A DNA stretch of 64,000 bases from an uncultured Gammaproteobacteria bacterium (GTDB lineage: Bacteria > Patescibacteriota > Patescibacteriia > Magasanikbacterales > UBA922). The stretch covers positions 12,252 to 76,251 of the forward strand of contig CAYSXR010000002.1 of NCBI GenBank assembly GCA_964435035.1, read 5' to 3'. The notes beneath the pieces were generated by a model, which searched no databases, was not told where the DNA came from, and was given only the letters and a program-made list of their open reading frames with translations. Each line of letters opens with the position of its first letter. Within the stretch, counting starts at the first letter, position 1. A program made the position numbers and the translations under genes. Positions 1 through 64,000 of the stretch are shown here, piece after piece.

Positions 1-5
1 AGGGG

Positions 6-284
6 GTGCCCGAAGATGTTGTTGAAATTGATCCACATGCGTATCGAACGTATCTCACTTGTTATCGAGCAAAACATGAATTTAATTTAGAAGAAATTTT
101 GGTGATTACTCAAAATTTTCATTTGCCACGTACGATGTATCTGTGTAGCAAAATGGGAATTAAGACGATTGGTCTTTCTGCTGATCTGAAAGAATATCGA
201 GGGATGTGGAAAGCTCAAGGAAGGGAAGTGTTCTCGCGAGTGAAGGCAGTTGTGCAGGTACTGGTGACAAGGCCGAAGAAATAA
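6..284 (+). CDS. SanA/YdcF (DUF218) family protein, C-terminal part; 5' end outside the window
   Basis: ORF reaches the window edge. C-terminal motif ITQNFHLPRTMYLCSKMG matches the DUF218 TQxFHxxRA signature. Confidence 0.55.
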   Translation: MPEDVVEIDPHAYRTYLTCYRAKHEFNLEEILVITQNFHLPRTMYLCSKMGIKTIGLSADLKEYRGMWKAQGREVFSRVKAVVQVLVTRPKK

Positions 285-285
285 A

Positions 286-316
286 AGTAAAAGCACAAAA
301 GTTAAAACAAAAATAC
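286..316. repeat. GTAAAAG-CGCAAAAG-GTTAAAAG hexamer-word motif copy
   Basis: AAAGTAAAAGCACAAAAGTTAAAACAAAAA. Related copies at 1921-1958, 2316-2352 and 40727-40760. Confidence 0.6.
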
Positions 317-367
317 ACGGGAAAGATCTCGTGTATTTTAATTTGTATTTTGAATTGTCTTTTGCTT

Positions 368-823
368 TTACTTCGTTCCTGGAACCCTTCCTGGAATTTC
401 GAGTTCAATGTCGTTACTGTATACTGTACATTTTTGGTCGACTACTGCACAGACTCGGAAATGAGTGGTGCCAGCAGCTAGACCTTTCCATTCTTTTTCT
501 CGGAATCCTTTGCTTCTTTCGAATACAAATTTAGTGCCTGGATAGCTAGGGTTTTCTTCTGAACCACCGATAAGCCACCATTTTTCTACACTTTCAGCTA
601 CTTCGTTTGTGGGTTCCCATGTGAGATTTACTGAATAGGGACCCGTAATACTTCCGGTCAAAACGATACTATCGTCAATCTTTTCGCCATTTACGGTACC
701 CGTATCAGATGATGTTGGGTTTGTACCAGTATCTTTTGCTGGAGTAGGTTCACTCTGGCGTGAGCAACCAGCTCCTGTTAGGAGTAATACTCCTACTATG
801 ACAGGCAATATTCGTAGACGCAT
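368..823 (-). CDS. Secreted lipoprotein, hypothetical; Fn3-like beta-rich C-terminus
   Basis: Signal peptide with lipobox LLLTGAGCS, followed by a Thr/Ser-rich linker. Confidence 0.5.
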   Translation of the reverse strand: MRLRILPVIVGVLLLTGAGCSRQSEPTPAKDTGTNPTSSDTGTVNGEKIDDSIVLTGSITGPYSVNLTWEPTNEVAESVEKWWLIGGSEENPSYPGTKFVFERSKGFREKEWKGLAAGTTHFRVCAVVDQKCTVYSNDIELEIPGRVPGTK

Positions 824-902
824 AGTGTTTTAGTCTGTTTAAGAATAATGCGATATGGGATTAGTCTAGTAGATTGTTAGGATTTATGCAAGGGGCGGGG
901 GA

Positions 903-935
903 TTAGTTGTCTGGTTTTCTAGTTTTCTGGTTGGG
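903..935. repeat. GTCTGGTT / CTAGTT word repeat copy
   Basis: TAGTTGTCTGGTTTTCTAGTTTTCTGGTT. Confidence 0.7.
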
Positions 936-962
936 AGAGACGCAAAATTTTGCGTCTGTACC

Positions 963-1331
963 TTAGTTGTTTGGTTTAAAGTCGAGGGATAGCGAATTGA
1001 TGCAATATCGCTTGCCTGTAGGACCTGGTCCGTCGTCAAATACATGGCCCAGATGTCCTTTGCATTTCGCGCAGACGACCTCGGTTCGGTGCATGCCGTG
1101 AGTGTTGTCTTCAATAAGCTCTACAGCTCCTGAGTGAGCGAGGTCAGAGAAACTGGGCCAGCCTGTTCCTGAATCAAATTTTGTAACTGACGAAAATAAT
1201 TCTGAATTACAGAGCGCACAATTGTACATACCTTTTTCTTTGTTATGTACATATTTACCGCTGAATGGAGCTTCAGTTCCTTTCTCGAGGAGAATGCCGC
1301 ATTGTTGAGGGGTGAGGTGGGAAGTGTCCAT
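963..1331 (-). CDS. msrB: Peptide-methionine (R)-S-oxide reductase MsrB
   Basis: SelR fold motifs: CxxC ... CxxC zinc site and the catalytic GWPSF / RYCINS region. Confidence 0.9.
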
Positions 1332-1374
1332 AGGGATTTAGTTAGAAAGTTTCAAAGTGTGTATAGTCATATCG

Positions 1375-1920
1375 TTATTTTTTCACTTTTGCGAATTCAT
1401 TTTTGATTTTGATATCCGGTAATAGATGGTTCGATTGTTCGGTGTCTTCCGGTCTATAAATTAGAATTCGTATATCTATATGTGATAGAGGTACATTATT
1501 TTCCTCTCCAATTTTTTGTACTTCTCGATCTTGCATTCCTTTCATTTTGTTTGTTTCTTTTTCGGTATAATCAGGAAATCCGAAGGTGAGGGCTCCAAAA
1601 ATAATGACTCCTTTTGGGTTTTCATAGCTCGATTGATCGAGCAAGAGTTCGTCTTTGCTGTATGTGCTGAATTGGTTGAGTCTATCCACTCTCACACTCG
1701 GTATTCCTTGTTCTGTCAGTCGTGCTTTGATTGCACCTGAAAGAGTGGTTTTTCCAACGTTTGTATCGTTGTTTATTGGTCCTGCGATACCGACCACGAC
1801 ATAGTCTTGTGAATTGAGTAGTGTATGGATGCGTTCAAGCGCTTTTTCAACTCCTTCGTTGAATGAGTATTCTTTTTTTTCTTGTGTTACTTCTGGTGAG
1901 TATTCTCCTCGTTCTGGCAT
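1375..1920 (-). CDS. P-loop kinase-like protein (uridine kinase/PRK-like fold), function uncertain
   Basis: VVVGIAGPINNDTNVGKTT P-loop-like segment. Start moved to the internal ATG at 1920 because the longer ORF reads through an intergenic repeat. Confidence 0.4.
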   Translation of the reverse strand: MPERGEYSPEVTQEKKEYSFNEGVEKALERIHTLLNSQDYVVVGIAGPINNDTNVGKTTLSGAIKARLTEQGIPSVRVDRLNQFSTYSKDELLLDQSSYENPKGVIIFGALTFGFPDYTEKETNKMKGMQDREVQKIGEENNVPLSHIDIRILIYRPEDTEQSNHLLPDIKIKNEFAKVKK

Positions 1921-1958
1921 ATTTAAAAAGTTAAAAGTAAAAGCGCAAAAGGTAAAAG
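1921..1958. repeat. GTAAAAG word motif copy
   Basis: AAAAGTTAAAAGTAAAAGCGCAAAAGGTAAAAG. Confidence 0.6.
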
Positions 1959-1967
1959 ATTGAGAAA

Positions 1968-2070
1968 TTAAATCCGTCTCAATTCTGTCCAATTCCGTGT
2001 CATCCGTGTTCCATTGGGCGAATGTCAGAGAATAGAACACTGATGACACGGATTAAACGGATCGTCACGA
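1968..2070. repeat. ACGGAT-word palindromic intergenic element, copy 1
   Basis: Inverted arms AAATCCGT..CGTGTCATCCGTGTTC and GAATAGAACACTGATGACACGGATTAAACGGAT. Confidence 0.8.
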
Positions 2071-2310
2071 ATTTCTAATTATCAATTTTTCTTTATTAGC
2101 CCTTGTCATCTTTTTTATTTCCATTTCTCGTTTGGTTGCTTTCGATCTATCCTTATGTTTTTCGGTGTAGACCAGAGAGAAAGGGAGACGTGCTCGGACA
2201 TATACCGAACCTTTACCAGTCTGGTGAACTACAAGACGTTTTTCTAGGTCTTTTGCAATTCCGGTGTAGAGTGAGTCGTCGGCGCAACGAATGATGTAGA
2301 GAGTGTACAT
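2065..2310 (-). CDS. GIY-YIG nuclease superfamily protein (YhbQ/UPF0213-like)
   Basis: YTLYIIRC..DSLYTGIAKDLEKRLVVH matches the GIY-YIG motif. 81 aa. Confidence 0.7.
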   Translation of the reverse strand: MYTLYIIRCADDSLYTGIAKDLEKRLVVHQTGKGSVYVRARLPFSLVYTEKHKDRSKATKREMEIKKMTRANKEKLIIRNS

Positions 2311-2315
2311 TTGGG

Positions 2316-2352
2316 GAAAGTAAAAACTTAAAACGCAAAACTTAAAATAGTA
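2316..2352. repeat. GTAAAAG word motif copy (variant)
   Basis: AAAGTAAAAACTTAAAACGCAAAACTTAAAATAG. Confidence 0.55.
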
Positions 2353-2436
2353 GAAATTAGATTTTGACTTTTTTGATACTTTATCTTACTATACCTCATA
2401 TATAAGCCCTACTCAAGGGGTTTTTGTCTGTTATAT

Positions 2437-5001
2437 ATGCAAGAAAAAATTGTTATCAAAGGGGCGAGGGAGCATAATCTTAAGAACATTTCGCTTGAGC
2501 TTCCACGCAACAAAATGATTGTGTTTACCGGACTGTCTGGATCAGGCAAGTCTTCTTTGGCTTTCGACACTATCTTTGCCGAAGGACAGAGACGCTATAT
2601 TGAGAGTCTTTCAGCCTATGCTCGCCAATTTCTTGGTGGGATGCAGAAGCCTGATGTGGATGAGATCGAGGGATTGTCTCCTGCAATTTCTATTGATCAG
2701 AAGGCGCATAGTGCGAATCCCCGTTCAACGGTTGCAACTATTACTGAAATTTATGATTATCTTCGTGTCTTATTTGCGCGTATTGGAGAGCCTTTTTGTC
2801 CGCAGTGTGGTACGAAGATTGAGAAGATGACGACTGATGAAATTGGAGAGAGAATACAAGCTACTGTTTCCAAAATAGAAAAGCTTTCAAAAGGTGCGGA
2901 GCTTATTATTTTTGCACCAGTGGTTCGAGGGAGAAAAGGGGAGTATTATCAGATGCTCTATGATATGTACAATTCTGGATATCTTGAAGTTCGAGTTGAT
3001 GGAAAAATGAAGAGTTTGCGCGATCGGATTGTTCTATCGAAAAATACCAAACACACCATTGAGATTGTGGTAGATAAAATTCCATTGGCTGGTCTTGATA
3101 CACAGCGAATGGCTGAAGCAGTTGAGTCAGCGGTTGATCTGTCCAATGGATTGGTAACTGTATCATTTGACGGGAAACAAGAAGTTATCTATAGCACGCA
3201 GTATTCGTGTCCGAATGATGGATTTGCGTTTCCTGAGATTGAACCTCGGTTGTTTAGTTTCAATAGTCCATACGGTTATTGTACCGCGTGTACTGGTCTT
3301 GGAACTAAAGAATTATTTAGTGAAGAAGTGTGTCTTGTGTGTCAGGGGAAGCGTCTCAATAATACGGCCCTTTCAGTTAAAATCAATAATAAAAATATTT
3401 ACGAGATCACGAGTCTCATGATTAGTGAAGCAAGAGATTTTTTTACTGATCTTCGCAGTACGTTATCTCCACGAGTGATTGAAATATCTACGGCTGCATT
3501 GAATGAAATTGATAATCGTTTGAAATTCATGTTTGATGTGGGACTTCATTATCTTACCCTAAACCGAACTGCAGGCACGCTCTCTGGAGGAGAATCACAA
3601 CGTATTCGATTGGCGTCACAAGTGGGTCAGCGTCTTGTCGGGGCATTATATGTGTTAGACGAGCCTACGATTGGGCTGCATCAGAAAGATAATGATCAGC
3701 TGGTTTCAACACTTCGAAATCTCTGTGATGTCGGGAATACGATTATTGTCGTCGAGCATGATGAAGATACGATTATGGTGTCTGACTGGATTGTGGACAT
3801 TGGTCCAGGTGCGGGAACGCATGGGGGGCATGTAGTGTATTCGGGACCTTTATCCAGTCTGCTTAATAAGAAAAAACCAGAGAGTGTTGCGTATGGTAGC
3901 AAGACGTATGGATCAGTAGAAAAATCTCTTACAGGAAAATATTTGCGTGGAGAGCAGAAAATTTCGGTTCCAGAAAACCGTAGAAAAGTGGACAATACTA
4001 CTCCAAAGATAAAAATTAAAGGAGCGCGGGAACATAATCTCAAAAATATTTCTGTTGAGATTCCGTTGAAACGATTAGTGTGTTTGACCGGAGTGTCTGG
4101 ATCTGGAAAATCCACGCTTATGCATTCGATTCTCTATCGTTCGGTTGCAAATAAATTGAACCATACTCGGTACCATGTCGGAGAGCATGACGCAGTACTC
4201 AATACTGAGTATATTGATAAAATTATCAAGATTGATCAGAAGCCGATTGGGCGGACGCCACGAAGTAATCCTGCGACCTATACCAAGGCATATGATCCGA
4301 TTCGTGAAATTTTTGCCATGACTCCTGAAGCAAAAATCAGAGGATACAAAATTGGACGATTTAGTTTCAACGTACCTGGTGGACGATGTGAGAATTGCGA
4401 AGGAAAAGGATCGCTTGAAATTGAAATGCATTTTCTTCCGACAGTTTCGATTGTGTGTGATGTGTGTAAAGGAGCGAGATTCAATGCGGAAACTCTTGCG
4501 ATTCATTATAAAGAAAAAAATATTGCACAAGTACTGGCAATGACGATTGAAGAGTCACGAGAGTTTTTTCAAGATATTCCTCCAATTGCAGATAAATTGA
4601 ACATGCTTCATGAAGTAGGATTGGATTATCTCACCCTTGGACAATCTGCAAGTACGCTCTCAGGTGGTGAAGCGCAACGAATCAAATTATCTCGAGAACT
4701 GTCAAAGCGTGCGACGAGCAAAACGTTGTATTTGCTTGATGAGCCTACGACTGGACTCCATTTTGATGATGTAAAAAAATTAATTGAAGTATTGCAAAAA
4801 CTTACGTCACACGGCAATACGGTCATGATTATCGAACACAATCTTGAGGTTATCAAATCTGCTGACTGGATTATTGATCTTGGGCCTGAAGGGGGAGATA
4901 AAGGTGGAAAGCTGATTGCGACTGGAACTCCAGAAGAGATTGCGAGAAAATCTACGTCGAGTCATACGGGGTATTATTTGAAGCGAGTATTATCTACTTA
5001 A
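2437..5001 (+). CDS. uvrA: Excinuclease ABC subunit A
   Basis: Two ABC ATPase modules ([12 protein letters not shown] and [10 protein letters not shown]), LSGGE signature motifs twice, and zinc-finger Cys clusters. Confidence 0.95.
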
Positions 5002-5162
5002 TTTTGTGATAAGGTATATAAAAAATACGATTACATTTGGATAGGTTCAGAAAAAAATGAAATTTGTGGTCTATCGAATTGATTGACAACTCTGTTATTT
5101 TATGACAGAGTTTTGTGTATGTGCCGTAATTCAGCGGTACCTGATTCAGGAGGGACAGAGTC

Positions 5163-5579
5163 ATGGAAGAGGGTGTCTATATACTCCATCCACCTGCTCG
5201 CGTTCATAGGGGACCGCGGCCCCATAACCTCATCATCGGGCAGGTGTCCGGGATGATCCACGGCGGAATCGCGGTGTTTCCTGTGGCTGGCGGTGACAAA
5301 GAGCTTGTGCTTGTGTCCCTTCGTTCTCTCGAGAATGCAGATCGCAGCGATTGGAAGAGCAACAGCTGGTTCATGTTCACGGTCGTGTGTCTCGGCTGCA
5401 TCTTGGAGTCGGGAGAGGCCCGTACGTTTGATGGGATCTCTCAGCTCCACCAGCGCGGACTCCACTACATCTGCTGCAGCTTCGATCTCAGTCGTGTGCC
5501 CGATCGCACGGTCACGATCAAGCTTCTCCCGGACGAGCCGCCTGATCCGTCGAAGGGGGCCACGTTCCGTACCTGCTGA
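5163..5579 (+). CDS. Hypothetical protein encoded in high-GC island A
   Basis: Strong RBS AGGAGGG 8 nt before the ATG. On a sampled stretch GC3 (~78%) exceeds GC1, which exceeds GC2, as expected for the coding frame. The ORF track also shows overlapping ORFs in other frames and on the minus strand across the same high-GC stretch. Confidence 0.4.
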   Translation: MEEGVYILHPPARVHRGPRPHNLIIGQVSGMIHGGIAVFPVAGGDKELVLVSLRSLENADRSDWKSNSWFMFTVVCLGCILESGEARTFDGISQLHQRGLHYICCSFDLSRVPDRTVTIKLLPDEPPDPSKGATFRTC

Positions 5580-5766
5580 ATTCATCTATCATACGGACCC
5601 TTCACCTGTGCGTGAAGTGGTCCGTGTGATTTCCATCTATCACTTTGTAAGTGATTTTTTTGTTAGCATGTCTATATTCACTGTATCATTGACTTTTTTG
5701 TATTTATATGAAAGAATCTTTTTTGTTGCGTTGCATTTTCGTACGCACACATGTGGGAGCATCTTC

Positions 5767-6066
5767 ATGCAACATGCGGTTACTGGCGCAATGAAGAAGG
5801 GTAAGGTACGACCCTTCACGGTCGATGATCTTCCTGTACTCGAGAAGAATGGCTACACCCTTCGGGTCAAGAGCTCGGCCATCGAGAATAACGACTTCGA
5901 GGTGGAAGTGGGTCCTCCGAGCAATTCGGCCTTTCAGGTGGGGACTGTTCGTACGTACGTGTTCCACGAGGGAGCACAGCCGGTCTACGATCCACGCCGA
6001 CGGTATGGCTACGCCGAACTCAAATTCGATCTGGCGACGTCTCACGCCACCCTCGAGCTCCGCTGA
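5767..6066 (+). CDS. Hypothetical small protein in high-GC island A
   Basis: ATG preceded by TGGGAG. The ORF ends just before a strong hairpin terminator at 6083-6117. Confidence 0.4.
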   Translation: MQHAVTGAMKKGKVRPFTVDDLPVLEKNGYTLRVKSSAIENNDFEVEVGPPSNSAFQVGTVRTYVFHEGAQPVYDPRRRYGYAELKFDLATSHATLELR

Positions 6067-6082
6067 GCCTCCGTGTCTTCCA

Positions 6083-6117
6083 TAGCAAGGACCTTTCCTT
6101 TCGAGGAATGGTCCTTG
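6083..6117 (+). terminator. Hairpin terminator closing high-GC island A
   Basis: CAAGGACCTTTCCTTTCGAGGAATGGTCCTTG: a 9-bp GC-rich stem. Confidence 0.6.
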
Positions 6118-6184
6118 CATCTTACATATTGTGGATACTGCTATTGTGGCAGTTTTTTTATATTATTTTTTCTTGGTATACTAC

Positions 6185-7441
6185 ATGTCTATGATATCTG
6201 ATGCTTTGCTAAAAATTGTAGCTTCACTTCCTCAGAATCCAGGGATTTATTTGTTTTATAATGTAAAAAAAGAATTAGTCTATGTGGGAAAAGCTACATC
6301 ATTACGAAGTCGTGTGCGAAGCTATTTTCTTGCACGTAAAACTCCTCGCCCGATTGAACAGATGATGCATGAGGTGATTACAATCAAATATATTGAAACT
6401 GATTCTGTACTTGAAGCAGTGATTCTCGAATCAATGTATATCAAAAAATTTCAACCAATTTATAATGTAGAAGGAAAAGATGATAAAAGTTGGAATTATA
6501 TTATGATTACGAATGAGCTGTATCCGCAGGTATATACAATGCGTGAACATGAGTATGTACGTCTGAGTTCTGATGAAATTAAAAAAGATTTTCTACACAT
6601 GTCCGGTCCATATCCTGGGTTGAATGCGAAAGTGACCATGAAGTTACTTCGAAGGTTATTTTATATTTCAACGTGCAAACCGAATGCGAAACGTCCTTGC
6701 TTGTATCGTCAAATGGGACAGTGTCTCGGTGTATGTACGGGAGAGATTACGAGTGGTGACTATCGGAGAAAAGTAATTCGACCCTTGATTACGTTTTTGT
6801 CAGGAGGAAAGAAAAAGCTTATTACATCTTTTGAAACTCAGATGGTGCGTGCTGCGCGTGCAGAGCAATTCGAAGAAGCGGCGCGTCTTCGTAATCAATT
6901 ACATGCACTTACCCGTATTCAGGATATTGCCCTTATTAATAAAGATTTCTTTGCTGATTTGGAACCAAAAAAAGAAGATACAATACACATGCGAATTGAA
7001 GGATATGATATTTCTAATTTAGGAAAGACAGGAAAAGTGGGGAGTATGGTGGTGTTTGATGCCGACGGGCCGATCAAACATTCGTATCGTAAATTTAAAA
7101 TTAAAACTGTTGAAGGGCAGAGTGATGTAGATTGTCTCGAAGAAGTATTAGTCCGTAGATTCAAGCATGTTGAGTGGAAATTTCCCACAGCAATTATGAT
7201 TGATGGGGGATATCCGCAAGTGAATCGCGCAAAAGAAGTGCTTACTCGACTCGGGATTGCAATTCCTCTGGTGGGTATTGCAAAAGGTCCGGAACGCAAG
7301 CGGAATGATTTTATTTTGGGTAATAGGGAGTCTGAGTTTGTGAAGTGGGTAGATCAACATCGAGAATTGTTGATCCGAGTAAGAGACGAAGCTCATCGTT
7401 TTGCGATTACATATCAAAGAAAGTTGAGGAAGATTGGATAA
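6185..7441 (+). CDS. uvrC: Excinuclease ABC subunit C, short form lacking the C-terminal HhH2 region
   Basis: N-terminal GIY-YIG (GIYLFYN..LVYVGKA), Cys-rich segment, and RNase-H-like endonuclease region (IEGYDISNLGKTGKVGSMVVFDADGP). Confidence 0.85.
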   Translation: MSMISDALLKIVASLPQNPGIYLFYNVKKELVYVGKATSLRSRVRSYFLARKTPRPIEQMMHEVITIKYIETDSVLEAVILESMYIKKFQPIYNVEGKDDKSWNYIMITNELYPQVYTMREHEYVRLSSDEIKKDFLHMSGPYPGLNAKVTMKLLRRLFYISTCKPNAKRPCLYRQMGQCLGVCTGEITSGDYRRKVIRPLITFLSGGKKKLITSFETQMVRAARAEQFEEAARLRNQLHALTRIQDIALINKDFFADLEPKKEDTIHMRIEGYDISNLGKTGKVGSMVVFDADGPIKHSYRKFKIKTVEGQSDVDCLEEVLVRRFKHVEWKFPTAIMIDGGYPQVNRAKEVLTRLGIAIPLVGIAKGPERKRNDFILGNRESEFVKWVDQHRELLIRVRDEAHRFAITYQRKLRKIG

Positions 7442-7536
7442 TCAAAAATTGAAGAATAAAGATTGGAAGATTAAAAAAACATCGTATCGATTTTATAATT
7501 TTCCAATCTTTATTTTTTTAATCTTTAATCTTTTTT

Positions 7537-7989
7537 ATGTCATGGGAACAGCGACGACACGAGTGGAAACAATCTCCGCCTGAAATAGATAAAATTGATG
7601 AGTGGTTTCATTCATTATCATCAGACGAGCGCTTTGACGCATTTTTTGGTTCTGCAAGTTTTAGAGATATTACTGATCAGTTTCAGCGTTATTTGCATAG
7701 TATTTTTGATGGTCAAAAATCTTCACAATTTCGTTTTGAGCCAACTTCAAAACTTATTTCTTTTGTGTTGGGTAAAATAGTCATAAAAACTCCTGAGTTT
7801 CGTAACACGGTTAAAGATAACCAGAACGTGGTGAAGGTTTTGTTGGAGCAAGAATCTCGAGTTATGTGTAGAATGTATGCAATTTGCACCTATGAACCCC
7901 AGAAAAAACCGGGTATATCAGAATTTGCATATAATTTGGACATTCCATGGAAATGGGAGGAAACTGCGGTTGAGATACTTGGGTTTTGA
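7537..7989 (+). CDS. Hypothetical protein
   Basis: 150-aa ORF bracketed by hairpin terminators. No recognisable motif. Confidence 0.45.
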   Translation: MSWEQRRHEWKQSPPEIDKIDEWFHSLSSDERFDAFFGSASFRDITDQFQRYLHSIFDGQKSSQFRFEPTSKLISFVLGKIVIKTPEFRNTVKDNQNVVKVLLEQESRVMCRMYAICTYEPQKKPGISEFAYNLDIPWKWEETAVEILGF

Positions 7990-8049
7990 GCTTCTAAAAG
8001 AAGCTATGGTCACTATACCTACGAGAGTGGGTATTTTTTATACACAACA

Positions 8050-8122
8050 AAGTGGATAAGTGGGGTTGTAAAGGGGTGTATGGTGGTGTAAAATGGCTGG
8101 TAGTGGAGAATTGTGGGGAATT
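8050..8122 (+). promoter_or_regulatory. Array of GTGG(G/A) direct repeats upstream of mraZ (MraZ-box operator-like)
   Basis: At least six GTGGR/GGTGG words between about 8052 and 8120, immediately 5' of mraZ. Confidence 0.5.
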
Positions 8123-8187
8123 TCCTCATCTAGAGAGTAATACGCCATGCTTGTCTGTATAACTCTCGCAGGCTCTCAAATCTATAT

Positions 8188-8619
8188 ATGTTTATAGGTG
8201 AATATAGCCACAATTTAGATGAGAAAGGTCGCCTTGCAATACCCAAGAAATTTCGAGCCGATCTTTCACAAGGTGCTGTAGTTACCCGAGGACTCGATAA
8301 CTGCCTTTTTTTGTACACCAAGGCAGAGTGGGCAAAACTTGCGGAAAAACTGGCACAGTTGCCTTTTTCTCAAGCAAATAGTCGTGCATTTGCTCGACTC
8401 ATGCTTGCAGGAGCTATGGATGTTGAAGTAGATACACAGGGACGTATTATTCTTCCTCCATATTTACGTTCGTTTGCTGGACTTAGTAAATCAGTCGTGA
8501 TTGCTGGTCTGTATACTCGTCTTGAAATCTGGGATGAATCAAAATGGAAGTCATATACTACCTCAACTGAGTCTGAAAGTACGACAATTGCAGAACAGAT
8601 GGGTAACCTCGGCGTATGA
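8188..8619 (+). CDS. mraZ: Transcriptional regulator MraZ
   Basis: N-terminus MFIGEYSHNLDEKGRLAIPKKFR and the duplicated MraZ fold. Sits at the head of the dcw cluster. Confidence 0.9.
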   Translation: MFIGEYSHNLDEKGRLAIPKKFRADLSQGAVVTRGLDNCLFLYTKAEWAKLAEKLAQLPFSQANSRAFARLMLAGAMDVEVDTQGRIILPPYLRSFAGLSKSVVIAGLYTRLEIWDESKWKSYTTSTESESTTIAEQMGNLGV

Positions 8620-9560
8620 GACCTGTCTTCGTTAAAACTACGCCAGGCAGGCATATACCAGTCCTTTTACAAGAAGTGCTTCGTTCACTTGAATTGGCAC
8701 CTGGCAAAAATATTATTGATTGCACTGTGGGTGACGCAGGTCATAGTGAGGCAATACTTGCAGGTACTGCCCCAAATGGAAAATTACTTGCAATTGATGC
8801 TGATGCTGAAGCAATACTTCGAGCAAAGAATTTTCTTCATACTTTCGAAGATCGCGTGACATACGCGAGAGAAAATTTCGAACATTTGAAGAGAATTGTT
8901 GATGAAACTACTTTTGGTCCAGTCAATGGAATTCTCATGGATTTTGGATGGTCGAGTCCTCAGTTTGAAGAACGGAAACGTGGATTTAGCTTCCAGAACA
9001 AAGAAGAGGTTCTTGATATGCGCTATACCGCGCAGGGGGACGTTACTCGTCCGAGTGCTGCAGATCTTCTCCTTACTATGGATGAGACTGAGCTTGAAGA
9101 GATGTTCCGTGTATATGGAGAAGAGCGGTTGAGCTTGGAAATTGCACAAGCAATTGTTACTAAGCGGGACGAAAAACCGATTTCGACCGTGGGGGAGTTG
9201 GTCGAAGTGGTGCTTGCGACCTATCGCAGGAAACTGAAGACTGATAAAGAAATTCCGTGGGTGGGAGGATTGCACCCTGCAACGAAAGTGTTTCAGGCAC
9301 TCCGAATTGCGGTAAATGATGAATTAGGAGTGATTGAACGAGTGTTGCCTCAAGCGATTGAGGTGTTAGCTCCACAGGGAATGCTTGCAGTAATCACATT
9401 TCATTCTCTGGAAGATCGGATTGTCAAGCATTATTTCAAAGAACAGGCTAATAAAAATATTACTATTATTACTAAAAAACCAATTGTTGCGGGAGAGACG
9501 GAACACAAAGAAAATTCTCGCGCACGGTCGGCAAAATTACGAGTTATTAAGAAATTATGA
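8616..9560 (+). CDS. rsmH: 16S rRNA (cytosine1402-N4)-methyltransferase RsmH
   Basis: Overlaps the mraZ stop. SAM-MTase motifs (IDCTVGDAGHS, DFGWSSPQ). Confidence 0.9.
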   Translation: MRPVFVKTTPGRHIPVLLQEVLRSLELAPGKNIIDCTVGDAGHSEAILAGTAPNGKLLAIDADAEAILRAKNFLHTFEDRVTYARENFEHLKRIVDETTFGPVNGILMDFGWSSPQFEERKRGFSFQNKEEVLDMRYTAQGDVTRPSAADLLLTMDETELEEMFRVYGEERLSLEIAQAIVTKRDEKPISTVGELVEVVLATYRRKLKTDKEIPWVGGLHPATKVFQALRIAVNDELGVIERVLPQAIEVLAPQGMLAVITFHSLEDRIVKHYFKEQANKNITIITKKPIVAGETEHKENSRARSAKLRVIKKL

Positions 9561-9901
9561 ATGCATACATCAAGAAAAAATCAACCATGAAGGATCGAAG
9601 GGCTATTGTTCGACAGATTGTGCTTGGTAGAACATTTCGTTCTATGCTTTCGTTCGTAATGGTTGGGTTTGGTGTTTTGTATATTTGGCAGGTAAATACA
9701 GTGTCTTCGAAAGGATACGTTATTTCTGATTATGAACAACAAGTTTCTTTACTTGAGAGAGAAACTAGGAGTATTGATGTGGCGATTGCGGAACATACTT
9801 CGATTATGACGGTGAGAGAACGGCTGGTGGATGGACAATTCGAAGCGGTGACTGATGCTGAATATGTCTCACTCACGAGCGATGCGGTGGCGAAGAGATA
9901 A
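9557..9901 (+). CDS. FtsL/DivIC-like cell-division protein
   Basis: Single TM followed by a coiled-coil. Position immediately after rsmH matches ftsL in the dcw cluster. Confidence 0.45.
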   Translation: MNAYIKKKSTMKDRRAIVRQIVLGRTFRSMLSFVMVGFGVLYIWQVNTVSSKGYVISDYEQQVSLLERETRSIDVAIAEHTSIMTVRERLVDGQFEAVTDAEYVSLTSDAVAKR

Positions 9902-9910
9902 TTCATATAC

Positions 9911-9940
9911 TTAAAAACTCCTTAATTAAAAGGAGTTTTT
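9911..9940 (+). terminator. Terminator after the ftsL-like gene
   Basis: AAAAACTCCTTAATTAAAAGGAGTTTTTT. Confidence 0.7.
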
Positions 9941-10075
9941 TGTTTTATAGATTTTAATTCAAAACTCAAATCTCAAAGCTTAAAACTATAACTAAAAACT
10001 CAAAACTAAATTAGGTTTAACATTGGAGTTGTAAGTTTTAACTTTTGAGTTTTTCGTTTTGAGTTGAGCTAGACG
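9941..10075. repeat. CAAAACTC / GAGTTTTG word array forming a long imperfect hairpin
   Basis: TCAAAACTCAAATCTCAAAGCTTAAAACT..AAAAACTCAAAACTAAA, then GTTTTAACTTTTGAGTTTTTCGTTTTGAGTTGAG. Confidence 0.7.
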
Positions 10076-10130
10076 TTAATTCCATGTACGTGTGATTATA
10101 TGCTATACTATTGTACATTAGCTTTATATT

Positions 10131-10481
10131 ATGTGGCTTCTTATTTTACAACGCCTAACTCTCGAATTTTTCATGGATTTTTTGTACGCCCCTTTGTGGT
10201 GGTACACGAGAGGTCTCAAGCGTGCGGCTCAATTTAGTGCTCGATTAGTTGCCGCAGGAAATGCACAATTTGCTCCAGGAATTTGGTTGCTTAATATTTT
10301 TGTCCCCATGTTTGGGCAGTATGATTGGCAGGGTCGTTTGGTGAGTTTTTTTGTTCGTTTGGTAAATGTGATTATACGATCAGTCCTACTTATTTTGTGG
10401 GTACTTTTTTCTCTTGTTGTATTGCTGTTGTGGATTTTTATTCCTATATTTGTAGTGTACACATTGGTGTATTCGTTTTAA
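10131..10481 (+). CDS. Small polytopic membrane protein
   Basis: Hydrophobic helices. Placed immediately upstream of the Clp-like gene. Confidence 0.4.
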   Translation: MWLLILQRLTLEFFMDFLYAPLWWYTRGLKRAAQFSARLVAAGNAQFAPGIWLLNIFVPMFGQYDWQGRLVSFFVRLVNVIIRSVLLILWVLFSLVVLLLWIFIPIFVVYTLVYSF

Positions 10482-10490
10482 TTATTCTGT

Positions 10491-13262
10491 ATGCTTTTTA
10501 CTAAGCCCACACAATTATCTGTATTAAGTTGCACTCTGTGTGGAGGGACAGGGAAAGAAAATGGAAAGAAATGTCCTCAGTGTAGAGGTATGCTTCATGG
10601 AATTTTTGACCACACTACTTTTGTGTATTTTGGAGAACAGTATACTGTGTATTCGATTGGTCTACGTCGAGCTAGAAAATTTTTGAATGTTTTTAGAATT
10701 ATTGGTGCGCTAGTGGTATCATGTGCATCATTTGCAGGTTTTTTTTATTTTTTAATTCACGGAAATCGTCAAGATGCATTATTTAATCCTGTTTTTTGGT
10801 TCGGGCCCACTGCTCATAATTCGTTTCGAGCGCTCGTTTGGATAGGATTTCTCGGGTGTATCTATGTGTGGTATCGGGTATTGGTACAGAGAACTCCTCC
10901 ATCACATTTTACCTACCATGGAACGCAATTAATTCCTACTCAATTATCAGATGATACGTCGGAAATCACATGGGAAAAAGTACATAAATTGCCGCATAAA
11001 AAATATCTTGATATATCGCCATATCTTTCTCCTGAAGCGAGGGTTGTGCTGGAAAAGAGTTTTGAAATTGCACGAGAGTATGGGGCGGGACAGATTTCAC
11101 CATTACATCTCTTGTATGCGTTACTTTCGGATTCTAGCGTCGGTGAGGTTGGTATTAGATTACATATTCCGATGAAGTCGTTGCAGGCAATGATTGGCAA
11201 AACGTTTGGAGAAAAGAAACCATTGGTTCATACTATTTCGCCCACTTTTTCACCCGATACTCAAAATATTATTTTTCGATCATATTTTTTTACACGCGAA
11301 AAACATGACCCTCAAATACGTGTAACAACATTATTTAAATTTGTAGTTGAGCAGAATGATCAAATTCAAGAAATTTTATATGATATTGAAGTGGATAAGA
11401 CCAAACTAGATAATGTGATCGAGTGGGCTCGAATTCGGGAAACGATGACTGAAAATTATCGTGTGTTTGCGAGAGCTACTGCTGGAGTTTCGAAGTATGG
11501 AATGGATAGGGCTATGACTGCAGTTGCCACTCCCGCACTCAATCAGATGAGTCATGATCTCACTATTGCTGCAAAATATGGTGATATTGATATGTGTGTT
11601 GCGCGTGACAAAGAGATTGAAGAAATTTTGCGTATTATTGAAGGTGGGGGAAAAAATATCATGTTGGTTGGTGATCATGGTGTTGGCAAGGTCACGATTG
11701 TTCAGGGAATTGTAGAACGAATGATTAAGGGAGATGTACCTAAACTGTTGCAAGATAAGCGTATGGTGCAGTTGTCGGTAACTTCTCTTTTGGCAGGTAC
11801 TACGGTGGCTGGTGCAGAGGAGAGACTTATTCGTATTATGAATGAGATTACTCGGGCAAAAAATATTATTCTTTTTATTGATAATATTCATGATTTGATT
11901 GGAGTATCTGATGGGGGAGGACAAGGACTTGATGTTTCTGAGTCTCTTGCTGAGTATCTGCGAGCCGATCGATTTATTATGTTTGCAACAACATTACCTG
12001 ACGCGTATGCACGATTTATCGCACATTCAGAAATCGGTACCGTATTTTCAAAAATTGATATCCGTGAAATGGAAATCAATCAAGCAATTCGAGTGCTTGA
12101 ATCAAAGGCAGGCCAGATTGAATACAAAACCCGTGTATTTTTTTCGTATGATGCTGTGGAAAAGACAGTACAATTAGCACACAAATTTTTTACTGATCGA
12201 AATCTTCCTGAGAGTGCTCTTGCACTTATGTCTGAAGCGGGAAGTTATGCTAGGAGTGCACATGGTGAACATACATTAGTATCTGCTGATGATGTGGGTG
12301 CTGTAGTTGCTGATAAGACGGGAATTCCTGTGACGAGTATTACGGCAAATGAGTCAGAAAAATTACTCAAGCTTGAAGAAGAAATGCATACACAGGTTAT
12401 TGGACAGTCAGAAGCTGTAACGTTGGTTGCGAATGCGCTTAGAAGAGCTCGTGCAGACATGCGTTCGACTACACGTCCTATCTCCAGTTTTCTGTTCCTT
12501 GGTCCTACGGGGGTTGGAAAAACCGAACTTGCAAAGACTATTGCACGAGTATATTTTGGTGGTGAAGCTCGTATGATTCGAATTGATATGAGTGAATATC
12601 AGGATAATAATTCCATTTATCGTTTGATTGGGCAAGTAGGTGTGCAGGGTTCTGGTATTCTTACCCAAGCTGTAAAAGATCATCCGTTCTCGCTTGTACT
12701 TCTTGACGAATTTGAAAAAGCTGATTCAAATATTTTGAATTTGTTTTTGCAAGTTCTTGACGATGGACGCTTGACTGATAGTATGGGAAGAGTGGTAGAC
12801 TTTACGAACACAATTATTATTGCTACTTCAAATGCTGGAACTGAATATGTTTCAAAACGCATGAAAGAGGGGGCAACAAGCGAGGACGTTCGACAGGAAT
12901 TGATTCGCGGAGAATTAAAGAGTTATTATCGACCTGAATTATTGAATCGTTTTGATGGAATCGTACTCTTCAAGCCACTCACTGATCAAGAGATCAAACA
13001 GGTTGCCAAATTAATGCTTACACAGGTAGAAAAAGATTTGGAGGCTAAGGGCGTGTCATTCCATGTGGAAGATGTAGCGCTTGATGAACTTGCTCGAGTG
13101 GGATTTGATCCTGAGTTTGGTGCCCGACCTATGCGGAGAGCAATTCAGGATCGAGTGGAAAATGAACTTGCAAATTTAGTACTCAAAGGACAATTACAGA
13201 GAAGAGATATCATTGTTCTGGGAGAAGGACTTGTGCTCAGGGTTGAAAAACCAGTTAGTTGA
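10491..13262 (+). CDS. Membrane-anchored ClpC/ClpB-like AAA+ ATPase with N-terminal zinc ribbon
   Basis: N-terminal CxxC..CxxC ribbon plus 2 TM helices, Clp_N repeats, and two AAA+ modules. AAA-1 has an atypical Walker A (GDHGVGKV) and a Walker B Glu-to-Asn change (LFIDNIHD). AAA-2 is canonical (GPTGVGKTE; LLDEFEKA). Confidence 0.8.
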   Translation: MLFTKPTQLSVLSCTLCGGTGKENGKKCPQCRGMLHGIFDHTTFVYFGEQYTVYSIGLRRARKFLNVFRIIGALVVSCASFAGFFYFLIHGNRQDALFNPVFWFGPTAHNSFRALVWIGFLGCIYVWYRVLVQRTPPSHFTYHGTQLIPTQLSDDTSEITWEKVHKLPHKKYLDISPYLSPEARVVLEKSFEIAREYGAGQISPLHLLYALLSDSSVGEVGIRLHIPMKSLQAMIGKTFGEKKPLVHTISPTFSPDTQNIIFRSYFFTREKHDPQIRVTTLFKFVVEQNDQIQEILYDIEVDKTKLDNVIEWARIRETMTENYRVFARATAGVSKYGMDRAMTAVATPALNQMSHDLTIAAKYGDIDMCVARDKEIEEILRIIEGGGKNIMLVGDHGVGKVTIVQGIVERMIKGDVPKLLQDKRMVQLSVTSLLAGTTVAGAEERLIRIMNEITRAKNIILFIDNIHDLIGVSDGGGQGLDVSESLAEYLRADRFIMFATTLPDAYARFIAHSEIGTVFSKIDIREMEINQAIRVLESKAGQIEYKTRVFFSYDAVEKTVQLAHKFFTDRNLPESALALMSEAGSYARSAHGEHTLVSADDVGAVVADKTGIPVTSITANESEKLLKLEEEMHTQVIGQSEAVTLVANALRRARADMRSTTRPISSFLFLGPTGVGKTELAKTIARVYFGGEARMIRIDMSEYQDNNSIYRLIGQVGVQGSGILTQAVKDHPFSLVLLDEFEKADSNILNLFLQVLDDGRLTDSMGRVVDFTNTIIIATSNAGTEYVSKRMKEGATSEDVRQELIRGELKSYYRPELLNRFDGIVLFKPLTDQEIKQVAKLMLTQVEKDLEAKGVSFHVEDVALDELARVGFDPEFGARPMRRAIQDRVENELANLVLKGQLQRRDIIVLGEGLVLRVEKPVS

Positions 13263-13268
13263 TGAATT

Positions 13269-14333
13269 ATGGTACTTCATAGTATTTATTTTATCCTTGC
13301 TTTTGTGATTTCGGTAGTGATTACTGGGATTATTGCGGTTGCTATGCGTCGTTTGGGGATTATTGATCATCCTCGAGAGAAAAATTCACGAAAAATTCAT
13401 ACCCAAGCAGTGGCTTTGGGTGGTGGAGTTGCGTTATATCTCACTTTTTTTCTTTTGGTGTTTGTGGCTTGGTTTTTTGAACGGGGAACAAGCACTCTCT
13501 TTGATAGTCATGCAATTGTTGGTCTTTTTGTGGGTTCAACTATCCTTATGATTGGGGGAATTATTGATGATAAATATACTATACGTCCACGTTATCAAAT
13601 TATTGCTCCTATTCTTGCTTGTCTCGTTATCATCATGTTGAATGTTGGACCCCAGGTGATTTCAAATCTATGGGGAGGAGTACTTGATTTATCAGGTGTT
13701 CAATGGTCATTTCCGCCTTTTATCCATGTAGTGTTGTTTGCTGATATCCTCTTGTTTATCTGGCTTTTTGGTATGATGTTTACTACCAAATTTCTTGATG
13801 GACTTGATGGGTTGGTTGCAGGAGTGGTTGCGATCGCTGCGATTGTAATGTATCTGGTGTCTATGCAACCTCAATGGTATGATCCTACAGTGGCATTCCT
13901 TTCAATTATATTTGCCGGAACATGTCTCGGATTTTTGGTGTGGAATTTCAATCCTGCTAAAATATTTTTAGGAGAAGGTGGAAGTCTGATGACTGGGTTT
14001 ATTCTTGGATGTCTCGCGATTATTTCGAAAAGTAAAATTGCAGTTACTGTAATGGTTATTGGAATACCTATGATTGATGTGATACGTGTAATGGTGATGC
14101 GTATTAAAAAAGGAAAACCAGTGTATATTGGTGATCGTGAACATTTACATTATCGACTACTCGAATCAGGGTTAAGTCACCGTCAGTCAGTATTATTACT
14201 CTATGCAATTTCTTCTTTATTTGGTATGACCGCATTATTTCTCCAGGCAGAACATCAGATGATTGCCCTTTCTTTTTTGTTTATACTTATGCTTTTGATT
14301 GGGTTGTGGTTTTCTAAGCGTGAAAAACATTGA
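13269..14333 (+). CDS. Polyprenyl-phosphate sugar-1-phosphate transferase, WecA/TagO-like (MraY/WecA GT4 family)
   Basis: Roughly 10 TM helices. N-terminal GIIDHPREKNSRKIHTQAVALGGG and the KFLDGLDGL motif. Confidence 0.75.
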   Translation: MVLHSIYFILAFVISVVITGIIAVAMRRLGIIDHPREKNSRKIHTQAVALGGGVALYLTFFLLVFVAWFFERGTSTLFDSHAIVGLFVGSTILMIGGIIDDKYTIRPRYQIIAPILACLVIIMLNVGPQVISNLWGGVLDLSGVQWSFPPFIHVVLFADILLFIWLFGMMFTTKFLDGLDGLVAGVVAIAAIVMYLVSMQPQWYDPTVAFLSIIFAGTCLGFLVWNFNPAKIFLGEGGSLMTGFILGCLAIISKSKIAVTVMVIGIPMIDVIRVMVMRIKKGKPVYIGDREHLHYRLLESGLSHRQSVLLLYAISSLFGMTALFLQAEHQMIALSFLFILMLLIGLWFSKREKH

Positions 14334-14417
14334 TTACGCAGATTAATATGGATTTAAACAGATTGGATATGATTTTTTCAGTCTAAATCCGTTTTAATCT
14401 GTTTAAATCAATGTTGT
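14333..14417. repeat. Palindromic leader element (CATTGATT...AATCTG arms) ending in TAATCTGTTTAAATCAATGTT directly 5' of the start codon
   Basis: The same 21-nt 3' end recurs at 26711-26731 before rfbB. Contains GGATTTA/TAAATCCGT words related to the ACGGAT family. Confidence 0.7.
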
Positions 14418-14888
14418 ATGAAAGAAAAGAAACCAATAAAGAAAGTGGGAAAGTGGTTTATCTTTGCTTTTTTTGGGGCTGCCTTATTCTTGTTTGCCTG
14501 GAATAGACTTTATTGGCCGAAAGCCACTCTTGATGTAGGAGGTACAACGATTCGAGTGCTTGTGGCAAAGTCTATGTACCAGCAATATCGCGGCTTGGGT
14601 AAACGCGATACGATTGAGCCCTATGATGGTATGATATTTCCATTTTTGCTTTATGGGAGGCATGCAATTGTAATGCGGGATATGCGTTTTTCCCTTGATA
14701 TTGTGTGGCTCCGAGATGGGGTAGTCGCAGATTTAGCTCAGAATGTGCCACTTGAACCAGATGCTCGAGAAGGTGAATTTATGATTTATCGTCCACGAGC
14801 TGATGCAAATGCTGTTTTGGAGCTTCCTACAGGTAGGGCAGCAGAGCTTGGAATCACGATTGGGGCGGAGATTGGGCAGATTCGATAG
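14418..14888 (+). CDS. DUF192 (COG1430) family protein
   Basis: N-terminal TM. Pattern RGLG..MIFPF..MRDMRFSLDIVWL is typical of DUF192. Confidence 0.55.
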   Translation: MKEKKPIKKVGKWFIFAFFGAALFLFAWNRLYWPKATLDVGGTTIRVLVAKSMYQQYRGLGKRDTIEPYDGMIFPFLLYGRHAIVMRDMRFSLDIVWLRDGVVADLAQNVPLEPDAREGEFMIYRPRADANAVLELPTGRAAELGITIGAEIGQIR

Positions 14889-14893
14889 GAGAA

Positions 14894-15000
14894 AGTTGTC
14901 TGGTTTCCTGGTTATCTAGTTGTCTGGTTTTAGAGGTTGTATTTTGACTATTTAGACTAGAAAACTAGACAACTAGTAAACTAGTAGACCAGCAAACTAA
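14894..15000. repeat. GTCTGGTT / CTAGTT word repeat forming a long inverted repeat
   Basis: GTTGTCTGGTTTCCTGGTTATCTAGTTGTCTGGTT ... AGACTAGAAAACTAGACAACTAGTAAACTAGTAGACCAGCAAAC. Confidence 0.75.
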
Positions 15001-15002
15001 GA

Positions 15003-15037
15003 CACTTGACTTTTCCCCCTCTATCAGCTATAGTATC
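15003..15037 (+). promoter_or_regulatory. Sigma70-like promoter upstream of rplU (TTGACT-17-TATAGT)
   Basis: Near-consensus -35 and -10 hexamers with a 17-bp spacer, about 50 nt upstream of the rplU ATG. Confidence 0.5.
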
Positions 15038-15083
15038 CCTGTTTCCCAAAACATTTATTAAAAATCTTAGTTATTTATTCCGT

Positions 15084-15395
15084 ATGTTTGCAGTGATTCA
15101 AACCGGTGGAAAACAGTATCTGGTGAAGGCCGGAGATGTTATCAGAGTTGAAAAAATTGAGCTTGAAAATGGTCAAGAAGCAGTATTTGATAAAGTACTT
15201 CTCACTGCTGATGAAAATGGTGAAAATGTCGTATTCGGCAAGCCATACATTGATGGTGTGAGTATCCGAGCCACTGTTGAAGAACAGGGGCGACATGCGA
15301 AAGTTCGTGTAGTTAAATACAAACGCAAAGTTCGCTATAAGAGAACTATTGGACACAGACAAGCGTTTACCAAAGTAAAAATTTCAAAAGTGTAA
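15084..15395 (+). CDS. rplU: 50S ribosomal protein L21
   Basis: MFAVIQTGGKQYLVKAGDVIRVEKI is the bL21 signature. No rpmA follows it. Confidence 0.9.
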   Translation: MFAVIQTGGKQYLVKAGDVIRVEKIELENGQEAVFDKVLLTADENGENVVFGKPYIDGVSIRATVEEQGRHAKVRVVKYKRKVRYKRTIGHRQAFTKVKISKV

Positions 15396-15405
15396 TACTG
15401 AATAT

Positions 15406-15438
15406 TAAAAACTCCTGCTAAAGCGGGAGTTTTTTTAT
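15406..15438 (+). terminator. Rho-independent terminator after rplU
   Basis: AAAAACTCCTGCTAAAGCGGGAGTTTTTTT: hairpin followed by a T-run. Confidence 0.7.
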
Positions 15439-15493
15439 TGACTAATTTAGTTGAGTAGGTTAGTCTAGTGGCGCGTTACACCAAGGAGGGCGC

Positions 15494-16000
15494 ATGTTCA
15501 ATTGGCTCAAAACTCTGTTTGGTATTCGTAAGGGTCCCCCTGCACTGGAAATTGTGTGGAGTTCGTATACTCCAAAACCACTGCCACCGGCAACGAATGT
15601 CTGCTGTGTCGAGGGTAAGCATGGCGAACTCATCCACTACCGCTGTGGACACACTCAGCCTGAGAGGTACTCCTTCAATCTCTACGGAGATACAATCACC
15701 TGGGATGACGAGAATTACGAACGACGTGATATCTGTGGTGAGTGCTGGCTGGAGAAGCTTCATCCTGGTGTCATCCGCTGTGCGCGGTGTGGGCTCGGCA
15801 TTCCACCGGGTTTTCATGTTGCGCTCTACAATGATGATGAATGCTACAACCCGAAGTGGAAGACTGTGGTCACCGGGTATCCGGGTAAGATGGTGATCGG
15901 GTGTGCACGTGTCGACTGTGAGCCTGGCGGCTTTGTTGCCGGCGTGTGGATGGGTGATCGTGTGGATCTCTTGTTTGGTCAAGGCTCGATTTTCCTCTGA
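15494..16000 (+). CDS. Cys/His-rich hypothetical protein in high-GC island B (putative zinc-binding)
   Basis: RBS CACCAAGGAGGG precedes the ATG. Cysteine pairs CC, CGEC, CARC, CARVDC. Hairpin terminator downstream. Confidence 0.45.
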   Translation: MFNWLKTLFGIRKGPPALEIVWSSYTPKPLPPATNVCCVEGKHGELIHYRCGHTQPERYSFNLYGDTITWDDENYERRDICGECWLEKLHPGVIRCARCGLGIPPGFHVALYNDDECYNPKWKTVVTGYPGKMVIGCARVDCEPGGFVAGVWMGDRVDLLFGQGSIFL

Positions 16001-16143
16001 GTTCATCGCACCAAGAGACCTTCTCGAGAATCCCTCAGACAGTTGAGTTTCTACTCAGACATCCGACCAAGTGCTTGAAATCACTGTAGGTCGGATGTCT
16101 TCTCAAAATTAATATAATAAAATTCCGCTGTATTGGCGGAATT

Positions 16144-16743
16144 TTATATTGATGTTCTATTTTTTAGTGCACTCGAGAGGGTAATATCATCTGCATATTG
16201 CAAATCGCTTCCCATGGGGAGTCCACGTGCGAGACGAGAGACTTTGATTGCAGGAGTGATTTCTTTGATCTTTTTTTCGAGATACATCATGGTGGTTTCT
16301 CCATGTAGATCAGGATTGAGTGCGAGAATAATTTCTTCGATCTGACTTTTGCGGATACGTGCGAGTAGTTCGGGTATTTTTAGACCTCGTAATGAGTTTT
16401 CATCATGCCCTTTGATAACTCCTCGAAGTATGTGGTATCCACCGCGATACGTACCTGTTTTTTCTATTACTTCACGATCTTGGGGTTCAGCTACGATACA
16501 GACGGTCTTTGGGTCTCTTTGAGTTGAACTGCAGAGAATGCAAGGGTTGGTATCAGAAAATGTCCAACAGATTTCACAGCTTTTGACACTTTCGATAAGT
16601 TCTTTTAAGGCTAATGTTAGTTCGGCTACATCTTTTTTTCCAGATTTGAGCAAATAAAAAACAAAGCGTTCTGCAGTTCGAGGACCGACGCTTGGGAGAC
16701 TCCCGAACGCTTGAATGAGGTTTTGAATGCTCTTTGAATACAT
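16144..16743 (-). CDS. recR: Recombination protein RecR
   Basis: HhH segment (GPRTAERFVFYLL), C4 zinc finger and Toprim region. Confidence 0.9.
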   Translation of the reverse strand: MYSKSIQNLIQAFGSLPSVGPRTAERFVFYLLKSGKKDVAELTLALKELIESVKSCEICWTFSDTNPCILCSSTQRDPKTVCIVAEPQDREVIEKTGTYRGGYHILRGVIKGHDENSLRGLKIPELLARIRKSQIEEIILALNPDLHGETTMMYLEKKIKEITPAIKVSRLARGLPMGSDLQYADDITLSSALKNRTSI

Positions 16744-16747
16744 GTGT

Positions 16748-17050
16748 TTAGCTCAAGCCTGGAATTTCAGGAAGCCCTCCCATTTCCTTCATTTTCATGG
16801 CCATAATTCGCTGCATCTTTTTCATACCATCTTTGTGAGCATCTTTGATTCCTTCGGTAAGCTTTGATTTTTTGTCAGGTGAAAGTAGGGAATCTTCAAT
16901 TACTACATTAGTAAGCTCTAGATTACCATTCATCGTAAGTGATACGGAACCACCTGCAGCAGTAGTGGTTACTGATTCCTGACCGAGAGTACTTTGTAAT
17001 TCTTTTGCCTTATCTCGGATATCTTTGAATTGCTTGAGTTTGTTGAACAT
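16748..17050 (-). CDS. ybaB: Nucleoid-associated protein YbaB/EbfC
   Basis: 100-aa YbaB-type sequence. Conserved pairing with recR. Confidence 0.8.
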   Translation of the reverse strand: MFNKLKQFKDIRDKAKELQSTLGQESVTTTAAGGSVSLTMNGNLELTNVVIEDSLLSPDKKSKLTEGIKDAHKDGMKKMQRIMAMKMKEMGGLPEIPGLS

Positions 17051-17131
17051 ATTTCAAATTTAAAACTTAAAGTTCAAAACTCAAAGCTTGGATTAAAAGA
17101 TTTGAGTTTTGAGTTAGAGTTTTATTTTTTT
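17046..17131. repeat. CAAAACTC / GAGTTTTG word array, second locus
   Basis: TTTAAAACTTAAAGTTCAAAACTCAAAGCTT..GATTTGAGTTTTGAGTTAGAGTTTT. Confidence 0.7.
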
Positions 17132-18530
17132 ATTCAAGACTTGAAGCACCACCGCCGTGTTGAAGATCCAGGTTTTTATAGCTTGCTCGAGCTTCGTCGA
17201 AGTATACTTTCACGACACCTGTTGGACCGTTTCTATGTTTTGCAATGTGAATTTCTCCAATATATCTCTCATCTGGAGGAATATCTTCCATACGGTAATT
17301 TCTGTCGGCTGCTTTTCGATAAATAAACATTACCACGTCAGCATCTTGCTCAATACTACCAGATTCACGGAGGTGTGCAAGCTTTGGGATCGCAGGTTTG
17401 CTTTGCTCCACTGCACGAGAGAGCTGTGAAAGCGCGATTACGGGAACATTGAGTTCACGAGCAATACCTTTGAGGTTACGACTAATCACACTAACTTCTT
17501 GTACACGGTTATCACTAAATTTATTACTGTGTGATTCCATGAGCTGTAAGTAATCGATAATAATCATCCCAAGCCCATGTTCTGCTTGAAGTTGTCGTGC
17601 TTTGGTACGGATATGCATGACATTGTTTCCGGGAGTATCGTCAATAAAAATTGGCGCTTCAGCGAGAAGTCCCATGGCATGTCCGATACGAGGAAAATCG
17701 TCGCTGTCTGGGCGGTCGGAGAGATTACCGGTACGCATTTTCCACAAATCAATTCCAGCCTCGGCACAGAGTAGGCGATCTACTAATTGTTCTTTACTCA
17801 TTTCAAGAGAAAATATCCCTACCGGCACTTTCATACGCACGGCAGCATGGCGGGCAATGTCTAGTGCAAACGACGTTTTTCCGACCGAAGGACGTGCTGC
17901 AAGAATTACCAAATCAGATTTCTGAAATCCAGCGAGAAGTTGATCAAGCTGGGTAAATCCACTCGCGACTCCACGAAGTTTTCCTTTTTCTCGATGTAAT
18001 TCATCAATACGATCAAATGCATCATTCAAGATTCCTCTAATTGGCGTAAATGTTTGGCGCAAGTGTTTTTGTGTAATTGCAAAAAGATGCTGTTGTGCTT
18101 CATCAAGCAGTCCATCTACATCTTCTGCATCTTCTTTATATCCTAATTTTGAAATCTCATGCGCAGAATGGAGTAATTTTCGAAGGGTTGATTTGCGACG
18201 AATAATATTTGCATATTCAACAATATGAGAAGCGGAGGGGACGCTATTTGAAAGTTCTACTAAATAGCTTCTTCCACCAATTTGTTCGAGCTGTCCTTTT
18301 TCATGAAGACGGTTCGCAAGGGTGAGTACGTCTATTGGTTCACTTTTGCTATAGAGCTCCTGAATGGCTTCAAAAATCATACCATGCCCCGTCTTGTAAA
18401 AATCTTCGACATCAATCAAATCAGCGATTTTGATTATCGCTTCTTTATCTATCAGAATAGAACCAAGGAGGGATTTTTCGGCCTCGAGGTTCTGTGGGGG
18501 GATCTTTTCAAGGGCTGTAATGTCTGCCAT
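17130..18530 (-). CDS. dnaB: Replicative DNA helicase DnaB
   Basis: N-terminal DnaB domain and a RecA-like domain with Walker A GARPSVGKTSFAL. Confidence 0.95.
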   Translation of the reverse strand: MADITALEKIPPQNLEAEKSLLGSILIDKEAIIKIADLIDVEDFYKTGHGMIFEAIQELYSKSEPIDVLTLANRLHEKGQLEQIGGRSYLVELSNSVPSASHIVEYANIIRRKSTLRKLLHSAHEISKLGYKEDAEDVDGLLDEAQQHLFAITQKHLRQTFTPIRGILNDAFDRIDELHREKGKLRGVASGFTQLDQLLAGFQKSDLVILAARPSVGKTSFALDIARHAAVRMKVPVGIFSLEMSKEQLVDRLLCAEAGIDLWKMRTGNLSDRPDSDDFPRIGHAMGLLAEAPIFIDDTPGNNVMHIRTKARQLQAEHGLGMIIIDYLQLMESHSNKFSDNRVQEVSVISRNLKGIARELNVPVIALSQLSRAVEQSKPAIPKLAHLRESGSIEQDADVVMFIYRKAADRNYRMEDIPPDERYIGEIHIAKHRNGPTGVVKVYFDEARASYKNLDLQHGGGASSLE

Positions 18531-18662
18531 AGTGGACGTATCATATCCCAGCTGTGGCAGAGTTACAATGCGGACACTTGATAATATGTGCAGATACTGT
18601 GCATAGGTGGAAAGTTCAGAGAATCTATGCTAGAGTTAGCTTAAGTTTAGTGAGTTATTAAA

Positions 18663-18844
18663 TAAAAAACTCCCCCATAGGGAGTGGTATAAAATGAAGG
18701 GACGGGGGTGCAGAGTCCTAGAACTGCGCCATCCCGATAGAAACGTCTTGAACGTTTAGAGTTTCCTCAGAGAATTTACCTATAAGGTACGTCCGGCTGC
18801 AAGTTCACTGTAGATACTACATGAACACTCGCTAAGCCTCTCTC
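18663..18844 (-). ncRNA. Candidate small RNA (about 180 nt) with its own promoter and intrinsic terminator; class unknown
   Basis: Minus-strand TTGACA-17-TAAATC promoter at about 18851-18880. Minus-strand hairpin plus U-run terminator CTCCCTATGGGGGAGTTTTTT at 18663-18684. No plausible ORF. Internal hairpins present. Confidence 0.3.
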
Positions 18845-18909
18845 GTCAGTAGATTTATCATTTTTATATTTCACTGTCAAGTGGTTTTATCTAAATCCTT
18901 TTTATATTT

Positions 18910-19866
18910 ATGAATGTATCGGTTGCGAATTTAACGTGTGTTGAGTGTGGGAAACCAATGAATTTGTCTACCACTTCTGAAGCAGAGAAGTATATTTGTG
19001 CTTCCTGTGGACATGATTATCCTGTCCAGGATGGTATTGTGGTTGCTTGGCCGAAAAGCATGGGTGAGTTGGCGCTTGAAGAAGCTCATTATCACGATGA
19101 ATTTGATGAAGACGCTGGGGATGTACACCAACTAACCGCGCATCGAAATAAATTCTATCATGATTTTATTCATGAATATATTAGAAAACACCCTGCTGGA
19201 CGAGCGCTTGAAGTAGGTGCTGGAAGTTCGGGTACTGAAGCTAAGCAGGTTATTCAGCATCATGCGGTGGTGGAAACTGATATCTCGCCTGATACCCTCA
19301 AACGTCTTCGTAATAACTTACCGAAACATCCTGAGGCGTTTGTTGCGGCTGATGGCGAACATATCCCATTTGAGAAAGCCAGTTTTGATATTGTGTATAT
19401 GGTCGCTACGTTTCATCATTTTGAACATCCGGAAATTGCATTAGCTGAATTTGCACGAGTATTGAAACCTGGTGGACTCTTGGTTATGGGAGTAGAACCA
19501 AATACGACGTATTTCAAACCGATAAAACATGTGCGCAAGCATTTATGTCGTGCGACACATATGAATCCTGCTGAAGGATCAAAGGCTGATGCGCTGATGG
19601 AAGGTTTTACGTATGCGAAACTTAAGCAATTGCTTGGTACTCCACAGTGGAGTGCATATACCATTCGGCCAATGTGGCTTTTTGCCGGATTCACCCATTA
19701 TACCCTTGAATTTTTGTACCGAGCATTCAAAATGAAAAAGAGAATCTCACTTCCTAAGGGTCTTGAAAAAAGTATTGTGCGGTTGGATGAATTTCTATTT
19801 TCGATTCCAGGATTTAAGCATGTAGGATGGCATTGGATTATTACGGCTCATAGGTCAGAAAAGTAA
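18910..19866 (+). CDS. Class I SAM-dependent methyltransferase with N-terminal zinc ribbon
   Basis: CVECGKP..CASCGH ribbon, then EVGAGSSG (motif I) and VLKPGGLL (post-I). Confidence 0.7.
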   Translation: MNVSVANLTCVECGKPMNLSTTSEAEKYICASCGHDYPVQDGIVVAWPKSMGELALEEAHYHDEFDEDAGDVHQLTAHRNKFYHDFIHEYIRKHPAGRALEVGAGSSGTEAKQVIQHHAVVETDISPDTLKRLRNNLPKHPEAFVAADGEHIPFEKASFDIVYMVATFHHFEHPEIALAEFARVLKPGGLLVMGVEPNTTYFKPIKHVRKHLCRATHMNPAEGSKADALMEGFTYAKLKQLLGTPQWSAYTIRPMWLFAGFTHYTLEFLYRAFKMKKRISLPKGLEKSIVRLDEFLFSIPGFKHVGWHWIITAHRSEK

Positions 19867-19868
19867 GT

Positions 19869-21053
19869 ATGAAGATTTGTATTATTAATAATATTTATCC
19901 GCCGTATCACCGAGGTGGTGCTGAACAGGTGGTGGTACAAACGGTGAAGAGCCTGCGAGAGCGGGGACACTCGGTTATTGTGATTACCTCAACTCCACAC
20001 CAGGATGAAACAGTAGAAGAGAACGGAGTGCGGATTTATCGCATCAATCCGAAAAATTCTTATTTCTATACCGATGCACATACACATGGAGTATTTTCAC
20101 GTATACGATGGCATATTGAAAATATTTGGAATTCATATGTTGCTCTCCGGGTTGACGCAATTATTATGCAAGAAAAACCTGATGTGGTGCATACACATAA
20201 TTTGATTGGACTATCTTTTCTTATTCCCAAGCGAATTCGTGCTCGGAATATTCGTCATGTGCATACGATTCATGATGTACAACTCGTCGAGCCAAGTGCA
20301 ATGATTTTGAAAACTAGGGAAAAAAGTTTTCGGTATCACGGTCCACATACTGCGTTATATAGTTTTATTACCAAACAATTACTTGGTTCGCCTGATGTGA
20401 TTATTTCACCATCCAAATTTTTATTGGATTTTTATTTAGCGAGAGGTTTTTTCCCCGATTCACGGAGGATTGTTATTAGAAATCCATTAACGTTTTCTCA
20501 TGCTATTGCGGATGAAAAACAGATAACCCCGATACTCACGATGGTATATGCTGGTCAAATCGAATATCATAAGGGGGTAACGGTACTTATTGATGCGTTG
20601 CAAAAAGTTCGCCCTGATTTTCAGAATAACGTAGTGTTACATATCGCAGGGAACGGGTCGCAGCTCGGTGAAATAAAAAAACAAGCTGAGCACAACTCAA
20701 ATATTATTATCCATGGTAGAGTCGAGCGGGAAGTGCTTGGAGAATTATATCGACAGGCGGATATTACGATCGTGCCGTCACTATGCTATGAGAATTCTCC
20801 GACGGTCATATTCGAAAGTTTTTCATTTCATGTGCCGGTTCTTGCAAGTAGGATTGAGGGAATTGCAGAGCTTATTGAAGAGGGGAGAAATGGAATTATG
20901 TTTGAAGCAGGAAATGTGAGTGAACTTGCACAAAAAATTGAGTGGTGTGTAGCGCATCGAGAAGATTTGCAGAATATGAGAGAACTCATTGCAATACCCA
21001 AATCCAATAACGAAGAATATACGACAGCGCTTGAGGCGAGTTATCATTTTTGA
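19869..21053 (+). CDS. Glycosyltransferase family 4 (GT-B)
   Basis: YPPYHRGGAEQVV N-terminus and C-terminal EX7E-type region (CYENSPTVIFESFSFHVPVLAS). Confidence 0.8.
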   Translation: MKICIINNIYPPYHRGGAEQVVVQTVKSLRERGHSVIVITSTPHQDETVEENGVRIYRINPKNSYFYTDAHTHGVFSRIRWHIENIWNSYVALRVDAIIMQEKPDVVHTHNLIGLSFLIPKRIRARNIRHVHTIHDVQLVEPSAMILKTREKSFRYHGPHTALYSFITKQLLGSPDVIISPSKFLLDFYLARGFFPDSRRIVIRNPLTFSHAIADEKQITPILTMVYAGQIEYHKGVTVLIDALQKVRPDFQNNVVLHIAGNGSQLGEIKKQAEHNSNIIIHGRVEREVLGELYRQADITIVPSLCYENSPTVIFESFSFHVPVLASRIEGIAELIEEGRNGIMFEAGNVSELAQKIEWCVAHREDLQNMRELIAIPKSNNEEYTTALEASYHF

Positions 21054-23152
21054 TATTCAAAAATCCACATTTTATCTTCAATTACATGCCAGGAATTGGC
21101 TGTTTTTTTTGCTCCATCGATGATAGCTTCTTTATTTTTCCAATACCAGGGAACTACAAAATAGACTTTGTCTGCCTGTGTGAGCTCGAATACGGTATCA
21201 ACTGTTTCTCTTTTTTGTCCTTCATACAACATACTCTCATACGCCAATTGCAATGGTCCACCTGAGGGGATAGCGTAGTAAAACTGTGGTCCTACTGAGG
21301 TGTCAAAATAATGAGCAAATGGATGTTCAGTCAGGGCAGTTACCGCAGTTAGGATGGATGAAAGTACTACATAATTAGTATCCAGATTTTCCGAATCAAT
21401 CCATTCAACTACTTGTTGATCATATACGGTCACATTAAATCCGGGGAAATATACTTTGTTGTTGTATTGTGGATATGAGAAATAGAGGGAGAGCATGAGT
21501 AGTATTCCAATTTTTATAGAACCGATGATGTAGAGTGTCCTTTGTGTTATGTTAAGTTTAGATGTTACTAATTGGGTTTTTTCTTTGGTAATTTTGTATA
21601 TCCCATACATTGCGAGCGGGATCAATACGACGATTGAGGCAATTAATAATCGAAGTGGATAATTTGCTTGCTCATGAAATGAAACATTCGGGAAGGTAAT
21701 GAGTGTGCGGAGTAAGAAAGCGCCGAGTACTAGTCCAATACTTCCTGATACTAATATTGGTGCGAGTTTTGTTTTTTTGAGGAACCAATATCCGAAACCA
21801 GAAAAAATAAGTATTACTGGAGTAATTGCGTATTGCCAAGCGTAGAGTAATTCAAAATACCATGTAGCATCTGCTCTGTACCAGAATGGGCGTCTGAAGA
21901 AATCGAGGAACAATTGTATGTGTGAAAATGGATTGGTAAGTTTTGGAATACTATATCCAGCGAGCCATTGCTGGGTTGCAAACATAAGTAGTGGAAGTAG
22001 TGCGATACTCATTATTATTCCTGTATACGCGAGTATGTGTATTTTTTTATTTTTTGATCGAACCGTAATGTTACTCGCTATAATTAGTATGAGGATAGGA
22101 ACACCAAGCAGAGGATGTGTAGCGAGTGTACACAATGCGAGACATAATACTATGGTGTAGGGAATAATTGAATATACATACCCGACCAAGGCGATGATTG
22201 TGAGAACTACCAGTAATAGAGCTAGATTGTGAGGAGTGGTGAGGTTAAATGATAGAAAAAATAAGAAAGGGATCGTAAGAGAAAGTGTGAGGGCTGTTTC
22301 TTTTGCTATACCCCATGCCCTGGGCAAGATACTGTATAGAAGCGTTGGAATTGAAAGTGACGCTAGTATTGGCACTAGAAAAATATCTATATATTTGACA
22401 GCGACTCCTGTAATTCGTGAGAGTGTCACCACGAGACTATATTGTCCTAGGTAGAAGGGTTCTTTTGGGTTGATAAAACCATTTTCGAGAATCCATGATT
22501 CTGTTGCGCGGTGAATAAACCCATCAAATCCAAATCCTAGTTTGTATACGATTGCAGCAATGCTGTAGAAAATGAAAAAATGTACTACGGTTGCCGTTAG
22601 CATGAGTTTGGGAGGAGTTTTTTTTGCTAATAGGTAGATGAAGAGAGAGGTCGATATGGTGAATAGTATAAAGAACCATGGGGAGAATGCCATCCAGGGT
22701 GATTGCATGAGCTCTCCGTTTCGAGCGAGTATGATTATCGTAATTTGAATGCATTCAACTATTGCAAAAAGATAGAATAAAAAGTGTATCTTATACGTGT
22801 GTGTGGCTTCTTTTTTTTCAGATGGTGTTTTTTTCTTTTTGAATAATAGGAGAAGTGGTAAAAATATCGCAAGAAGCGAAATCTCTCGAGTAAGTTTATA
22901 AGGATAATATGCGATTACCCCGATAAGGGAAATTAGGGAGAGTGTAAGTGCAATACCAGACCAGTGTTGTATTTCTTTTTCTCCATTAATTCGCTCACCA
23001 ATTGTTTTTCCTAGCGTAACTATATAGGTAAAAAATGCGATGGTTGAAATGATTGGCTGGTGATATAGATATGTTTCTCCAATCAGTAAAAAACCAGTAA
23101 TTAGAAGTAGGTATAGTCGAGTATTGAATTTTTGGCTTATTTTAGCTATCAT
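21044..23152 (-). CDS. Large polytopic membrane protein, putative GT-C-like glycan polymerase/transferase
   Basis: 702 aa. More than 12 TM helices followed by a C-terminal soluble domain. Embedded in the glycan locus. Confidence 0.55.
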   Translation of the reverse strand: MIAKISQKFNTRLYLLLITGFLLIGETYLYHQPIISTIAFFTYIVTLGKTIGERINGEKEIQHWSGIALTLSLISLIGVIAYYPYKLTREISLLAIFLPLLLLFKKKKTPSEKKEATHTYKIHFLFYLFAIVECIQITIIILARNGELMQSPWMAFSPWFFILFTISTSLFIYLLAKKTPPKLMLTATVVHFFIFYSIAAIVYKLGFGFDGFIHRATESWILENGFINPKEPFYLGQYSLVVTLSRITGVAVKYIDIFLVPILASLSIPTLLYSILPRAWGIAKETALTLSLTIPFLFFLSFNLTTPHNLALLLVVLTIIALVGYVYSIIPYTIVLCLALCTLATHPLLGVPILILIIASNITVRSKNKKIHILAYTGIIMSIALLPLLMFATQQWLAGYSIPKLTNPFSHIQLFLDFFRRPFWYRADATWYFELLYAWQYAITPVILIFSGFGYWFLKKTKLAPILVSGSIGLVLGAFLLRTLITFPNVSFHEQANYPLRLLIASIVVLIPLAMYGIYKITKEKTQLVTSKLNITQRTLYIIGSIKIGILLMLSLYFSYPQYNNKVYFPGFNVTVYDQQVVEWIDSENLDTNYVVLSSILTAVTALTEHPFAHYFDTSVGPQFYYAIPSGGPLQLAYESMLYEGQKRETVDTVFELTQADKVYFVVPWYWKNKEAIIDGAKKTANSWHVIEDKMWIFEYQK

Positions 23153-23176
23153 ATAAATAATAGTGTATCTAATCTT

Positions 23177-23800
23177 ATGGGATTTATCAAACGGTTTAAA
23201 GAGCGGAACGGTGATTTATTTGTGTATTTGAAAGCAGAAGAGGTTCATCCGCATGATCATTTTTTGGCAAAAACCATACTCAAATGGTTTCCCACAAGTA
23301 TTACTCCAAATCGGATAAGTATTTTTAGAATTTTAGCGACTCCTGTTGTTTTTTATTTGGTATTGAATGGGTTTTATCGGATTGGGATTATTGCCTTTCT
23401 TTTGGTGGCATTTACTGACGCTCTTGATGGCTCTCTTGCTCGTACAAAGAATAAAGTAACTAAGTTTGGTATGCTTATTGATCCTTTGGCTGATAAATTT
23501 CTTGTTGGCTCTATTGTACTTCTCCTGGTTTTCAGATATTTGAGTCCATGGCTTGGGATTGCTGTTCTTGGTATTGAGATGCTATTCATTACGACTGCAT
23601 TGGTTGCTCGAATCAAGTTCAAGACAGTACATATGGCAAATCGATGGGGGAAGATTAAAATGTTTCTCCAGGTGCTTGCAATGTGTGCGATTATGTTTGG
23701 GTTGGTGCTCGACGTGCCAATATTTTTCTCATTCGCAACTGGAATTTTGGGGCTCGCAATTGGTTTTGCTATTGTGAGTTTGTTTAAACACGGACTTTAG
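23177..23800 (+). CDS. CDP-alcohol phosphatidyltransferase family protein
   Basis: DALDGSLAR..KFGMLIDPLADK matches the D-G-x2-A-R..G-x3-D-x3-D motif. Confidence 0.75.
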   Translation: MGFIKRFKERNGDLFVYLKAEEVHPHDHFLAKTILKWFPTSITPNRISIFRILATPVVFYLVLNGFYRIGIIAFLLVAFTDALDGSLARTKNKVTKFGMLIDPLADKFLVGSIVLLLVFRYLSPWLGIAVLGIEMLFITTALVARIKFKTVHMANRWGKIKMFLQVLAMCAIMFGLVLDVPIFFSFATGILGLAIGFAIVSLFKHGL

Positions 23801-23824
23801 ATTTTGGACTGATATTTTTTTGGT

Positions 23825-25516
23825 ATGGAGATTCCTGCACTTCACAACGAACCACATTCAGCCTCACCTAAAAAGAGATTGGTTTATATACTATTTTCTA
23901 TCTCGGTGATTTTTTTCTGTTCATATTTTTATCTTCACGGGGGTGAGGCGCTGCAAGATCTAAGAAGTGGTATAAGCCATAACATTATTTCAAATCAGCC
24001 GGATGAAATGGCTAATTATTTTTTTATCAAAGAGTTAGTGATTGGTCATTCATTTGGTTGGTATGAACCTCTGAATGAAATTGTATCTAGCCAAGTACAT
24101 GCACGTAGTATGACGGTGATTAATGGTCGACTGGAACCAATTGGATTTCCATTTTTTATTGTATTGGTTTCTGTATTTGCGTTTGTACCGACTATGATTT
24201 TTGGTCCAGGTTTTTTTAATATACTCGCCATTAGTTTAGTACCATTGTTTGCTATTGCATCGAATTTTTTATTATATGACACGGTGAGAAGGTTGTGGAA
24301 TGAACGAATGGCTTTTATTAGTTCGATTTTATTATTTTTGTCACCCGCATGGTGGTATTGGGCGAGCAGACCATTTCAACATACGATTCCGTTTATATTT
24401 TTTGTACTCCTTGGTATATATGGATTATTACGAATACAAGATGCCAGGGTTACGCGTGAAAAATTATGTTATACCGTGGTTAGTGCTTTGGGAATTTCAT
24501 GTGCACTGGCAATTCGTCCTACTGAACTTATTTGGATTGTAGGACTGTATGGATATATCGTGTATTTGATTCGAGCACAGATTTCAAAACAGCAGATCAT
24601 TGTATGGAGTGGGACGATTGCGTTTGTTGTTTTATTATTTTTTGTAGTACAAGATGCTTTTTATGGAAGTCCATTGGCGAGCGGATATGTAAAACCCTCT
24701 GTTGAAGGTAGTGCAGGTAGTGTGTTTGCAGGCGGTCAAGGAGTTTCTTTTTTCCGTGCTTTTTTCTTTCCTTTCGGTTTTGATATTATTACTGCGGTGA
24801 AGACCATATATCAATATTTTTTTCTACTATTTAATTCCTGGGTTTTGTGGGCATTTGTATCGTTTTTGTTTATTTTGGCACGCGGTGAAAAAGCAATTAG
24901 GAAGTATTGCGTTGTATATTGCATACTCAGTCTGTACCTCGTCTTGTGGTATGGGTCATGGAGTTTTAGTGATAACCTACTCGGTCTTCCCTCGGTAGGT
25001 AGTTCACAGGCGCGATATTTTATGCCGATGTATATTGGCATGGTACCTTTGATTGCGTATTTTTGTGATCGAATACTAACAACGTTTTCACGTATCAAAC
25101 AAACTCTTGCGATTAGTGTGTTACTTCTCGTTTTTTCACTAGCTTCATATAGTGCTGTTTTCAAATCTTTCCCTGAAGGGCTTGTGACAATTAAAAATAC
25201 GTTACGTGAAAATGCACAGAGACAAGTCGAAATTTACACGCATGTTCCTGAATATGGATTGGTGGTGACTCGATATGGAGATAAATATATATTTCCAGGT
25301 AGAAAAGTAATGATACGAACAGAAGAAACTGTCTGGGCATATTCAGTAAAACAACTTTTAGAAATTGGTATGCCTGTATGGTGGTATGATTTGGAATTGA
25401 CATCCGAAGAGCAAGAAGAATTGGATGAATTATTGCGTACACATGGATTGGTTCTTGGTGAGGTGGTTGTGGGTACTGATAACCTTCAACTTAGAGAGAT
25501 AGGGTTGAAAAAATAG
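23825..25516 (+). CDS. Polytopic membrane glycosyltransferase, ArnT/PMT (GT39/GT83)-like
   Basis: 563 aa with about 12 TM helices and extracytoplasmic loops. In the glycan locus. Confidence 0.5.
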   Translation: MEIPALHNEPHSASPKKRLVYILFSISVIFFCSYFYLHGGEALQDLRSGISHNIISNQPDEMANYFFIKELVIGHSFGWYEPLNEIVSSQVHARSMTVINGRLEPIGFPFFIVLVSVFAFVPTMIFGPGFFNILAISLVPLFAIASNFLLYDTVRRLWNERMAFISSILLFLSPAWWYWASRPFQHTIPFIFFVLLGIYGLLRIQDARVTREKLCYTVVSALGISCALAIRPTELIWIVGLYGYIVYLIRAQISKQQIIVWSGTIAFVVLLFFVVQDAFYGSPLASGYVKPSVEGSAGSVFAGGQGVSFFRAFFFPFGFDIITAVKTIYQYFFLLFNSWVLWAFVSFLFILARGEKAIRKYCVVYCILSLYLVLWYGSWSFSDNLLGLPSVGSSQARYFMPMYIGMVPLIAYFCDRILTTFSRIKQTLAISVLLLVFSLASYSAVFKSFPEGLVTIKNTLRENAQRQVEIYTHVPEYGLVVTRYGDKYIFPGRKVMIRTEETVWAYSVKQLLEIGMPVWWYDLELTSEEQEELDELLRTHGLVLGEVVVGTDNLQLREIGLKK

Positions 25517-25550
25517 TACACATGAGATAGGATGAGCTAAGTTGACTAAG

Positions 25551-25590
25551 TTATCTGGTTTACTGGTTATCTAGTTGTACAGTTTGTAAT
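25551..25590. repeat. GTCTGGTT / CTAGTT word repeat copy (variant)
   Basis: TTATCTGGTTTACTGGTTATCTAGTTGTACAGTTTG. Confidence 0.6.
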
Positions 25591-25597
25591 TTTATTT

Positions 25598-25630
25598 TCC
25601 GCCCAAGGCGGATCCGCCTTGGGCGGAGAA
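25598..25630. repeat. GC-rich perfect palindrome centred on GGATCC (bidirectional terminator-like)
   Basis: CCGCCCAAGGCGGATCCGCCTTGGGCGG. Confidence 0.6.
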
Positions 25631-25688
25631 CTTTGTCCTGACTTAGTCGGGACGAAGGTGGAACTTTTAATTTTGAACTTTTTTTATT

Positions 25689-26093
25689 ATGGATTGCATT
25701 TTTTGTAGCATAATCAAAAGAGATGTGCCTAATTATACGGTGTACGAAGATGACCATGTTTTGGCATTTCTTGATATTCATCCTACTGTCGAAGGTCATT
25801 CGGTAGTTATACCAAAAACACATGGTGCAACAATCCTTGAATTTAGTGAGGAAGCTCTAGGACAATTAATGAAGGGTGCTCAAAAAGCAAGTGAGAGATT
25901 GAACGATGTATTGCATCCAGATGGATTTTCAATTGGGTGGAATCACGGAGAAGCAGCAAAACAAGGGGTGCCTCATCTCCATGTGCATATTATTCCCCGA
26001 TATCACGGTGATGGTGGGGGAAGTATGCATTCGATTGTTCAGCAAGATGGTATGCGCACGGTGGAGGATGTTTCAAAACTTTTTCATATATAG
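25689..26093 (+). CDS. HIT family hydrolase
   Basis: HIT motif HLHVHIIPR. Confidence 0.85.
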   Translation: MDCIFCSIIKRDVPNYTVYEDDHVLAFLDIHPTVEGHSVVIPKTHGATILEFSEEALGQLMKGAQKASERLNDVLHPDGFSIGWNHGEAAKQGVPHLHVHIIPRYHGDGGGSMHSIVQQDGMRTVEDVSKLFHI

Positions 26094-26098
26094 TATTT

Positions 26099-26638
26099 AT
26101 GCCGTCACCCTTAAAAAAAGTTTCAGAAGAAATATTGCATGAAAATCCATGGTGGAGATATAAGCATGATATTTTTTCTTTCCCTGATGGTAAAGAGGGG
26201 AGTTATTACTATGGAGAAACGTATGGAATGTCCATTATTGTTCCTATTTTACCCGATGGTCGATTGATTTTGGTAAAACAATACCGGTATTTAAATGACA
26301 AATATAGTATTGAATTTCCTGGCGGAGGGATAAAAAAAGGAGAAGCACCGTCAGTTGTTGCTAAGCGAGAACTCATGGAAGAAACTGGTTTTACTGCTGA
26401 GGAATTTATTAATATTTCAAATTTTGAGCCGCATAATGGGTTATTTCTTGATTCGACGCATGTCTTTATTGCCAAACAAATTTCTCAGATCGATACTCAC
26501 AAGCCAAAGGGTGATGAAACCGAATTTATTGAAATATTGTTGCGTCGACCAGATGAAGTTGAACAGCTGATTCGGAATAATGAAATCTGGGATGGACAGA
26601 CTCTTGCGACATGGGCAGTGGCACGGTATTATGTATAA
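26099..26638 (+). CDS. Nudix hydrolase (ADP-ribose pyrophosphatase-like)
   Basis: Nudix box GGGIKKGEAPSVVAKRELMEETG. Confidence 0.8.
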   Translation: MPSPLKKVSEEILHENPWWRYKHDIFSFPDGKEGSYYYGETYGMSIIVPILPDGRLILVKQYRYLNDKYSIEFPGGGIKKGEAPSVVAKRELMEETGFTAEEFINISNFEPHNGLFLDSTHVFIAKQISQIDTHKPKGDETEFIEILLRRPDEVEQLIRNNEIWDGQTLATWAVARYYV

Positions 26639-26640
26639 AC

Positions 26641-26732
26641 ATTGATTTAGATGGATTAATACGGATTTAGACTGAAAATACAAATTCGTTTAATCTGCGT
26701 AATCAATGTCTTAATCTGTTTAAATCAATGTT
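26641..26732. repeat. Palindromic leader element, second copy (tandem hairpins), directly 5' of rfbB
   Basis: CATTGATTTAGATGGATTAA..TTAATCTGCGTAATCAATG..TTAATCTGTTTAAATCAATGTT then ATG. Confidence 0.7.
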
Positions 26733-27794
26733 ATGAAATTATTAGTAACTGGTGGAGCGGGATTTATTGGATCCAATTTTATTCGGTATATGCTCGGGGC
26801 GCATCCTGAGTATACAATCGTAAATTATGACAAGCTTACGTATGCTGGAAATTTGGAAAATCTTCTCGATGTGCAAGATAATCCGAATTACACTTTTGTG
26901 CAGGGGGATATTATTGATCTTGGTCATATTAATACGGTGATGAAAGAACATGGTATTACGCACTTGATTAATTTTGCAGCTGAAACCCATGTAGACCGTT
27001 CAATCCATGGGGGAAGTAAAGATTTTGTGCTTACGAATACCCTTGGAACGCAGATGCTCCTTGATGCTGTTCGATTTAATACACTTGAAAAATTCGTTAA
27101 TGTTTCAACTGATGAAGTATATGGTTCACTTGATCTTGATTCTCCTGATCTATTTACTGAGTCTACTCCCGTCATGCCTAATATGCCTTATGCAGCCGCA
27201 AAAGCTGGAGGCGATCTTATGTGTAATGCGTACTACGTAACGCATAAGGTGCCGGTAGTAGTAACGCATTGCTCTAATAATTATGGGCCCTATCAATTTC
27301 CGGAAAAGCTCATTCCTTTTTTTGTGTTTAAACTTTTGAAAGGTGAAAAAGTACCGGTATATGGAGATGGGCTCAATGTGCGTGATTGGATTCATGTTCG
27401 CGATCATGCCTCAGCACTCGATATATTGCTCCACAAAGGCGAAGCGGGCGGTGTCTATAATATTGGGGTTGATAATGAGCGAAATAATCTCGAAATTACC
27501 AAAATGATTTTGGAGATTATGGGAAATGGTTTAGAAAAAATTGAATATGTGACCGACCGACCAGGGCATGATCGTCGCTATGCAATAGACGCATCAAAAA
27601 TTAAAGCTTTGGGTTGGAAACCAGAATATACCAGAGAAAAGTTTTATCAAGGGCTACAAGAAACCGTTGAATGGTACAAGACCAATACGAAGTGGGTTGA
27701 AAATTTGTGGCAGAAGAAAAGCGATGAAATGAATACATTTCAAAAAGAACTTGACCGATCGACCACAGCTCAAAAAGCGGATATTGTTCAGTAG
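26733..27794 (+). CDS. rfbB: dTDP-glucose 4,6-dehydratase
   Basis: GGAGFIGSN Rossmann motif, YAAAK catalytic motif. Typical RmlB length. Confidence 0.9.
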   Translation: MKLLVTGGAGFIGSNFIRYMLGAHPEYTIVNYDKLTYAGNLENLLDVQDNPNYTFVQGDIIDLGHINTVMKEHGITHLINFAAETHVDRSIHGGSKDFVLTNTLGTQMLLDAVRFNTLEKFVNVSTDEVYGSLDLDSPDLFTESTPVMPNMPYAAAKAGGDLMCNAYYVTHKVPVVVTHCSNNYGPYQFPEKLIPFFVFKLLKGEKVPVYGDGLNVRDWIHVRDHASALDILLHKGEAGGVYNIGVDNERNNLEITKMILEIMGNGLEKIEYVTDRPGHDRRYAIDASKIKALGWKPEYTREKFYQGLQETVEWYKTNTKWVENLWQKKSDEMNTFQKELDRSTTAQKADIVQ

Positions 27795-27802
27795 TTCTGA
27801 TT

Positions 27803-28225
27803 ATGAAAAAAGAATTTAGAAAATTCAGTTTGAAAACGTTTACTGGAAAAGGATATACTTTGACTCCGGTTGAGTTTAAAGATATTTCTCCATTTGAGGT
27901 AAAGCGAATGTATTATATTACTCATTTTGAGCCGGTTGTTCAGACTGGTGAACATTGTCATAAAATTGAAGAAGAAGTATTTATCCAGGCTGAAGGTTCT
28001 TCAGTTGCCATTATTGATCGAGGGCAGGGAAAAGAAGAAATAGCACTTACCGAAGGTGAGGCACTGTATGTTCCAAATTATGTATGGCATGGATTTAAAG
28101 ATCCATCAGTTGATTGTACGATTATTGCGCTTTCCTCTACCAATTACACATCGGATCGAAGTGACTATGTGGAGAATTATGAAGAATATGTGACTTTTCG
28201 AGATGAGAAATTGAGTGAAAGTTAG
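27803..28225 (+). CDS. Cupin-fold dTDP-sugar epimerase/isomerase (RmlC/FdtA-like)
   Basis: 140-aa cupin with His residues, placed between rfbB and rfbD. Confidence 0.5.
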   Translation: MKKEFRKFSLKTFTGKGYTLTPVEFKDISPFEVKRMYYITHFEPVVQTGEHCHKIEEEVFIQAEGSSVAIIDRGQGKEEIALTEGEALYVPNYVWHGFKDPSVDCTIIALSSTNYTSDRSDYVENYEEYVTFRDEKLSES

Positions 28226-28228
28226 AGT

Positions 28229-29092
28229 ATGAGTGAGAAAAAGGTGATTATATTTGGAGCACAGGGAATGCTCGGACAAGAATTAGTCCGTGAATTTGGT
28301 GCTGTAGGGTATGAGATTCATGCACTTGATCGTGATGAATGTGATGTAACTAATGAGACTGCTGTTCGTGAGGTACTTGAAATGATTAAGCCAACTCTCG
28401 TTATTAATGCTGTTGCTCATAATGGTGTTGACGCAATTGAAGATCATGAAGATGAATATGTAAAAGCGCGCATGCTTAATGTAGAGGTCCCAGGAATGCT
28501 CGCACAATTATGTAAGAAAAATACTATTGTTTTTGTACATTATTCGACTGATTATGTGTTTTCTGGTTCCAATATAGATGGATATGATGAGTCGAGTATT
28601 CCCGATCCTGTAAGTAAGTATGGGGAATTGAAAGCACTTGGTGAGGGAGTAGTAATTGATGCTGGTGGATCGTATTATATAATTAGATTATCAAAATTAT
28701 TTGGAAAACCAGCTTTTTCGACTGGTGCCAAGAAAAGTTTTGTAGATACTATTCTTGCACTTGTTCGTGAAGGGGGAAAAAATGAGCTTGATATTGTTGA
28801 TGAAGAAGTAAGTGCTCCGACATACGCTCCGGATCTTGCTCAGTTTACTCGAAAATTGATTGAAGATGCTCCGCTCTCTGGAATTTATCATGGCGCTAAT
28901 AGTGGGGCATGTACCTGGTTTGGTTTTGCAAGTAGAATTTTTGAATATGCGGGATTGTCACCCAAACTTATTCCAGTTACTTCCAATACATTTCCACGAC
29001 CAGCCAAACGACCAGATAATTCGGTACTTCTGAATACTAAGCGGCCAATCCAGCGATCGTGGGAAGAAGCTTTGAAAGAATATCTTGGTTAA
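28229..29092 (+). CDS. rfbD: dTDP-4-dehydrorhamnose reductase
   Basis: RmlD fold: IFGAQGMLG Rossmann motif and YGELK catalytic motif. Confidence 0.85.
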   Translation: MSEKKVIIFGAQGMLGQELVREFGAVGYEIHALDRDECDVTNETAVREVLEMIKPTLVINAVAHNGVDAIEDHEDEYVKARMLNVEVPGMLAQLCKKNTIVFVHYSTDYVFSGSNIDGYDESSIPDPVSKYGELKALGEGVVIDAGGSYYIIRLSKLFGKPAFSTGAKKSFVDTILALVREGGKNELDIVDEEVSAPTYAPDLAQFTRKLIEDAPLSGIYHGANSGACTWFGFASRIFEYAGLSPKLIPVTSNTFPRPAKRPDNSVLLNTKRPIQRSWEEALKEYLG

Positions 29093-29111
29093 GCTTATTT
29101 TAATAACTATA

Positions 29112-29142
29112 AAAAAGCCTTTATTTTAAGGGCTTTTTTGTT
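29112..29142 (+). terminator. Terminator after rfbD; left copy of a 35-bp direct repeat
   Basis: AAAAAAGCCTTTATTTTAAGGGCTTTTTTGTTTT. The same sequence recurs at 30011-30042 with one mismatch. Confidence 0.7.
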
Positions 29143-29154
29143 TTTATACTGTTA

Positions 29155-29183
29155 TTGACATAAATCCTTTTTTATGGTAATTT
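29155..29183 (+). promoter_or_regulatory. Sigma70-like promoter TTGACA-17-TAATTT for the island C Nudix gene
   Basis: Hexamers with a 17-bp spacer located 75 nt upstream of the ATG at 29258. Confidence 0.45.
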
Positions 29184-29257
29184 GTATTGTTTTCTTGGAA
29201 TATCCGAGATACAAGGTAACCTTTACATTGTTCCACCTGGCATTCGCCAAAGAGGAC

Positions 29258-29962
29258 ATGGCTGATAGTGATATCAGAGGTGTTTCTATGGGTTTCGAAA
29301 TGACGCCTATTCCGCCCGAGAAGGCGCGTGGGTGGAAGCTCGAGATCGATGGTGTCGAAGCTACGGCTTCGCTCATCGAGCTCGAGAGCAAGTTCGGAAA
29401 GCTGGTCTACGGTCTTCGCCCCGAAGGCTATGACAGCTGGGTGTTCTACGAGACCGGCGGGGGCGGGTCAGTGACCCTGCCCTTCAGCTGCAACGCCAAG
29501 ACGGGAGAGCTCCTCGTGGGTCTTCTTCCGGAAGTCCGCCCCAACATGGGCCCAGGTCTTCATCTGTGCATCGTTGGCGGCTTCAAGGAGCCGAACGAGA
29601 GCCATGTGGAGGCACAGGCTCGTGAAGCGGATGAGGAGGTTGGCATGGGCCATCTCGAGGCTATTGAGCTCGAGGGTTTGCCCTATAACTCCAACAGAAT
29701 GCTGTTCGTGGCCGATGCCTCTCAGGGTGAGGGAGTCCGCGCCTGGGGAATTCACATCCCATTCGCGTGTCTCGTGCCGAACGACGATGGTGGCTACCAT
29801 CTGACCAACCTCCAGCAGGCGGATGCTGATCGTCTCGGCAAGGCGAAGAACGTCGTCTTCTTCCCGTGGCATATCGCCACGAAGAAGACCTCTGACGCAC
29901 TCGCGCACGCTGCGATCCTGCAGCTACTCGCGATGCAGTGGGAGAACGGTCACATCCCCTGA
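29258..29962 (+). CDS. Nudix hydrolase encoded in high-GC island C
   Basis: Canonical Nudix box GGFKEPNESHVEAQAREADEEVGM. RBS AAAGAGGA. About 58% GC, against a low-GC genome. Confidence 0.65.
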   Translation: MADSDIRGVSMGFEMTPIPPEKARGWKLEIDGVEATASLIELESKFGKLVYGLRPEGYDSWVFYETGGGGSVTLPFSCNAKTGELLVGLLPEVRPNMGPGLHLCIVGGFKEPNESHVEAQAREADEEVGMGHLEAIELEGLPYNSNRMLFVADASQGEGVRAWGIHIPFACLVPNDDGGYHLTNLQQADADRLGKAKNVVFFPWHIATKKTSDALAHAAILQLLAMQWENGHIP

Positions 29963-30010
29963 CCTGTTCCTCCACCCGTCCCACTTGGATTTATTCAAGT
30001 GGGACATCTT

Positions 30011-30042
30011 CAAAAAAGCCTTTATTTTAAAGGCTTTTTTGT
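30011..30042 (+). terminator. Terminator after the island C gene; right copy of the 35-bp direct repeat
   Basis: AAAAAAGCCTTTATTTTAAAGGCTTTTTTGTTTT. Confidence 0.7.
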
Positions 30043-30108
30043 TTTACAAAACACTAGATTCTTGCTAAGCTTGAATATATCTCTATATTTAGTTTTATAG
30101 CCTATTTT

Positions 30109-31176
30109 ATGCTTGATTCACTTATTGCTATCAAAAAAATCGATACTGAAAATATGCTCGGTAGTCTCCAGATGCTTCACAAACAAGTGGATGAGATTGC
30201 TCTGATTGCAGAAGATTTAATGATACCTTCGGCTTACAAAAAGTTTGATCGAATTGTAGTTTTTGGTATGGGTGGATCGGCATTGGGAAGTCAGGTGATC
30301 CAATCGGTCTATCGAAAGGAGCTCAAATATCCGCTTGAAATTATTAATGGATATGAAATGCCAGGGTACGTAAATTCCAAAACGTTGGTAATTTTATCGA
30401 GTTATTCAGGAACTACTGAAGAGGTTTTGTTTGTAGCTGAATTGGCACGAGTACGAAAAGCGAAAATCGCTGTAATTTCTGCCGGTGGGGAACTTGCTCA
30501 GTTTGCAAAGAAAAATAAATATCCAGCACTGATTTTTTCAACAGAAAATAATCCTTGTGGCTCTCCAAGAATGGGGCTCGGGTATTCGATCATTGGGCAA
30601 CTAATTCTTTTTTCAAAGCTTGGAGTTTTGAAAATTTCAAAAAAACAAATTCAAGAAGTTGTCAAAACTATTGCAGTATATGATACTTCGTATGGTGTGC
30701 TTACACCTGAAAAAGAAAATCCTGCAAAACAGCTTGCTCGAAAAACTATTGATCGAAGTGTGTGGTTTGTGGGCAGCGAACATTTGCTTGGGAGTGCACA
30801 TATTGCGGCAAATCAGATGAATGAGAACGCAAAGCGTATGAGTGGATATTTCTCAGTGCCTGAGCTCAACCATCATTTGATGGAAGGGATGATGTATCCA
30901 AAAGGAAATAAAAGTAGTTTATTGTTTGTTCTTCTTGAGTCATCGCTTTATTTTGAACGAGTACAAAAACGGTATAGTGTGACGAAAAAAGTTCTTGAAA
31001 AGAATGGTATTGTGCATGCATCTTACGTTAGTAAAGAAAGTGATTCACTGTTGCAAATGTGTGAATGTCTCGTATTTTTTAGTTATGTAAGCTACTATTC
31101 TGGATTGTTGAAAAAAATTGATCCGACAGCAATTCCATTTGTGGATTATTTTAAGAAAGAAATGGGAAAGAGTTGA
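30109..31176 (+). CDS. SIS-domain bifunctional phosphoglucose/phosphomannose isomerase-like protein
   Basis: VVFGMGGSALGSQV SIS motif and a second SIS half. Confidence 0.65.
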   Translation: MLDSLIAIKKIDTENMLGSLQMLHKQVDEIALIAEDLMIPSAYKKFDRIVVFGMGGSALGSQVIQSVYRKELKYPLEIINGYEMPGYVNSKTLVILSSYSGTTEEVLFVAELARVRKAKIAVISAGGELAQFAKKNKYPALIFSTENNPCGSPRMGLGYSIIGQLILFSKLGVLKISKKQIQEVVKTIAVYDTSYGVLTPEKENPAKQLARKTIDRSVWFVGSEHLLGSAHIAANQMNENAKRMSGYFSVPELNHHLMEGMMYPKGNKSSLLFVLLESSLYFERVQKRYSVTKKVLEKNGIVHASYVSKESDSLLQMCECLVFFSYVSYYSGLLKKIDPTAIPFVDYFKKEMGKS

Positions 31177-31262
31177 TAAGTGATAATCATGTAGGTAGAT
31201 TAGTAGACTCACAAAATGCTTACTCTGCTTATAGCTTATCTTGCTTACTCTGCTTATAGCTT

Positions 31263-32060
31263 ATGACTTTATCAGTAATTACTGTAACATGGAATAGTAA
31301 AGATTTTATTTTGAAACAAATAGAGTCGGTTCGAAATGCAGTAAAAAATATCGAGATTGAGCAGATTGTTGTTGATAATGGGTCAATTGATGGCACTGTT
31401 CAGGTGATACAAGAAAAATTTTCTGATGTTCGGGTAATTGTAAATAAAGAGAATAAAGGTTTTGGAGCAGCAAATAATCAGGGTGTTCTTATTTCAAAAG
31501 GGGAGTATGTATTATTCCTTAACCCTGATATGGTGCTCCATCCAGGTTCGCTCGATTTGTTTGTCGATTGGATGAATAAAAATAATCGGGCGGGTATTGC
31601 AAGCCCTCGATTACTCGACAAGCAGGGAAATTTTAATCGGGATACGGCACCGCGTCGATTTCCGCGCGTATGGGAACAACTTGCGATTGTTTTGAAATTA
31701 CCGCATCTGTTTCCTGGATTGCTTGGTGCATACCGAATGGAGGGTTTTGATAGCACTAGAGAACAAGAAGTGGACTCAGTGCAGGGCTCCTGTATGTTGG
31801 TGAGGAGGGAATTGATTGAGAAATTAGGATATGCGTTTGATCCTCGATATTTTATCTGGTTTGAAGATGTAGATCTTTGTAGGGAAGCGTATAGGCTCGG
31901 ATTTACGGTCGTGTATACTCCCGTTATAAGTGCGATTGATTACAGTGGGCAGAGTTTCAAAAAACGTACTACCTGGTGGAAACAAAAACAATTTATCACC
32001 TCAATGATTGTATATTTTAGAAAATGGGGGTTTGGTAGAGTCGAAAGTCGAAAGTCATAA
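31263..32060 (+). CDS. Glycosyltransferase family 2
   Basis: GT-A fold: VVDNGSIDGT and DxD region (LNPDMV). The C-terminus runs into an AAAGTC hexamer repeat. Confidence 0.8.
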   Translation: MTLSVITVTWNSKDFILKQIESVRNAVKNIEIEQIVVDNGSIDGTVQVIQEKFSDVRVIVNKENKGFGAANNQGVLISKGEYVLFLNPDMVLHPGSLDLFVDWMNKNNRAGIASPRLLDKQGNFNRDTAPRRFPRVWEQLAIVLKLPHLFPGLLGAYRMEGFDSTREQEVDSVQGSCMLVRRELIEKLGYAFDPRYFIWFEDVDLCREAYRLGFTVVYTPVISAIDYSGQSFKKRTTWWKQKQFITSMIVYFRKWGFGRVESRKS

Positions 32061-32075
32061 AGTCGAAAGTAAATT
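32036..32075. repeat. AAAGTC(G) hexanucleotide tandem repeat
   Basis: AGTCGAAAGTCGAAAGTCATAAAGTCGAAAGTAAA, overlapping the stop of the GT2 gene that ends at 32060. Confidence 0.7.
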
Positions 32076-32087
32076 CAACATACTTTT

Positions 32088-33167
32088 ATGCAGAAGTTGC
32101 TTATACAATTGGTGACGTGGAATGGAAAAAAGTATATCCCATATCTTTTTGATTCTTTGCGGAAACAAAGTTTTACAGATTTCCATCTATTTATTCTTGA
32201 TAATGGTTCTACTGATGGGACACAAGAGTTAATTGAAAAAGAATTGCAGAATTTTCAGTTTGAATATACATTTGAAAAAAATGGAAAAAATGTTGGTTTT
32301 GCAGGAGGTCATAATCAAATTTATAAACTCAAAAGTCAAAACTCAAAAGTCAAAAGTTTTGATTATATACTTTTGTTGAATCAAGATGTGTATCTTACGT
32401 CAGATTGTATTGAGAGAATGGTTAATTTTTTGAAGAAAAATCCAGACGCTGCGGCAGTAAGCCCCAGACTTATGCGATGGAATTTTGCGGAAGCATCTGA
32501 AGGTATAGAAAAGAGTTTTAGTTTTTTTGTTGATTCACTTGGACTGCGAGTATTTCGAAATCGTCGGGTAATTGAGAAATATGCTGGACAAGTTTGGGAA
32601 GAAAAGAAATCACGGATGGAGTTATCGTTTCGAACCCATGATGATGCGATGGAAGTTTTTGGAGTGTCCGGAGCACTGCCCATGTTTCGGTGGAGTTGTC
32701 TTGAAGTGGTAAGTTTTGATGATCATACTTTTTTTGATACTAGTTATCACTCATACAAAGAGGATGTGGATCTTGCATATCGGCTTCGAATCGCGGGGCT
32801 CCGTTCGTATATACTTCTTGATTCAGTTGCATACCATGATCGAAGTGCGTTCGGCGTTGATCGGGTGGGAGATCGTATTTCTATACAAAATAAGAAAGTA
32901 CAACCTGAATGGATAAAATACCATAGCTATAAAAATCATCTGATGACGTTCTATAAGAATGAGTACTGGCAGAACACCATCCTTGATTTTCCGTGGATTT
33001 TGTGGTATGAGTTAAAGAAGTTTATATATTTTTTCCTATTTGATCGTTCGATTTTGAGGGGGTTAGGTGAAGTGTGGAAGGGGCGCACTGAGCTCCGCAA
33101 GAAAAGGCTTATGGTCAAAAAAATAAGGAAAGCTTCGTGGCAAGATCTGCGTGAGTGGTGGAAATAA
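32088..33167 (+). CDS. Glycosyltransferase family 2
   Basis: ILDNGSTDGT and LLLNQDV motifs. Contains an in-frame AAAGTC/AAAACTC hexamer repeat at 32325-32362. Confidence 0.75.
   Translation: MQKLLIQLVTWNGKKYIPYLFDSLRKQSFTDFHLFILDNGSTDGTQELIEKELQNFQFEYTFEKNGKNVGFAGGHNQIYKLKSQNSKVKSFDYILLLNQDVYLTSDCIERMVNFLKKNPDAAAVSPRLMRWNFAEASEGIEKSFSFFVDSLGLRVFRNRRVIEKYAGQVWEEKKSRMELSFRTHDDAMEVFGVSGALPMFRWSCLEVVSFDDHTFFDTSYHSYKEDVDLAYRLRIAGLRSYILLDSVAYHDRSAFGVDRVGDRISIQNKKVQPEWIKYHSYKNHLMTFYKNEYWQNTILDFPWILWYELKKFIYFFLFDRSILRGLGEVWKGRTELRKKRLMVKKIRKASWQDLREWWK
32325..32362. repeat. AAAAGTC/AAAACTC hexanucleotide repeat inside a GT2 coding region (in frame)
   Basis: CTCAAAAGTCAAAACTCAAAAGTCAAAAGTTTT encodes KLKSQNSKVKSF. 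Confidence 0.7.
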
Positions 33168-33170
33168 AAT

Positions 33171-34004
33171 ATGAAAGATATTGCAATTATTGTGGTGAAT
33201 TACAAGATGAGAAAACATATTGAAAAATGTTTCTCTTCTTTATTTCCTGAAATTGCTACTTCTAATCTTCAGGTCGAGGTTGTTGTTATTGATAATGCTT
33301 CAAGTGATGGTATTGAGTTTTTTTTGAAAGAAAAATATCCGAGCGTACATTTTGTCGGACTTCAAGAAAATCAAGGTTTTGGTCGGGCGCAAAATATAGG
33401 TATGAAAAGTGTTGAGGCAAAATATTATTTTGTACTCAATCCTGACACGTTTTTTAGGTCCGGAGGACAGGCGCTTCAAAAATTGTTTCGTTTTATGGAG
33501 GCACATCTACATGTTGGAATGGTGGGTCCTAAATTACTTAATGAGGATGGAACACTCCAGTCTTCATGTTGGAGATTTCCAACTTTTTTTCAGCCAGTGT
33601 TTAGTCGTACTGTGTTGGGACATAGAGGGAGAGGAAAGAAAATCTCAGATCATTACTTCATGAAAGATTTTGACCATAATTCTACTCGTCCTGTTGATGT
33701 AGTCATGGGTTCTGCTATGTTTGTGCGTGCAGAAGCAATACAACAGGTGGGTGGATTTGATGAAAAATTTAAAATGTATTTTGAGGATACTGATTGGTGT
33801 CTCCGAATGTGGGAAAAAAAGTGGGCAGTCTATTATGTACATGATATTATACTGACACATACTCACCGACGCGGGTCTGCGGAGATTCCAGGAATTATTA
33901 AAGGTTTTTTTAAGAATAAATTAGCGCGTATTCATTTTGTTAGTTGGCTTACGTATATGTGGAAATGGCAACGTGTATATAAGTATTATGTTGAAAAACA
34001 TTAA
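33171..34004 (+). CDS. Glycosyltransferase family 2
   Basis: VIDNASSDG, NPDTFF and FEDTDWC motifs. Confidence 0.8.
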   Translation: MKDIAIIVVNYKMRKHIEKCFSSLFPEIATSNLQVEVVVIDNASSDGIEFFLKEKYPSVHFVGLQENQGFGRAQNIGMKSVEAKYYFVLNPDTFFRSGGQALQKLFRFMEAHLHVGMVGPKLLNEDGTLQSSCWRFPTFFQPVFSRTVLGHRGRGKKISDHYFMKDFDHNSTRPVDVVMGSAMFVRAEAIQQVGGFDEKFKMYFEDTDWCLRMWEKKWAVYYVHDIILTHTHRRGSAEIPGIIKGFFKNKLARIHFVSWLTYMWKWQRVYKYYVEKH

Positions 34005-34006
34005 GT

Positions 34007-35113
34007 ATGTCTGGTAATCAACCAAAAATTGGCATTGTTTATTTACTCTACTATCATAATGAGTCATACATCGATGATGTAGTTTCTGCTTTGAAAAAAG
34101 TAACTTATCCGAAGGATAGGTTGGAACTTATTATTGTAGCAAATGAGCATCCGAACGACGGGTCATTTATGCATTATATAGACTCTACGGTAGTTCCACT
34201 TTCTGGAGTAGATTTTCCGCATGTAACTGTCTTGCCTCAGAAGACAAATTTGGGATTTGCTGGTGGAAATAATATTGGCGCAAAGTGGGCAGTGGATCAT
34301 GGTTGTAAGTATGTTTTTTTTCATAATAACGATGGATTTGTTGCGACTAATGCGTTTGAGCCTTTGGTGGATACTCTTGAAACAGATAAAACTATTGGAC
34401 TTGCTCAGTCGCTTGTGATGCTTCATCCAGAAACTAATCTACTTAATAGTGCGGGGAATTCTTTTCACTATTTGGGTTTTGGATACTGCGATCAATACCG
34501 TCTCGATATTAAAAACTTGTCTTTTCCTCCGATTACAGATGTTGATTATACGAGTGGTGCAGCACTGTTTGTACGTAGTGATTTGATTGAGAAATATGGT
34601 GCGTGGGATAGTGACTTTTTTATGTATCATGAAGATTTGGAATGGTCATTTCGTCTGCGAACATTAGGATACCGTTCGGTGCTGGTACGGGATTCATTGT
34701 TTTATCATAAATATCAATTTGGACGGAGTATCGAAAAATTATTTTTTATGGAGCGGAATCGAGTTGCTATCATGATTATGTTTTTCAAATTTCCTACCTT
34801 GCTACTACTTCTTCCGATGAGCTTGATTCTTGAGATCGGACTTTGGACTTTTGCAATCAAAGCAAAGAATGGTCGTAAGCGTCTGGAAATGTATCGATAT
34901 TGGATCAAGAAAAAAAACTGGGATATATGGCTCGCAAAACGCAGAAAAATTCAGAAAGAGCGTGTGGTTGGTGACCGTGAATTATTGAAACATTCTGTCC
35001 CTGGTATTTATTTTCAAGACTCACAAATGGATAACCCGCTTCTCGTGTATGTGGGCAATCCTATTATGAAATTGTATTGGTGGGTTGTGGTAAAAGGTCT
35101 GATCTGGTGGTAG
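34007..35113 (+). CDS. Glycosyltransferase family 2 with C-terminal TM segment
   Basis: GFAGGNNIG and HNNDGFV motifs. C-terminal hydrophobic helices. Confidence 0.75.
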   Translation: MSGNQPKIGIVYLLYYHNESYIDDVVSALKKVTYPKDRLELIIVANEHPNDGSFMHYIDSTVVPLSGVDFPHVTVLPQKTNLGFAGGNNIGAKWAVDHGCKYVFFHNNDGFVATNAFEPLVDTLETDKTIGLAQSLVMLHPETNLLNSAGNSFHYLGFGYCDQYRLDIKNLSFPPITDVDYTSGAALFVRSDLIEKYGAWDSDFFMYHEDLEWSFRLRTLGYRSVLVRDSLFYHKYQFGRSIEKLFFMERNRVAIMIMFFKFPTLLLLLPMSLILEIGLWTFAIKAKNGRKRLEMYRYWIKKKNWDIWLAKRRKIQKERVVGDRELLKHSVPGIYFQDSQMDNPLLVYVGNPIMKLYWWVVVKGLIWW

Positions 35114-35170
35114 CCTTGAAAAAGTTTTATCCTTATGATAAGATTCTGTGTCTTCCGAAATATATAGCGT

Positions 35171-36256
35171 ATGCGTATAAGAAAAGCGATTTTGACTGGT
35201 GGAGGTCGTGCAACACGGCTGCAGCCAATTACTACAACCATTAATAAACACTTACTTCCGCTTGCAAATAAGCCGATGATTTTTCATGCAATTGAAAAAG
35301 CTGTTCAGGCTGGGGTGACGGAGATTTTTATTAATACGAATCCCGGAGAAACTCAGCTGCAGGCTATGATTGGAGATGGGGGCCACTGGGGAGTCACTAT
35401 TAAGTTTTTTGAGCAGACTGGAGGACCTCAGGGAATTGCTCATGTAGTGAATGAAGCAAGAGCTTTTATTGGTGACGAACCGTTTATGTTCTATCTCTCT
35501 GATAATGTGTTACTTGGTGATCTAAACGGGATGTTTGATGAATTTAGTGCAGGGACCTATGATTGTATGCTCGCATTGTCAGAAGTACATGACCCTGAAC
35601 GTTTTGGTGTGCCTGTATTTAATGATAAGAAAGAATTGATTGATGTGATTGAAAAGCCTGCACGAGCACCAAATAATTTTGCAGTTACGGGGATTTATTT
35701 GTATGGACCACGTGTTTTTTTTGATGCTTTTAAAAATATTGAAAAAAGTGAGCGTGGAGAATATGAGATTTCAACTATTCATTCGCTATTCCTGAAGCAG
35801 GGAAAGAAGGTAGGGTATAAGGAAATTACTGGTTGGTGGAAAGATACTGGGAAGATGGATGATTTACTTGTTGCAAATAGACTATTACTCGATCAAACTC
35901 CGCGAGATTATTTTACCTACGCCACGGAAATGGTAAAAAATGCGAAAATTAGTGGACTTGTGCATATTGGAAATGGATCGCAAATTGGCGAAGAGGTGAC
36001 TGTAAATGGACCTGTAATTATTGGGGAAAATGTAGTTTTGGAGAATTGTACTATTGGTCCTTACGTTACTGTTAGTTCAGGTAGTGAAATTAGGGGGGCT
36101 CGAATTGATGATTCAATTATCCTTGATAATGCAAGTATTACTATTGATATGCATATTACGCATAGTATTATTGGTAAACAAGTGAAATTGGTCAAAAAAA
36201 ATACCGAGGGTGGTCGGTCAATGATTATTGGAGATAAGACTAGTGTAGAGTTGTAA
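35171..36256 (+). CDS. rfbA: Glucose-1-phosphate thymidylyltransferase, long form with C-terminal left-handed beta-helix
   Basis: AILTGGGRATRLQPIT nucleotidyltransferase motif. C-terminal hexapeptide repeats. Confidence 0.8.
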   Translation: MRIRKAILTGGGRATRLQPITTTINKHLLPLANKPMIFHAIEKAVQAGVTEIFINTNPGETQLQAMIGDGGHWGVTIKFFEQTGGPQGIAHVVNEARAFIGDEPFMFYLSDNVLLGDLNGMFDEFSAGTYDCMLALSEVHDPERFGVPVFNDKKELIDVIEKPARAPNNFAVTGIYLYGPRVFFDAFKNIEKSERGEYEISTIHSLFLKQGKKVGYKEITGWWKDTGKMDDLLVANRLLLDQTPRDYFTYATEMVKNAKISGLVHIGNGSQIGEEVTVNGPVIIGENVVLENCTIGPYVTVSSGSEIRGARIDDSIILDNASITIDMHITHSIIGKQVKLVKKNTEGGRSMIIGDKTSVEL

Positions 36257-36305
36257 TTTTTTCTCTCGTGAAACTAAAATATTGGAATGAGATTCCAATA
36301 TTTTT

Positions 36306-37637
36306 TTAATACTCTAAAGAATGTATTCCTATTCTTCCTGCGAAAGTACCAAAGAAGTAGAGAGTGCGTCTCGTTGTGTTTATAGAAACAAGGGTATATG
36401 AATCTGTTGATACGAGTGTATGTCGAACATAATATCCTGGATTGAATGCTGATAATTCTTTTTCGGTGGCAAGTAAGAGGACTCCATTTTGATCGAGAAG
36501 GGAAACGTTTTTAATTCTATCACCACTTCGATTGAGCAAGCTTATTCCACCGTCGGCATACACACTTGAGAGTTCCCATGGAGACCATATGAGCCATTCC
36601 TCGGTTCTGCGATTATAGTGCGTGTCGATTCCATTGATTGTCTGAATTGATTCGATTCCATTATTTACTAATTTTGCAACAATGGTTTTGTCTTTGTGTG
36701 TTACGATAATTTTCGAATTGTCCGCATGAATAATTGAATCTATTTCGTCGCCCAAGCTGTACAGTGTTTGTGTATGAGGGTTTTTGATTGTATTTCCATA
36801 TGCCTCCCATATTCCACCCTCTTTATCTCGATACCAGATACTACTAGATACTATGCCAGCAATTCGATCTGATCGCGTTAGTGAGTGTATGAGTATATTT
36901 TTATCTTGGTAGATATACAGAGGTTCTGTAGGATTGATTGAATTCCATGTGAGGACTGCATCATTTTTGATGGGAGTAATATTAGTGGTTTCTGGATTGG
37001 TGAGTGAGATTAGATATAGGGTATCTTCATTTACTCCACGTATTCGGCTATAGGCGAGTGAGGCGTAGGGGGAAACTTCAACTATTGGTTCAACTGCATT
37101 AAGTGTACGATATACGAGTGTGTCATTGTCTGTTGTGACATTGATTACGTGTAATTCGTAGAGCTCATTTACTTTTTTTAAAACCAACAGTGTGTCATTG
37201 TATCCTTTTACACTCAATACTGTTTCGTCTGTCTCAAATAGGCGTACCGGTAGCGCATCTTTGATGAGTGTCACCCCTTTAATATATGTGGTGTTATTAC
37301 TTTCGATTGCTATGTCTCGTTCCCAGGTTTTGTAGCCAGGGCGTTCTATTTTTAATGCGTAGGTCCCTGGTGCGCGATTGGTAAGTTTAATCGGAATATC
37401 TCGTTCAATCTGAATTCCATTAAGACTCACGACAGAATTTCGGGGCTCCACGTCAACGCTTAATACTCCTGTCTGTTTGATTTGTTTTTTTACAAAATCA
37501 TACCGGTACCCTGCAGTGTATAGGATTACTGATGGTGTGATAATCAGAAAAGCCATCCATAAACCAAACATAAAAACTCTTCGTACGGGTCGGGTGAAAA
37601 TATGGCCTATTTTATGGGTTTTTGGGTGTTTATTCAC
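36306..37637 (-). CDS. Membrane-anchored PEGA-domain protein with beta-propeller-like C-terminus
   Basis: N-terminal TM. PEGA-like segment (VDVEPRNSVVSLNGIQIERDIPIKLTNRAPGTYALKIERPGYKTWERDI). Confidence 0.55.
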   Translation of the reverse strand: MNKHPKTHKIGHIFTRPVRRVFMFGLWMAFLIITPSVILYTAGYRYDFVKKQIKQTGVLSVDVEPRNSVVSLNGIQIERDIPIKLTNRAPGTYALKIERPGYKTWERDIAIESNNTTYIKGVTLIKDALPVRLFETDETVLSVKGYNDTLLVLKKVNELYELHVINVTTDNDTLVYRTLNAVEPIVEVSPYASLAYSRIRGVNEDTLYLISLTNPETTNITPIKNDAVLTWNSINPTEPLYIYQDKNILIHSLTRSDRIAGIVSSSIWYRDKEGGIWEAYGNTIKNPHTQTLYSLGDEIDSIIHADNSKIIVTHKDKTIVAKLVNNGIESIQTINGIDTHYNRRTEEWLIWSPWELSSVYADGGISLLNRSGDRIKNVSLLDQNGVLLLATEKELSAFNPGYYVRHTLVSTDSYTLVSINTTRRTLYFFGTFAGRIGIHSLEY

Positions 37638-37703
37638 AAATTGCTTAAATTGTTATTATTTGGTATCATTATAAGCGAAAATTGCTTTAAATTCAATTGT
37701 AGT

Positions 37704-39008
37704 ATGGCAACGTACGTAATCAATGGTGGTAAGAAGCTGCATGGTTCTATTGCAGTTCGAAACGCAAAAAATTCAGCGCTTGGACTTTTATCAGCAGCTG
37801 TTATGGTGGCTGGTAGGGTGACTCTCAAAGACATGCCTCGAATTGAAGAGGTATATCGTTTTATTGAGATGTTGCAGAGTATTAATGTTTTGTGTGAATG
37901 GAAAGATGAACACACTCTTGTTATTGATAGTTCGGAAAAATTACATTTGGAAACAATTGATAGACAATCGTCTTCGAAAATTCGTTCATCATTATTATTA
38001 CTCGGTTCACTTGCTTCACGAGTACTCTCATACCGGTTATATCGTTCCGGTGGGTGCAAGCTTGGGGAACGCACGGTACGACCTCATCTCTACGCACTTG
38101 AAAAATTTGGTATACATATTACAACAACCGAAGATCATTACGAAGTGGTTACAAGTAAGAAATTACAGGCTGCATATGTAGTAATGTATGAAGCGGGGGA
38201 TACACCTACTGAAAATGCAATTATGGCCGCGGCATGTGCTGAAGGTACTACCATTATTAAATTTGCTTCAGCAAATTATATGGTGCAGGATCTGTGTTAT
38301 TTTTTGGTGAAAGCTGGTGTGAAGATTTCTGGAATTGGTACACAGACACTTACGATACAGGGAACTAAAAAATTCAAATCAAACATTGAATATTCAGTGA
38401 TGCCTGATCCGATTGAAGCAATGGCTTTTATTGCTGCAGCAATAACGACGCAGTCTCGTCTGGTAATTGAAAATTGTCCGATAGATTTTCTTGAACTTGA
38501 GCTTGAAAAATTAAGAGTAATGGGGCAACAGTTTACCTTACATAAAGAGAGAAAATCTAAGAATGGAAAATTTGCTATCGTGGATATTGAAATTACTCCT
38601 TCGAAATTAGTAGCTCTTCCAGATAAAATTCATGGCATGCCATTCCCTGGAATTAATATTGACAATGTTCCATTTTTTGTACCGATTGCGACGACTGCAA
38701 AAGGAAGAACACTCATCCATGATTGGGTATTTGAAAATCGTACTTTTTATTATCTTGAATTTCAAAAATTAGGAGCTAAAATTACACTTCTTGATCCTCA
38801 TCGCGTGTTTGTGGAAGGTGTAACTCCACTCATAGGGCGAGAAATTATTGCACCAGATGGGATTCGTCCTGCAATGGCACTTTTAGTAGGAATGCTTGCG
38901 GCAAAAGGAATTTCAAAATTGCGTGATATTTATGTGATTGAACGTGGTTATGAAGATCTTGAAACAAGACTTCGGAGTATCGGGGTAGATATTACGAGAA
39001 CTGAATAG
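37704..39008 (+). CDS. murA: UDP-N-acetylglucosamine 1-carboxyvinyltransferase
   Basis: EPT fold. Start taken at MATYVINGGKKLHGSIAVRNAKNSALGLLSAA. Catalytic Cys region GGCKLG. Confidence 0.9.
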   Translation: MATYVINGGKKLHGSIAVRNAKNSALGLLSAAVMVAGRVTLKDMPRIEEVYRFIEMLQSINVLCEWKDEHTLVIDSSEKLHLETIDRQSSSKIRSSLLLLGSLASRVLSYRLYRSGGCKLGERTVRPHLYALEKFGIHITTTEDHYEVVTSKKLQAAYVVMYEAGDTPTENAIMAAACAEGTTIIKFASANYMVQDLCYFLVKAGVKISGIGTQTLTIQGTKKFKSNIEYSVMPDPIEAMAFIAAAITTQSRLVIENCPIDFLELELEKLRVMGQQFTLHKERKSKNGKFAIVDIEITPSKLVALPDKIHGMPFPGINIDNVPFFVPIATTAKGRTLIHDWVFENRTFYYLEFQKLGAKITLLDPHRVFVEGVTPLIGREIIAPDGIRPAMALLVGMLAAKGISKLRDIYVIERGYEDLETRLRSIGVDITRTE

Positions 39009-39104
39009 TGAAATTATTCTAATTAACCTAATTTCTAAAAATGAATTTGAAATTTATTTAGAGTACTTAGGTTAATTAGAATAATTAACAACATAACTTT
39101 TGTT

Positions 39105-40364
39105 ATGGAAGAATCAAAGAAAAATAAATTTACTCGACATATTGTCACCAGTGCTTTAATTTTGGGTGTTTTTGTTTCGGGAGTTCTTACAGGTACTTCA
39201 TACGGAATGCGGGCAATACTTCGTGGCGATAATCCTTCTGCAGTGCATGCTGTCACTCATTTATTTTCACCTGCAGAAAACTCGGAAGTTTCTTTTGATC
39301 AGTTCTGGGAGGTGTGGAGGAAAATTCAGGAAAAATATGTGTATAAGCCAGTAGCTGATACTGATTTGTTTTATGGTTCAATGGTGGGTCTTGTTCAATC
39401 GCTTGGTGATCCGTATTCGGTGTACATGCCACCGGCAAAAGCAGAAGAATTCAGACAGGATTTATCGGGTGAATTTTTTGGTATTGGTGCTGAGGTGGGA
39501 CTCAAAGATAATAAGGTAACTGTGATTGCTCCATTGCCCAAATCTCCTGCAGAAAAAGCAGGATTACGAGCAGGGGACGTGATTATTATGGTGGATGGTA
39601 CTGATGTGTCAGGAAAAGGAATTGACGAAGTGATTACACAGATTAGAGGACCTAAAGGTACGGTCGTTACTCTCACTATATTAAAAGTAGGAGCAGTAAC
39701 CGCTACTGAAATAAAGATTACGCGCGATGTAATTACGGTGCCAACTGCGACATGGAGTATGAAAGAAGGAAATATTGCGTACCTTCGTGTTAGCTATTTT
39801 AATGATACGACGTGGGGAGAATTCGATAAAATAGTAAAAGAAATCACCAATAAGAAGGTGCAGGGAATTGTGCTTGATCTTCGAAGTAATCCAGGAGGAT
39901 ATCTTGATACATCGGTACAAGTTGCGAGTGAGTGGATAGACTCTGGGGTGATTGTGTATGAAAAATTAAACGATGGGTACCGTGATCAGTTTAGTGCAGA
40001 CTCAGGTAAACATCGATTTGTGGGTATTCCTACGGTTATTCTTGTAGACGAAGGGACTGCATCTGGGGCTGAGATTGTGTCTGGCGCACTTCAGGATTAT
40101 GGTGTAGCAACTCTTGTTGGAAATAAAACGTTTGGAAAAGGATCGGTGCAGGATTTCGAATATTTCCCTGATGGATCAGCGCTGAAGCTTACTATTGCAG
40201 AATGGCTTACTCCTCATGAACGCCAGATTAATAAGCTGGGAATCGAGCCTGATATTACGATCGAAAAAATGTTTGTGCAAAAAGAGGGAACTGATGGAAC
40301 ATCACCTGATCATTTTGACGACATTGGACTTGTAAAAGCTTTAGAGCTTTTACAGAAAAAATAA
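39105..40364 (+). CDS. ctpA: Carboxyl-terminal processing peptidase, S41 family
   Basis: N-terminal TM, PDZ domain, and the S41 catalytic region (NPGGYLD...GTASGAEIV). Confidence 0.85.
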   Translation: MEESKKNKFTRHIVTSALILGVFVSGVLTGTSYGMRAILRGDNPSAVHAVTHLFSPAENSEVSFDQFWEVWRKIQEKYVYKPVADTDLFYGSMVGLVQSLGDPYSVYMPPAKAEEFRQDLSGEFFGIGAEVGLKDNKVTVIAPLPKSPAEKAGLRAGDVIIMVDGTDVSGKGIDEVITQIRGPKGTVVTLTILKVGAVTATEIKITRDVITVPTATWSMKEGNIAYLRVSYFNDTTWGEFDKIVKEITNKKVQGIVLDLRSNPGGYLDTSVQVASEWIDSGVIVYEKLNDGYRDQFSADSGKHRFVGIPTVILVDEGTASGAEIVSGALQDYGVATLVGNKTFGKGSVQDFEYFPDGSALKLTIAEWLTPHERQINKLGIEPDITIEKMFVQKEGTDGTSPDHFDDIGLVKALELLQKK

Positions 40365-40376
40365 GCCCATTTTTCT

Positions 40377-40730
40377 ATGCTTCATATTATCGGTATCGTT
40401 GTCCAAGGGGAGAAGCGTGGGCGTATTTTGGGTTTTCCTACTGCAAATATTGATATCAAAAAGAAAAAACTATATGTAACTCCTGGAATTTTTGCAGGAT
40501 GGGCAGTGGTTGGAAAAAAGAGGTATAAGGCGGCGGTATTTATTCCTACTACTCTTGATCGAGCTGAGGCTCATTTGCTCGATTATACAGGAAAGGAATT
40601 TTATGGAAAGCATATTGAACTCGAAGTATTGCAAAAGGTGAGCGAAATTGAGCGTTATGATACTACTGATGAATTGATCGAAAAAATTAAGAGTGATGTT
40701 GAGCTCGTAAGAGAAGTGTTGGAAAAGTAA
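40377..40730 (+). CDS. Riboflavin kinase (monofunctional RibF C-terminal-domain homolog)
   Basis: GIVVQGEKRGRILGFPTANI flavokinase motif. Confidence 0.7.
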   Translation: MLHIIGIVVQGEKRGRILGFPTANIDIKKKKLYVTPGIFAGWAVVGKKRYKAAVFIPTTLDRAEAHLLDYTGKEFYGKHIELEVLQKVSEIERYDTTDELIEKIKSDVELVREVLEK

Positions 40731-40760
40731 AAGTGAAAAAGTTAAAAGGTAAAAAAATCC
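40727..40760. repeat. GTAAAAG word motif copy
   Basis: AAGTAAAAGTGAAAAAGTTAAAAGGTAAAAAAATCC. Confidence 0.55.
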
Positions 40761-40788
40761 GCGATAAAGCGGATTTTTTTGATGTTGA

Positions 40789-41637
40789 TTATAGTCTCTC
40801 CACCCAATGCTTATCGACAACTACTTCAAGTTCGAGATACACTTTTTTTGCCAAGGCTTGTTCGAGTTCACGACGAGCCATCTGTCCGATTTCTTTGATA
40901 CGTTTTCCTCCTGCGCCAATAATTAATTTTTTGTATCGTTCTTCGTCGGTCAAAATTCTTGCAGTGATTACAAAAATATCTGACTTTTCTTCTACGTTGT
41001 CTACTTCAACAGTCATCGAGTAGGGGATTTCTTTATCAAATACTGAAAACACTTTTTCACGGATAAGTTCTGATATAAAGAAATATTCGTGTACATTGGT
41101 TAGTTGTCCATCGGTGTACATTGGTTCACCTTCAGGCATCAATTCCATTACCTTCTCTTTGAGAGGTTGAATATGACTTGCTCGAAGTGCTGAGAGTGAG
41201 AATACTGCGTTGAAATCTTTTCCTAATAATTCGTAGTCCCTTTGGTGCTTTCGGTCACGTTCTGGAAGATCACTCTTGTTTATTACTAGAATTTTTGGAA
41301 GATCAATGTGTCGGATTAGTCCGAATGCATATCGCTCTTCATCACCAATTTCTCGTGTTGGGTCTACTACATAGATAATCATGTCTACCCCTTCAAGTGC
41401 TTCTTTTGCTCGCTGAATAAGTTTACTCGTAAGTGAACTTTTGCGATCTTTGAAGATACCTGGGGTGTCAACGAAGGTTATTTGTCCCTCAGGAGTATTC
41501 ACTACCCCATGAATCACGTTTCGGGTCATCTGTGCACGAAAACTCGTAGCTGAAACTTTGGTTCCTACGAGGGTGTTTAAGAGGGTGGATTTTCCTACAT
41601 TTGAGCGTCCAATTAGGATGGCAAAGCCTGATTTCAT
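40789..41637 (-). CDS. era: GTPase Era
   Basis: G1 motif GRSNVGKSTLLN, G3 motif DTPG, and C-terminal KH domain. Confidence 0.9.
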   Translation of the reverse strand: MKSGFAILIGRSNVGKSTLLNTLVGTKVSATSFRAQMTRNVIHGVVNTPEGQITFVDTPGIFKDRKSSLTSKLIQRAKEALEGVDMIIYVVDPTREIGDEERYAFGLIRHIDLPKILVINKSDLPERDRKHQRDYELLGKDFNAVFSLSALRASHIQPLKEKVMELMPEGEPMYTDGQLTNVHEYFFISELIREKVFSVFDKEIPYSMTVEVDNVEEKSDIFVITARILTDEERYKKLIIGAGGKRIKEIGQMARRELEQALAKKVYLELEVVVDKHWVERL

Positions 41638-41640
41638 AAT

Positions 41641-41676
41641 GGTTTTCTGGTTGTCTAGATTACTAGTTGTCTGGTC
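41641..41676. repeat. GTCTGGTT / CTAGTT word repeat copy
   Basis: GGTTTTCTGGTTGTCTAGATTACTAGTTGTCTGGT, immediately 5' of the era start. Confidence 0.7.
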
Positions 41677-41736
41677 AGTAAAAAGAATATATCATGTTAT
41701 TGCCTAAATTTCAAGGATGTTGTATCATATTCCCAT

Positions 41737-42186
41737 ATGAAAGTACTTCTTTTGAGCGATGTACAGACGCTTGGAAAAAAGGGAGAGATCAAAGAAGTTT
41801 CCGAAGGTTATGCTCGGAATTTTCTCATCCGTCAGGGATTGGCAGAGATTGCGACTTCAAAAACATTCTCGATGATTGATTCTCGCAAGAGAAAAGCGGA
41901 CAAAGTCAAAGCAGAAGAAGAAAAAAAACATCGCAAGGTGTTCTCGGCACTTAATGGTAGAAGTATTACTATTCCTGCTAAAGTTGCGGGAGGAACGACA
42001 TTATATGCCGCTGTATCTCCTGCGACGATCTCGGAAGAACTCGAAGAAGTGTATAAGGTTGAAATTGATCCGGCAGATATCGTGATTGAAACACCACTTA
42101 AAATCGTTGGAACACACAAAATCGTCATTGTCTGTAGTAAAGATCTCAAGGCAAAAATGAACGTTATTGTTGAAGCTCTTGATTAA
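41737..42186 (+). CDS. rplI: 50S ribosomal protein L9
   Basis: MKVLLLSDVQTLGKKGEIKEVSEGYARNFLI is the bL9 signature. Confidence 0.9.
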   Translation: MKVLLLSDVQTLGKKGEIKEVSEGYARNFLIRQGLAEIATSKTFSMIDSRKRKADKVKAEEEKKHRKVFSALNGRSITIPAKVAGGTTLYAAVSPATISEELEEVYKVEIDPADIVIETPLKIVGTHKIVIVCSKDLKAKMNVIVEALD

Positions 42187-42245
42187 GAATCTTCCTCCTT
42201 TCTCGGAGGATTTTACTTTTTATTTTTTTGAATATTTATTTTTTT

Positions 42246-43880
42246 ATGAAAAAATCCATCAAACGCAAATTTATATTTGTAGTTGGAGGTGTACTTTCGG
42301 GAGTAGGGAAGGGTGTTACTTCTGCATCAGTTGGAGCAATTCTTAAAGCAAAGGGTTTTTCGGTTACTGCATTGAAAATTGATCCGTATGTAAATGTAGA
42401 TGCAGGTACGATGAATCCTGTTGAACATGGAGAAGTTTTTGTGACGGATGATCGTGATGAGACGGATCAGGATATGGGGAATTATGAGCGATTTTTGGAC
42501 GTTGATCTCTCCAGTTTGAATTACATGACGACGGGGAGAGTGTATCTCAGTGTCATTGAAGCAGAACGTGCGATGAAATACAAAGGAAAATGTGTGCAAG
42601 TAGTACCACATATTCCTGAACATATTATTGAACGTATTGAGACTGCAGCTGCGGCTGCCAATGCTGAGATTAGTATTGTTGAAATTGGTGGGACCGTTGG
42701 TGAATATGAAAATATTTTGTTTCTTGAGGCAGCACGTATGATGAAACTCCGAGATCCTGAGAGTATTGCACTCGTTCTCGTGAGTTATTTACCCGTACCT
42801 TCACATTTGGGAGAGATGAAAACCAAACCTACCCAACACGCCTCACGCGCTCTGAACAGTGTTGGACTTCAGGCTGATATGATTGTGGCGCGTGGACCGT
42901 CTGATCTGGATGCGCCACGTCGAGAAAAGCTTGCAATATTTTGTGGAGTGAAGAAAGATTATTGTATTTCAGCTCCTGATGTTTCTAGTATTTATGAGAT
43001 ACCAATCAAGATGGAAGATCAGGATATTGGAAATAAATTACTTTCAATTTTGAAAATAAATAAACGAAAAACTGATTTGAGTGCGTGGAATAAATTATTA
43101 GAGCATGTCCGAAATGGGAAGCGTGAAGTAAAAATTGCTGTTGTGGGAAAATATTTTGGTACTGGAAATTTTACACTTGCTGATTCGTATATTTCAGTGA
43201 TTGAAGCTATTAAGCATGCGTCATGGAGTCAGTCGGTAAAACCAATGCTTGAGTGGGTCGATTCTGAGGAGTTTGAAAAAGATCCAAAATCAATCAAAAA
43301 TTTAAGTAATTTTGATGCAGTGATTGTTCCTGGTGGATTTGGAACACGTGGTGTTGAGGGAATTATTTCTGCAATTGAATATGTTCGAAAAAATAATATT
43401 CCATATTTAGGATTGTGCTACGGTATGCAGCTTGCTACCATTGAATTTGCACGGCATATCTTGAAAAAAACAGATGCACATACACTAGAAGTTAATGCAA
43501 AAACTAAGGATCCGATTATTCATATCAATCCGATGCAAGCTAGTAATGTACGTGAGCAGAAATATGGTGGAACGATGCGATTGGGTGCTTATGACTGTGC
43601 TCTTCGAAAAGACACCAAAGTGTATAAGGCGTATGGAGAAGGTGTTATTTCAGAACGTCATCGTCATCGATATGAGTTTAATAACGAATATCGAGAGGAG
43701 ATGGATGCGGCCGGACTCAAGATAGTTGGTATTAATCCAGAGACTGATTTGGTAGAAATTGTTGAGCTTGAAAATCATCCTTATTTTGTCGGAGTGCAAT
43801 TTCATCCTGAGTTCAAATCTCGCCCCATGCGACCACATCCACTCTTTGTGGGGCTCATCAAAGCTGCTCTTCAGAAATAG
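42246..43880 (+). CDS. pyrG: CTP synthase
   Basis: N-terminal synthetase domain (FVVGGVLSGVGKG) and C-terminal GATase domain (GLCYGMQ). Confidence 0.95.
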   Translation: MKKSIKRKFIFVVGGVLSGVGKGVTSASVGAILKAKGFSVTALKIDPYVNVDAGTMNPVEHGEVFVTDDRDETDQDMGNYERFLDVDLSSLNYMTTGRVYLSVIEAERAMKYKGKCVQVVPHIPEHIIERIETAAAAANAEISIVEIGGTVGEYENILFLEAARMMKLRDPESIALVLVSYLPVPSHLGEMKTKPTQHASRALNSVGLQADMIVARGPSDLDAPRREKLAIFCGVKKDYCISAPDVSSIYEIPIKMEDQDIGNKLLSILKINKRKTDLSAWNKLLEHVRNGKREVKIAVVGKYFGTGNFTLADSYISVIEAIKHASWSQSVKPMLEWVDSEEFEKDPKSIKNLSNFDAVIVPGGFGTRGVEGIISAIEYVRKNNIPYLGLCYGMQLATIEFARHILKKTDAHTLEVNAKTKDPIIHINPMQASNVREQKYGGTMRLGAYDCALRKDTKVYKAYGEGVISERHRHRYEFNNEYREEMDAAGLKIVGINPETDLVEIVELENHPYFVGVQFHPEFKSRPMRPHPLFVGLIKAALQK

Positions 43881-43969
43881 TAAGAACGTGTGTAGTTAAA
43901 ATATTTCATAGAAAATATAAACTCTATCTTTTCATTGGCTTTCTTGCTATTGGCTATGGACTATGTATA

Positions 43970-45073
43970 ATGGAAGATATGGCTGAAAATTCTGAATATA
44001 GTATTTATCACACCACGAGAGAAGCATGGGAAGCCATGCTTCTCTCTATTGCTGAAGCGAAACACTCGGTTTATTGGGAGATGTATATTTTGGTTGATGA
44101 TGATGCGGGTAATCGATTTTTTGATGTCCTTGTTAAGAAAGCAAAAGAAGGGGTGCGTATCAAAATTATTATTGATTATTGGGGAAGTTTTTGGCTTTCC
44201 AACAAAAAAATCCAAGAACTTCGAGCTGTCGGTATTGATATCAGAATGTTTCATCCAGGCAAAAATCCTTTGTTTGGATTTAAAGATTGGCTCATGCGTC
44301 GAACACATCGCAAAATTTTGATTATTGATGAAAAAATTGGGTTTGTTGGAGGAGTGAATGTACATAAGAGTTTTGAACAGTGGGATGATTTGGTGGTGAA
44401 ACTACAAGGTAAACCAGTCCGCTCGCTCCTTCGGTCATTTGCAAAATTTTATATCAGATGCGGAGGAAACAAAGATGAAGTTCGTCACATGTTCAAATTT
44501 CGTTATCGAGTACGACGTGATACGTTTGATTTTGTCTACGATGATATTGATCGTACTAAGTCAAAAATAAAACGACGATATCTAGATGCTATTTATAAAG
44601 CGCGTGAACGGGTAATTTTATTTTCCCCATATTATTTTCCTGATAGACATTTTCTCGCAGCGCTTTGGGCTGCACGAAACAGAAATGTGCGTGTTGACCT
44701 TTTGATTCCATTTCGTACTGATGTTCGGTTGGCAACATATGCTGCGTATGCGTGGTTTTCACTTATGACTAAACGTGGTGTGAAGGTACACCTCACTAAA
44801 AAAATGATGCATGGGAAAGGTGTGGTGGTAGATGATGATTTGGCATTTGTAGGGACAAGTAATTTGGAACATTCGAGTTTTGACTATAATCAAGAAGTAA
44901 ATATTTCGATGACTGATAAAAAAGCAGTCGCTGAGGTTAAAGGCGTGGTTGAAAAATGGATTGAAGATGCAGATGAACTTGATCGTGAAGTATGGGGAAA
45001 ACGTGGAAAGTGGGCAAGGTTCAAGGAGAAAGTGGCTCAGAAATTGTATGCGTATTGGTTTGATGTAAAATAG
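43970..45073 (+). CDS. Phospholipase D / cardiolipin-synthase-like protein (two HKD motifs)
   Basis: HRKILIIDEKIGFVGGVN and HGKGVVVDDDLAFVGTSN. Confidence 0.8.
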   Translation: MEDMAENSEYSIYHTTREAWEAMLLSIAEAKHSVYWEMYILVDDDAGNRFFDVLVKKAKEGVRIKIIIDYWGSFWLSNKKIQELRAVGIDIRMFHPGKNPLFGFKDWLMRRTHRKILIIDEKIGFVGGVNVHKSFEQWDDLVVKLQGKPVRSLLRSFAKFYIRCGGNKDEVRHMFKFRYRVRRDTFDFVYDDIDRTKSKIKRRYLDAIYKARERVILFSPYYFPDRHFLAALWAARNRNVRVDLLIPFRTDVRLATYAAYAWFSLMTKRGVKVHLTKKMMHGKGVVVDDDLAFVGTSNLEHSSFDYNQEVNISMTDKKAVAEVKGVVEKWIEDADELDREVWGKRGKWARFKEKVAQKLYAYWFDVK

Positions 45074-45078
45074 TTTTT

Positions 45079-45753
45079 TTGGTTAATTTGTGTATTATGA
45101 AAAAAATTTTATTTAATTTGGAGAATGAGCCAATGAGTGGGCTAACCCATTTTATTGGTTTTCTATTCGCTTTAGCGGGTCTGGTTTTACTTACCGTATT
45201 TGCTAGCCTTCAGGGAAATGTGTGGCATGTGGTAAGCTTTTCTATTTTTGGCACCAGTATGGTTTTGTTGTATGCCGCAAGTTCGGCTTACCATTTTGTT
45301 CCTATTACGTCGCGTGTGAAATCATTGATGCAGCGGATTGATCAGTCAATGGTGTATGTGTTGATTGCGGGTACGTACACTCCACTTGCACTGGTTACAT
45401 TACGAGGTCCGTGGGGTTGGTCTTTGTTTGGGGTGATTTGGGGGCTTGCTCTCGTGGGTGTGGTATTGAGAATCTTTAATATTGTGGTGCCAAAGTCTAT
45501 CTCTCTTGGCCTATATCTAGTCATGGGTTGGCTCGCACTTATCTTTATTTTTCCTCTAAAACAACACCTATCTTCTGTTGCATTATTTTTATTATTTCTT
45601 GGGGGTATATTTTATACGCTTGGTTCTATTGCTTTTGCATTTGGTCATATTACTTTTTATCCCAAATGGTTTGGTATGCACGAAGTGTTCCATATTTTTG
45701 TCATGTGTGGCACTGCTGCACATTTTTGCCTTATTTTTGGATATTTATTATAA
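45079..45753 (+). CDS. Hemolysin III / PAQR family membrane protein (start may be the ATG at 45133)
   Basis: 7-TM Hly-III pattern with SSAYHFVP and HxxxH motifs. Confidence 0.8.
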   Translation: MVNLCIMKKILFNLENEPMSGLTHFIGFLFALAGLVLLTVFASLQGNVWHVVSFSIFGTSMVLLYAASSAYHFVPITSRVKSLMQRIDQSMVYVLIAGTYTPLALVTLRGPWGWSLFGVIWGLALVGVVLRIFNIVVPKSISLGLYLVMGWLALIFIFPLKQHLSSVALFLLFLGGIFYTLGSIAFAFGHITFYPKWFGMHEVFHIFVMCGTAAHFCLIFGYLL

Positions 45754-45765
45754 GGGTTTTTTGGT

Positions 45766-47013
45766 ATGGACATGTCACAAAAACAATCCATTCGTGAACC
45801 CCTTGCGTATCGGATGAGACCGAGGAATTTTGATGAGTACGTAGGCCAAGAAAAACTTACAGGCAAAAATTCTTCTTTGCGTAGTATGATCGAAAGAGGA
45901 GTTGTTCCTCCGATGATGCTCTGGGGTCCGCCAGGGGTTGGGAAGACGAGTCTTGCAATGCTTATTTCAGAAGTTGCAGGATTGCCTTTTGTAACACTTT
46001 CAGCAGTTGAGAGTGGAAAGAAGGTGTTGACTGAAACTGTTCGTGAAGCAGAAGAGTTATTTCAGAAGGAAGGTAAACGTACGATTCTTTTTGTTGATGA
46101 AATCCATCGCTGGAATAAGGCTCAGCAGGATGCATTATTGCCCTATGTAGAGCGGGGCACGGTGATTCTCATTGGTGCAACCACTGAAAATCCATCATTT
46201 GAAATTATCTCTCCATTATTATCTCGTACTCGAGTCTATATATTGGAACGTTTGGAGAATGAACATATTATCGAAATTGTTAATCGTGCCTTGAAAGATG
46301 AAGAGAGGGGGCTAGGGAAAATGAATATTAAGTTCGAGGCAAATGTACTCGAGTATATTGCATTTATTTCAGGGGGTGATGCGCGAGTAGCACTGAATGC
46401 ACTTGAGATTGCGTATGTTTCAAAGTCTGGCATCAAGAAAAAAAATGGTGAGATAGTTATTACTGAAAAAGATATTAAGGAAGCTTTGCAACGAACGCAT
46501 GTTATTTTTGATAAAAAAGGTGAGGAATTTTATAATCTTATTTCTGCGTTGCACAAATCAATGCGGGGGAGTGATCCGAATGCTTCTCTGTATTGGCTTG
46601 CGCGTATGCTCGAAGGCGGGGCTGATCCGCTCTATATTGCTCGTCGTGTACTCCGATTTGCAAGTGAGGATATTGGTATGGCAAATAGTGAAGCTATGAT
46701 CCAGGCAAATGCAGCATACGATGCGTGCCACAAGATTGGTATGCCGGAATGTTCGGTTCATCTCGCCCAGGCAGTGGTGTATTGCGCAAAATCGAAGAAA
46801 TCAAATGCATTGTATCGAGCATATGGACTGGCTGCAGCTGACGCACGAAATACATCGCATCTTGGAGTGCCTATTCATCTTCGCAATGCGCCGACCAAAC
46901 TGATGAAAGATATTGGGTATGGGAAGGACTATAAATATAATCCTGATTATACAGAACCAGTAGATCAAGATTATCTTCCTCCTGAATTAAAAAAAAGAGA
47001 CTATTTTGGTTAA
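45766..47013 (+). CDS. rarA: Replication-associated recombination protein A (MgsA/RarA AAA+ ATPase)
   Basis: LWGPPGVGKTSLA Walker A, DEIHRWNK Walker B, and the MgsA C-terminal domain. Confidence 0.9.
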   Translation: MDMSQKQSIREPLAYRMRPRNFDEYVGQEKLTGKNSSLRSMIERGVVPPMMLWGPPGVGKTSLAMLISEVAGLPFVTLSAVESGKKVLTETVREAEELFQKEGKRTILFVDEIHRWNKAQQDALLPYVERGTVILIGATTENPSFEIISPLLSRTRVYILERLENEHIIEIVNRALKDEERGLGKMNIKFEANVLEYIAFISGGDARVALNALEIAYVSKSGIKKKNGEIVITEKDIKEALQRTHVIFDKKGEEFYNLISALHKSMRGSDPNASLYWLARMLEGGADPLYIARRVLRFASEDIGMANSEAMIQANAAYDACHKIGMPECSVHLAQAVVYCAKSKKSNALYRAYGLAAADARNTSHLGVPIHLRNAPTKLMKDIGYGKDYKYNPDYTEPVDQDYLPPELKKRDYFG

Positions 47014-47444
47014 ATAGTCTCTATGGTAATTTTTCTTTCAGTCGTAGTACCTGCAGTAAGTGTAACGACAATCAATTTTTTATTTTCAAGTAACTTCTCT
47101 ACTTTTTCTGGCCACTCTATGATCGTAAGTGTGTCTGGTCTACCTAGATATTCTTCAATTCCTATTTCTATCAGATCTTTGTAGGTTTCAAGTCGGTAGG
47201 TGTCTACATGGACTAATTCTTTGATTGTCTCATGATCCACCGGGTAGACGCTCATGAGTGTGAATGTGGGACTCATCACTTCTTTTTCAATTCCCAATCC
47301 TTCTGCAATTCCTTTGGTAAAGGCAGTTTTGCCTGCACCTAATTCTCCTTTGAGAATAATAATATCTCCGCCCTCAAGCGTGCGAGCAAGCTCTTTGCCA
47401 ATTTCTTTGGTTTCATGTGCTGAGTGGGAGATGTGGGTGGACAT
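47010..47444 (-). CDS. tsaE: tRNA threonylcarbamoyladenosine biosynthesis protein TsaE
   Basis: GDIIILKGELGAGKTAFTKGI P-loop. 144 aa. Confidence 0.85.
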   Translation of the reverse strand: MSTHISHSAHETKEIGKELARTLEGGDIIILKGELGAGKTAFTKGIAEGLGIEKEVMSPTFTLMSVYPVDHETIKELVHVDTYRLETYKDLIEIGIEEYLGRPDTLTIIEWPEKVEKLLENKKLIVVTLTAGTTTERKITIETI

Positions 47445-47451
47445 AGGTTGT

Positions 47452-47545
47452 ATTTATCCGTGTAGATCCGTGTCATCAGTGTTCTATTCTAAAACATTCG
47501 CTAATGGAACACGGATGACACGGATCTAACGGATTGGAACGGATT
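47452..47545. repeat. ACGGAT-word palindromic intergenic element, copy 2
   Basis: GGAACACGGATGACACGGATCTAACGGATTGGAACGGATTT plus an upstream inverted arm. Abuts the tsaE start codon. Confidence 0.85.
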
Positions 47546-47550
47546 TAATT

Positions 47551-48807
47551 CTATTTACTTACAAGTTCAGGATACAACGGAAACTTTTCATTAAGTTTTT
47601 TTACTTCAGCTTTTATTTCGCTGAGCATTACTTCATCATGTGAATTGGTAAGTGCTCTATCAATATATTCTGCAACGAGTTTCATTTCTTCTTCTTTAAA
47701 TCCTCTGGTAGTGAGTGCTGGAGTTCCGAGGCGAATACCGCTTGGATCCATTGCTGAACGGGCATCGTCTGGGATCATATTTTTGTTTACGGTGATTCCA
47801 GCCTTATCAAGTGCTTTTTCTGCTTCAGCACCGCTAATTCCCTTACTAGTTACTGCGTCAATCAAGAGTAGGTGATTGTCAGTTCCTCCAAACATGAGCT
47901 TGTAGTTTCGGTTGTTGAATTCACTTTCTAATACTTTTGCATTCTTTCTGATTTGTTGTGCATATTCTTTGAATGCTGGCTCAAGTGCTTCTTTGAATGC
48001 TACTGCTTTTGCTGCAATATTATTTTCATGCGGACCACCCTGGAATCCGGGGAATACTGATTTATCAATTGCTTTTGCGATTTCTTTTTTGCACATAATC
48101 ATTCCGCCTCGAGGTCCACGAAGTGTTTTGTGTGTGGTTGTTGTTACTACGTCAAATAGGGGAACGGGATTATTCATTTCACCGCCAGCAATGAGTCCTG
48201 CGATGTGTGCAATATCAGCCATCGTGAGTGCCCCTACTTCGTCTGCAATTTTTTTGATTTCAGCGTATTCGATTTCACGTGAGTATGCACTGTAGCCAAC
48301 GAGAATCATTTTTGGTTTGTGTTCCAGTGCCATTGCTCGAAGATTATCAAGGTCTATTTTTCCTTCGGCATTAGTTTTATATCTAATAAAATTGAATACT
48401 TTCGTCATGTGTGTGACGGGGTGTCCATGTGTTAGGTGTCCGCCATGTGATAAGTCCATACCAAGAATCGTATCTCCTGGATTGAGTAAACCAAAATACA
48501 CAGCAATATTTGCAGGTGCTCCGGATAATGGTTGTACATTCACATGTTCGGCACCAAATAATTGTTTGGCACGATCGATTGCAAGTGTTTCAATTTCATC
48601 AATAAATTCACAACCGCCGTAATATCGCTTTCCTGGGTATCCTTCGGAATATTTATTAGTAGCGATTGATCCGAGTGCTTCAAGTACAGGGAGTGATACA
48701 AAGTTTTCAGAAGGGATCATTTCAAGTCCGGTCTCTTGCCTGTTTCGTTCACGCTCGAGTGCTGCAAATAGGGAAGGGTCGAAATCTTTAATTTTTTGTT
48801 TGTTCAT
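47551..48807 (-). CDS. glyA: Serine hydroxymethyltransferase
   Basis: SHMT signature TTTTHKTLRGPRGGMI with the PLP lysine. Confidence 0.95.
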   Translation of the reverse strand: MNKQKIKDFDPSLFAALERERNRQETGLEMIPSENFVSLPVLEALGSIATNKYSEGYPGKRYYGGCEFIDEIETLAIDRAKQLFGAEHVNVQPLSGAPANIAVYFGLLNPGDTILGMDLSHGGHLTHGHPVTHMTKVFNFIRYKTNAEGKIDLDNLRAMALEHKPKMILVGYSAYSREIEYAEIKKIADEVGALTMADIAHIAGLIAGGEMNNPVPLFDVVTTTTHKTLRGPRGGMIMCKKEIAKAIDKSVFPGFQGGPHENNIAAKAVAFKEALEPAFKEYAQQIRKNAKVLESEFNNRNYKLMFGGTDNHLLLIDAVTSKGISGAEAEKALDKAGITVNKNMIPDDARSAMDPSGIRLGTPALTTRGFKEEEMKLVAEYIDRALTNSHDEVMLSEIKAEVKKLNEKFPLYPELVSK

Positions 48808-48883
48808 AAAATAGTTAGTCGTAACTGATGAGTAAGAAAGAAAATTTAACCTAAATTACAACATACTAATTTAATGTATTAAT

Positions 48884-49285
48884 TTATTTGTATTCTTTGA
48901 TAACTTCAATTACATTTGGGGCACAATCTTCAGGGAGATTATTAATATCAAACCATTCCCATTCTACAATATTAGACCCAGGTTTTATTTCTCCAATTCG
49001 TTTTGCAAGATAGTGAATAAGAATCACTAATTTTTCTGGTTGGTCTGGACGAAATACGAGCATTGGTTTGAGGGGTTGTATAATTTCAACTTCAATTCCC
49101 ATTTCTTCCATCACTTCACGCTTACATGCGTCTTCGAGTGAAATGTCAAAAGACTCGACTTCTCCTCCAGGAAAAAGCCAGGGAGTAATCCGTCCATCAT
49201 CTTTTTGTTCTTTATTTAGCAACACCTTACCATCTTCGATAATGACAGGTCCTGAGGCAATGATTGTTTGGGCGGGGAGATTCAT
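48884..49285 (-). CDS. Nudix hydrolase
   Basis: Nudix box GGEVESFDISLEDACKREVMEEMG. Confidence 0.75.
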   Translation of the reverse strand: MNLPAQTIIASGPVIIEDGKVLLNKEQKDDGRITPWLFPGGEVESFDISLEDACKREVMEEMGIEVEIIQPLKPMLVFRPDQPEKLVILIHYLAKRIGEIKPGSNIVEWEWFDINNLPEDCAPNVIEVIKEYK

Positions 49286-49697
49286 ATGCAGGTATTGTAG
49301 CTAAGATGGCGAAATATCACAAGCTGGTTTTGGTTGACTTTCGGTGGGATGTATTGTATGCTTTTCTGCGGATTTTGCCCGAAGTACGGGTCCGTCACCC
49401 AAGTACTGTGGAGGTTAGTTCATGTTCACTCTGGTGTGCGTCATGGGACTCTGGACCCAGATCGTGTGTGTCCCGGACAAGGGAAGGAAGATTACTCGAG
49501 TTCGGAATCGCAAACATGGCTGGCACGTCGGAGGGGCGGGACAGCTTCCGATGGGTCATCGGCGGAAATTCAGGAAGCCGCGTTGAGTGACTGGGAGTGG
49601 TAGATCTGGGAACAGATCTTAGCTCAGGAGCGCTTTCCTGGATTCATCATGTCGTCGACGGGACTGTGCATCGCACGGTCCCGTCAGTTCTCTTACC

Positions 49698-49728
49698 TAT
49701 TTATTCGAGCCCTATCGGGCTTTTATTA
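49698..49728 (+). terminator. Intrinsic terminator ending a high-GC plus-strand transcript within island D
   Basis: GAGCCCTATCGGGCTTTTATTATTTT. Confidence 0.6.
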
Positions 49729-49833
49729 TTTTACCAAATAAAGTATTGACTTTATGATAATGTTTATATATCCTATTGCGGTGCTTAGCTCGACCTCGGT
49801 CGAGTTGTGCCGTCAACCAGAGGAAACATCATC

Positions 49834-50040
49834 ATGTCAGATTCAGAAAGAAATGATCAGCCGCGCCTTCGGAGTCGCCGTCGAGTCCATACTGCCGGAG
49901 CTTTCGATCACATTCAACGTGTGCTCGTCGACGAAGAGCAGAATATGCCACCCTATCGGAACGTAGGGCATCAGCAGCCCGGAGTGCGTCTCAGTGATGC
50001 ATGCATCATTCCCAACCAGCGGCCGGACTACAAGTCCTGA
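49834..50040 (+). CDS. Hypothetical small protein (68 aa) in high-GC island D
   Basis: RBS AGAGGAAA 7 nt upstream of the ATG. Arg-rich N-terminus. A bidirectional terminator lies at 50108-50134. Confidence 0.3.
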   Translation: MSDSERNDQPRLRSRRRVHTAGAFDHIQRVLVDEEQNMPPYRNVGHQQPGVRLSDACIIPNQRPDYKS

Positions 50041-50107
50041 TCCGTGATCCTCTTGCCCGGAGACTGCTCGCTCAATGCGAGTAGTCTTCCTGGCCCCTTC
50101 GTCAAAT

Positions 50108-50134
50108 TAAAAGAAGCTCCTAATAGGAGCTTCT
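50108..50134. terminator. Bidirectional terminator between island D and elp3
   Basis: AAAAGAAGCTCCTAATAGGAGCTTCTT. Confidence 0.6.
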
Positions 50135-51807
50135 TATGTTATTTCTTTAATCATGTACGTTCCTTCTTTTTTGTAGCCAAGCTTTTCATAATATCCCCGT
50201 ACACCTACTCCGGAAATTACGGCAAGTTTTTTTACGTTATTTTTTTTGGTAATGCGTTCAGCCTCGGCCATTAATTTTTTTCCATATCCTTTGTGCTGAC
50301 TACCGATTGTTTTTGTCTTTCCAATTCCAATCATTTGTCCGTATACATGGAGTTCACGGATGAATGCGCTTCCTTTGATTTCGGGCATGAGGGTGTGCAG
50401 GGTTTCTAGTTGTCTGGTTTTCTGGTTGTCTGGTTCGTGAGGAATGCGGAGACGAAGAAAACCGTAGACTGCGATACGATTTTTATCTTCCATTGAAATA
50501 AAGTATTCGGTCCCTCCAATAGTTTCGTAGGTGTCTACGAAAACGTGTGGTTCAGCGTCTGGATCTATCTTGTCTTTTTGGCGATAAATCTCTCGGCAAC
50601 GCAAACACTCGCAATGTTTTCCTTCTTTTTTGAGTTGGTACTCGAGCATTTCACGGAGGTTGGTGATGATATTTCCATTTTCAATTTCTGTTGCAGGAAT
50701 ATCTCGAATAAGTCGGGAAATACGGCAATAGCGTGGAGTTGCAAGTTTCATTTCGAGTAATGCCCGGAACAATCCTTCATCTCCATATGATTTGTAACGA
50801 CCATCTAAGAACCATTGGTATAATTCTGCTGATTTAATTACGGTGTTTGGATAAATCTTAATCATGTCTGGACGAAGTCCTAAATCTGAAAAGATTTCTT
50901 TATACATTTCAATATCATGTTCAGGTGTGGTTCCAGGTAAATCTGGCATGAAGTGTAAATCCACTTTGAATCCCGCTTCGCGAAGCAAATAAATTGCGTC
51001 ACGGAATTGTTGTACCGTATGTCCTCGATTGATCAGCTTTAAAATAGTATCATCAGTTGCTTGAAGTCCGAGTTCAATTCGCGTACAACCTTGTAAACGC
51101 ATGTGATGAATAGATTTCGGTGAAATTGCATCGGGTCTGGTTTCAAGGGTCAAGCCAATAATACGATGTCCGGTTGATTCATTGATGGTTTGTTCCATAT
51201 CTAATGCAGCTTGTAGGTCAGCAATAGATTTGTCATTCCAATATTCTTCAGGTGTGGGACCTATAGGTACTTCTCGATTGAAGTCATTGCAAGCTTTAAA
51301 GGATTCGAGAATAAACCAATATTGGTATTTGAGAGGGTAGGCATTCCAGGTTCCACCTTTTAATATGTATTCAATTTTGTCTGTTGGGTGTCCGTTCAAT
51401 TCAAGCATTTCAAGACGTTTTTTCATTTGCTCGTACGGACTAAAATCAAGTCTGAGAGCTCGTGCTGCTGCTGGTTCGGTGGCAATATAGCTTTTTGGCA
51501 TTCTAAGTTCGGTAGGGCAGTAAATGCATTTACCGGGGCAGGTATAGGGTTTTACCAGAGAGGTAATTATTACTACTCCAGAGAGTGTTCGCACATTTGC
51601 TTTGCGTAGGAAAAATTCCATCTGTTCGTCGGGTAGAATACTTTTCTTTTCAATAAGACTCTGGTAGGCTATGAGCAGTGCCTGATTTGCAGGCTGTCGA
51701 ATATTTAGCTTCGAAGCACCACGACGTTTTGCATCGTCAAAATCGTCCTTGGTTAGAGGCTTGTCGTCGACAATATATTTCATTAGTTTTTCAGCGATTT
51801 CGTTCAT
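50134..51807 (-). CDS. elp3: Elp3-family radical-SAM/GNAT protein (tRNA uridine-34 modification acetyltransferase homolog)
   Basis: Radical SAM core (CPGKCIYCP) and C-terminal GNAT domain (HKGYGKKLMAEAERI). 557 aa. Confidence 0.85.
   Translation of the reverse strand: MNEIAEKLMKYIVDDKPLTKDDFDDAKRRGASKLNIRQPANQALLIAYQSLIEKKSILPDEQMEFFLRKANVRTLSGVVIITSLVKPYTCPGKCIYCPTELRMPKSYIATEPAAARALRLDFSPYEQMKKRLEMLELNGHPTDKIEYILKGGTWNAYPLKYQYWFILESFKACNDFNREVPIGPTPEEYWNDKSIADLQAALDMEQTINESTGHRIIGLTLETRPDAISPKSIHHMRLQGCTRIELGLQATDDTILKLINRGHTVQQFRDAIYLLREAGFKVDLHFMPDLPGTTPEHDIEMYKEIFSDLGLRPDMIKIYPNTVIKSAELYQWFLDGRYKSYGDEGLFRALLEMKLATPRYCRISRLIRDIPATEIENGNIITNLREMLEYQLKKEGKHCECLRCREIYRQKDKIDPDAEPHVFVDTYETIGGTEYFISMEDKNRIAVYGFLRLRIPHEPDNQKTRQLETLHTLMPEIKGSAFIRELHVYGQMIGIGKTKTIGSQHKGYGKKLMAEAERITKKNNVKKLAVISGVGVRGYYEKLGYKKEGTYMIKEIT
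50401..50437. repeat. GTCTGGTT / CTAGTT word repeat copy embedded in-frame in the elp3 coding region
   Basis: GGTTTCTAGTTGTCTGGTTTTCTGGTTGTCTGGTT encodes the HEPDNQKTRQLET insert on the minus strand. Confidence 0.7.
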
Positions 51808-51811
51808 GCTA

Positions 51812-51915
51812 TCTTTATAGAATAGAACACGGATGACACGGATCTAACGGATTAGAACGGATTTGTATTTATCCGTGTCTATCCATTTAATCCGTTAAAT
51901 CAGTGTTCCATTTAT
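51812..51915. repeat. ACGGAT-word palindromic intergenic element, copy 3
   Basis: TAGAATAGAACACGGATGACACGGATCTAACGGATTAGAACGGATTT plus inverted arm. Lies between divergent elp3 and the MTase-Nudix gene. Confidence 0.85.
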
Positions 51916-51921
51916 CAAATT

Positions 51922-53061
51922 ATGCAAAATAACAATTTCATTTCCCAAAATAAAGACGTCTATAATACTATTGCTTCGTATTTTTCTAGTACCCGTCAAT
52001 TTGTCTGGGAAGATTTAAAGGATTTTTCCCAGTATATCACGAAGGAAGACACGGTTCTTGATATTGGCTGTGGGAACGGTAGAGTATATCAATTATGCGA
52101 GAATTTGCAAGTAGCTTACACTGGAATTGATCAGAGTGAAGAGCTCATCGCGATTGCTAAAAATAAGTATCCGACAGTTCATTTTGATGTAGGGGAGATG
52201 ACTGAGCTTCCATACGAGGATGCCTCTTTTTCTATAATTATTTGTGTTGCAACTTTTAATCATTTACCTGATCGTGATTCACGATTGAAATCACTTGGTG
52301 AGATGAAGCGGGTACTCAAACCTGGTGGAATAATTCTCATGACGAATTGGAATGTATTATCAGATAATGCACAGAAGTACATTGATCGTGAAAAATGGAA
52401 AATTGTAGATAATAATAGACAAGATGTATTAGTGCCATGGATGACGCCGGTTGGTGAAAAAATGCCGGGTGATCGGTATTATCATGGGTATGAGTTATCG
52501 GAATTATTTGAATTATTTACGGATATTGGGTTTATTGTCGAGCAACAATATTATGCAAAAAAAGGGAAGCGAAGTAATAAACATCAAGGGCATAATATGG
52601 TAAGTATCGTACGGAATAAGTGGACCGGTGTGCCTTCTGCTGGGGGAGTGGTAGTGCGAAAAGAGGGTGATAAATATGTAGTGGCACTTGAACGCGATAC
52701 TGCATTGGAAAAATCCGACTACTGGTTTATTCCCAAGGGGCACCTGGATTCAGGAGAAACATTGGAAGAAGCTGCACGAAGAGAAATTAGTGAGGAAGTT
52801 GGAATTTTAGAATTGGAATATGAATGTTTTCTGATGAAAAGTGAACGAAAGTCGTTTGTCGGGGATGAGTGGAAGAATATGTATTATTTTTTGTATATCA
52901 CAAAACAAATTGAATTAAAACCAAAGCTATTGTCAGGAGAGAGACATCATGAAGCTAAATGGGTAGATTTGTTTCAAAAGGAACCTATATCTTCGTTTGA
53001 GGAGCAAGAAAACGTTTTTAAATTGGTACGGACTTATATTGACGCGCGTAAGATTTCTTGA
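51922..53061 (+). CDS. Fusion protein: class I SAM methyltransferase (N-terminal) plus Nudix hydrolase (C-terminal)
   Basis: VLDIGCGNGRV and VLKPGGIIL MTase motifs, then Nudix box GHLDSGETLEEAARREISEEVG. Confidence 0.7.
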   Translation: MQNNNFISQNKDVYNTIASYFSSTRQFVWEDLKDFSQYITKEDTVLDIGCGNGRVYQLCENLQVAYTGIDQSEELIAIAKNKYPTVHFDVGEMTELPYEDASFSIIICVATFNHLPDRDSRLKSLGEMKRVLKPGGIILMTNWNVLSDNAQKYIDREKWKIVDNNRQDVLVPWMTPVGEKMPGDRYYHGYELSELFELFTDIGFIVEQQYYAKKGKRSNKHQGHNMVSIVRNKWTGVPSAGGVVVRKEGDKYVVALERDTALEKSDYWFIPKGHLDSGETLEEAARREISEEVGILELEYECFLMKSERKSFVGDEWKNMYYFLYITKQIELKPKLLSGERHHEAKWVDLFQKEPISSFEEQENVFKLVRTYIDARKIS

Positions 53062-53086
53062 CGCTTTTGTGCATTTGCATTAGAGT
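53058..53086 (+). promoter_or_regulatory. Sigma70-like promoter TTGACG-17-TAGAGT for the island E gene
   Basis: Hexamers with an exact 17-bp spacer. They overlap the stop codon of the upstream gene. Confidence 0.45.
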
Positions 53087-53140
53087 ACATCCGGTTTCTT
53101 TCATGACTGGGTTTGTTCCATCACCAAGGAGGTGTGGTGT

Positions 53141-53428
53141 ATGCGGAGCTACCGATTGTTTACTGAAGCGGTCAAGAAAATCATCCCCGATGTCGAGCTG
53201 CATACAGCTCTTGATGCTCAGCAGGAGACGATCGTCGATAGCCTCCTCCCTCAGAATGTGGATGATGTTCCGATCGAGGTCATCATTTTGTATCTCGAAG
53301 GTGGTAGACATGGCGCGCTCCTCAAAAGGCTCAAAGGAGCTGAAGCTGTGCGTGTGCTCTTCGAGGAGTGGAAACATGGCAAGTGGAGCGACTGGGTCAG
53401 GGTGGGGGCGAGGCGCGAGGGTAGATGA
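53141..53428 (+). CDS. Hypothetical small protein (95 aa) in high-GC island E
   Basis: RBS CACCAAGGAGG 8 nt upstream of the ATG. Hairpin ACGTAGGGT..ACCCTACGT downstream. Confidence 0.4.
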   Translation: MRSYRLFTEAVKKIIPDVELHTALDAQQETIVDSLLPQNVDDVPIEVIILYLEGGRHGALLKRLKGAEAVRVLFEEWKHGKWSDWVRVGARREGR

Positions 53429-53495
53429 AAGAGCGGGAGCAGCGCCAGGTGAGTAATTAATGAAGGAAGCACGTAGGGTGTGGATTCCCCATACC

Positions 53496-54383
53496 CTACG
53501 TTCCTGTAATCAGGCATGCGACCGACCCATCGAATTTCCATCCTTTGTCTAGAGCTTTTTGCAGTCCTGCGATTGATAGGGCAGAGTTTGGGGAGACTAA
53601 AATTTCACAGGTGTCCTCGGTGAGTTTGATTGCAGATTGAATTTTCTCATCGCTTACAATCCAACCAGATCCCTTGGATTTTTTTATTATGTCGATTACT
53701 TTTTCTTTTCGGTGAGCCACATTGTCGACAATTGCACTAGCGAGTGATGTTTCTGTATGGGTAAATTCTGTATCAAAATATTCGGCCATAGGGTGACAAT
53801 GTTCGGTTTGTACAATATGAATTTGTGGTTTTGGTTCTGATAGTTTTTCAAATTCAAGTCCTAGTGCTTGTGCAGTGGTTCCTGAAGATGTGGGAATGAA
53901 AATGGCGGACAAATTTGGAATGTGAGCGAGTTCTTTTGCGAGTTCAAAGTATCCCTCGAGTGCGAGGTCATCAGTTGATTGTCGGAGATTCAATGCGGTT
54001 CCTGTTTTGTGCATGTGAAGTGCTTCTTTTTTTGGTCGTTCGGTTTGTATAATCGTAATATGTGCATCTTCTTCTTTTTCTGTTTCAAGAATTATGAGTT
54101 TTTTTGGTTGTATTTTTTGTCCGACAAATACCGTGAGTTTGAGTGGGGTTTCAGTATTGTTTCGATTATGTGATCGTACATACTTTATTGCAGAGAGCGC
54201 TGCATTTCCAGATGATGAAATAACAAAAGACGTTTTATTTTCTTTTTGCACATAATGCTCAATCATGTGGGGAATTGAACGTCCCTTGTGCGATCCAAAC
54301 GCGTGTAGATCTTCACGTTTGAGGTACACTTCAACCCCGAACATGTCGTTTAGATTTTGATATGATTGTTGAGTAGTTTTCAT
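53496..54383 (-). CDS. PLP-dependent enzyme of the tryptophan-synthase-beta (fold type II) superfamily
   Basis: LKREDLHAFGSHKGRS lysine motif. Start moved to the internal ATG at 54383 so that it does not overlap the divergent promoter. Confidence 0.55.
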   Translation of the reverse strand: MKTTQQSYQNLNDMFGVEVYLKREDLHAFGSHKGRSIPHMIEHYVQKENKTSFVISSSGNAALSAIKYVRSHNRNNTETPLKLTVFVGQKIQPKKLIILETEKEEDAHITIIQTERPKKEALHMHKTGTALNLRQSTDDLALEGYFELAKELAHIPNLSAIFIPTSSGTTAQALGLEFEKLSEPKPQIHIVQTEHCHPMAEYFDTEFTHTETSLASAIVDNVAHRKEKVIDIIKKSKGSGWIVSDEKIQSAIKLTEDTCEILVSPNSALSIAGLQKALDKGWKFDGSVACLITGT

Positions 54384-54389
54384 ACATTT

Positions 54390-54418
54390 TTGACTATGGG
54401 AAAATATCGTGTTATAGT
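54390..54418 (+). promoter_or_regulatory. Sigma70-like promoter TTGACT-17-TATAGT reading toward the LysW-like micro-ORF
   Basis: Near-consensus hexamers with a 17-bp spacer. Confidence 0.45.
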
Positions 54419-54502
54419 TTTTCTTGCGCATATACTTTGCGCAACTTTATTTTAGTCCTGCCCCTGCTCAAGCTGTGGCAGACGATGTAAACACTACCAT
54501 GT

Positions 54503-54664
54503 ATGAGACTTATCTGTCCAGAATGTAAAAATGAAGTCGATATTTCAACATTCCCTAATCTTGCTATTGATCAGGTACTTGAGTGTGATACCTGTGGAAT
54601 TACACTTGTGGTGATTGATGTGGGCGACGAAGTATTTGCCGAAATTGTTGATGAGGGGAAATAA
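54503..54664 (+). CDS. LysW-like zinc-ribbon micro-protein (53 aa)
   Basis: MRLICPECKNEVDISTFPNLAIDQVLECDTCGITLVVIDVGDEVFAEIVDEGK: CPxC...CDTCG pattern and acidic tail. Not in the supplied ORF track because it is under 60 aa. Confidence 0.4.
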   Translation: MRLICPECKNEVDISTFPNLAIDQVLECDTCGITLVVIDVGDEVFAEIVDEGK

Positions 54665-54679
54665 ATTAGTTATTGCATT

Positions 54680-55035
54680 ACGTCATCCCCGCGAAAGCGG
54701 GGATCTTGTGTAATAGGAGGGGTATGGAATATTTTTTTGTGTATATTTTAGCTAGTAAAAAGTGCGGTGTTTTGTATATTGGAGTTACGAATGATCTAAC
54801 GCGTAGGGTTCAGGAATATAAAGCAGGAATTATTGAGGGGTTTACAAAAAAGTATTTTGTACACAAACTAGTATATTTTGAAACGTATACTTTTATTTTA
54901 GAAGCGATTAAACGAGAAAAGCAGCTTAAGAAATGGAATAGAGAGTGGAAGATAGGCTTAATAGAAAAGCAAAATCCAAATTGGTTAGACTTAGCTTCAG
55001 AGGAAAAAAGATCCCCGCTTTCGCGGGGATGACGT
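54680..55035 (+). mobile_element. GIY-YIG nuclease gene bounded by perfect 28-bp terminal inverted repeats (candidate miniature mobile cassette)
   Basis: TIR-L at 54680-54707 is ACGTCATCCCCGCGAAAGCGGGGATCTT. TIR-R at 55008-55035 is its exact reverse complement. Each TIR is itself a hairpin. Confidence 0.5.
54724..55032 (+). CDS. GIY-YIG nuclease superfamily protein
   Basis: YFFVYILASKKCGVLYIGVTNDLTRRVQEH-like GIY-YIG motif. RBS TAGGAGGGG. C-terminal codons overlap the right TIR. Confidence 0.7.
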   Translation: MEYFFVYILASKKCGVLYIGVTNDLTRRVQEYKAGIIEGFTKKYFVHKLVYFETYTFILEAIKREKQLKKWNREWKIGLIEKQNPNWLDLASEEKRSPLSRG

Positions 55036-55078
55036 CTTAAATGTAGTAATTTGCTAAGCGTTAGTCGGAATGACGCTG

Positions 55079-55627
55079 TCACTCAAATAGCATTTTTTTG
55101 AATTCGTCCAGTTTTCCTTGGTAATGAAGTTTGAGAATATCAAGTGTGAGATCTTTTGAACGGAAATCCGGATGCATGAGTATTTCCATGAATTCATCGA
55201 ATGATACTAGACGTGTTCTGATACGTTCACCAGGATCTAGGCGTTGTTCGGTGACTTTTGTACAATTTTTTGCAATAAAACATGAAATAGTCCAGTCCAT
55301 TTTATTGTATAGGTTTCGTTCACGATATAATTTCCAGTGTTCTGCGGTATACCCGGTTTCCTCGAGCATTTCACGTTTGGCTCCCTCAAGTGCACTTTCA
55401 CCTTCGTTAATTACTCCACCGATGAGGCCAATACGTTTTGAAATGGTTGGTTGTTCCTCCTCTGCAACCATGATTTTATCTCCCATAATCGGTAGTACTT
55501 GTACGCTTCCGAGCCGTGTAAGTCCTTCGAATGTTTCAGTCGTTCCATCAAACATTTCTTGTTCCCATTGATATACATCAAAGATTTTTCCTTTGAATAC
55601 TTTTTTTGCATGTTTGGGTATGGACAT
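55079..55627 (-). CDS. Nudix hydrolase
   Basis: Nudix box GGVINEGESALEGAKREMLEETG. Confidence 0.8.
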   Translation of the reverse strand: MSIPKHAKKVFKGKIFDVYQWEQEMFDGTTETFEGLTRLGSVQVLPIMGDKIMVAEEEQPTISKRIGLIGGVINEGESALEGAKREMLEETGYTAEHWKLYRERNLYNKMDWTISCFIAKNCTKVTEQRLDPGERIRTRLVSFDEFMEILMHPDFRSKDLTLDILKLHYQGKLDEFKKMLFE

Positions 55628-55628
55628 A

Positions 55629-57005
55629 TTATTTTTTTATTCTCTCCACCAGTTCTTCTATCATACCACGAAATCCGTGGCTTCCGAGAAATGCAATCGT
55701 GTCTCCTTTTTTTGCCATTTCAGAAAGTTTTGTAATCAAATTACCATCATTATCGAGATATTCAACATTGCGATGGGTTTCCCCAATTACATTTACAAGC
55801 TCTGCTCCATCGAGTGGGGTTTCTGAGTTTTTATCTGTTTTGATTACGGTAAGTCGGGGGATAATCACTATATCTGCATCTTTGAACGCATGATCGTATC
55901 CTTTTGCAGCACTTGGCTGTCGGTTTCCCGTGTTTGGTTCGAATAGTGCAATTACTTTACCTTTCGTTATTTTTCGAACGGTAGAAAGTGCTGAACTTGC
56001 TTTTGCAGGGGAGTGAGCAATATCATCAATGATAGTAATATCTCCTTTCAGTCTTTTTTCCATGCGACGCTTGAGTCCTTGGTGATTGGCTATACTTTTG
56101 ATAATTGAGTTTACTTCGACTCCAATTGTGTGTGCGAGTGCAAAACAGCCAGTAATATTTTCCGCTTGATACTCACTGAGAAATGGAGATTGAATATTGA
56201 ATACTGAATGTTGATTTTTTATTTTGAATGTCATGCCTGTTGTTGAAGTTTTTACCTCAAAAAATTGGTAGTCATTATGCTCGCTTAGTCCATAACTCAC
56301 GGTTTTGCATAATGCGTGTTTTGCATAGTCGTGCGCACGTTCAGAAATTACTAAGAGACCGTTTGCTGGCAGTGACAAAATTAATGTTTCAAAAGTTTCA
56401 AAATATTTTTGTTCAGTTGGGTAGATATCAGCATGATCCCATTCAACTGCGGTTAATAATAAATGTGTTGGATCATAGTGTGCGAATTTGGGGCTATTGT
56501 CCCATCGTGCAGTTTTGTATTCATCACCTTCGAGTACATTCCATATACCACTTCCAATTACGGCTGAAGGTATCTCATCAATACTTAATCCTCCAAACAT
56601 GTAGCTTGGATCATAGTTTGCATCAGTAAGAATCTGCGATAGGAGTGCTGCTGAACTCGTTTTGCCGTATGTGCCAGCACAGACAATAGAGTTTTCTTTG
56701 AGAAAAAACTTTTTGATTAATTCTGGATAGGAGACGTAAGGTATTTTATTCTCTTGTACAAAAATCCATTCTGGATTAGTAGAGGCTGCAACATTTCCTA
56801 CGACCACGAGATCAGGATTTCCATTTGAGCACATTTTGGTAGGATGCCATCCTGGATAGTAGGGGACGTCATTATTTTTTAGATATGTTGAAATAGGAGG
56901 AAAGAATCCTTTGTCACTACCTGTCACGTTGTGCCCAGCTTTTTTGAGCGCGAGTGCGAGACCTCCCATGGCTACGCCGCAAATTCCGATAAAGTGGATT
57001 TTCAT
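55629..57005 (-). CDS. Mur ligase family protein, Mpl/MurC-like
   Basis: N-terminus IHFIGICGVAMGGLALALKKAGHNVTGSD..FFPPIS is close to Mpl. Mur ligase middle domain (GTYGKTS) and C-terminal domain. Confidence 0.8.
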   Translation of the reverse strand: MKIHFIGICGVAMGGLALALKKAGHNVTGSDKGFFPPISTYLKNNDVPYYPGWHPTKMCSNGNPDLVVVGNVAASTNPEWIFVQENKIPYVSYPELIKKFFLKENSIVCAGTYGKTSSAALLSQILTDANYDPSYMFGGLSIDEIPSAVIGSGIWNVLEGDEYKTARWDNSPKFAHYDPTHLLLTAVEWDHADIYPTEQKYFETFETLILSLPANGLLVISERAHDYAKHALCKTVSYGLSEHNDYQFFEVKTSTTGMTFKIKNQHSVFNIQSPFLSEYQAENITGCFALAHTIGVEVNSIIKSIANHQGLKRRMEKRLKGDITIIDDIAHSPAKASSALSTVRKITKGKVIALFEPNTGNRQPSAAKGYDHAFKDADIVIIPRLTVIKTDKNSETPLDGAELVNVIGETHRNVEYLDNDGNLITKLSEMAKKGDTIAFLGSHGFRGMIEELVERIKK

Positions 57006-57709
57006 ACGCTTAAAATTTTCTTTAACTCATCAACATTAGTATTCCATTTCTCCCCATCAAACCATTCAGCTCCGGAAAATTGGAATTTGTAGGTATCAGT
57101 AGGACGTTGTGCTGAGCCTAGGTACACATATTTTTTTCCAGTATCTTTCGCCCATACAATTGCCTTCGTCATCATACCGATACCGATATTGGTAAATTGA
57201 CTTACGTTTGTAAGTTCGTAGAATGGGTATGAGTAATGCAGAATGTCTTTATTGGTATAACAAATTGCGTAGCCGAGTGTTGATACTTCACTCTGATTGG
57301 TTGTAACGACCCTCTCTAACTCCCCCTTGTAGGGGGAGGAATATTCGAGAAGCAGATTAAAGTTGCGATTATCCGCGTCGGTCAGCAATTCTTTTACTTT
57401 GTTTGCGCTAAAGGTGCCGTCACCAAATTTGGTGGTATAAAAATCTTTGGCAAGTTTGCCAATTGACCAGTGGTAGTCGGAATAGGGAAGGGGAATGGTA
57501 ACCAGTGTGATTTCATCTGTCTTTTTGAGCACACGTCGATTTTCGCTTGATAATTCAAATTTTGATAAATCAATTCGTACACTGCGTGTCTGATCCATCT
57601 CACCTTTGCCTCTGCGTGTAAAAACAAAACCATCAGCGTACATTTTACTGATGTTCTCTGAGGAAAAATCGGTGATTGTTTGTTTTTTCCAGCTTAAGTA
57701 GTTTGACAT
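57002..57709 (-). CDS. Arginyl/leucyl-tRNA-protein transferase (Ate/Bpt) family protein
   Basis: ATE_N-like GFVFTRRG, then ATE_C-like SENRRVLKK...EYS...YVYLGS...KFQF..EW. Start moved to the ATG at 57709 because the longer ORF reads through an intergenic repeat. Confidence 0.6.
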   Translation of the reverse strand: MSNYLSWKKQTITDFSSENISKMYADGFVFTRRGKGEMDQTRSVRIDLSKFELSSENRRVLKKTDEITLVTIPLPYSDYHWSIGKLAKDFYTTKFGDGTFSANKVKELLTDADNRNFNLLLEYSSPYKGELERVVTTNQSEVSTLGYAICYTNKDILHYSYPFYELTNVSQFTNIGIGMMTKAIVWAKDTGKKYVYLGSAQRPTDTYKFQFSGAEWFDGEKWNTNVDELKKILSV

Positions 57710-57775
57710 AGAATAGAACACGGATGACACGGATTTAACGGATTGGGACGGATTATATTTATTATTGATCTTGTT
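57710..57775. repeat. ACGGAT-word element, copy 4 (single arm)
   Basis: TAGAATAGAACACGGATGACACGGATTTAACGGATTGGGACGGATT, abutting the start codon at 57709. Confidence 0.8.
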
Positions 57776-57795
57776 ATGTTTACCCAATCAGTATG

Positions 57796-58197
57796 CTATT
57801 TAATTTTTGTTTTTTGAGTGTGAAATCTTTTTTCCATCCATCGGTAGATTCCAATAAATGCGCCCGTGCTTAGTATTGTAAAGAATGCCACCACTATATT
57901 GAATTCTGAGAAAAAAGCAGCAACGATTCCTCCAATCATGAGAATGTAGCTCCATGTTTTCATCTGCATTGCAGCAAAAAACATATTTGCGGCAGGGTCG
58001 GAGAGATGCCAGTATCGGTCGACGAGGAGGATGCTAACTCCAAAAATGAATATCCACATTGGTACTAGCATCGCACCGAGTGTTTCTTCGGGTATCGATG
58101 AACCGAATACTGCAAATGCGATGATTGCCCATACAAATGAAATGCCGAATGCGATTGCGCCTGCATAAAGCGCCTTTAGTCTAAACCAGATTAACAT
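57796..58197 (-). CDS. Small polytopic membrane protein
   Basis: Four predicted TM helices. Confidence 0.45.
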   Translation of the reverse strand: MLIWFRLKALYAGAIAFGISFVWAIIAFAVFGSSIPEETLGAMLVPMWIFIFGVSILLVDRYWHLSDPAANMFFAAMQMKTWSYILMIGGIVAAFFSEFNIVVAFFTILSTGAFIGIYRWMEKRFHTQKTKIK

Positions 58198-58239
58198 ATG
58201 GTATACTTAGAATACTTAATTTTTTAAATTGTGTAATCT

Positions 58240-58419
58240 ATGGAAGAAAAACCAGTTGCACCTTCGAGTAAAACTCGTTTGGTGTTCAGTATCATAGTAC
58301 TTGCGGTCGGTCTTATCATGCTTGGTACTATGGAAGCGAAGCAATGGGCTTGGGTCGTGACGGTGGTCGGCGCATTGTCGATTATGTACAACGTGTTTAT
58401 GATGAAAAAAGGGAAATAG
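58240..58419 (+). CDS. Small membrane protein (59 aa, 2 TM), hypothetical
   Basis: ATG-initiated ORF with two hydrophobic helices, followed by hairpin terminator AAAAATACGTACGTACTGTACGTATTTTTT. Confidence 0.3.
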   Translation: MEEKPVAPSSKTRLVFSIIVLAVGLIMLGTMEAKQWAWVVTVVGALSIMYNVFMMKKGK

Positions 58420-58464
58420 CCTTTTTTGTCTTTCGAAAAATACGTACGTACTGTACGTATTTTT

Positions 58465-59595
58465 TTAATATAATGCAATCCAGAGACCAAGTAGTACCAT
58501 CCCTGAATGCACGATCCAGAATCGCATTACGGTCTTTTCCTCGCTCCATCCGCGAATTTCAAAATGGTGATGGATGGGTGCCATAGAGAAAATGCGACGA
58601 CCAAGTGTGTGTCTGCCGATGATTTGAATCACGACGCTTATAAGTTCAGCAAAGAAGATAAATCCGAATAATGGGAGGAGGAGCATGTGATTGATGACAA
58701 TCGTATTGATCGCAAGGAGTGCTCCCAGTCCGAGTGAACCTACATCTCCCATCTGGAAACGTGCAGGTTTGATATTGAAATAGGTATATGCAATGAGTGC
58801 TCCTGCAACCATAGTATTTAGAATTGCAATTTCTTGGTAGCCCTGGAGCCAGCTTAGTACGCCGAGTGTTGAGAAGGTGACTAAGAGAGATCCTCCTGCA
58901 AGACCGTCCATTCCATCAGCTACGTTTACAGCATTTGCCGTAAACATAACAAAGAAAATAATAAGCGGAATAATCCAGATGCCGATATTTACAAATCCAT
59001 CAAATGGAATATGAATTTCTCTCCAGGTTTCGCCGAGTTTGAAATATACCCACCATGCGGTGATAGCACCTGCGATAAACTGCAATAATAATTTTTCATG
59101 TACATGAATACCACGACCTGGGTGTCTCGAGAGCCAGACTGAGGTGCGTTTGAACAGTGACCAGGGGAGTGTGATTGTATACCACACACGCATTTTCCAG
59201 TCATGGTGTACGTGAATGAGGCGGAATACTTGGCTTAGTTTTCTACTGCGACGTTTTTGTCCATAGATATTCATCACATCATCAATTCCTCCAAGGAGGG
59301 CTGACAAAAGCATTACTCCAATTGGTACCCAGGTGTATTTTCTCTCCCAATTAAAAATCATGGTAAGTATGGCGACCGTGACAATGACCAATAGGCCTCC
59401 CATCACGGGGACACCGGCTTTTCCTTTGCGAGCGCCCATCGCTAGGGTTGCGTCGTATTCGGGGCGTCGGGTGAGTTTGTATCGGTAGAGAATTTTGGTA
59501 AGCAGAGGTGCCCAAGCAAATGCGGCAAGGCAAGAGAGAAGTCCATAGCCTATGATGGAGCGTAGGAGATCGAGAGAAGATTCAGGAATTACCAT
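58465..59595 (-). CDS. mraY: Phospho-N-acetylmuramoyl-pentapeptide transferase
   Basis: Ten TM helices and MraY motifs NAVNVADGMDGLAGG and HHH. Confidence 0.85.
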   Translation of the reverse strand: MVIPESSLDLLRSIIGYGLLSCLAAFAWAPLLTKILYRYKLTRRPEYDATLAMGARKGKAGVPVMGGLLVIVTVAILTMIFNWERKYTWVPIGVMLLSALLGGIDDVMNIYGQKRRSRKLSQVFRLIHVHHDWKMRVWYTITLPWSLFKRTSVWLSRHPGRGIHVHEKLLLQFIAGAITAWWVYFKLGETWREIHIPFDGFVNIGIWIIPLIIFFVMFTANAVNVADGMDGLAGGSLLVTFSTLGVLSWLQGYQEIAILNTMVAGALIAYTYFNIKPARFQMGDVGSLGLGALLAINTIVINHMLLLPLFGFIFFAELISVVIQIIGRHTLGRRIFSMAPIHHHFEIRGWSEEKTVMRFWIVHSGMVLLGLWIALY

Positions 59596-59700
59596 AGTTT
59601 GTTAGTTTGTAGTCAGTAGAGAAAGCCAATGGTTGGTATAAAAAGAATGGCTTATTTAAGCCACTCCAGTCTACTGCAAAATAAGGAAAAATTCAAGTTA

Positions 59701-60360
59701 TTACGTATCTTTGATTTTTCTTCTTAGTTCATTGATATTTCTGAGGTCATTACCCATAATATTTTCTCTGGAAACTACGCCGGTTTGATCTACTGGCTGT
59801 TCTACCATTTTCATTACACATTCAATGAGGCAGTCTCGTAATCCTTGGCTACTCTCAGGTGAGATTTGATCTGGTGTAATTCCACGTTCTTTCATTGCTT
59901 GTTCAAGTGTTTCTTCGGTTATAATACCCTTGAATATATCTCTTTGAGCTTTTGGTGTGCCATATTCTTTTACTACTCCTTTAATAAAAGATAGTATTTC
60001 ATCAATTGTCAGGTTGTTTTCAGGGTCTTTTCCGATTTGTATTCTTTGTACTTGAGCCTCTTTGAGGAGATAGAGATGATCGTTTAGATCTTCAAAATTG
60101 TTTTTGTCGAATAGCTTGTCTATGGTGCGTACTGCGTGATCGAGTTCCTCAGTATGTACTGATTCTTGTTCCAATGTTGCACGGCGTATTTTTAATTTTT
60201 CTATTTCACGGTCTATTGCCTCTATGTCACTGTCTATTTCAAGAAGGTCTTTTTCAAAAGAGGATTGTATTTGTGTGTATGCAGATCTGTTTTCAGAGCC
60301 TACTGTTTGTCGTTTTTCTGCTGAACCACCCCAGAACGGACCTTTTTTAGATTCTGTCAT
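59701..60360 (-). CDS. Hypothetical coiled-coil protein
   Basis: Charged heptad-rich sequence with no recognisable motif. Confidence 0.45.
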   Translation of the reverse strand: MTESKKGPFWGGSAEKRQTVGSENRSAYTQIQSSFEKDLLEIDSDIEAIDREIEKLKIRRATLEQESVHTEELDHAVRTIDKLFDKNNFEDLNDHLYLLKEAQVQRIQIGKDPENNLTIDEILSFIKGVVKEYGTPKAQRDIFKGIITEETLEQAMKERGITPDQISPESSQGLRDCLIECVMKMVEQPVDQTGVVSRENIMGNDLRNINELRRKIKDT

Positions 60361-60364
60361 ATGT

Positions 60365-61135
60365 TTAAAATTTATTGATACGCTTTATGATTACTGTATC
60401 AGCCGACTTAAGGTATGTCCATGTTTCATTTTTCTCACCATTCTTTCCATCCTCAGTCCATTTTTGTTCAAGAATAGTTCCGTTTGGCTTGGTAATTTCA
60501 ATTGTACCTCGTCTGATACCTTTGGTGTATTTTCCTTCGCTTTTCCAGGTATATGAATGTGCATATTCTAGTGACTGTACTTTTTCTGAGTCGTCACGAG
60601 TGACTGAGGTAATAATAATTACATGATTGTAGTCATGTTGGGGTCCTCCGCCAAGTGAGATTATCAAATCGCTTGGTCTCACCTCAGCGAGAGAAATTTC
60701 GGTGGAATTTTCATGAAGTGTAGTTACTCCAGTATTTTCCGTTGTTCTGATTTTTGCAATCATTCTTCGGAGTAGTCTTTTTGATTTGAATGACAGTATT
60801 TTTTTGAGTGTTTTTCCTTTGGATTGAAGTTCTGCATCAAGAATGTAGTATGCAAAAGCAGAACAATCAAGTCCGATATGATGTTCGGTTAGAAATTTTA
60901 CGAGATCGCCTTCATTTAATTCATCGAGTTCAAACTTATCTCGAAGCGAGAGAATGCGTGCTTCGTCAGCAATTTCCAGAGGAGTTCCTTTTCCTACCAG
61001 TACTCGAAGTGCTCCCCGGAGATTGGTTGTGCGATTGTTGAAATAGGGGCAATTGATTGTTTTGTTTCCAATTTTGAGGTGTTCGTATGAATCGATCACT
61101 GCGAGTGCTTGGTCTGAAAGTTTTTTTGTAATCAT
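60365..61135 (-). CDS. Cytoplasmic NlpC/P60-like (papain-fold Cys-His) domain protein
   Basis: GLDCSAFAYYIL (Cys nucleophile context) and DLIISLGGGPQHDYNHVIIITSV (His context). No signal peptide. Confidence 0.4.
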   Translation of the reverse strand: MITKKLSDQALAVIDSYEHLKIGNKTINCPYFNNRTTNLRGALRVLVGKGTPLEIADEARILSLRDKFELDELNEGDLVKFLTEHHIGLDCSAFAYYILDAELQSKGKTLKKILSFKSKRLLRRMIAKIRTTENTGVTTLHENSTEISLAEVRPSDLIISLGGGPQHDYNHVIIITSVTRDDSEKVQSLEYAHSYTWKSEGKYTKGIRRGTIEITKPNGTILEQKWTEDGKNGEKNETWTYLKSADTVIIKRINKF

Positions 61136-61139
61136 AATT

Positions 61140-61248
61140 GCATTAATCCGTGTAAACCCGTGTTATCCGTTAAATCCGCGTTCTATTAAGTGAATGTTAT
61201 AGAATAGCACACGGATGACACGGATTTAACGGATTGGGACGGATTTTT
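61140..61248. repeat. ACGGAT-word palindromic intergenic element, copy 5
   Basis: Both arms present. Abuts the NlpC/P60-like start (61135) and the ATP-grasp stop (61247). Confidence 0.85.
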
Positions 61249-62467
61249 ATATTGAAATAATATCCTTAATCTCTATTCCGACATCGGTAAACTCCCTATC
61301 AGTTTCAATAATGCTTGTGTCTGATTGTATTCGTAATAGATCGCTATTGTGTTCAGTGTTATTATATGGAATCACTTTGAAATTTTTCTCTGTTAGTTTT
61401 TTTGACGCTTCTTCAAGTTGTGTAACGGATGTTATCTTTTTTGTTACTCGTTGAATAATCTGTGCTCCGTTAGAAATTTTTACGAGAGTCACTTCGTCCA
61501 ATGGTTCACCAAGTAGTGCATTCACATGTGCTTCAAGAACGGTGAGCGTACTTTCGTCTTTTTTAATCTTATTCTGTAGTTCGCTTTCGTGCGAAGTACT
61601 TGCTGGCTGACGTGCATTGATTTCTATCAGATACCATCGGCTTTCTTTGGTACTCCAGATTGCGTCGATTCCAAATAATCCGACCCAACCAAGGTTACGA
61701 AGTGTATTAGCCACCTCTCGTGCTATGAGATCATACGAAGTGCGTTCTGATTCATTTAATATGCGATAGGGAGCTCCCCAGTCATTTCCAATAGTAGCAA
61801 ATGCACTGTCAGTGAATGGTTTTATTCCCGTAATCTGATAGCTGATATTTCCAGTGAGTGTGGTGTCTTGTGCAACTACAATATTACTTGTAAACACCGG
61901 TCCTTCAATAAGTGGTGCAATTCGTGATTCACGTTTTGGAAATTGATTTTTTAGTTCATCTAATTTTTCTGCTGCATCAATAATCATTGTTCCACTTCCC
62001 GTGTGAGAATGATTAAATTGAAGTACAAAAGGTGTGTCTAGCCATTGAATTTCTTCAATTCTTTTTTTCTCATATCGGGGCATGAGTTCGCTTAATTTTT
62101 CAAGTGTGGTGAGCTGTGTAATTTTTTCTTCAAGCGAAGCTGCTAATTTTGATGCAGGATTTAGAAGCGTATATTCCATTTTTTTACACCATTTTTCTAT
62201 GAGCGATGTATTTTTGAATACAAGGATTTTTGGTGAGTCAAATGTGCTCAAAAGCTTTTCGGTTTCTTCATGAGCTAGTAGCTCGTGAGTATCAAGTGTA
62301 TTCGGGCTATCTATAAGGTGTATGCGGTCAGGGTATGCATTCTGAACTGACTTGGCAAACGGTGTTTCATTTGAGATAATGAAAATAGACGGAATGGTAA
62401 GGCATCCGATAGCGCGTTCGATGTCACGAGTGATATAGATGATTGTATTTTTGCCAACTTTTTTCAT
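61247..62467 (-). CDS. ATP-grasp domain protein (peptide/D-Ala-D-Ala-ligase-like)
   Basis: C-terminal ATP-grasp signature GLFGIDAIWSTKESRWYLIEINARQ. Unknown 190-aa N-terminal domain. Confidence 0.6.
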   Translation of the reverse strand: MKKVGKNTIIYITRDIERAIGCLTIPSIFIISNETPFAKSVQNAYPDRIHLIDSPNTLDTHELLAHEETEKLLSTFDSPKILVFKNTSLIEKWCKKMEYTLLNPASKLAASLEEKITQLTTLEKLSELMPRYEKKRIEEIQWLDTPFVLQFNHSHTGSGTMIIDAAEKLDELKNQFPKRESRIAPLIEGPVFTSNIVVAQDTTLTGNISYQITGIKPFTDSAFATIGNDWGAPYRILNESERTSYDLIAREVANTLRNLGWVGLFGIDAIWSTKESRWYLIEINARQPASTSHESELQNKIKKDESTLTVLEAHVNALLGEPLDEVTLVKISNGAQIIQRVTKKITSVTQLEEASKKLTEKNFKVIPYNNTEHNSDLLRIQSDTSIIETDREFTDVGIEIKDIISI

Positions 62468-62502
62468 AATTTAGACTCAAGCATACTATTTTTTCTTTCT
62501 AA

Positions 62503-63471
62503 TTGCAACGTATGGAAGCACTCGCACCAAAATTGAAACAGTACGGAAAAGTAAAAATAAGTGAACCATTATTCAAACATACGTCATTTAAAATTGGTGG
62601 GTCAGCTCGATTTTTTGTGTCTCCTGAAACACTAGAGAGTCATGTGGAACTGATGCAGTACCTCGATGGTATTGGAGTCTCATATGTGATTCTTGGTGGG
62701 GGGAGTAATATGCTTGCGCCAGATACTGGTTTTGACGGCGTGGTCATTCACCCTGAATACCAAGAAATTAAACGTGAAGGGTCCAAAGTTATTGCAGATG
62801 CCGGAGCGCTCACCGTGTCCGTTGCGCGATTTTCTATGAAAGAACAATTGACTGGTTTTGAGTGGGGAGTTGGGGTGCCTGGTACCATCGGTGGTGCGGT
62901 TCGCGGAAATGCAGGTGCGATGGGATTTGAAATGAAAGATTCGGTAACAAAAGTAACCATGTACCAAGATGGAGAAGTGATGGATTTTAATATTGAACAA
63001 TGTGCTTTTGAGTATCGATCAAGTATTTTTAAACGTAAAGGTGGAGTAGTCTTGCAAGTTACACTTGAGTTGGAACAAACAGAAAATAAAGAACTAATCA
63101 AACATGCACTTGAGTATCTTAATTACCGAAATTCTACTCAGCCTCAAGGCCATGCTTCGACTGGATGTATCTTCCAAAATCCTGATGTTGGTAAATACCG
63201 TCCTCAGTTAGTTGAGCATTTTGATAAATATAGCGAGCATGTACAGAAATTTCTATCACTGGGCAAGATCTCCGCGGGTTGGCTTATTGAACAAGCGGGG
63301 TTGAAAGGTGAACAGGTGGGGCAAGCACTGGTTTCTGAACAACATGGTAATTTTATTGTGAATTTAGGAGGTGCCACTTCTCACGATGTACGCACTCTTA
63401 TTGATAGAATCAAAGAAACGGTCTATACTAAATTTGGGATCACACTTGAGGAGGAAATATACACTTTTTAG
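62503..63471 (+). CDS. murB: UDP-N-acetylenolpyruvoylglucosamine reductase
   Basis: FAD-binding region (FKIGGSARFFV, ILGGGSN) and MurB C-terminal domain. Confidence 0.9.
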   Translation: MQRMEALAPKLKQYGKVKISEPLFKHTSFKIGGSARFFVSPETLESHVELMQYLDGIGVSYVILGGGSNMLAPDTGFDGVVIHPEYQEIKREGSKVIADAGALTVSVARFSMKEQLTGFEWGVGVPGTIGGAVRGNAGAMGFEMKDSVTKVTMYQDGEVMDFNIEQCAFEYRSSIFKRKGGVVLQVTLELEQTENKELIKHALEYLNYRNSTQPQGHASTGCIFQNPDVGKYRPQLVEHFDKYSEHVQKFLSLGKISAGWLIEQAGLKGEQVGQALVSEQHGNFIVNLGGATSHDVRTLIDRIKETVYTKFGITLEEEIYTF

Positions 63472-63499
63472 TCAATATTTTATTCTTAATCCGAATTGT

Positions 63500-63847
63500 A
63501 TGAACATTTCAATTCATGCTAATAGTACTGAGCTTACTGATGCGCTTCGTGAATATGCTGAAAAGAAAATGGAAGGTTTGGTAAAATATTTTGATGGTAT
63601 TACTCGGGTGGTTGTAGATATTGGACTTATTTCGACTCATCATCAAAAAGGTAAAATATTTTTTGCCGAGGCAAATGTACATCTTCCTCAGGGTAAAATG
63701 ATTCGCGTGAGAAAAGAAGCTGAAGATTTGTATAAAGCGATTGATAAAGTGAAAGATCATTTGAAAGTAGAACTTGATGAATTCAAGAGTAAGTTGCGAT
63801 CAAAAGATCGTGAAGTACTTCGGGATGTCAAAGGGTATCAGGAGTAG
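63500..63847 (+). CDS. hpf: Ribosome hibernation promoting factor (HPF/RaiA short form)
   Basis: MNISIHANSTELTDALREYAEKK is the typical sigma-54-modulation-protein N-terminus. Confidence 0.85.
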   Translation: MNISIHANSTELTDALREYAEKKMEGLVKYFDGITRVVVDIGLISTHHQKGKIFFAEANVHLPQGKMIRVRKEAEDLYKAIDKVKDHLKVELDEFKSKLRSKDREVLRDVKGYQE

Positions 63848-63849
63848 GT

Positions 63850-63876
63850 TTTTTTGGTTGTCTAGTTGTCTGGTTA
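63850..63876. repeat. GTCTGGTT / CTAGTT word repeat copy after hpf
   Basis: TTGGTTGTCTAGTTGTCTGGTT. Confidence 0.7.
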
Positions 63877-64000
63877 ATGACGTACTATGAAACGTGAAGG
63901 TGGAGAAAATGGTGGTGTAGGATTTGAATCAAAATTTAGAGAAGGTGAAACAGAATTTCAGAAAGTTCTTTTTGATGTTGCACGAAGTGCACATTATCTA

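Follow-up and report, generated by a model that had tools for sequence, protein, structure and literature searches.

A GC-rich Nudix unit in the glycan cluster of a CPR chromosome: probable long residence and maintained composition

Nudix genes can be embedded in polysaccharide clusters, as is the case for Gmm/WcaH in the colanic acid cluster. Autonomous units of promoter, gene and terminator, with a deviant composition and a position between other genes, have been described in phages as morons, a concept associated with Hendrix and Juhala. In general, an atypical GC content is routinely taken as evidence of recent horizontal transfer. With regard to translation, lineages that are poor in Shine-Dalgarno (SD) sites, such as the Bacteroidetes, keep strong sites in a few genes for special regulation. 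The CPR bacteria considered here have not been cultured, and how they express their genes has hardly been studied.

The window analysed, a stretch of 64,000 nucleotides from a Magasanikbacteria-like CPR chromosome, carries a cluster of rfb, phosphosugar-isomerase (SIS), GT2 and NDP-sugar-transferase genes in which a block with abrupt edges (29221-30030) reaches 0.573 GC, against 0.398 for the window as a whole and in agreement with the value of about 58% given by the first-pass annotation. The Nudix ORF within this block has a GC content of 0.60 and a third-position GC (GC3) of 0.73, while the GC3 of the window is 0.31. The features of the locus are collected in Table 1. As judged from its sequence and that of its relatives, the Nudix gene appears to be an old resident and not a recent import, and it probably forms a vertically inherited, self-contained transcription unit whose high GC content is maintained.

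Table 1. Features of the Nudix unit and its borders (positions in the window)
Feature	Position	Strand	Detail
Repeat, upstream copy; bidirectional intrinsic-terminator-like hairpin	29111-29144		AAAAAAGCCTTTA-TTT-TAAGGGCTTTTTT + GTTTT
Promoter (putative)	29155-29183	+	-35 TTGACA 29155-29160; 17-nt spacer; extended -10 TGgTAATTT 29175-29183
5' leader, ~100 nt, conserved	29184-29287	+	Four predicted helices
SD site AGAGGTG	29276-29282	+	5 nt before start codon
Nudix hydrolase ORF	29288-29962	+	224 aa + stop; putative two-domain protein, NDP-sugar-diphosphatase-like
Nudix box GFKEPNESHVEAQAREADEEVGM	29579-29647	+	Residues 98-120
GC-rich 3' hairpin	29978-30005	+	GTCCCACTTGGA-TTTA-TTCAAGTGGGAC, 12 bp; then pyrimidine tail ATCTTC
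Repeat, downstream copy; predicted terminator of the Nudix unit	30012-30045		Stem fully paired; better conserved copy
Promoter-like TTGCTA-16-TATATT for the SIS/GT2 unit	30062-30089	+	Generic promoter scan; outside the cassette

The context is similar to that of Gmm/WcaH, with a Nudix gene among genes for nucleotide-sugar synthesis and glycosyltransferases. The unit also resembles a moron in being a single gene with its own predicted promoter and terminator, placed between co-oriented genes and in sharp compositional contrast to them. Unlike a moron, it lies outside any prophage, with housekeeping and glycan genes as neighbours, and it is vertically inherited with a persistent composition. Phage databases gave it no counterpart either: its only PHROG match was to a generic Nudix family (E 1e-3), tblastn against 50,697 phage records returned none, and searches of all the cassette proteins of the window with PHROGs, PADLOC and phage tblastn yielded generic Nudix-box matches alone. 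As in integron cassette arrays, small single-gene units are each followed by an imperfect palindrome and vary in content between genomes. However, neither IntI or another tyrosine recombinase nor attI was found in the window, the repeat is terminator-like and, by inspection, free of the attC cores GTTRRRY and RYYYAAC, the Nudix unit has its own conserved promoter, and the repeat is confined to a single slot. Finally, an atypical genomic islet would share with this locus the GC content (0.60 vs 0.40) and codon usage far off the genome mean and the flanking direct repeats; unlike such an islet, the unit shows no amelioration after saturating synonymous divergence and keeps its position among relatives, the searches gave no donor from beyond the lineage, and the window contains neither a tRNA gene nor an integrase.

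Architecture of the unit and the encoded protein

The TTGACA-17-TAATTT promoter proposed by the first-pass annotation is present, with an extended -10 element, and its position is conserved in eight genomes (the window, L001, L002, L008, L017 and L046-48), in which both hexamers and the TGn motif are kept and the spacer is variable. A generic scan misses this site because TAATTT fits just three of six positions; the site is predicted to act as a sigma-70-type promoter. The leader alignment has a mean column identity of 88% over seven genomes, against ~74% for the DNA of the window and L002 overall, and RNAalifold predicts 28 pairs, four of them with double changes. The last predicted helix engages the spacer and the 3' portion of the SD site, and the single-sequence folding z of the leader is just -1.7. 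No match to Rfam at the gathering threshold was found in the window, and a permissive scan of the cassette gave only terminator-like noise (E 0.2-0.9).

The start codon had first been assigned to ATG 29258, giving a protein of 234 aa behind AAAGAGGA as ribosome-binding site. This motif (29249-29256) and the ATG that follows lie inside the leader and are regarded as decoys: all N-termini across the family start M-x-F-E/D-M, and L001 has a frameshift between ATG 29258 and ATG 29288, so the true start is the latter. The SD site in front of it would form a duplex of -9.6 kcal/mol with a presumed anti-SD, and it is kept in homologs (-5.8 to -13.3 kcal/mol). At the other end of the ORF, the 3' hairpin has a folding energy of -19.4 kcal/mol (z = -5.4), with 100% of cells paired in six genomes and two pairs that show U-A to C-G double changes, a covariation score attained in 4 of 500 shuffles. 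The promoter-like sequence beyond the cassette is kept in L001 and L046, and is predicted to restart transcription of the cluster 3' of the cassette, so that the SIS unit would run from a promoter of its own.

The Nudix box, already described as a textbook one, matches GX5EX7REUXEEXGU exactly, and no change at G98, E104, R112, E113, E116 or E117 was seen among 17 family members. The match to Pfam NUDIX (PF00293) is marginal, with 22.6 bits for a cutoff of 21.1, and covers the box region alone. In an AF2 model of moderate confidence (pLDDT 73.7), beta strands at residues 16-94 precede the box helix. Foldseek gave 102 PDB matches for this model at E <= 1e-3, of which the top 50 are all Nudix enzymes; NUDT5, the ADPRase NudF and the GDP-mannose hydrolase NudK are the top matches, with low TM values of 0.35-0.50. 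The protein therefore resembles, as far as the model can be relied upon, two-domain NDP-sugar and ADP-ribose diphosphatases such as human NUDT5 and E. coli NudF and NudK/YffH, with which it has in common the canonical box, a length of ~215-224 aa and perhaps, as modelled, an extra N-terminal beta-rich domain. At the sequence level, however, similarity to these enzymes does not go beyond the box (HMM E 4e-4 for ADPRase and 8e-5 for the best profile overall), and the family has invariant motifs of its own, namely YGLRPEGYD, GGGG and NxNR. The signature of ADPRases, reportedly described by Dunn and co-workers in 1999 as a proline located 15-16 residues beyond the Nudix box, is also absent, since positions +15/+16 are S135/N136; P132, at +12, varies among family members. 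The gene has a dN/dS of 0.23-0.29, and an exact-sequence lookup found no identical protein on record. The genomic context, with rfb, SIS/PGI-PMI, NTP-transferase and GT2 genes, points to a role in NDP-sugar metabolism, and the substrate is most likely a nucleotide sugar of the ADP-ribose/GDP-mannose class. By hydrolysing it, the enzyme would trim the pool of precursors on which the pathway for the envelope glycan draws.

Inheritance of the unit and history of the slot

The same order of terminator, promoter, leader, Nudix gene, hairpin and terminator is found in seven other assemblies (L001, L002, L008, L017 and L046-48; the contig of L017 ends inside the Nudix gene). Both terminator copies are present in 7/7 of these slot-clade relatives, where protein identity falls as low as 54%, and the Nudix copies of the slot are monophyletic. 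Their identity tracks that of the SIS protein (77/58/54% vs 94/84/74%), and the dS values of the Nudix gene, 0.63 and 1.07, compare with 0.34-0.65 and 1.25-2.6 for the flanks, being saturated against L002 with an unchanged GC3. By dS, monophyly and SIS-parallel divergence, the gene is thus neither younger than its flanks nor incongruent with them.

Such a shared architecture also bears on the integrity of the contig. An abrupt change of composition in metagenome-derived sequence might suggest that a foreign GC-rich fragment was joined into a CPR contig by misassembly or contamination, but this is refuted because the same junctions occur in eight assemblies that are independent and stem from different projects, with leader, hairpin and terminators conserved across them; a chimera can be given next to no credence.

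With regard to the distribution of the family, all 27 of the 27 named word-index matches are from CPR, and the 16 genome loci are labelled as CPR except for six MAGs labelled 'uncultured Gammaproteobacteria', among which L008 has the window's own CPR synteny. An exhaustive search returned 146 family clusters at E <= 1e-30, a set that carries no taxonomy. Among homologs with a source name or a genomic context, the family appears to be confined to CPR. Genes of the glycan cluster adjoin the Nudix gene in 15 of 23 loci, in at least five arrangements that include Saccharibacteria. This identifies a Nudix family that is restricted to CPR and associated with a cluster for an envelope glycan.

The content of the slot is not constant: L002 has a gene x and Nudix, L008 has Nudix and Nudix2, and in the more distant L024-L028 and L033 the place between rfbD and SIS is taken by another gene, lipoprotein-like and of low GC, which implies that the Nudix gene was placed in the slot at some point. 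The uninterrupted junction with a single terminator envisaged by the first-pass annotation was not found, as none of 22 SIS-anchored metagenome loci has an empty rfbD-SIS junction. The four native low-GC Nudix genes that it had counted in the window were all located (26099-26638, 48884-49285(-), 51922-53061 and 55079-55627(-)), and the GC-rich gene is indeed set apart from them, with similarity limited to the box (E 0.075 or worse). Its description as an acquired extra copy accordingly holds for the distinct composition, for the lack of a native duplicate and for a placement in the slot sometime, and is not supported in the sense of a recent foreign import.

A recent import would mean that a foreign GC-rich Nudix cassette was inserted at the rfbD terminator through site-specific or illegitimate recombination, leaving a duplicated scar, and has not yet been ameliorated. 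The sharp GC step, the unit's own promoter and terminator, the 33/34 flanking repeat, the lack of relationship to the native paralogs and the other gene in the slot of distant relatives would all be compatible with such an event, as would the observation that most transfer in Patescibacteria takes place from Patescibacteria to Patescibacteria (PMC12455944). It is nonetheless very improbable, and already largely refuted, given a unit retained with both terminators throughout the slot clade, synonymous divergence equal to that of the flanks and saturated against L002 with GC3 unchanged, monophyly of the slot copies, a family that is CPR-only among sourced homologs and tied to the cluster, and a high GC content in hosts of 0.29-0.49 GC. 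Furthermore, no recombinase, transposase, integrase or phage gene is present among the ~60 genes of the 64 kb, and phage matches are lacking. With a GC3 of 0.73-0.79 against a native value of ~0.3 after about one synonymous turnover, a conserved position and a CPR-only family, the Nudix gene would be misclassified by composition-based callers of horizontal transfer.

The 34-nt repeat

The two copies of the direct repeat flanking the unit are identical at 33 of 34 positions by alignment, which upholds the single mismatch noted initially and corrects the length from 35 to 34 nt and the coordinates by 1-3 nt. In 100 dinucleotide-preserving shuffles, no match with three or fewer mismatches arose by chance. 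Each copy folds into a hairpin with an A/U-extended stem of 13-15 bp: the upstream one has -14.7 kcal/mol on the + strand and -8.7 on the - strand (z = -4.1), and the downstream one -15.4 and -15.8 kcal/mol, respectively (z = -5.3). They are located 3' of rfbD and 3' of the hairpin that follows the Nudix gene, both end in a T6GT4 tail, and a terminator scan lists the upstream copy. A stable stem-loop with a U-tract at the 3' end of a gene is what characterises Rho-independent terminators, and the repeat is predicted to be the unit's own bidirectional intrinsic terminator, while its upstream copy is predicted to terminate the rfbB-FdtA-rfbD unit. The Nudix unit would in this way be insulated from the rfbD unit by the upstream copy and from the SIS unit by the downstream one.

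The downstream sequence is also present 3' of Nudix in L001, L002, L008 and L046-48, and 3' of the extra GC-rich genes in L002 and L008, where the copies within a genome have genome-private loop variants in common. Among all the loci scanned, the repeat is absent from those that lack Nudix. Homology with L001 breaks upstream of the unit and resumes at 29113, within the upstream copy, which on this comparison appears to be the right-hand boundary of a swapped rfbB-FdtA-rfbD module. The same terminator stands 3' of every GC-rich slot unit across three array states and, being also a recombination joint, it marks the cassette boundaries. In relatives the upstream copy has diverged, and that of the window equals the downstream consensus, which points to a recent conversion or crossover. 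The first reading of the repeat as a scar of insertion or recombination can therefore be kept as regards a cassette boundary and a recombination joint; it is not a fresh insertion scar, because both copies occur in all seven slot-clade relatives. We suggest that the terminator copies are kept alike by function together with recombination or gene conversion, that they act as crossover points, and that the exchange of the entire rfbB-FdtA-rfbD module in the lineage of the window came about through a crossover of this kind. The locus thus shows terminators in the role of recombination joints for rfb module swaps.

These features might also be ascribed to a mobile cassette system, in which the 34-nt palindrome would be an att- or attC-like site and a recombinase encoded elsewhere would shuffle GC-rich cassettes. 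A slot that holds one or two GC-rich genes depending on the genome, with the same repeat 3' of each, private variants shared by the copies of a genome and the absence of the repeat wherever Nudix is absent are in line with this proposal. It is nevertheless improbable, since no recombinase was found in the 64 kb, the other five cassette sites of the window have terminators unrelated to the repeat, the repeat, with just 3 nt between its arms, looks and scores like an ordinary terminator, the cassettes bring promoters of their own, and their content is stable over the slot clade.

Probable maintenance of the composition and the GC-rich gene class

Across relatives, the GC3 of the Nudix gene is held at 0.73-0.79 while that of its neighbours is 0.26-0.38, and in hosts whose GC content ranges from 0.29 to 0.49 the gene is richer in GC than its flanks by 0.15-0.27; even in a genome of 0.30 GC the gene is GC-rich. 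Since GC3 has been kept through synonymous turnover, a gene-specific force must hold the composition. Per site, S>W and W>S changes occur at similar rates in the Nudix gene, against the 2.3:1 implied for native genes. Recent third-position changes still lean towards S>W (24 vs 9), from which an equilibrium GC3 of nearly 0.5 and not of 0.75 would be expected. A slow decay of its GC3 may accordingly be under way.

Counting Nudix, the window has seven or more GC-rich genes, all of them equipped with a promoter-like site, a 3' hairpin and a strong SD site, and cassette B behaves in L051 in the same way as Nudix. In seven separate units, the GC boundaries coincide with the transcript limits, the promoter and the terminator being AT-rich, and the untranslated regions are GC-enriched as well; in L003, the GC-rich 5' region exceeds 200 nt. 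With a presumed anti-SD, the cassettes have SD scores between -5.9 and -15.0 and native genes average -1.0, and this split between cassette and native genes is repeated in four relatives. The picture is reminiscent of SD-poor lineages, where most genes are without SD sites and a small minority has strong ones; unlike there, the minority is GC-rich, separately promoted and hairpin-capped, and consists of lineage-specific small proteins and not of ribosomal components. Pfam detected no families in A1, A2, B, D1, D2, E, the additional gene of L002 and two GC-rich genes of L016, and a search of the literature on GC-rich genes or islands in CPR found nothing specific.

At the level of RNA folding, the GC-rich genes have a density of -0.45 kcal/mol/nt, compared with -0.24 for native genes. 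Structure of the ORFs beyond composition is inconsistent, with z from -1.3 to -4.8 for Nudix genes, about 0 for cassettes A1 and B, and a value of -2.9 for one of the native genes. All three codon positions are shifted, G3 and C3 are both raised, and the usage of GARP amino acids is 0.30 vs 0.22. The codon shift is uneven, as WWY codons are C-ending in 81-92% of cases and GAY/CAY codons in 47-55%, a pattern that fits an avoidance of all-A/T triplets. Avoidance of A/T runs across codons was weak in synonymous permutations (p 0.04-0.09 in four cassettes) and not seen in Nudix. An avoided nuclease site was sought among 3- and 4-mers against codon-resampled nulls, with mild TTA/TAA depletion as the only signal. 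Two further candidates were discarded: translational optimisation, because ribosomal-protein genes have a different codon usage (their GC3 is 0.21-0.28; the A3 value of the cassettes is 0.07-0.10), and a strand-specific depletion of A by editing or a DGR-like process, as the ORF overall has roughly as much A as T (AT skew about -0.02).

The concerted shift of all codon positions and UTRs, the rise of both G3 and C3 and the altered GARP usage are what GC-biased gene conversion would also produce, if the slot were a recombination hot spot where GC-favouring repair holds the composition in the absence of selection on RNA or protein, and recombination at the terminators is evident from the module swap and from terminator homogenisation. 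Several observations make this unlikely: the adjacent rfbB-FdtA-rfbD module, which has itself recombined, has 0.38 GC, the GC limits are those of the transcript in seven units, the codon shift differs between WWY and GAY/CAY, dS is not above that of the flanks, and the accompanying strong SD sites are not predicted by a conversion bias. An explanation at the codon level has a similarly small probability. Here, G/C-ending codons that are rare in the host would throttle or condition translation through tRNAs or their modifications, with structure as a by-product; the usage is the reverse of that of bulk and ribosomal-protein genes, the pattern is codon-specific, and a Nudix enzyme that destroys NDP-sugars could plausibly be harmful if over-made. 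Against it, untranslated leaders and trailers are also GC-enriched, the strong promoter and SD site predict efficient and not weak expression, and the window contains no tRNA genes.

Our best guess is that selection on the mRNA maintains the GC-rich style. High GC would then be a maintained property of 5'UTR, ORF and 3'UTR, exclusive of promoter and terminator, and not that of unameliorated foreign DNA. A GC-rich transcript with hairpins at both ends would fold about twice as stably per nucleotide and offer few AU-rich single-stranded sites, so that an SD site would be needed to start translation, and the class would follow a regime of stability and translation apart from that of the bulk of AT-rich, SD-independent genes. 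Only tentatively, this could be extended to a view of Magasanikbacteria-type CPR as having two expression styles, the minority one being a selected post-transcriptional regulon of small, mostly lineage-specific genes, Nudix among them, that bear a consensus -35 and extended -10 promoter, a strong SD site, a GC-rich 3' hairpin and a high GC content along the whole transcript. If so, GC-rich mRNAs might survive or be translated when AU-rich, SD-independent messages fail, for instance under AU-directed RNase attack, in dormancy or with an altered ribosome state. The link between strong SD sites and GC-richness offers a testable handle on translation initiation and mRNA stability in CPR.

Antisense ORFs extend across the cassette, and one of them is annotated as a gene in L001; since their reading frames are interrupted in the window, they are regarded as a side effect of the GC3-rich coding sequence.

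Architecture of the Nudix unit and its product

The GC-rich block of the Nudix unit, within the rfb/GT2 glycan cluster, has a GC content of 0.573 against 0.398 for the whole window and holds a single real ORF with a canonical Nudix box. It is flanked by two copies of a 34-nt direct repeat, AAAAAAGCCTTTATTTTAA(G/A)GGCTTTTTTGTTTT, which are identical at 33 of 34 positions; 100 shuffles of the window gave no chance match. Both copies are A-tract/stem/T-tract hairpins (plus-strand folding of -14.7 and -15.4 kcal/mol), the downstream one folding equally well on the minus strand and the upstream one being flagged as terminator-like by a generic scan. The putative promoter, TTGACA-17-TAATTT, has a TGg in front as an extended -10.

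The first-pass annotation had described the GC-rich block, the direct repeat, the promoter hexamers, the Nudix box and four low-GC native Nudix genes, and these observations stand; the four genes have a third-position GC (GC3) of 0.28-0.33, and their kinship to the cassette Nudix stops at the box. The start proposed there, a 234-aa frame from ATG 29258 with AAAGAGGA as RBS, is wrong. Since every homolog begins with M-x-F-E/D-M and a 1-nt indel separates the two possible ATGs in the homologous locus L001, the start is the other ATG (29288; 224 aa), with AGAGGTG as its predicted Shine-Dalgarno (SD) site. AAAGAGGA is an upstream SD-like decoy within the leader, which is 88% conserved among orthologs (alignment A2), above coding DNA. 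The last predicted helix of the leader overlaps the SD region, and no Rfam match was found; the leader may act in translational control. Across six genomes, two pairs of the 3' hairpin show double compensatory changes and none is disrupted.

Features of the window discussed in the text
Feature	Position	Strand	Remarks
dTDP-sugar module without homology to L001	26790-29110		left end approximate
Repeat, upstream copy	29111-29144		
Promoter-like site	29155-29183		
Nudix leader	29184-29287		
GC-rich block	29221-30030	+	
Predicted SD site	29276-29282		AGAGGTG
Predicted Nudix start	29288		
Variable segment	~29735-29830		residues ~150-180
Repeat, downstream copy	30012-30045		
A1 and A2, tandem units	5084-6110	+	between uvrA and uvrC
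A1 ORF	5163-5579	+	GC3 0.70, SD -10.8; no PHROG or PADLOC family
A2 ORF	5767-6066	+	GC3 0.66, SD -6.5; no PHROG or PADLOC family
B ORF	15494-16000	+	unit 15430-16098; between L21 gene and recR; Cys-rich, 168 aa
Native Nudix gene	48884-49285		adjoins D1 and D2
D1 and D2 units	49334-50100	+	between two minus-strand genes
D1 ORF	49422-49586	+	54 aa
D2 ORF	49834-50040	+	68 aa
Methyltransferase-Nudix fusion gene	51922-53061		
E ORF	53141-53428	+	unit 53059-53492; directly 3' of the fusion gene; 95 aa
GTTGTCTGGTTTTCTAGTTGTCTGGTT-like repeats	896-941, 14893-14930, 25548-25585, 41640-41677, 50383-50444, 63839-63876		
ACACGGATGACACGGAT...AACGGAT family	1994-2078, 47448-47550, 51784-51934, 57675-57759, 61138-61250		
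AAAACTYAAAAC / TAAAAGTAAAAG-type repeats	282-307, 1932-1957, 2309-2352, 9933-10004, 17048-17091, 32310-32360, 40722-40747		
MraY-like gene	58465-59595	-	
Local GC peak	59341-59590		GC 0.51

With regard to the protein, Pfam covers the Nudix box alone (22.6 bits), and the family HMM matches PDB Nudix enzymes weakly. In the AlphaFold model (pLDDT 73.7), a beta domain at the N-terminus precedes the Nudix domain; the top PDB hits of the model are NUDT5, the ADP-ribose pyrophosphatase NudF and the GDP-mannose hydrolase NudK, with a probability of 1.0 and TM-scores of just 0.35-0.50. The ADPRase proline signature is absent. From the constant company of dTDP-sugar genes, a PGI/PMI-type SIS protein, a ManC-like NTP-transferase and four GT2s, we infer a nucleotide-sugar diphosphatase that would trim envelope-glycan precursors; that such a cluster holds a Nudix gene is in itself ordinary. 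Substitutions between close homologs are concentrated in one segment (GIHIPFACLVPNDDGGYHLTNLQQADA in the window, AIRVPFSWLVSNGDQSYSFAMITGENA in L001), both protein ends being nearly identical; either a variable loop or a tract of mosaic recombination would fit.

Carriers, descent and recombination

A search of 5.8 billion proteins returned 27 relatives, the named ones all labelled Candidatus Magasanikbacteria or unnamed bacterial MAG, and a profile run exhaustively against 1.84 billion representatives, in a library without taxonomy, gave 146 clusters at E <= 1e-30. Scanning one genome per species yielded 16 Nudix-family loci, most with CPR labels (Magasanikbacteria, Uhrbacteria, Peribacteria, Saccharibacteria, Curtissbacteria), and among the loci found no copy was seen in a clearly non-CPR genome. 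Six of the 16 come from MAGs labelled 'uncultured Gammaproteobacteria'; among these, L008 shares the synteny of the window, so that at least its label looks wrong.

The order HIT-Nudix179-rfbB-...-rfbD-[GC-rich Nudix]-SIS-GT2 is found in seven other assemblies (L001, L017, L002, L008, L046-48), together with the promoter, leader, 3' hairpin and terminators, save that the L017 contig ends inside the gene and leaves its 3' end unseen. Elsewhere the gene occupies other places in the glycan cluster: after the NTP-transferase (L005-7, L010), before GT2a (L013, L015) or beside rfb genes (L021 and L023, both Saccharibacteria). In L024-28 and L033, whose SIS proteins are 57-68% identical, the rfbD-SIS interval, or slot, holds a low-GC lipoprotein-like gene and no Nudix; an empty junction was not found among the relatives. 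Because the slot copies form one clade in the family tree and Nudix identities of 77/58/54% track SIS identities of 94/84/74%, the gene is a long-standing accessory of the glycan cluster, and it entered the slot a single time, in the ancestor of a subclade. Synonymous divergence is comparable in the Nudix gene (dS 0.63 for window-L001, 1.07 for window-L002) and its neighbours (0.34-0.65 and 1.25-2.6), so that they have diverged together, and a dN/dS of 0.23-0.29 indicates purifying selection.

The feature is real, yet it differs from the first reading of it and is not an unameliorated import: its dS resembles that of the flanks, its layout is kept in seven assemblies, and its GC3 has not changed after about one synonymous change per site relative to L002 (0.73, 0.79 and 0.76 in the window, L001 and L002, against 0.26-0.38 in the neighbours). 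A trans-acting cassette recombinase is possible but improbable, and nothing points to one. The gene content is that of an ordinary chromosome (UvrA, UvrC, MraZ/W, ClpB-like, MraY-like, L21, RecR, DnaB, CTP synthase, L9, Era, SHMT, TsaE, Mur enzymes), recombinase, transposase, tRNA and phage genes are all absent from the 64-kb window, and phage and defence-system sets gave the cassette proteins nothing beyond generic Nudix-box hits.

Some relatives carry further GC-rich genes. In L002, a 183-aa gene without a Pfam family (L002x, 5322-5873) lies ahead of the Nudix; its only homologs in the fetched loci, L021 6799-7284 and L023 6803-7273 of Saccharibacteria, are immediately 3' of the Nudix homolog, which suggests an old two-gene module. 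L008 has a second GC-rich Nudix in the slot, 3' of the first (Nudix2, 6233-6883, 216 aa, Pfam NUDIX E 5.6e-11), whose promoter -35 is made up of the last bases of the terminator before it (TTTTGACA); another terminator copy comes after this gene. In L016, of 0.49 GC, two such genes without a Pfam family lie either side of the Nudix homolog (3707-4483 and 7393-8325, both minus strand; GC3 0.83 and 0.76). The public annotation of L001 has a 298-aa gene antisense to the entire unit (5824-6720, minus strand), probably an artefact of GC3-rich coding, since the equivalent frame is broken in the window.

One terminator sequence (T) lies 3' of every GC-rich unit in the slot, giving the arrays T-Nudix-T (window, L001, L046-48), L002x-T-Nudix-T (L002) and Nudix-T-Nudix2-T (L008), and it is absent at loci without the Nudix. 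The repeat thereby appears to be the unit's own terminator. It does mark the cassette boundary, as the first-pass annotation had it, but it is no fresh scar of an insertion, the arrangement being as old as the clade. Copies of the same genome have loop variants in common that are private to it: ATTTTA occurs twice in the window and AGTTYA twice in L008, and L002 has short loops. The downstream copy is well conserved between genomes (consensus GCCTTTATTTTAAGGGC) and the upstream copy drifts in L046, L047, L048 and L001; the upstream copy of the window equals the downstream consensus exactly. Window-L001 homology ends just inside rfbB (~26790) and restarts at 29113, in the first bases of this copy, so that the window carries a different rfbB-FdtA-rfbD module, non-homologous to L001 3982-5825 between flanks of 83-90% DNA identity. 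The module resembles those of L013 and L033 (rfbB 75-76% aa), and L047 and L048 join a window-type rfbD to an L001-like Nudix. The dTDP-sugar module has thus undergone allelic replacement, and the terminator repeat was the site of the right-hand crossover. Terminators were duplicated as units came or went, their likeness being kept by function and conversion, and have served as crossover sites.

A class of GC-rich genes and the origin of its composition

The window contains at least six further GC-rich single-gene units, all on the plus strand. In each, an AT-rich promoter-like site of the TTGAC type precedes a short GC-rich leader, and the 3' hairpin is likewise GC-rich. None of their ORFs has a Pfam family. 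B has just two homologs among the 5.8 billion proteins; the one in L051 (1374-1916) keeps the L21-RecR position between flanks of ~75% DNA identity, with a strong SD and a GC3 of 0.68, the flanks having a GC of 0.42. That cassettes lie close to Nudix genes may be a coincidence (p roughly 0.07).

The enrichment covers the transcript, namely the 5'UTR (0.41-0.65), the ORF and the 3'UTR (0.46-0.60; native intergenic DNA 0.34), and stops short of the promoters (0.18-0.39) and terminators. A-ending codons are almost gone (A3 0.07-0.10 vs 0.31), NAR codons are 76-91% G-ending, and C-ending codons reach 81-92% for TTY, TAY, AAY and ATY and 47-55% for GAY and CAY. This set is not used in ribosomal-protein genes, which rules it out as the host's preferred set. 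Per nucleotide, the folding of cassette mRNAs is about twice as stable (-0.45 vs -0.24 kcal/mol/nt); structure in excess of composition is inconsistent.

The composition has also persisted. Throughout a deep clade, Nudix GC exceeds that of the flanks by 0.15-0.27 while host GC ranges from 0.29 to 0.49 (in L003, 0.62 in a genome of 0.30), and outgroup homologs from Saccharibacteria and Curtissbacteria have the GC of their hosts. Polarised recent third-position changes in the slot clade comprise 24 from G/C to A/T and 9 in reverse, far from the ~7:1 expected under free decay. On ~168 G/C and 56 A/T sites the per-site rates are nearly equal, implying an equilibrium GC3 of ~0.53; from native composition, the AT bias would be 2.3-fold and the equilibrium 0.30. 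Slightly deleterious G/C-to-A/T mutations are usually in excess among recent changes, and the 24:9 pattern does not prove an exact equilibrium.

All seven cassettes have SD sites, with anti-SD duplexes of -5.9 to -15.0 kcal/mol (five of seven at -9.6 or below), as do 16 GC-rich genes of relatives (-5.8 to -13.3). The mean for 57 native genes, with A/T-rich upstream regions, is -1.0 kcal/mol, and even if each gene is credited with the strongest site at any possible start within its first 40 codons, 2% reach -9, as often as random 18-mers (2%; cassette-ORF 18-mers 5.5%). The split recurs in L001, L002, L003 and L005 (native means -0.2 to -1.3). Native genes essentially without SD sites are probably a lineage-level trait, the 16S 3' end with its anti-SD lying outside the window.

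We favour selection on the transcript as the cause of the GC enrichment. A GC-rich, hairpin-capped mRNA would offer few AU-rich single-stranded sites; the route of native genes, whose initiation is structure-free and SD-independent, would be closed to it, and for this reason it would require an SD site. Biased gene conversion, which would tie GC to recombination, is disfavoured, as the adjacent recombining rfb module is still AT-rich, the GC boundaries coincide with the transcript, the shift in usage differs from codon to codon and the SD sites are left unexplained. Throttling at the codon level is possible and would fall in with the codon shift, but leaves the GC-rich UTRs unexplained. No description of such a gene class or phenomenon was found in the literature, the nearest paper reporting that most transfer in Patescibacteria occurs among Patescibacteria (PMC12455944). 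A gene class with its own composition and expression signals in an AT-rich, SD-poor CPR genome is unusual and testable.

Other repeats and a local GC peak

Three repeat families are present in the window. The first is intergenic with 8-nt periodicity (GTTGTCTGGTTTTCTAGTTGTCTGGTT-like, six places); the second, ACACGGATGACACGGAT...AACGGAT and its inverted form (ATCCGTGT...), lies between divergent or convergent genes; the third comprises short periodic A-rich repeats (AAAACTYAAAAC / TAAAAGTAAAAG-type), mostly intergenic. Additionally, GC rises locally in the 5' part of the MraY-like gene.

Follow-up and report, generated by a model that had tools for sequence, protein, structure and literature searches.

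Short inverted repeats that are dispersed through bacterial genomes have been described in several forms. In REPINs, which belong to the REP-RAYT system (Bertels and Rainey 2011, PMC3116915), and in the BIMEs of E. coli, inverted short units form a hairpin of about 100 nt, and the copies are dispersed, intergenic, numerous and non-coding. The cognate gene of the REP-RAYT system is itself flanked by the repeat, and BIME units also occur singly or in mosaics with characteristic linkers. MITEs such as Correia/NEMIS, ERIC and RUP are likewise small and non-coding, occur in many copies and end in inverted repeats (PMC10969869). They are presence/absence polymorphic between strains, lie beside or inside transcription units, and derive from a gene-carrying element by internal deletion. 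Each of these traits has a counterpart in the hairpin elements described here, which were studied in a 64-kb stretch of DNA (64,000 nucleotides, hereafter the window); the derivation by internal deletion is suggested by a deletion intermediate from another genome, locus L150. The TAACTGA repeats of Beggiatoaceae, Cyanobacteria and Bacteroidetes (PMC4679880) and the cyanobacterial STRR heptamers are also similar, as intergenic words of 7–10 nt stand in tandem, often a few nucleotides from a start codon, with a patchy distribution that suggests horizontal spread. TAACTGA arrays consist of direct repeats, with one indirect among 169 sets, have no known associated gene, and have been proposed to play a post-transcriptional regulatory role (PMC4679880). 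Their words differ from the ACGGAT words of the present elements.

Further differences concern REP sequences and MITEs. A REP unit is a small palindrome, whereas the unit here is an array of direct 9–10-nt words. The REP-RAYT system has an IS200-like tyrosine (HUH) transposase, whereas a GxxExxY protein of about 125 aa with a PD-(D/E)XK fold is encoded between the arms here. The REPIN-RAYT association is described as lineage-specific and mostly vertically inherited, in contrast to the sequence studied here, which is common to genomes labelled with many phyla. As for MITEs, no target-site duplication could be defined at the window copies, and no DDE transposase is recognised in the parent element, whose only gene is GxxExxY/PF13366. 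The inverted repeats are, moreover, long and internally periodic, and the insertion sites consist of a few bases between genes. The window copies are probably non-autonomous, selfish, ORF-less insertions of the MITE/REPIN type, which come from a cross-phylum hairpin family and have no regulatory role in the host. Their classification as ORF-less derivatives of this type relies on their insertion polymorphism, on the wide occurrence of the arm, and on the existence of a gene-carrying full-length form. No description of the family was found in the searchable literature, and no paper was found that contains 16–17-mers of the arm as text strings.

Five elements built from ACGGAT words and two diverged relatives occupy entire intergenic gaps of the window (Table 1). 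The elements are 88–111 bp long and contain no ORF.

Table 1 Coordinates and architecture of the five copies and two diverged relatives in the window
Element	Position	Architecture or setting	First arm	Linker or loop	Second arm	Words
Copy A	1970-2074	head-to-head	left, 1970-2015	GGGCGAATGTCAGAG, 2016-2030	right, 2031-2074	
Copy B	47448-47549	head-to-head	left, 47448-47488	CTAAAACATTCGCT, 47489-47502	right, 47503-47549	
Copy C	51812-51915	canonical form	right-type, 51821-51864	TTGTATTT, 51863-51870	left-type, 51871-51912	
Copy D	57710-57798		intact, 57710-57757		decayed partner, ~57762-57798	
Copy E	61138-61248	head-to-head	left, 61138-61187	AAGTGAATGTTATAG, 61188-61202	right, 61203-61248	
Diverged relative 1	14324-14417	palindromic				GCAGAT, ATGGAT, ACAGAT, ATGAT, ATCCGT
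Diverged relative 2	26638-26732	gap from NUDIX gene stop codon to sugar dehydratase ATG (26733)				

The arm of about 42 nt reads AATAGAAC-ACGGAT-GAC-ACGGAT-yTA-ACGGAT-TrGr-ACGGAT-TT. It is an array of three to four RCRGAT words at a spacing of 9–10 nt (9, 9 and 10 nt in the window core), and two inverted arms make up the palindrome. ACGGAT occurs 45 times in the window, compared to 26.9 ± 4.8 expected, and arrays of at least three phased CNGAT words were counted seven times (0.05 in shuffles). A recurring core of helically phased words had been described in the first-pass annotation. Its recurrence was borne out by matches to a 38-mer at 47509, 51827, 57718 and 61209 with 0–3 mismatches (0.00 expected) and by a fifth, more diverged copy (copy A), and the spacing of 9–10 nt shows that the phasing is real. 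Two architectures occur. In copies C and D, the arms stand tail to tail, and the GAAC ends of copy C form the hairpin base; in copies A, B and E, they stand head to head and are joined by a conserved linker of 14–15 nt. The asymmetry of this linker shows that copy B has the opposite orientation to A and E. Three of the five copies do not have the canonical gene-carrying architecture, being head to head, which counts against the reading as selfish elements. The outer end of the window arms, (A)ATAGAAC, fits arms that flank GxxExxY genes in other genomes, e.g., aatagaacacggatgacacggatgttacggattttcacggatt in L248. The TAGAAT box noted earlier in each copy belongs to this outer end; as a -10 box, it lies on the wrong strand for the adjacent minus-strand genes. 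The first diverged relative was placed in the superfamily because its word type and architecture match the arms around GxxExxY genes.

The copies fit closely between their neighbours. Copy B fills the 106-nt gap from the SHMT stop codon (47551) to the TsaE start codon (47444), and copy E the gap from the stop codon of an ATP-grasp gene (61247–61249) to the start codon of a 256-aa gene (61135). The 114-nt gap occupied by copy C separates the divergent starts of Elp3 (51807) and of a methyltransferase-NUDIX gene (51922). The window Elp3 has matches named Candidatus Magasanikbacteria at about 65% identity, which, together with the compactness of the genome, is the basis for its probable placement in CPR/Patescibacteria. 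The intact arm of copy D directly abuts the start codon at 57709, and the ATAG end of its decayed arm provides the TAG stop (57796–57798) of the upstream gene. The right arm of copy A includes the stop codon (2065–2067) of a small GIY-YIG gene (2065–2310, minus strand), and the first diverged relative stops 2 nt short of the ATG of a DUF192 gene (14418). Since the copies abut the neighbouring stop codon, or the divergent start, as tightly as the start codon, they are considered to occupy the whole gap. The claim that every copy lies within a few base pairs of a start codon was accurate for most copies but not for copy A, where the start codon is 48 nt away, and stop codons or a divergent start are equally close. 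Two ORFs (1375..2049 and 57002..57787) were indeed over-extended through the element, as had been suspected, with real starts at 1920 and 57709.

A comparison of orthologous intergenic regions, as proposed in the first-pass annotation, revealed presence/absence polymorphism among relatives. Each of the four tested junctions (B, C, D and E) is 4–26 nt wide and empty in at least one syntenic relative, with gap lengths that depend on ORF-based approximations of gene calls. At site C, where the window has 114 nt, L244 has 5 nt and both L246 and L247 have 4 nt; all three relatives lack an element there. At site D, 87 nt of the window correspond to 8 nt in L246 (TAAtcacatctATG). Site E spans 111 nt in the window but 6 nt in L244; a different hairpin is found there in L246 and an 18-nt remnant in L247. 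At site B, the 106 nt of the window compare with 15 nt in L244 and with 26 nt in L247, and L246 has a diverged copy at the same position. The two copies at site B have diverged in their words (ACGGAT to ACGGGT) and through an indel of 14 nt in the linker, and the shared copy has decayed at about the rate of neutral DNA. Over a 21-kb syntenic stretch, four elements were counted in the window, one in L246, and none in L244, L245 and L247. The four filled/empty comparisons revealed no consistent direct repeat, a palindromic TA duplication being indistinguishable from an extension of the inverted repeat (ATAGAAC...GTTCTAT). Judged from these alignments, the copies are insertions and not conserved regulatory sites.

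These results bear directly on the idea of a shared cis-regulatory module, i.e., an iteron-like or response-regulator array, for a regulon of minus-strand genes. Such a module would account for words phased at 9–10 bp near start codons. It is nonetheless highly improbable, as the elements are missing from the same junctions in relatives and the genes on either side have no function in common (TsaE/SHMT, Elp3/methyltransferase-NUDIX, hypothetical proteins, ATP-grasp, GIY-YIG). The inversion of copy B, the strand of TAGAAT, the near-neutral decay of the copy at site B and the presence of the same sequence in genomes labelled with many phyla also argue against it. A promoter role was rejected, since promoter-like sites in the window are at chance level (43 found, 41.8 expected) and none is correctly oriented at the copies. 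The other reading of the first-pass annotation, REP- or MITE-like elements, agrees with multi-copy, hairpin-forming, non-coding sequences that are polymorphic in presence among close relatives.

RNA folding yielded hairpins in copies A, B, C and E, with minimum free energies of -39 to -47 kcal/mol and z of -6.3 to -8.5. The values are -46.9 kcal/mol (z -6.3) for copy A as gene-sense RNA, -43.1 (z -8.5) for copy B, -42.7 (z -8.3) for copy C and -39.3 (z -6.5) for copy E, in which word helices of 6–8 bp lie between 3x3 internal loops. No significant hairpin was obtained for the region of copy D (z 0.35), so that the hairpins predicted earlier exist in four copies and not in the single-arm one. 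The first and second diverged relatives fold at -25.4 kcal/mol (z -5.1) and -29.6 kcal/mol (z -6.1). In copy E and several hairpins elsewhere, the words base-pair while the spacers are not complementary. The conserved feature is the words rather than the pairing.

Hairpins of this stability might have been co-opted in RNA as RNase III processing sites, stabilisers or translation modulators, which would explain their position at start and stop codons. The copies do lie in probable operons, directly between stop and start codons, and their gene-sense hairpins are very stable. There are precedents: Correia/NEMIS is cleaved by RNase III and ERIC affects mRNA decay (PMC10969869), and TAACTGA repeats lie just upstream of start codons (PMC4679880). 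The evidence from the window and its relatives nevertheless makes co-option improbable. Folding does not favour the gene-sense over the antisense strand: among the window copies, sense is better in three, equal in one and worse in one, and the trend in seven co-directional hairpins elsewhere is in the wrong direction (p = 0.16). Relatives function with junctions of 4–15 nt without a hairpin, and the copy at shared site B decays. A search of the whole window against Rfam gave no match at gathering thresholds, and a permissive search of 47300–52100 gave only generic hairpin matches far below threshold. Intrinsic terminators were also rejected, as none was called at any copy and the gene-sense 3' flanks have no U-run; terminator-like sites in the window are at chance level.

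The arm is widespread in other bacteria. An exact 19-mer within it, GAACACGGATGACACGGAT, was found at 120 loci or more with a locus GC of 0.31–0.70. The genomes are labelled Bacteroidota, Planctomycetota, Acidobacteriota, Chloroflexota, Desulfobacterota, Nitrospirota, Methylococcaceae, Leptospirales, Armatimonadota and others. Past the selected 19-mer, the consensus continues as TTTAACGGATTTTCACGGATTT, and a 40-nt consensus is common to genomes labelled with many phyla. Word spacing across these loci is 9 nt in 71 cases, 10 nt in 71 and 11 nt in 12. The same arm sequence adjoins unrelated genes elsewhere. Of 120 arm bases from other phyla, 25 are no more than 20 nt away from an ORF boundary, a raw count from which no positional preference is claimed. 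Because the source genome was assembled from a metagenome, an artefact of assembly or chimerism was considered, but the chance of this is negligible. Copy C was reproduced by three independent Logan assemblies, one of which also contains copy B (99.985–100% identity), and related copies are present in hundreds of unrelated public contigs. Many of the matches are in IMG/VR contigs, which may point to phage vectors.

In other genomes, a full-length form carries a gene of about 125 aa in the hairpin loop, which encodes a GxxExxY protein (PF13366, PD-(D/E)XK fold). The gene (TIGR04256, E 1e-38; PF13366) lies between ACGGAT arms in L126, L225, L157 and L208. The association is also seen from the side of the protein. 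When GxxExxY loci were chosen by protein similarity alone, inverted RCRGAT arrays flanked 49 of 76, well above shuffles, and at least three phased CNGAT words in canonical orientation were present at 40 of 72 loci, compared to nine in the opposite-orientation control. In L150, the 75-nt loop of an ACGGAT hairpin consists of the 3' remnant of a GxxExxY gene, and the locus is a deletion intermediate. In L208, a gene remnant is likewise attached to the arms. GxxExxY/PF13366 is listed as of unknown function, with clades of mixed phyla (PMC3424549), and the literature on GxxExxY, PF13366 and TIGR04256 yielded incidental mentions only. The family is very large, with at least 8000 candidates, and its fold match to nucleases is weak (best Foldseek E ~4e-3).

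The hairpin could also be the primary entity, either REP-like and mobile or host-derived, with GxxExxY genes as secondary invaders that home into its loops. ORF-less hairpins far outnumber gene-carrying ones, as five among the roughly 120 loci listed carry the gene. The hairpin expanded in the lineage of the window with no visible GxxExxY gene in either the window or the 21-kb stretches compared in the relatives. Around the GxxExxY gene of L226, the arrays consist of another word, GCAAAGG. Similarity between GxxExxY proteins is not correlated with the word variant that dominates at their loci (permutation p = 0.6), which gives no support for specific co-evolution of protein and word. The missing gene and the missing correlation, like the lack of a definable target-site duplication, also weigh against the main reading. 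An origin by secondary invasion seems rather unlikely all the same. The position of 49 of 76 genes between RCRGAT arrays would be unexpected unless the hairpin itself were the exact target of the invader, and the gene remnants on the arms of L150 and L208 are what internal deletion predicts. No other candidate mobilising gene was seen between the arms. In the window, the scan of about 59 proteins found no transposase (including Y1_Tnp) and no integrase.

The ends of several known transposons contain multiple subterminal binding sites, namely the TnsB sites of Tn7, the ends of Mu, the AAACGG hexamers of Ac/Ds and the 12-mers of En/Spm. As in the present arms, several short words are direct within an end and inverted between ends. 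These transposons span kilobases and have dedicated transposases, whereas the arm here is about 42 nt long and the sole gene encodes a minimal nuclease-fold protein whose binding is putative. It is by analogy with the Tn7, Mu and Ac/Ds ends that recognition of several words is proposed, and the word phasing suits repeated recognition sites of a transposon-like end better than host operators. The words would then be putative binding targets of a trans-acting protein. The most likely candidate is the GxxExxY nuclease-fold protein, which would act at the GAAC ends, possibly on an extruded hairpin or cruciform. Insertion, or survival afterwards, would favour the few nucleotides that separate adjacent genes. 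Once inserted, a copy would be passive, be transcribed within its operon as a long hairpin, and decay through point mutation and the loss of whole words. More tentatively, the hairpins could be the non-autonomous form of an undescribed pan-bacterial class of mobile elements, in which GxxExxY serves as a word-recognising transposase or homing nuclease, inserts precisely at gene junctions and moves between phyla, including reduced CPR genomes.

Other known classes were compared with the elements and rejected. The ends GTTCTAT/ATAGAAC do not fit the GTTRRRY of integron attC sites, the flanks are housekeeping genes in conserved synteny, and the window has no integrase. A CRISPR reading was ruled out by sequence and context. 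Intervening sequences of 23S rRNA are hairpin-flanked ORFs, and Rickettsia palindromic elements (RPEs) are tolerated even inside genes. Both are at most a lead for comparison, as they resemble the present elements in their long stem, optional small loop ORF and tolerance in transcribed regions. RPEs insert in frame into proteins, a property that the elements here do not share, and none of the loci examined is in or close to an rRNA gene: a link with 23S rRNA intervening sequences was dismissed, as rRNA probes gave no match in the vicinity of 327 loci.

GxxExxY/PF13366 may thus gain a role as the gene of a specific mobile hairpin element, and the elements would define a class of intergenic repeats common to several phyla. 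Even this very compact, probably CPR, genome has recently accumulated them, at junctions of 4–15 nt. If the preference for junctions reflects targeting rather than selection, the element would insert without harming tightly packed genes, which would be a new mechanism. The 19-mer of the arm could serve as a tracer of horizontal exchange among environmental bacteria. Repeats of this kind also mislead gene calling, as the over-extended ORFs of the window illustrate. Several further word-array families are also present in the window.

The window has a GC content of 38-42% and a compact set of housekeeping genes, including MraZ/MraW, Mur ligases, DnaB, RecR, UvrC, SHMT, TsaE, Elp3 and many glycosyltransferases; no tRNA genes were found in it. 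Those Elp3 homologues that carry a name (about 65% identity) belong to Candidatus Magasanikbacteria, and the source is probably an uncultured CPR/Patescibacteria genome. Among the approximately 59 window proteins scanned, no transposase or integrase was present, and the only selfish-looking genes were two small GIY-YIG ORFs. The recurrent core noted in the first-pass annotation occurs far above chance. A 38-mer is found with 0-3 mismatches at 47509, 51827, 57718 and 61209 (0.00 expected), together with a more diverged fifth copy (copy A in the table). ACGGAT itself occurs 45 times (26.9 ± 4.8 expected), and seven phased arrays with three or more CNGAT words at 8-11 nt were counted vs 0.05 in shuffles. 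The supposed helical phasing was borne out, the word starts being 9, 9 and 10 nt apart, and the two ORFs suspected of over-extension through the element are indeed too long, their conserved N-termini starting at 1920 and 57709. Copy C was recovered in three independent Logan assemblies, and copy B in one of these, at 99.985-100% identity, which rules out an assembly artefact as the source of the elements.

The arm unit of about 42 nt reads AATAGAAC-ACGGAT-GAC-ACGGAT-yTA-ACGGAT-TrGr-ACGGAT-TT. In copies C and D, the GAAC ends form the base of the hairpin and an 8-nt loop lies at the GGATTT ends; the partner arm of D has decayed. In copies A, B and E, the GAAC ends face each other over a conserved 14-15-nt linker (rrGyGAATGTyAkAG). 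This linker is asymmetric and shows copy B to be inverted relative to A and E; hence, the copies do not all have the same orientation. The proposed pairing of the arms applies to four copies (A, B, C and E), which fold into long hairpins on the gene-sense strand (z -6.3 to -8.5), but not to the single-arm copy D. In several hairpins, copy E included, the words pair while the spacers are non-complementary, leaving 6-8-bp helices split by 3x3 internal loops, so the conserved feature is the word array and not perfect pairing. Co-option of the hairpins at the RNA level is possible but unsupported, as no sense-strand folding advantage was seen in the tests.

Every copy fills the whole intergenic gap. 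The described proximity to start codons is real for the downstream gene, but the upstream stop codon (or divergent start) is abutted just as tightly. A stop codon lies inside the arm in D, in E and for the small GIY-YIG gene that abuts copy A (2065-2310, 81 aa); this gene and copy A are together bracketed by direct AAAAGT/AAAACTT word arrays (1926-1958, 2323-2347). The TAGAAT box is present, but as part of the outer end and linker, reading opposite to the strand of the adjacent genes. Between 46.5 and 62.5 kb, promoter-like (43 vs 41.8) and terminator-like (15 vs 12.7) consensus sites stayed at chance level.

ACGGAT elements of the window, their folding on the gene-sense strand and the length of the same junctions in syntenic relatives (L244, L246, L247)
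Element	Position	Junction	Window gap (nt)	Relatives	MFE (kcal/mol)	z
Copy A	1970-2074				-46.9	-6.3
Copy B	47448-47549	SHMT stop to TsaE start	106	L244 15 nt; L247 26 nt; L246 diverged ACGGAT copy with identical end sequences, without the 14-nt linker, words decayed	-43.1	-8.5
Copy C	51812-51915	divergent starts, methyltransferase-NUDIX / Elp3	114	L244 5 nt; L246 4 nt; L247 4 nt	-42.7	-8.3
Copy D (single arm)	57710-57798	upstream gene stop to next start	87	L246 8 nt	-9.2	0.35
Copy E	61138-61248	ATP-grasp stop to next start	111	L244 6 nt; L246 82 nt, unrelated hairpin; L247 35 nt including 18-nt remnant (ATCCGGGTTAACGCGGAT)	-39.3	-6.5
Diverged related palindrome (GCAGAT, ATGGAT, ACAGAT, ATCCGT)	14324-14417	ends 0-2 nt before start codon
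Diverged related palindrome (GCAGAT, ATGGAT, ACAGAT, ATCCGT)	26638-26732	ends 0-2 nt before start codon

Gene order is kept in three relatives, whose Elp3 is 92% (L244 and L245, one relative), 89% (L246) and 85% (L247) identical to that of the window. Comparison of the orthologous junctions revealed insertion polymorphism at sites B, C, D and E, named after their copies. Over the 21-kb syntenic stretch, the window carries four ACGGAT elements, L246 one, and L244 + L245 and L247 none. The ACGGAT elements are insertions. A shared cis-regulatory module serving a regulon had also been suggested. The presence/absence pattern and the decay of the copy shared at site B argue against a conserved regulatory function, and the genes flanking the seven elements have no functional relation; the regulon reading is essentially refuted. 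By ORF-based gene calls, only three gaps in L244 are 20 nt or shorter; together they make up 25 of the roughly 3644 intergenic nt and coincide exactly with sites B, C and E. With insertion taken as uniform per intergenic base across the ORF-based gaps of L244, the probability that at least three of four insertions fall into them is about 1e-6 by our own arithmetic. Tight gene junctions are either targeted by insertion or the sole survivable sites. No target-site duplication was definable at the filled and empty sites. Another small nuclease gene (DUF559/Vsr-like) is polymorphic at a gene junction, being present between the PALP and methyltransferase-NUDIX genes in L246 (8479-8847) and L247 (8476-8862) and absent from the window and L244.

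The arm family is not genome-specific and crosses phyla. The exact 19-mer GAACACGGATGACACGGAT, beyond which the consensus runs on as TTTAACGGATTTTCACGGATTT, was found at no fewer than 120 loci in a species-representative genome set. Among the matches listed, MAG labels include Saprospiraceae, Chitinophagales, Flavobacteriaceae, Anaerolineae, Leptospirales, Desulfobacterales, Melioribacteraceae, Armatimonadota, Fimbriiglobus/Planctomyces/Pirellulaceae, Methylobacter/Methylococcaceae, Nitrospirae, Kiritimatiellae, Acidobacteriota, Gemmatimonadota and others, with a locus GC content of 0.31-0.70. Four phased words are present in 62 of 133 arms, at spacings of 9 nt (71), 10 nt (71) and 11 nt (12), and for roughly half of the arms, a closing inverted partner lies no more than 150 nt away. 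At least 120 IMG/VR contigs match the loose pattern ACGGAT-N3-ACGGAT-N3-ACGGAT; the common form among the matches listed is a T-run, (G/A)A(A/C)C and then 3-4 words, often beside other word arrays. These matches hint at carriage by phages or prophages, or at host DNA inside viral contigs. At one locus (L209, ~900-2050), the arms of an ACGGAT hairpin are separated by about 1.1 kb of low-complexity sequence of extreme G/C composition, probably a MAG assembly artefact.

Some hairpins carry a gene. The loops of L126 (525 nt) and L225 (492 nt), two public loci with ACGGAT arms, encode GxxExxY proteins matching TIGR04256 (E 1e-38 to 1e-39) and PF13366 PDDEXK_3. An iterative protein search found five GxxExxY genes in all fetched loci; ACGGAT arms flank four (L126, L157, L208, L225), and inverted arrays of a different word, GCAAAGG/CCTTTGC, flank the fifth. 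In an independent set of 80 metagenome loci chosen by protein similarity alone, 49 of the 76 adequately flanked loci had a flanking inverted repeat (at least 10 score units above 20 shuffles). The arms there consist of (A)ATAGAAC and then RCRGAT words, most commonly ACGGAT, ACAGAT, GCGGAT and GCAGAT. Three or more phased CNGAT words in canonical orientation occurred on at least one flank of 40/72 loci and on both flanks of 20/72, compared with 9/72 and 1/72 in the opposite-orientation control. In L150 (4640-4812), the 75-nt loop of an ACGGAT hairpin is the 3' remnant of a GxxExxY gene (IGLLLNFGKKPQFKRKLCTNDKKKI*), and this locus is a deletion intermediate. L208 (500-1800) holds four tandem units, each with the 3' end of a GxxExxY gene and an ACGGAT hairpin; these two structures suggest repeated insertion or deletion beside resident copies. 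Given the arm-flanked genes, L150 and L208, the best reading is that hairpins lacking an ORF arose from GxxExxY-carrying elements by internal deletion. The main rival explanation takes the hairpin as primary and has GxxExxY invade it secondarily.

The GxxExxY family is very large (at least 8000 candidates, mostly named just "GxxExxY protein"). A survey of PD-(D/E)XK proteins lists PF13366 as of unknown function and describes repeated transfers and mixed clades (PMC3424549). Sequence search found no PDB relative; an AlphaFold2 model (pLDDT 85.6) gave weak PD-(D/E)XK matches in Foldseek (best E ~4e-3), namely Cas4 SSO0001, a lambda-exonuclease-like enzyme, 3ijm and tRNA-splicing endonucleases. 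A nuclease fold is plausible. The words in both ends would be recognition sites for a protein supplied in trans; GxxExxY is the most likely candidate, and its action would take place at the GAAC ends and might involve an extruded hairpin or cruciform. The element would insert into, or survive in, the few bases between genes, where its ATAG end may sometimes supply the neighbour's stop codon, and it would then remain as a passive transcribed hairpin, eroding with time. The tests showed neither co-variation of the word variant with the GxxExxY protein nor a link to rRNA intervening sequences.

The ends of Tn7, Mu and Ac/Ds carry multiple subterminal binding sites, which the word-array ends recall. 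Closest in working are the REPINs/BIMEs, which resemble the elements in their inverted doublets, singletons and mosaics and in having the repeat on both sides of a cognate gene (PMC3116915). The elements nevertheless fail the defining REPIN test because no RAYT turned up between the arms or among the window proteins scanned, and because the repeat is not specific to one lineage. A second close analogue are MITEs such as Correia, which are short TIR elements located in transcription units (PMC10969869); for the elements described here, no target-site duplication was definable and no recognised transposase was found. TAACTGA repeats share the start-codon adjacency and patchy distribution (PMC4679880). 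The searchable literature yielded no description of ACGGAT arms or of a link between them and GxxExxY genes, and the parent that carries the gene has a substantial chance of being a mobile element of a new class.

The intergenic regions of the window also hold several other palindromic word arrays, with periods of 7-8 nt. CTGGTT/CTAGTT words with an 8-nt period occur at 896-941, 14893-14997, 25548-25585, 41640-41677 and 63839-63876; the array at 14893-14997 is a palindrome with the architecture of the ACGGAT elements, a different word and no known cargo gene. AAAACTCA/AAAGTCAA words (7-8 nt) occur at 283-318, 9933-10065, 17048-17125, 32310-32358 and 40723-40758, with palindromes at 9959-10065 and 17051-17129. 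Three more intergenic repeats (7452-7536, 31217-31264, 39012-39086) end at or near start codons; they are, in this order, an AAGATT/AATCTT word palindrome, a perfect 25-nt tandem duplication that runs into the ATG at 31263, and a palindrome with 37-nt arms. Within Elp3, residues ~457-470 (EPDNQKTRQLETLH; 50399-50436, minus strand) substitute the relatives' SDGIPDSSPVVALK or SENLANSANLENLK at equal length. This stretch is encoded by a near-perfect array of 8-nt words from the intergenic GGTTGTCT/AGTTTTCT family, placed in frame within a variable loop of this housekeeping gene. Furthermore, the other small GIY-YIG gene (54724-55032, Pfam E 5e-13) sits between 45-nt inverted repeats (54663-55052), each containing the mini-hairpin CCCCGCGAAAGCGGGG. 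It looks like a second, parallel family of hairpin shells with a small nuclease gene, and an ORF-less version of its arms occupies site E in L246 (710-791), where the window has copy E.

Follow-up and report, generated by a model that had tools for sequence, protein, structure and literature searches.

A probable SRM-ssn-SRM cassette in Candidatus Magasanikbacteria: a nuclease gene between inverted hairpin motifs

When the whole 64-kb stretch of DNA analysed here (the window) is considered, the most plausible reading of the region between a LysW-like gene and a Nudix hydrolase gene, to which we assign a probability of about 0.85, is that it represents an SRM-ssn-SRM cassette, that is, the gene of an Ssn-family nuclease enclosed by two inverted copies of its own recognition hairpin (SRM, Ssn-related motif). 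The cassette opens no new category: SRM-ssn-SRM arrangements were published in 2025 (Chenal et al., Nat Commun 16:2388, PMC11893778), and the hairpin belongs to the CGTC-tagged REPs (Di Nocera et al. 2013, PMC3733652), so that the suggestion of an earlier note on this DNA, namely that the cassette was of an undescribed kind, has to be given up. What we report is a new example, from Candidatus Magasanikbacteria (Patescibacteria), a group to which Chenal et al. (PMC11893778) make no reference; beyond that work, it offers empty junctions in sister genomes, a second cassette that ends at the SRMs, and arms that are 100% conserved.

The hairpin arms and the gene between them

The arms of the cassette are a 28-mer, ACGTCATCCCCGCGAAAGCGGGGATCTT, at positions 54680-54707 of the plus strand, and its exact reverse complement at 55008-55035, on the minus strand; as the earlier note had it, there are 0 mismatches. 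This pair ranks first among the inverted repeats of the window; no further copy of the 28-mer with up to 3 mismatches is found in the 64 kb, 0 of 100 shuffled controls contained a match, and the 16-nt core of the repeat, CCCCGCGAAAGCGGGG, is confined to the two arms. When the repeat is extended to 45 nt (82%), the match is carried by the 28 perfect bases, the added 17 nt being unconvincing; a separate hairpin repeat family is also present in the window. The cassette recurs in independent assemblies (L001, L002, L003-L005 and L169) and, therefore, is not an assembly artefact.

Folded as single-stranded DNA, each arm forms the hairpin that the earlier note had supposed, with an 8-bp stem and a 4-nt loop (dG from -9.6 to -10.2 kcal/mol, the latter value being that of the left arm; z from -3.2 to -4.0). 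The arm, CGTCAT-C-CCCGCGAAAGCGGG-G-ATC, aligns with the published NTS/SRM motif CGTCATTCCCGCGMAVGCGGGAATCYRG, with the stem ATCCCCGC/GCGGGGAT, the loop GAAA, and the tail CTT in place of the usual CCA. Specifically, in the left SRM (54680-54707, plus strand), an NTS-like motif identified by the exact inverted repeat, the consensus match and the DNA hairpin, the CGTC head occupies positions 54681-54684, the two halves of the stem 54685-54692 and 54697-54704, the loop 54693-54696, and the conserved C position 54705; the hairpin of the right SRM (55008-55035, minus strand) occupies 55011-55030. Of the 28 positions of the NTS consensus, 25 are matched by the left arm and 24 by the right arm; two of the left arm's three deviations make up a single compensatory stem pair, with C:G replacing T:A. 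The same replacement occurs in 21 of the 99 SRMs of our profile, a count that, coming from hairpins selected for pairing, shows the types of compensatory pairs and is biased as a test; the C after the stem is present in 99% of these SRMs, and GTC is invariant among them by selection. Unbiased evidence is provided by arms that were found through inter-arm complementarity alone: 44 of 48 contain an internal hairpin. The nucleotides reported to be critical for cleavage and binding by Ssn, that is, GTC preceding the palindrome and the C that follows it (PMC11893778), are present in both arms. Compared to the Neisseria NTS, the arms differ in the C:G stem pair and in the tail following ATC, which reads TT(G/T) instead of CCA/YRG; T is found there in 8% of the profile SRMs, and the unusual tail could change the efficiency of binding or cutting.

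Both arms also have the geometry of the family CGTC-1 of CGTC-tagged REPs, which includes Neisseria dRS3 and Rickettsia RPE-6 (PMC3733652), namely, a CGTC head, an 8-bp stem that starts with AT, a 4-nt loop, and a short unpaired tail; the motif is the same as in Neisseria dRS3/NTS. The CGTC-tagged REPs were described as dispersed, high-copy, mostly head-to-head dimers, and were concluded to lack a dedicated enzyme (PMC3733652), whereas in our case two copies lie tail-to-tail around a gene that is now known to encode the cognate nuclease. The moderate-to-high copy number and the dispersal over intergenic regions that are typical of CGTC-1 were not found in the 64 kb, where both SRMs belong to the cassette; counting those of the second cassette (cassette B, see below), the genome would contain at least four SRMs.

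The gene between the arms, ssn (54724-55032, plus strand), encodes, as the earlier note had recognised, a 102-aa GIY-YIG protein (Pfam PF01541, E=3.5e-13, residues 4-76), and is preceded by a Shine-Dalgarno sequence, AGGAGG, at 54715-54720, 3 nt before the ATG. As a proxy for the N. meningitidis protein NMV_0044, we used the N. gonorrhoeae ortholog of SsnA (94 aa; ORF L178:1489-1773), which comes from an N. gonorrhoeae chromosome mislabelled within a plasmid collection and was recognised by its length, by Y6/Y17/E64 and by the flanking NTS, not by accession. This ortholog is 54% identical to the cassette protein over 85 aa, with E=4e-33 in the pairwise comparison and E=7e-23 in the database search; the Ssn set of Chenal et al. 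was delimited by blastp at E<1e-10 against NMV_0044, and the family corresponds to the CDD domain cd10448 (GIY-YIG_unchar_3) (PMC11893778). Residues Y7, Y18 and E65, which together with R28 were assigned as catalytic, align with Y6, Y17 and E64 of SsnA, and the same residue is found at each of these positions in 119-121 of the 121 homologs; in N. meningitidis SsnA, mutation of Y6, Y17 or E64 abolished cleavage (PMC11893778). Judging from these sequence comparisons, the membership of the cassette protein in the Ssn family is shown.

The AlphaFold2 model consists of one compact domain (pLDDT 84.8), with residues 96-102 below 50; these last residues, RSPLSRG, arise because the reading frame runs on into the right SRM and, according to the model, form a disordered tail. 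The right arm thus contributes to ssn seven full codons, the third base of the K95 codon and the stop codon, and not the last eight codons as was previously thought. Histidine H32, which is near-invariant (118 of 121 homologs), is tyrosine in the cassette protein (3 of 121), setting it apart from most Ssn proteins. Tyrosine at the equivalent position is typical of UvrC-type GIY-YIG domains. The best Foldseek matches are the GIY-YIG folds of UPF0213, Slx1 and UvrC; searches of the PDB by sequence and by fold yielded these same groups and no solved Ssn structure. The NCBIfam search gave no specific model for the protein, and no defence-system model was matched in the PADLOC search.

The insertion site is bordered on the left by a LysW-like zinc-ribbon gene (54503-54664, plus strand; 53 aa; Pfam PF21344, E=6.4e-06, just under the gathering score), the stop of which lies 15 nt before the left arm, and on the right by the convergent Nudix hydrolase gene (55079-55627, minus strand; Pfam PF00293). 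A promoter-like site revealed by the promoter scan at 54390-54418 precedes the LysW-like gene, so that ssn may be co-transcribed with it. This setting brings up the possibility that the arms act mainly on RNA and transcription, one as a hairpin in the 5' UTR and the other as a terminator or stabiliser at the 3' end, so as to insulate and regulate ssn and end the Nudix transcript, and are not nuclease targets. Indeed, the left arm is located between the LysW-like stop and the ssn ribosome-binding site; the right arm, when read on the minus strand, is followed by CTTTTTTCC, appears terminator-like in the scan, and probably doubles as the intrinsic terminator of the Nudix gene; and in the sister genome L176 a bidirectional terminator hairpin occupies the corresponding position of the empty site. 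However, the left arm has no T-run, and what is conserved across phyla is the sequence itself (5' GTCAT, 3' ATC and the stem), beyond the structure. Moreover, the unpaired head and tail are the very nucleotides required for cleavage and binding by Ssn, and N. meningitidis SsnA does not bind RNA (PMC11893778). We consider a predominantly RNA-level role of the arms quite unlikely, noting that such a role and that of a nuclease target are compatible. Rfam searches, permissive on the region and with the gathering threshold on the whole window, produced sub-threshold chance matches to the hairpin and no RNA family.

The SRM-flanked arrangement of ssn is family-wide

The association between gene and hairpin can be judged from the homologs. 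Among 83 homolog loci drawn from many phyla, 58% reached an inter-arm inverted-repeat score of 18 or more, as compared to 0.7% of displaced control windows. In a scan for the canonical geometry, the SRMs upstream of homologs were on the plus strand in 59 cases and on the minus strand in 13, and those downstream were on the minus strand in 60 cases and on the plus strand in 16; inward-facing SRMs on both sides were found for 44 of 84 homolog genes (52%), again in many phyla. Among the homologs of Chenal et al., 42% are flanked by the motif on both sides (PMC11893778). Looser scans, in which GTC was combined with any stem of 7 bp and with loops of up to 40 nt, were replaced because their matches were as frequent in reversed-sequence controls. 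The orientation is not a fixed feature of the family since in N. gonorrhoeae the heads of the NTS that flank ssnA face the gene, in contrast to the outward heads of the cassette.

These data bear on the simplest alternative, according to which the repeat has nothing to do with the GIY-YIG gene and is a generic genome repeat or terminator word, or else a product of chance or of the assembly. It could be invoked on the grounds that GC-rich hairpins are common terminators and that the window holds another hairpin repeat family; nevertheless, it is refuted by the copy count, with both copies in 64 kb located at the gene and no match in the shuffles, and by the family-wide association, the motif flanking homologs in dozens of phyla and the same arms being found in independent assemblies and in related species. 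Neither of the outcomes that the earlier note had named as fatal to its reading has materialised: the repeat is tied specifically to the GIY-YIG gene instead of being a common terminator word, and orthologs as well as distant homologs carry it. We see practically no room for the generic-word alternative.

The association also has implications for annotation. Many homologs have N-termini resembling SFPRKRES or C-termini resembling GFPLSRE or DSRLRGND that are translated SRMs; accordingly, such odd terminal peptides of database entries, RSPLSRG included, are to be read as translated flanking hairpins, and the gene and its thousands of relatives are to be annotated as Ssn-family single-stranded-DNA endonucleases, not as 'GIY-YIG nuclease family protein'.

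Insertion, duplication and the question of mobility

Comparison of the LysW-like/Nudix junction, a check proposed in the earlier note, shows the cassette to be an insertion between these convergent genes in a lineage of Candidatus Magasanikbacteria. In the sister genomes L172 and L176/L177, in which the Mur ligase is 77-78% identical, the junction is empty and spans 29-32 nt, and in more distant relatives (L086-L126) 0-116 nt separate the LysW-like and Nudix stops; the filled and the empty genomes are too divergent for the junction to be defined at nucleotide resolution. Furthermore, in the same samples, as well as in the MAG GCA_965084955.1, cassette B lies downstream of a gene with an RF-1 domain, and its homology with the cassette described above (cassette A) begins at ACGTCAT and stops at ATGACGT, i.e. 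at the SRM ends. L071 carries two cassettes with ORFs that are ~85% identical and SRMs that are identical, and two cassettes are likewise present in L007. The cassette, then, behaves as an inserted, duplicable unit, and this part of the view of it as a mobile or homing cassette stands.

The arms are shown to be under far tighter constraint than ssn and the genes next to it. In the comparison with L003, the two arms are 100% identical to those of the window, as are the 16 nt leading from the left arm to the ATG, which include the ribosome-binding site, whereas identity falls to 86% in the ORF, to 70-74% in the adjacent genes and to ~50% in the outer spacers; the left arm is also 100% conserved in L169.

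Do these observations mean that the unit is an autonomous mobile element, active now or recently, in the manner of a minimal transposon or homing cassette whose nuclease would cut its own terminal inverted repeats and move or copy the unit? A mobile unit was suggested in the discussion of Chenal et al. (PMC11893778), and the empty sites, together with the independently placed second cassette, constitute comparative evidence for this idea that the unit is or was mobile. The presence of terminal inverted repeats delimiting the unit, the clean empty sites, the two cassettes at unrelated loci of one lineage with homology ending at the arm heads, and the paired cassettes of L071 and L007 all point in this direction. 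The 60-70% identity of homologs from unrelated phyla suggests horizontal transfer, and a rough neighbour-joining tree (Mur+Nudix, no support values), from which we draw no conclusion on multiple gains, does not place the ssn-positive genomes in a single clade. A search among Rhizobium plasmids for an empty site defined to the nucleotide, with the ssn cassette of pRheCIAT894e as the starting point, was uninformative, as the relatives share only the neighbouring peptidase gene (~84%).

Several observations, however, speak against current or recent autonomous movement. Direct border repeats of at least 3 nt are absent from 33 of 44 cassettes, and none longer than 4 nt was seen in any, so that there is no target-site duplication. 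GIY-YIG enzymes hydrolyse DNA and are not known to transfer or rejoin strands. The Ssn enzymes characterised so far cut only single-stranded DNA, on one strand of the motif, so that arms on opposite strands would give a single cut per strand and no excision. The cassette stayed at its locus while the ORF diverged by 14%, and copies decay, with TGG changed to TAG in L166 and with the start codon lost and a frameshift in L169. No homolog of ssn was found in 50,697 phage records, and no transposition chemistry or recent movement of the cassette was seen. All in all, an element of this kind appears possible but doubtful.

Homing, in particular, finds no support. The GIY-YIG homing endonucleases (I-TevI, I-BmoI, Seg) share with the cassette protein the catalytic domain and an association with mobile DNA; in contrast to it, their catalytic domain is joined through a linker to a DNA-binding domain at the C-terminus, their substrates are double-stranded alleles that lack the intron or gene, and they reside in group I introns or free-standing in phages. 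The cassette protein is a bare 102-aa domain with no I-TevI-like extension, its characterised relatives spare double-stranded DNA, and the cassette has no intron context. In addition, the recognition sites are in the filled, occupied allele, which leaves classical homing into empty alleles unexplained.

Possible function and relation to known systems

With regard to the mechanism, the published biochemistry covers four Ssn homologs, which cut only single-stranded DNA, on one strand of the motif, and leave double-stranded DNA uncut; with 37-nt and 28-nt substrates, the cut of N. meningitidis SsnA was mapped 3 nt upstream of the NTS (PMC11893778). By homology, the nuclease of the cassette, a single domain similar in size to the ~95-aa Ssn proteins, would recognise its specific hairpin exclusively in the single-stranded form and place a nick a few nucleotides to the 5' side. 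As the two SRMs are on opposite strands and their CGTC heads point outwards, one arm would be in the cleavable orientation whenever either strand became single-stranded, be it during replication, DNA uptake or repair. The nick would then fall ~3 nt outside the cassette: on the single-stranded plus strand it is predicted, by analogy, at 54677/54678, 3 nt 5' of the C in CGTCAT, with a shift of 1-2 nt in either direction being possible, and on the minus strand at 55037/55038, 3 nt 5' of the right SRM head. The comparative data suggest that the head-bounded unit was inserted and duplicated as a block in the past and was thereafter inherited vertically at its site. In the cell, the enzyme could restrict incoming single-stranded DNA, as its counterpart does in Neisseria, serve its own propagation, or do both. 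The Neisseria role, the modulation of transformation around NTS-flanked genes, cannot be simply transferred to this case because the window has two SRMs, both flanking the cassette, and no dispersed targets, as opposed to hundreds of dispersed copies in Neisseria.

It is tempting to speculate that SRM-ssn-SRM units make up a distinct class of mobile elements, in which a bare GIY-YIG nuclease would nick outside its own hairpins and host replication or repair would do the copying. The Magasanikbacteria record could then be seen as a clean insertion, a cassette B with the same end nucleotides, and reciprocal decay of redundant copies; if true, the long-orphan CGTC-tagged REPs would gain a mobilising enzyme. 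We hold this proposal to be rather unlikely. Regardless, one gene with two target hairpins and no dispersed repeats, in a small Patescibacteria genome, is a minimal state of the system and offers a simple natural substrate pair for asking how a nuclease without rejoining activity could spread.

In its main traits, the cassette resembles the Neisseria SsnA and other Ssn/SRM systems: a single-domain GIY-YIG protein of ~94-102 aa with the same catalytic residues and the motif (CGTCAT, the 8-bp stem starting with AT, the 4-nt loop, ATC) on both sides of the gene. With the RAYT/REP systems (REPtrons, REPIN-RAYT), it shares a small nuclease gene bracketed by inverted GC-rich hairpins that are recognised as single-stranded DNA, mostly vertical inheritance, and the co-variation of protein and hairpin. 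RAYTs, however, belong to the HUH/Y1 tyrosine transposases, act through a covalent intermediate, can rejoin DNA, and are accompanied by GTAG-headed REPs, whereas Ssn is a GIY-YIG hydrolase with CGTC-headed hairpins and no known rejoining, so that the architecture is analogous only. Similarly, the enzymes of IS200/IS605 elements recognise subterminal single-stranded hairpins and cut a few nucleotides away, but these elements have no inverted-repeat ends, carry both hairpins on the same strand and employ an HUH/Y1 transposase, in contrast to the perfect inverted repeats on opposite strands and the GIY-YIG enzyme of the cassette. Of the hallmarks of insertion sequences and transposons, the cassette displays terminal inverted repeats, presence/absence polymorphism and several copies (two cassettes in the lineage), but its only ORF encodes a GIY-YIG hydrolase, not a DDE, HUH, serine or tyrosine recombinase, and the target duplication is missing.

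The UPF0213 proteins (YazA/YhbQ; PDB 1zg2 and 1ywl) are likewise GIY-YIG-only and comparable in size, and no other PDB entries match the cassette protein better in structure or sequence; nevertheless, its match to them is weak (E=0.007). The gene at 2065-2310, which the earlier note had listed as a TIR-less paralog, has no flanking SRM and belongs to the UPF0213 (YazA/YhbQ-like) branch instead: its product is 33% identical to the cassette protein and, with E=2e-14 to PDB 1zg2, is a true member of UPF0213.

A nuclease gene between two hairpins

Cassette A (54680-55035) consists of a left arm (54680-54707, + strand; ACGTCATCCCCGCGAAAGCGGGGATCTT), a single ORF, ssn (54724-55032, + strand; 102 aa), and a right arm (55008-55035, - strand) that is the exact reverse complement of the left one and overlaps the 3' end of the gene. 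The perfect 28-bp terminal inverted repeats described in the earlier note are, indeed, there, as is the GIY-YIG gene with its own ribosome-binding site (AGGAGG upstream; Pfam GIY-YIG, E=3.5e-13). The hairpin noticed in each repeat is also borne out: as single-stranded DNA, either arm is predicted to fold into a stem of 8 bp closed by a loop of 4 nt (dG ~ -10 kcal/mol, z ~ -3 to -4). The arm pair is the top-ranked inverted repeat of the entire window; a search of the 64 kb for further copies of the 28-mer at up to 3 mismatches returned none (0 from shuffled sequence), and the 16-nt palindromic core likewise occurs there only at both arms. The stop codon is supplied by the right arm, as proposed, together with the last seven codons (RSPLSRG), not eight. 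Since residues 96-102 are exactly the disordered part of the AlphaFold2 model of the 102-aa protein (mean pLDDT 84.8), and the majority of homologs terminate near residue 95, this tail is an incidental product of reading on into the repeat. Two independent assemblies contain an identical cassette. On the - strand, CTTTTTTCC comes after the right arm, which is probably the terminator of the adjacent Nudix transcript as well.

This architecture, of a kind that the earlier note had not seen described, is that of the published system of Ssn nucleases and their Ssn-related motifs, SRMs (Chenal et al. 2025, PMC11893778), and the same hairpins had been catalogued even earlier as "CGTC-tagged REPs" (Di Nocera et al. 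2013, PMC3733652). In the family CGTC-1, to which dRS3 and RPE-6 belong, the 8-bp stem begins with AT, the loop measures 4 nt and the tail is CCA; the CGTC-tagged REPs were concluded to have no dedicated enzyme (PMC3733652). SsnA of Neisseria meningitidis is a 94-aa single-domain GIY-YIG protein (CDD cd10448) that binds the hairpin repeat NTS (CGTCATTCCCGCGMAVGCGGGAATCYRG), the Neisseria version of the motif, in single-stranded DNA only and nicks a few nt upstream, being inactive on double-stranded DNA, RNA and the reverse strand; cleavage is lost in the Y6A, Y17A and E64A variants, and cutting depends most on the three nt that precede the palindrome, binding most on the C that follows it (PMC11893778). 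At least one nearby SRM accompanies 71% of the Ssn homologs, and SRMs on both sides 42%; the NTS-ssnA-NTS arrangement was noted as insertion-sequence-like and compared with RAYT/REP, without a test of mobility (Chenal et al. 2025, PMC11893778).

Sequence comparison places the window protein in the Ssn family. It is 54% identical (E=4e-33) to the N. gonorrhoeae ortholog, a 94-aa protein with Y6, Y17 and E64 and with NTS copies around its gene, and its own Y7, Y18 and E65 align with these catalytic residues, in columns that are essentially invariant among 121 homologs. The ortholog comes from a chromosome filed under plasmids in error: the PLSDB records NZ_CP119140.1, NZ_CP119142.1 and NZ_AP026896.1, listed as plasmids, measure 2.17 Mb (N. 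gonorrhoeae) and 4.9 Mb (Aeromonas caviae) and are evidently chromosomes. Of the 28 NTS consensus positions, the left arm of the cassette shares 25 and the right arm 24; two of the mismatches constitute a compensatory pair (T:A to C:G), and both GTC and the post-stem C are kept. In the gonococcal locus (L178), the CGTC heads of the nearest NTS copies (1355-1382, 1775-1804, 1850-1878, 1930-1958) face the gene, whereas in the window cassette and in most of 84 sampled homologs the heads point outward. Codon 32 of ssn (54817-54819) encodes Tyr where 118 of the 121 homologs have His, in a motif E-H-K; Tyr32 is shared by P0006 and one other homolog; in P0002 and P0003, the closest relatives, the residue is His. 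A search of the PDB found no Ssn structure, the nearest folds being UPF0213, Slx1 and UvrC.

The hairpin motif across homologs

The protein-collection search yielded more than 5,000 homolog clusters, 60-75% identical to the query, from unrelated phyla. Many of the called proteins start with peptides like SFPRKRES-, SFPRRRES- or CHSRENGNL, or end in peptides like GFPLSRE-, DSRLRGND- or RSPLSRG; these are one GC-rich hairpin translated in different frames. For 80 loci taken from genomes that represent species, the 200-nt flanks on either side of the gene were compared and the best ungapped inverted repeat between them was scored; 58% reached at least 18, versus 0.7% of displaced control windows. 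An internal hairpin, though not demanded by the search, is present in 44 of the 48 arms scoring at least 18. The arm consensus is (Y)GTCAT-TCCCGCG-AAAG-CGGGA-ATCCA(G), with compensatory variants in the stem (third pair T:A, C:G or A:T; sixth and eighth pairs C:G or T:A). A canonical-geometry scan of 84 genes placed 59 SRMs upstream on the + strand and 13 on the - strand, 60 downstream on the - strand and 16 on the + strand; inward-facing SRMs on both sides were seen in 44 of the 84 genes, and 45 additional copies lay in the flanks, versus 2 SRMs at all positions of a reversed-sequence control. Another variant, CCGTCATCCCAGGGCTTGACCCTGGGATCC, flanks an ssn homolog of the Rhizobium sp. CIAT894 plasmid pRheCIAT894e (L179 1942-1975, 2310-2340, 2479-2512) and recurs nearby; an IS4 transposase gene is located immediately upstream, and the record matches the 1.6-kb query at six places.

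Occupancy, decay and possible mobility of the cassette

Judged from named hits of the Mur ligase in the neighbourhood, the host belongs to Candidatus Magasanikbacteria (Patescibacteria). Cassette A has a LysW-like zinc-ribbon gene on one side and a convergent Nudix gene on the other; a related species (L003-L005) and the MAG GCA_965084955.1 (L169) have it at this junction too. Between the window and L003, DNA identity is 100% in both 28-nt arms and in the 16 nt from the left arm to the ATG, 86% in the ssn ORF (19 synonymous and 15 non-synonymous codon differences), 70-74% in the LysW-like and Nudix genes and ~50% in the spacers outside the arms; the arms are, therefore, very strongly constrained or homogenised. 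Empty sites, which the earlier note had proposed to seek, do exist: the equally close relatives L172, L176 and L177 have no cassette or SRM at this junction, their spacers being 32 nt (L172) and 29 nt with an ordinary bidirectional terminator (L176, L177). A neighbour-joining tree did not separate gain of the cassette from its loss. In more remote relatives the spacer measures 0-116 nt, and two loci hold unrelated inserts, L174 (5032-5337) and L175 (4935-5305), one with a 101-aa ORF without a Pfam hit, the other a GC-rich segment of 371 nt with its own terminator hairpin; the LysW-like/Nudix spacer is a recurrent landing place.

A second copy, cassette B, is found downstream of an RF-1-domain gene in the sequencing samples of the window itself (L166-L168), in another sample (L171) and in GCA_965084955.1 (L170); the copies at the two loci span L166 3001-3225, L169 2940-3261, L170 2142-2435 and L171 840-1148. 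Homology between A and B starts at ACGTCAT and stops at ATGACGT, with unrelated flanks. The comparative data show that the unit delimited by the two heads was inserted and copied as one piece. In samples holding the window sequence, copy B is a pseudogene (L166), codon 75 being changed from TGG to TAG. In GCA_965084955.1, copy B is intact where copy A is dead, having lost its start and frame (ATG to AGG and a 1-nt deletion) between two intact arms. The two ssn cassettes of this lineage decay reciprocally. Paired cassettes were also seen 2.4 kb apart in a Bdellovibrionales MAG (L071 1208-1593 and 3673-4058) and within 2-2.5 kb in a Flavobacteriaceae MAG (L007 3135-3700 and 4935-5335). In the former pair, identical SRMs beside ORFs of ~85% identity suggest that the hairpins are homogenised or under selection.

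By homology, the protein would bind the hairpin in single-stranded DNA and nick ~3 nt 5' of CGTCAT, with predicted cuts just outside the cassette, near 54677/54678 (+) and 55037/55038 (-), as judged from the 37-nt and 28-nt substrates of PMC11893778. As the arms are on opposite strands, any one strand would be cut once, not excised. GIY-YIG enzymes are not known to rejoin DNA. With a single cut per strand and no rejoining, "peel and paste" of the IS200/IS605 type does not fit, nor does classical homing, since the recognition sites lie in the filled allele. No target duplication was found at the cassette borders in the 84-gene scan set. Of the proposed minimal mobile or homing cassette, the specific tie between a cassette-like unit and its nuclease is upheld, and the homing element is not. 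Family membership, motif, insertion and constraint are shown by the sequence data. Mobility of the unit is likely for the past and unproven for the present. The two arms are the only SRMs in the 64-kb window, so that the part played in Neisseria, where transforming DNA is restricted around NTS-flanked genes, is not to be assumed here. The cassette is a new example of Ssn/SRM, in a phylum not discussed by Chenal et al. 2025, and its empty sites, second bounded copy and reciprocal decay are comparative evidence on whether SRM-ssn-SRM units are mobile.

The other GIY-YIG gene and other repeats

The gene at 2065-2310 (- strand; 81 aa), divergent from uvrA (2437-5001) and formerly taken for a paralog without repeats, encodes, instead, a UPF0213 (YazA/YhbQ-like) GIY-YIG protein (E=2e-14 to PDB 1zg2); local alignments of 64 aa with the cassette protein and of 75 aa with the gonococcal SsnA ortholog each give 33% identity. 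The ACGGAT element reported beside it was confirmed as a copy of a second, unrelated repeat family, a ~60-nt hairpin (TCCGTGTCATCCGTGTTCCATT ... AATAGAACACTGATGACACGGA) within AATCCGT/ACGGAT runs; this copy (1994-2052) abuts the 3' end of the gene. The other copies (47463-47528; partial near 51821-51871, 57712-57750 and 61203-61240) do not adjoin GIY-YIG genes; a 17-mer of this family has 7 matches in the window versus 0.16 expected. In four distant relatives (L086, L088, L090, L126), the LysW/Nudix spacer is filled with similar words of the ACGCGGA type. Finally, near-identical palindromic terminator-like words (AAAAAAGCCTTTATTTTAAGGGCTTTTTTG) at 29111-29140 and 30011-30040 surround an 870-nt segment; with a GC of 0.457, the 2-kb bin holding this segment is one of the two richest in GC across the window.
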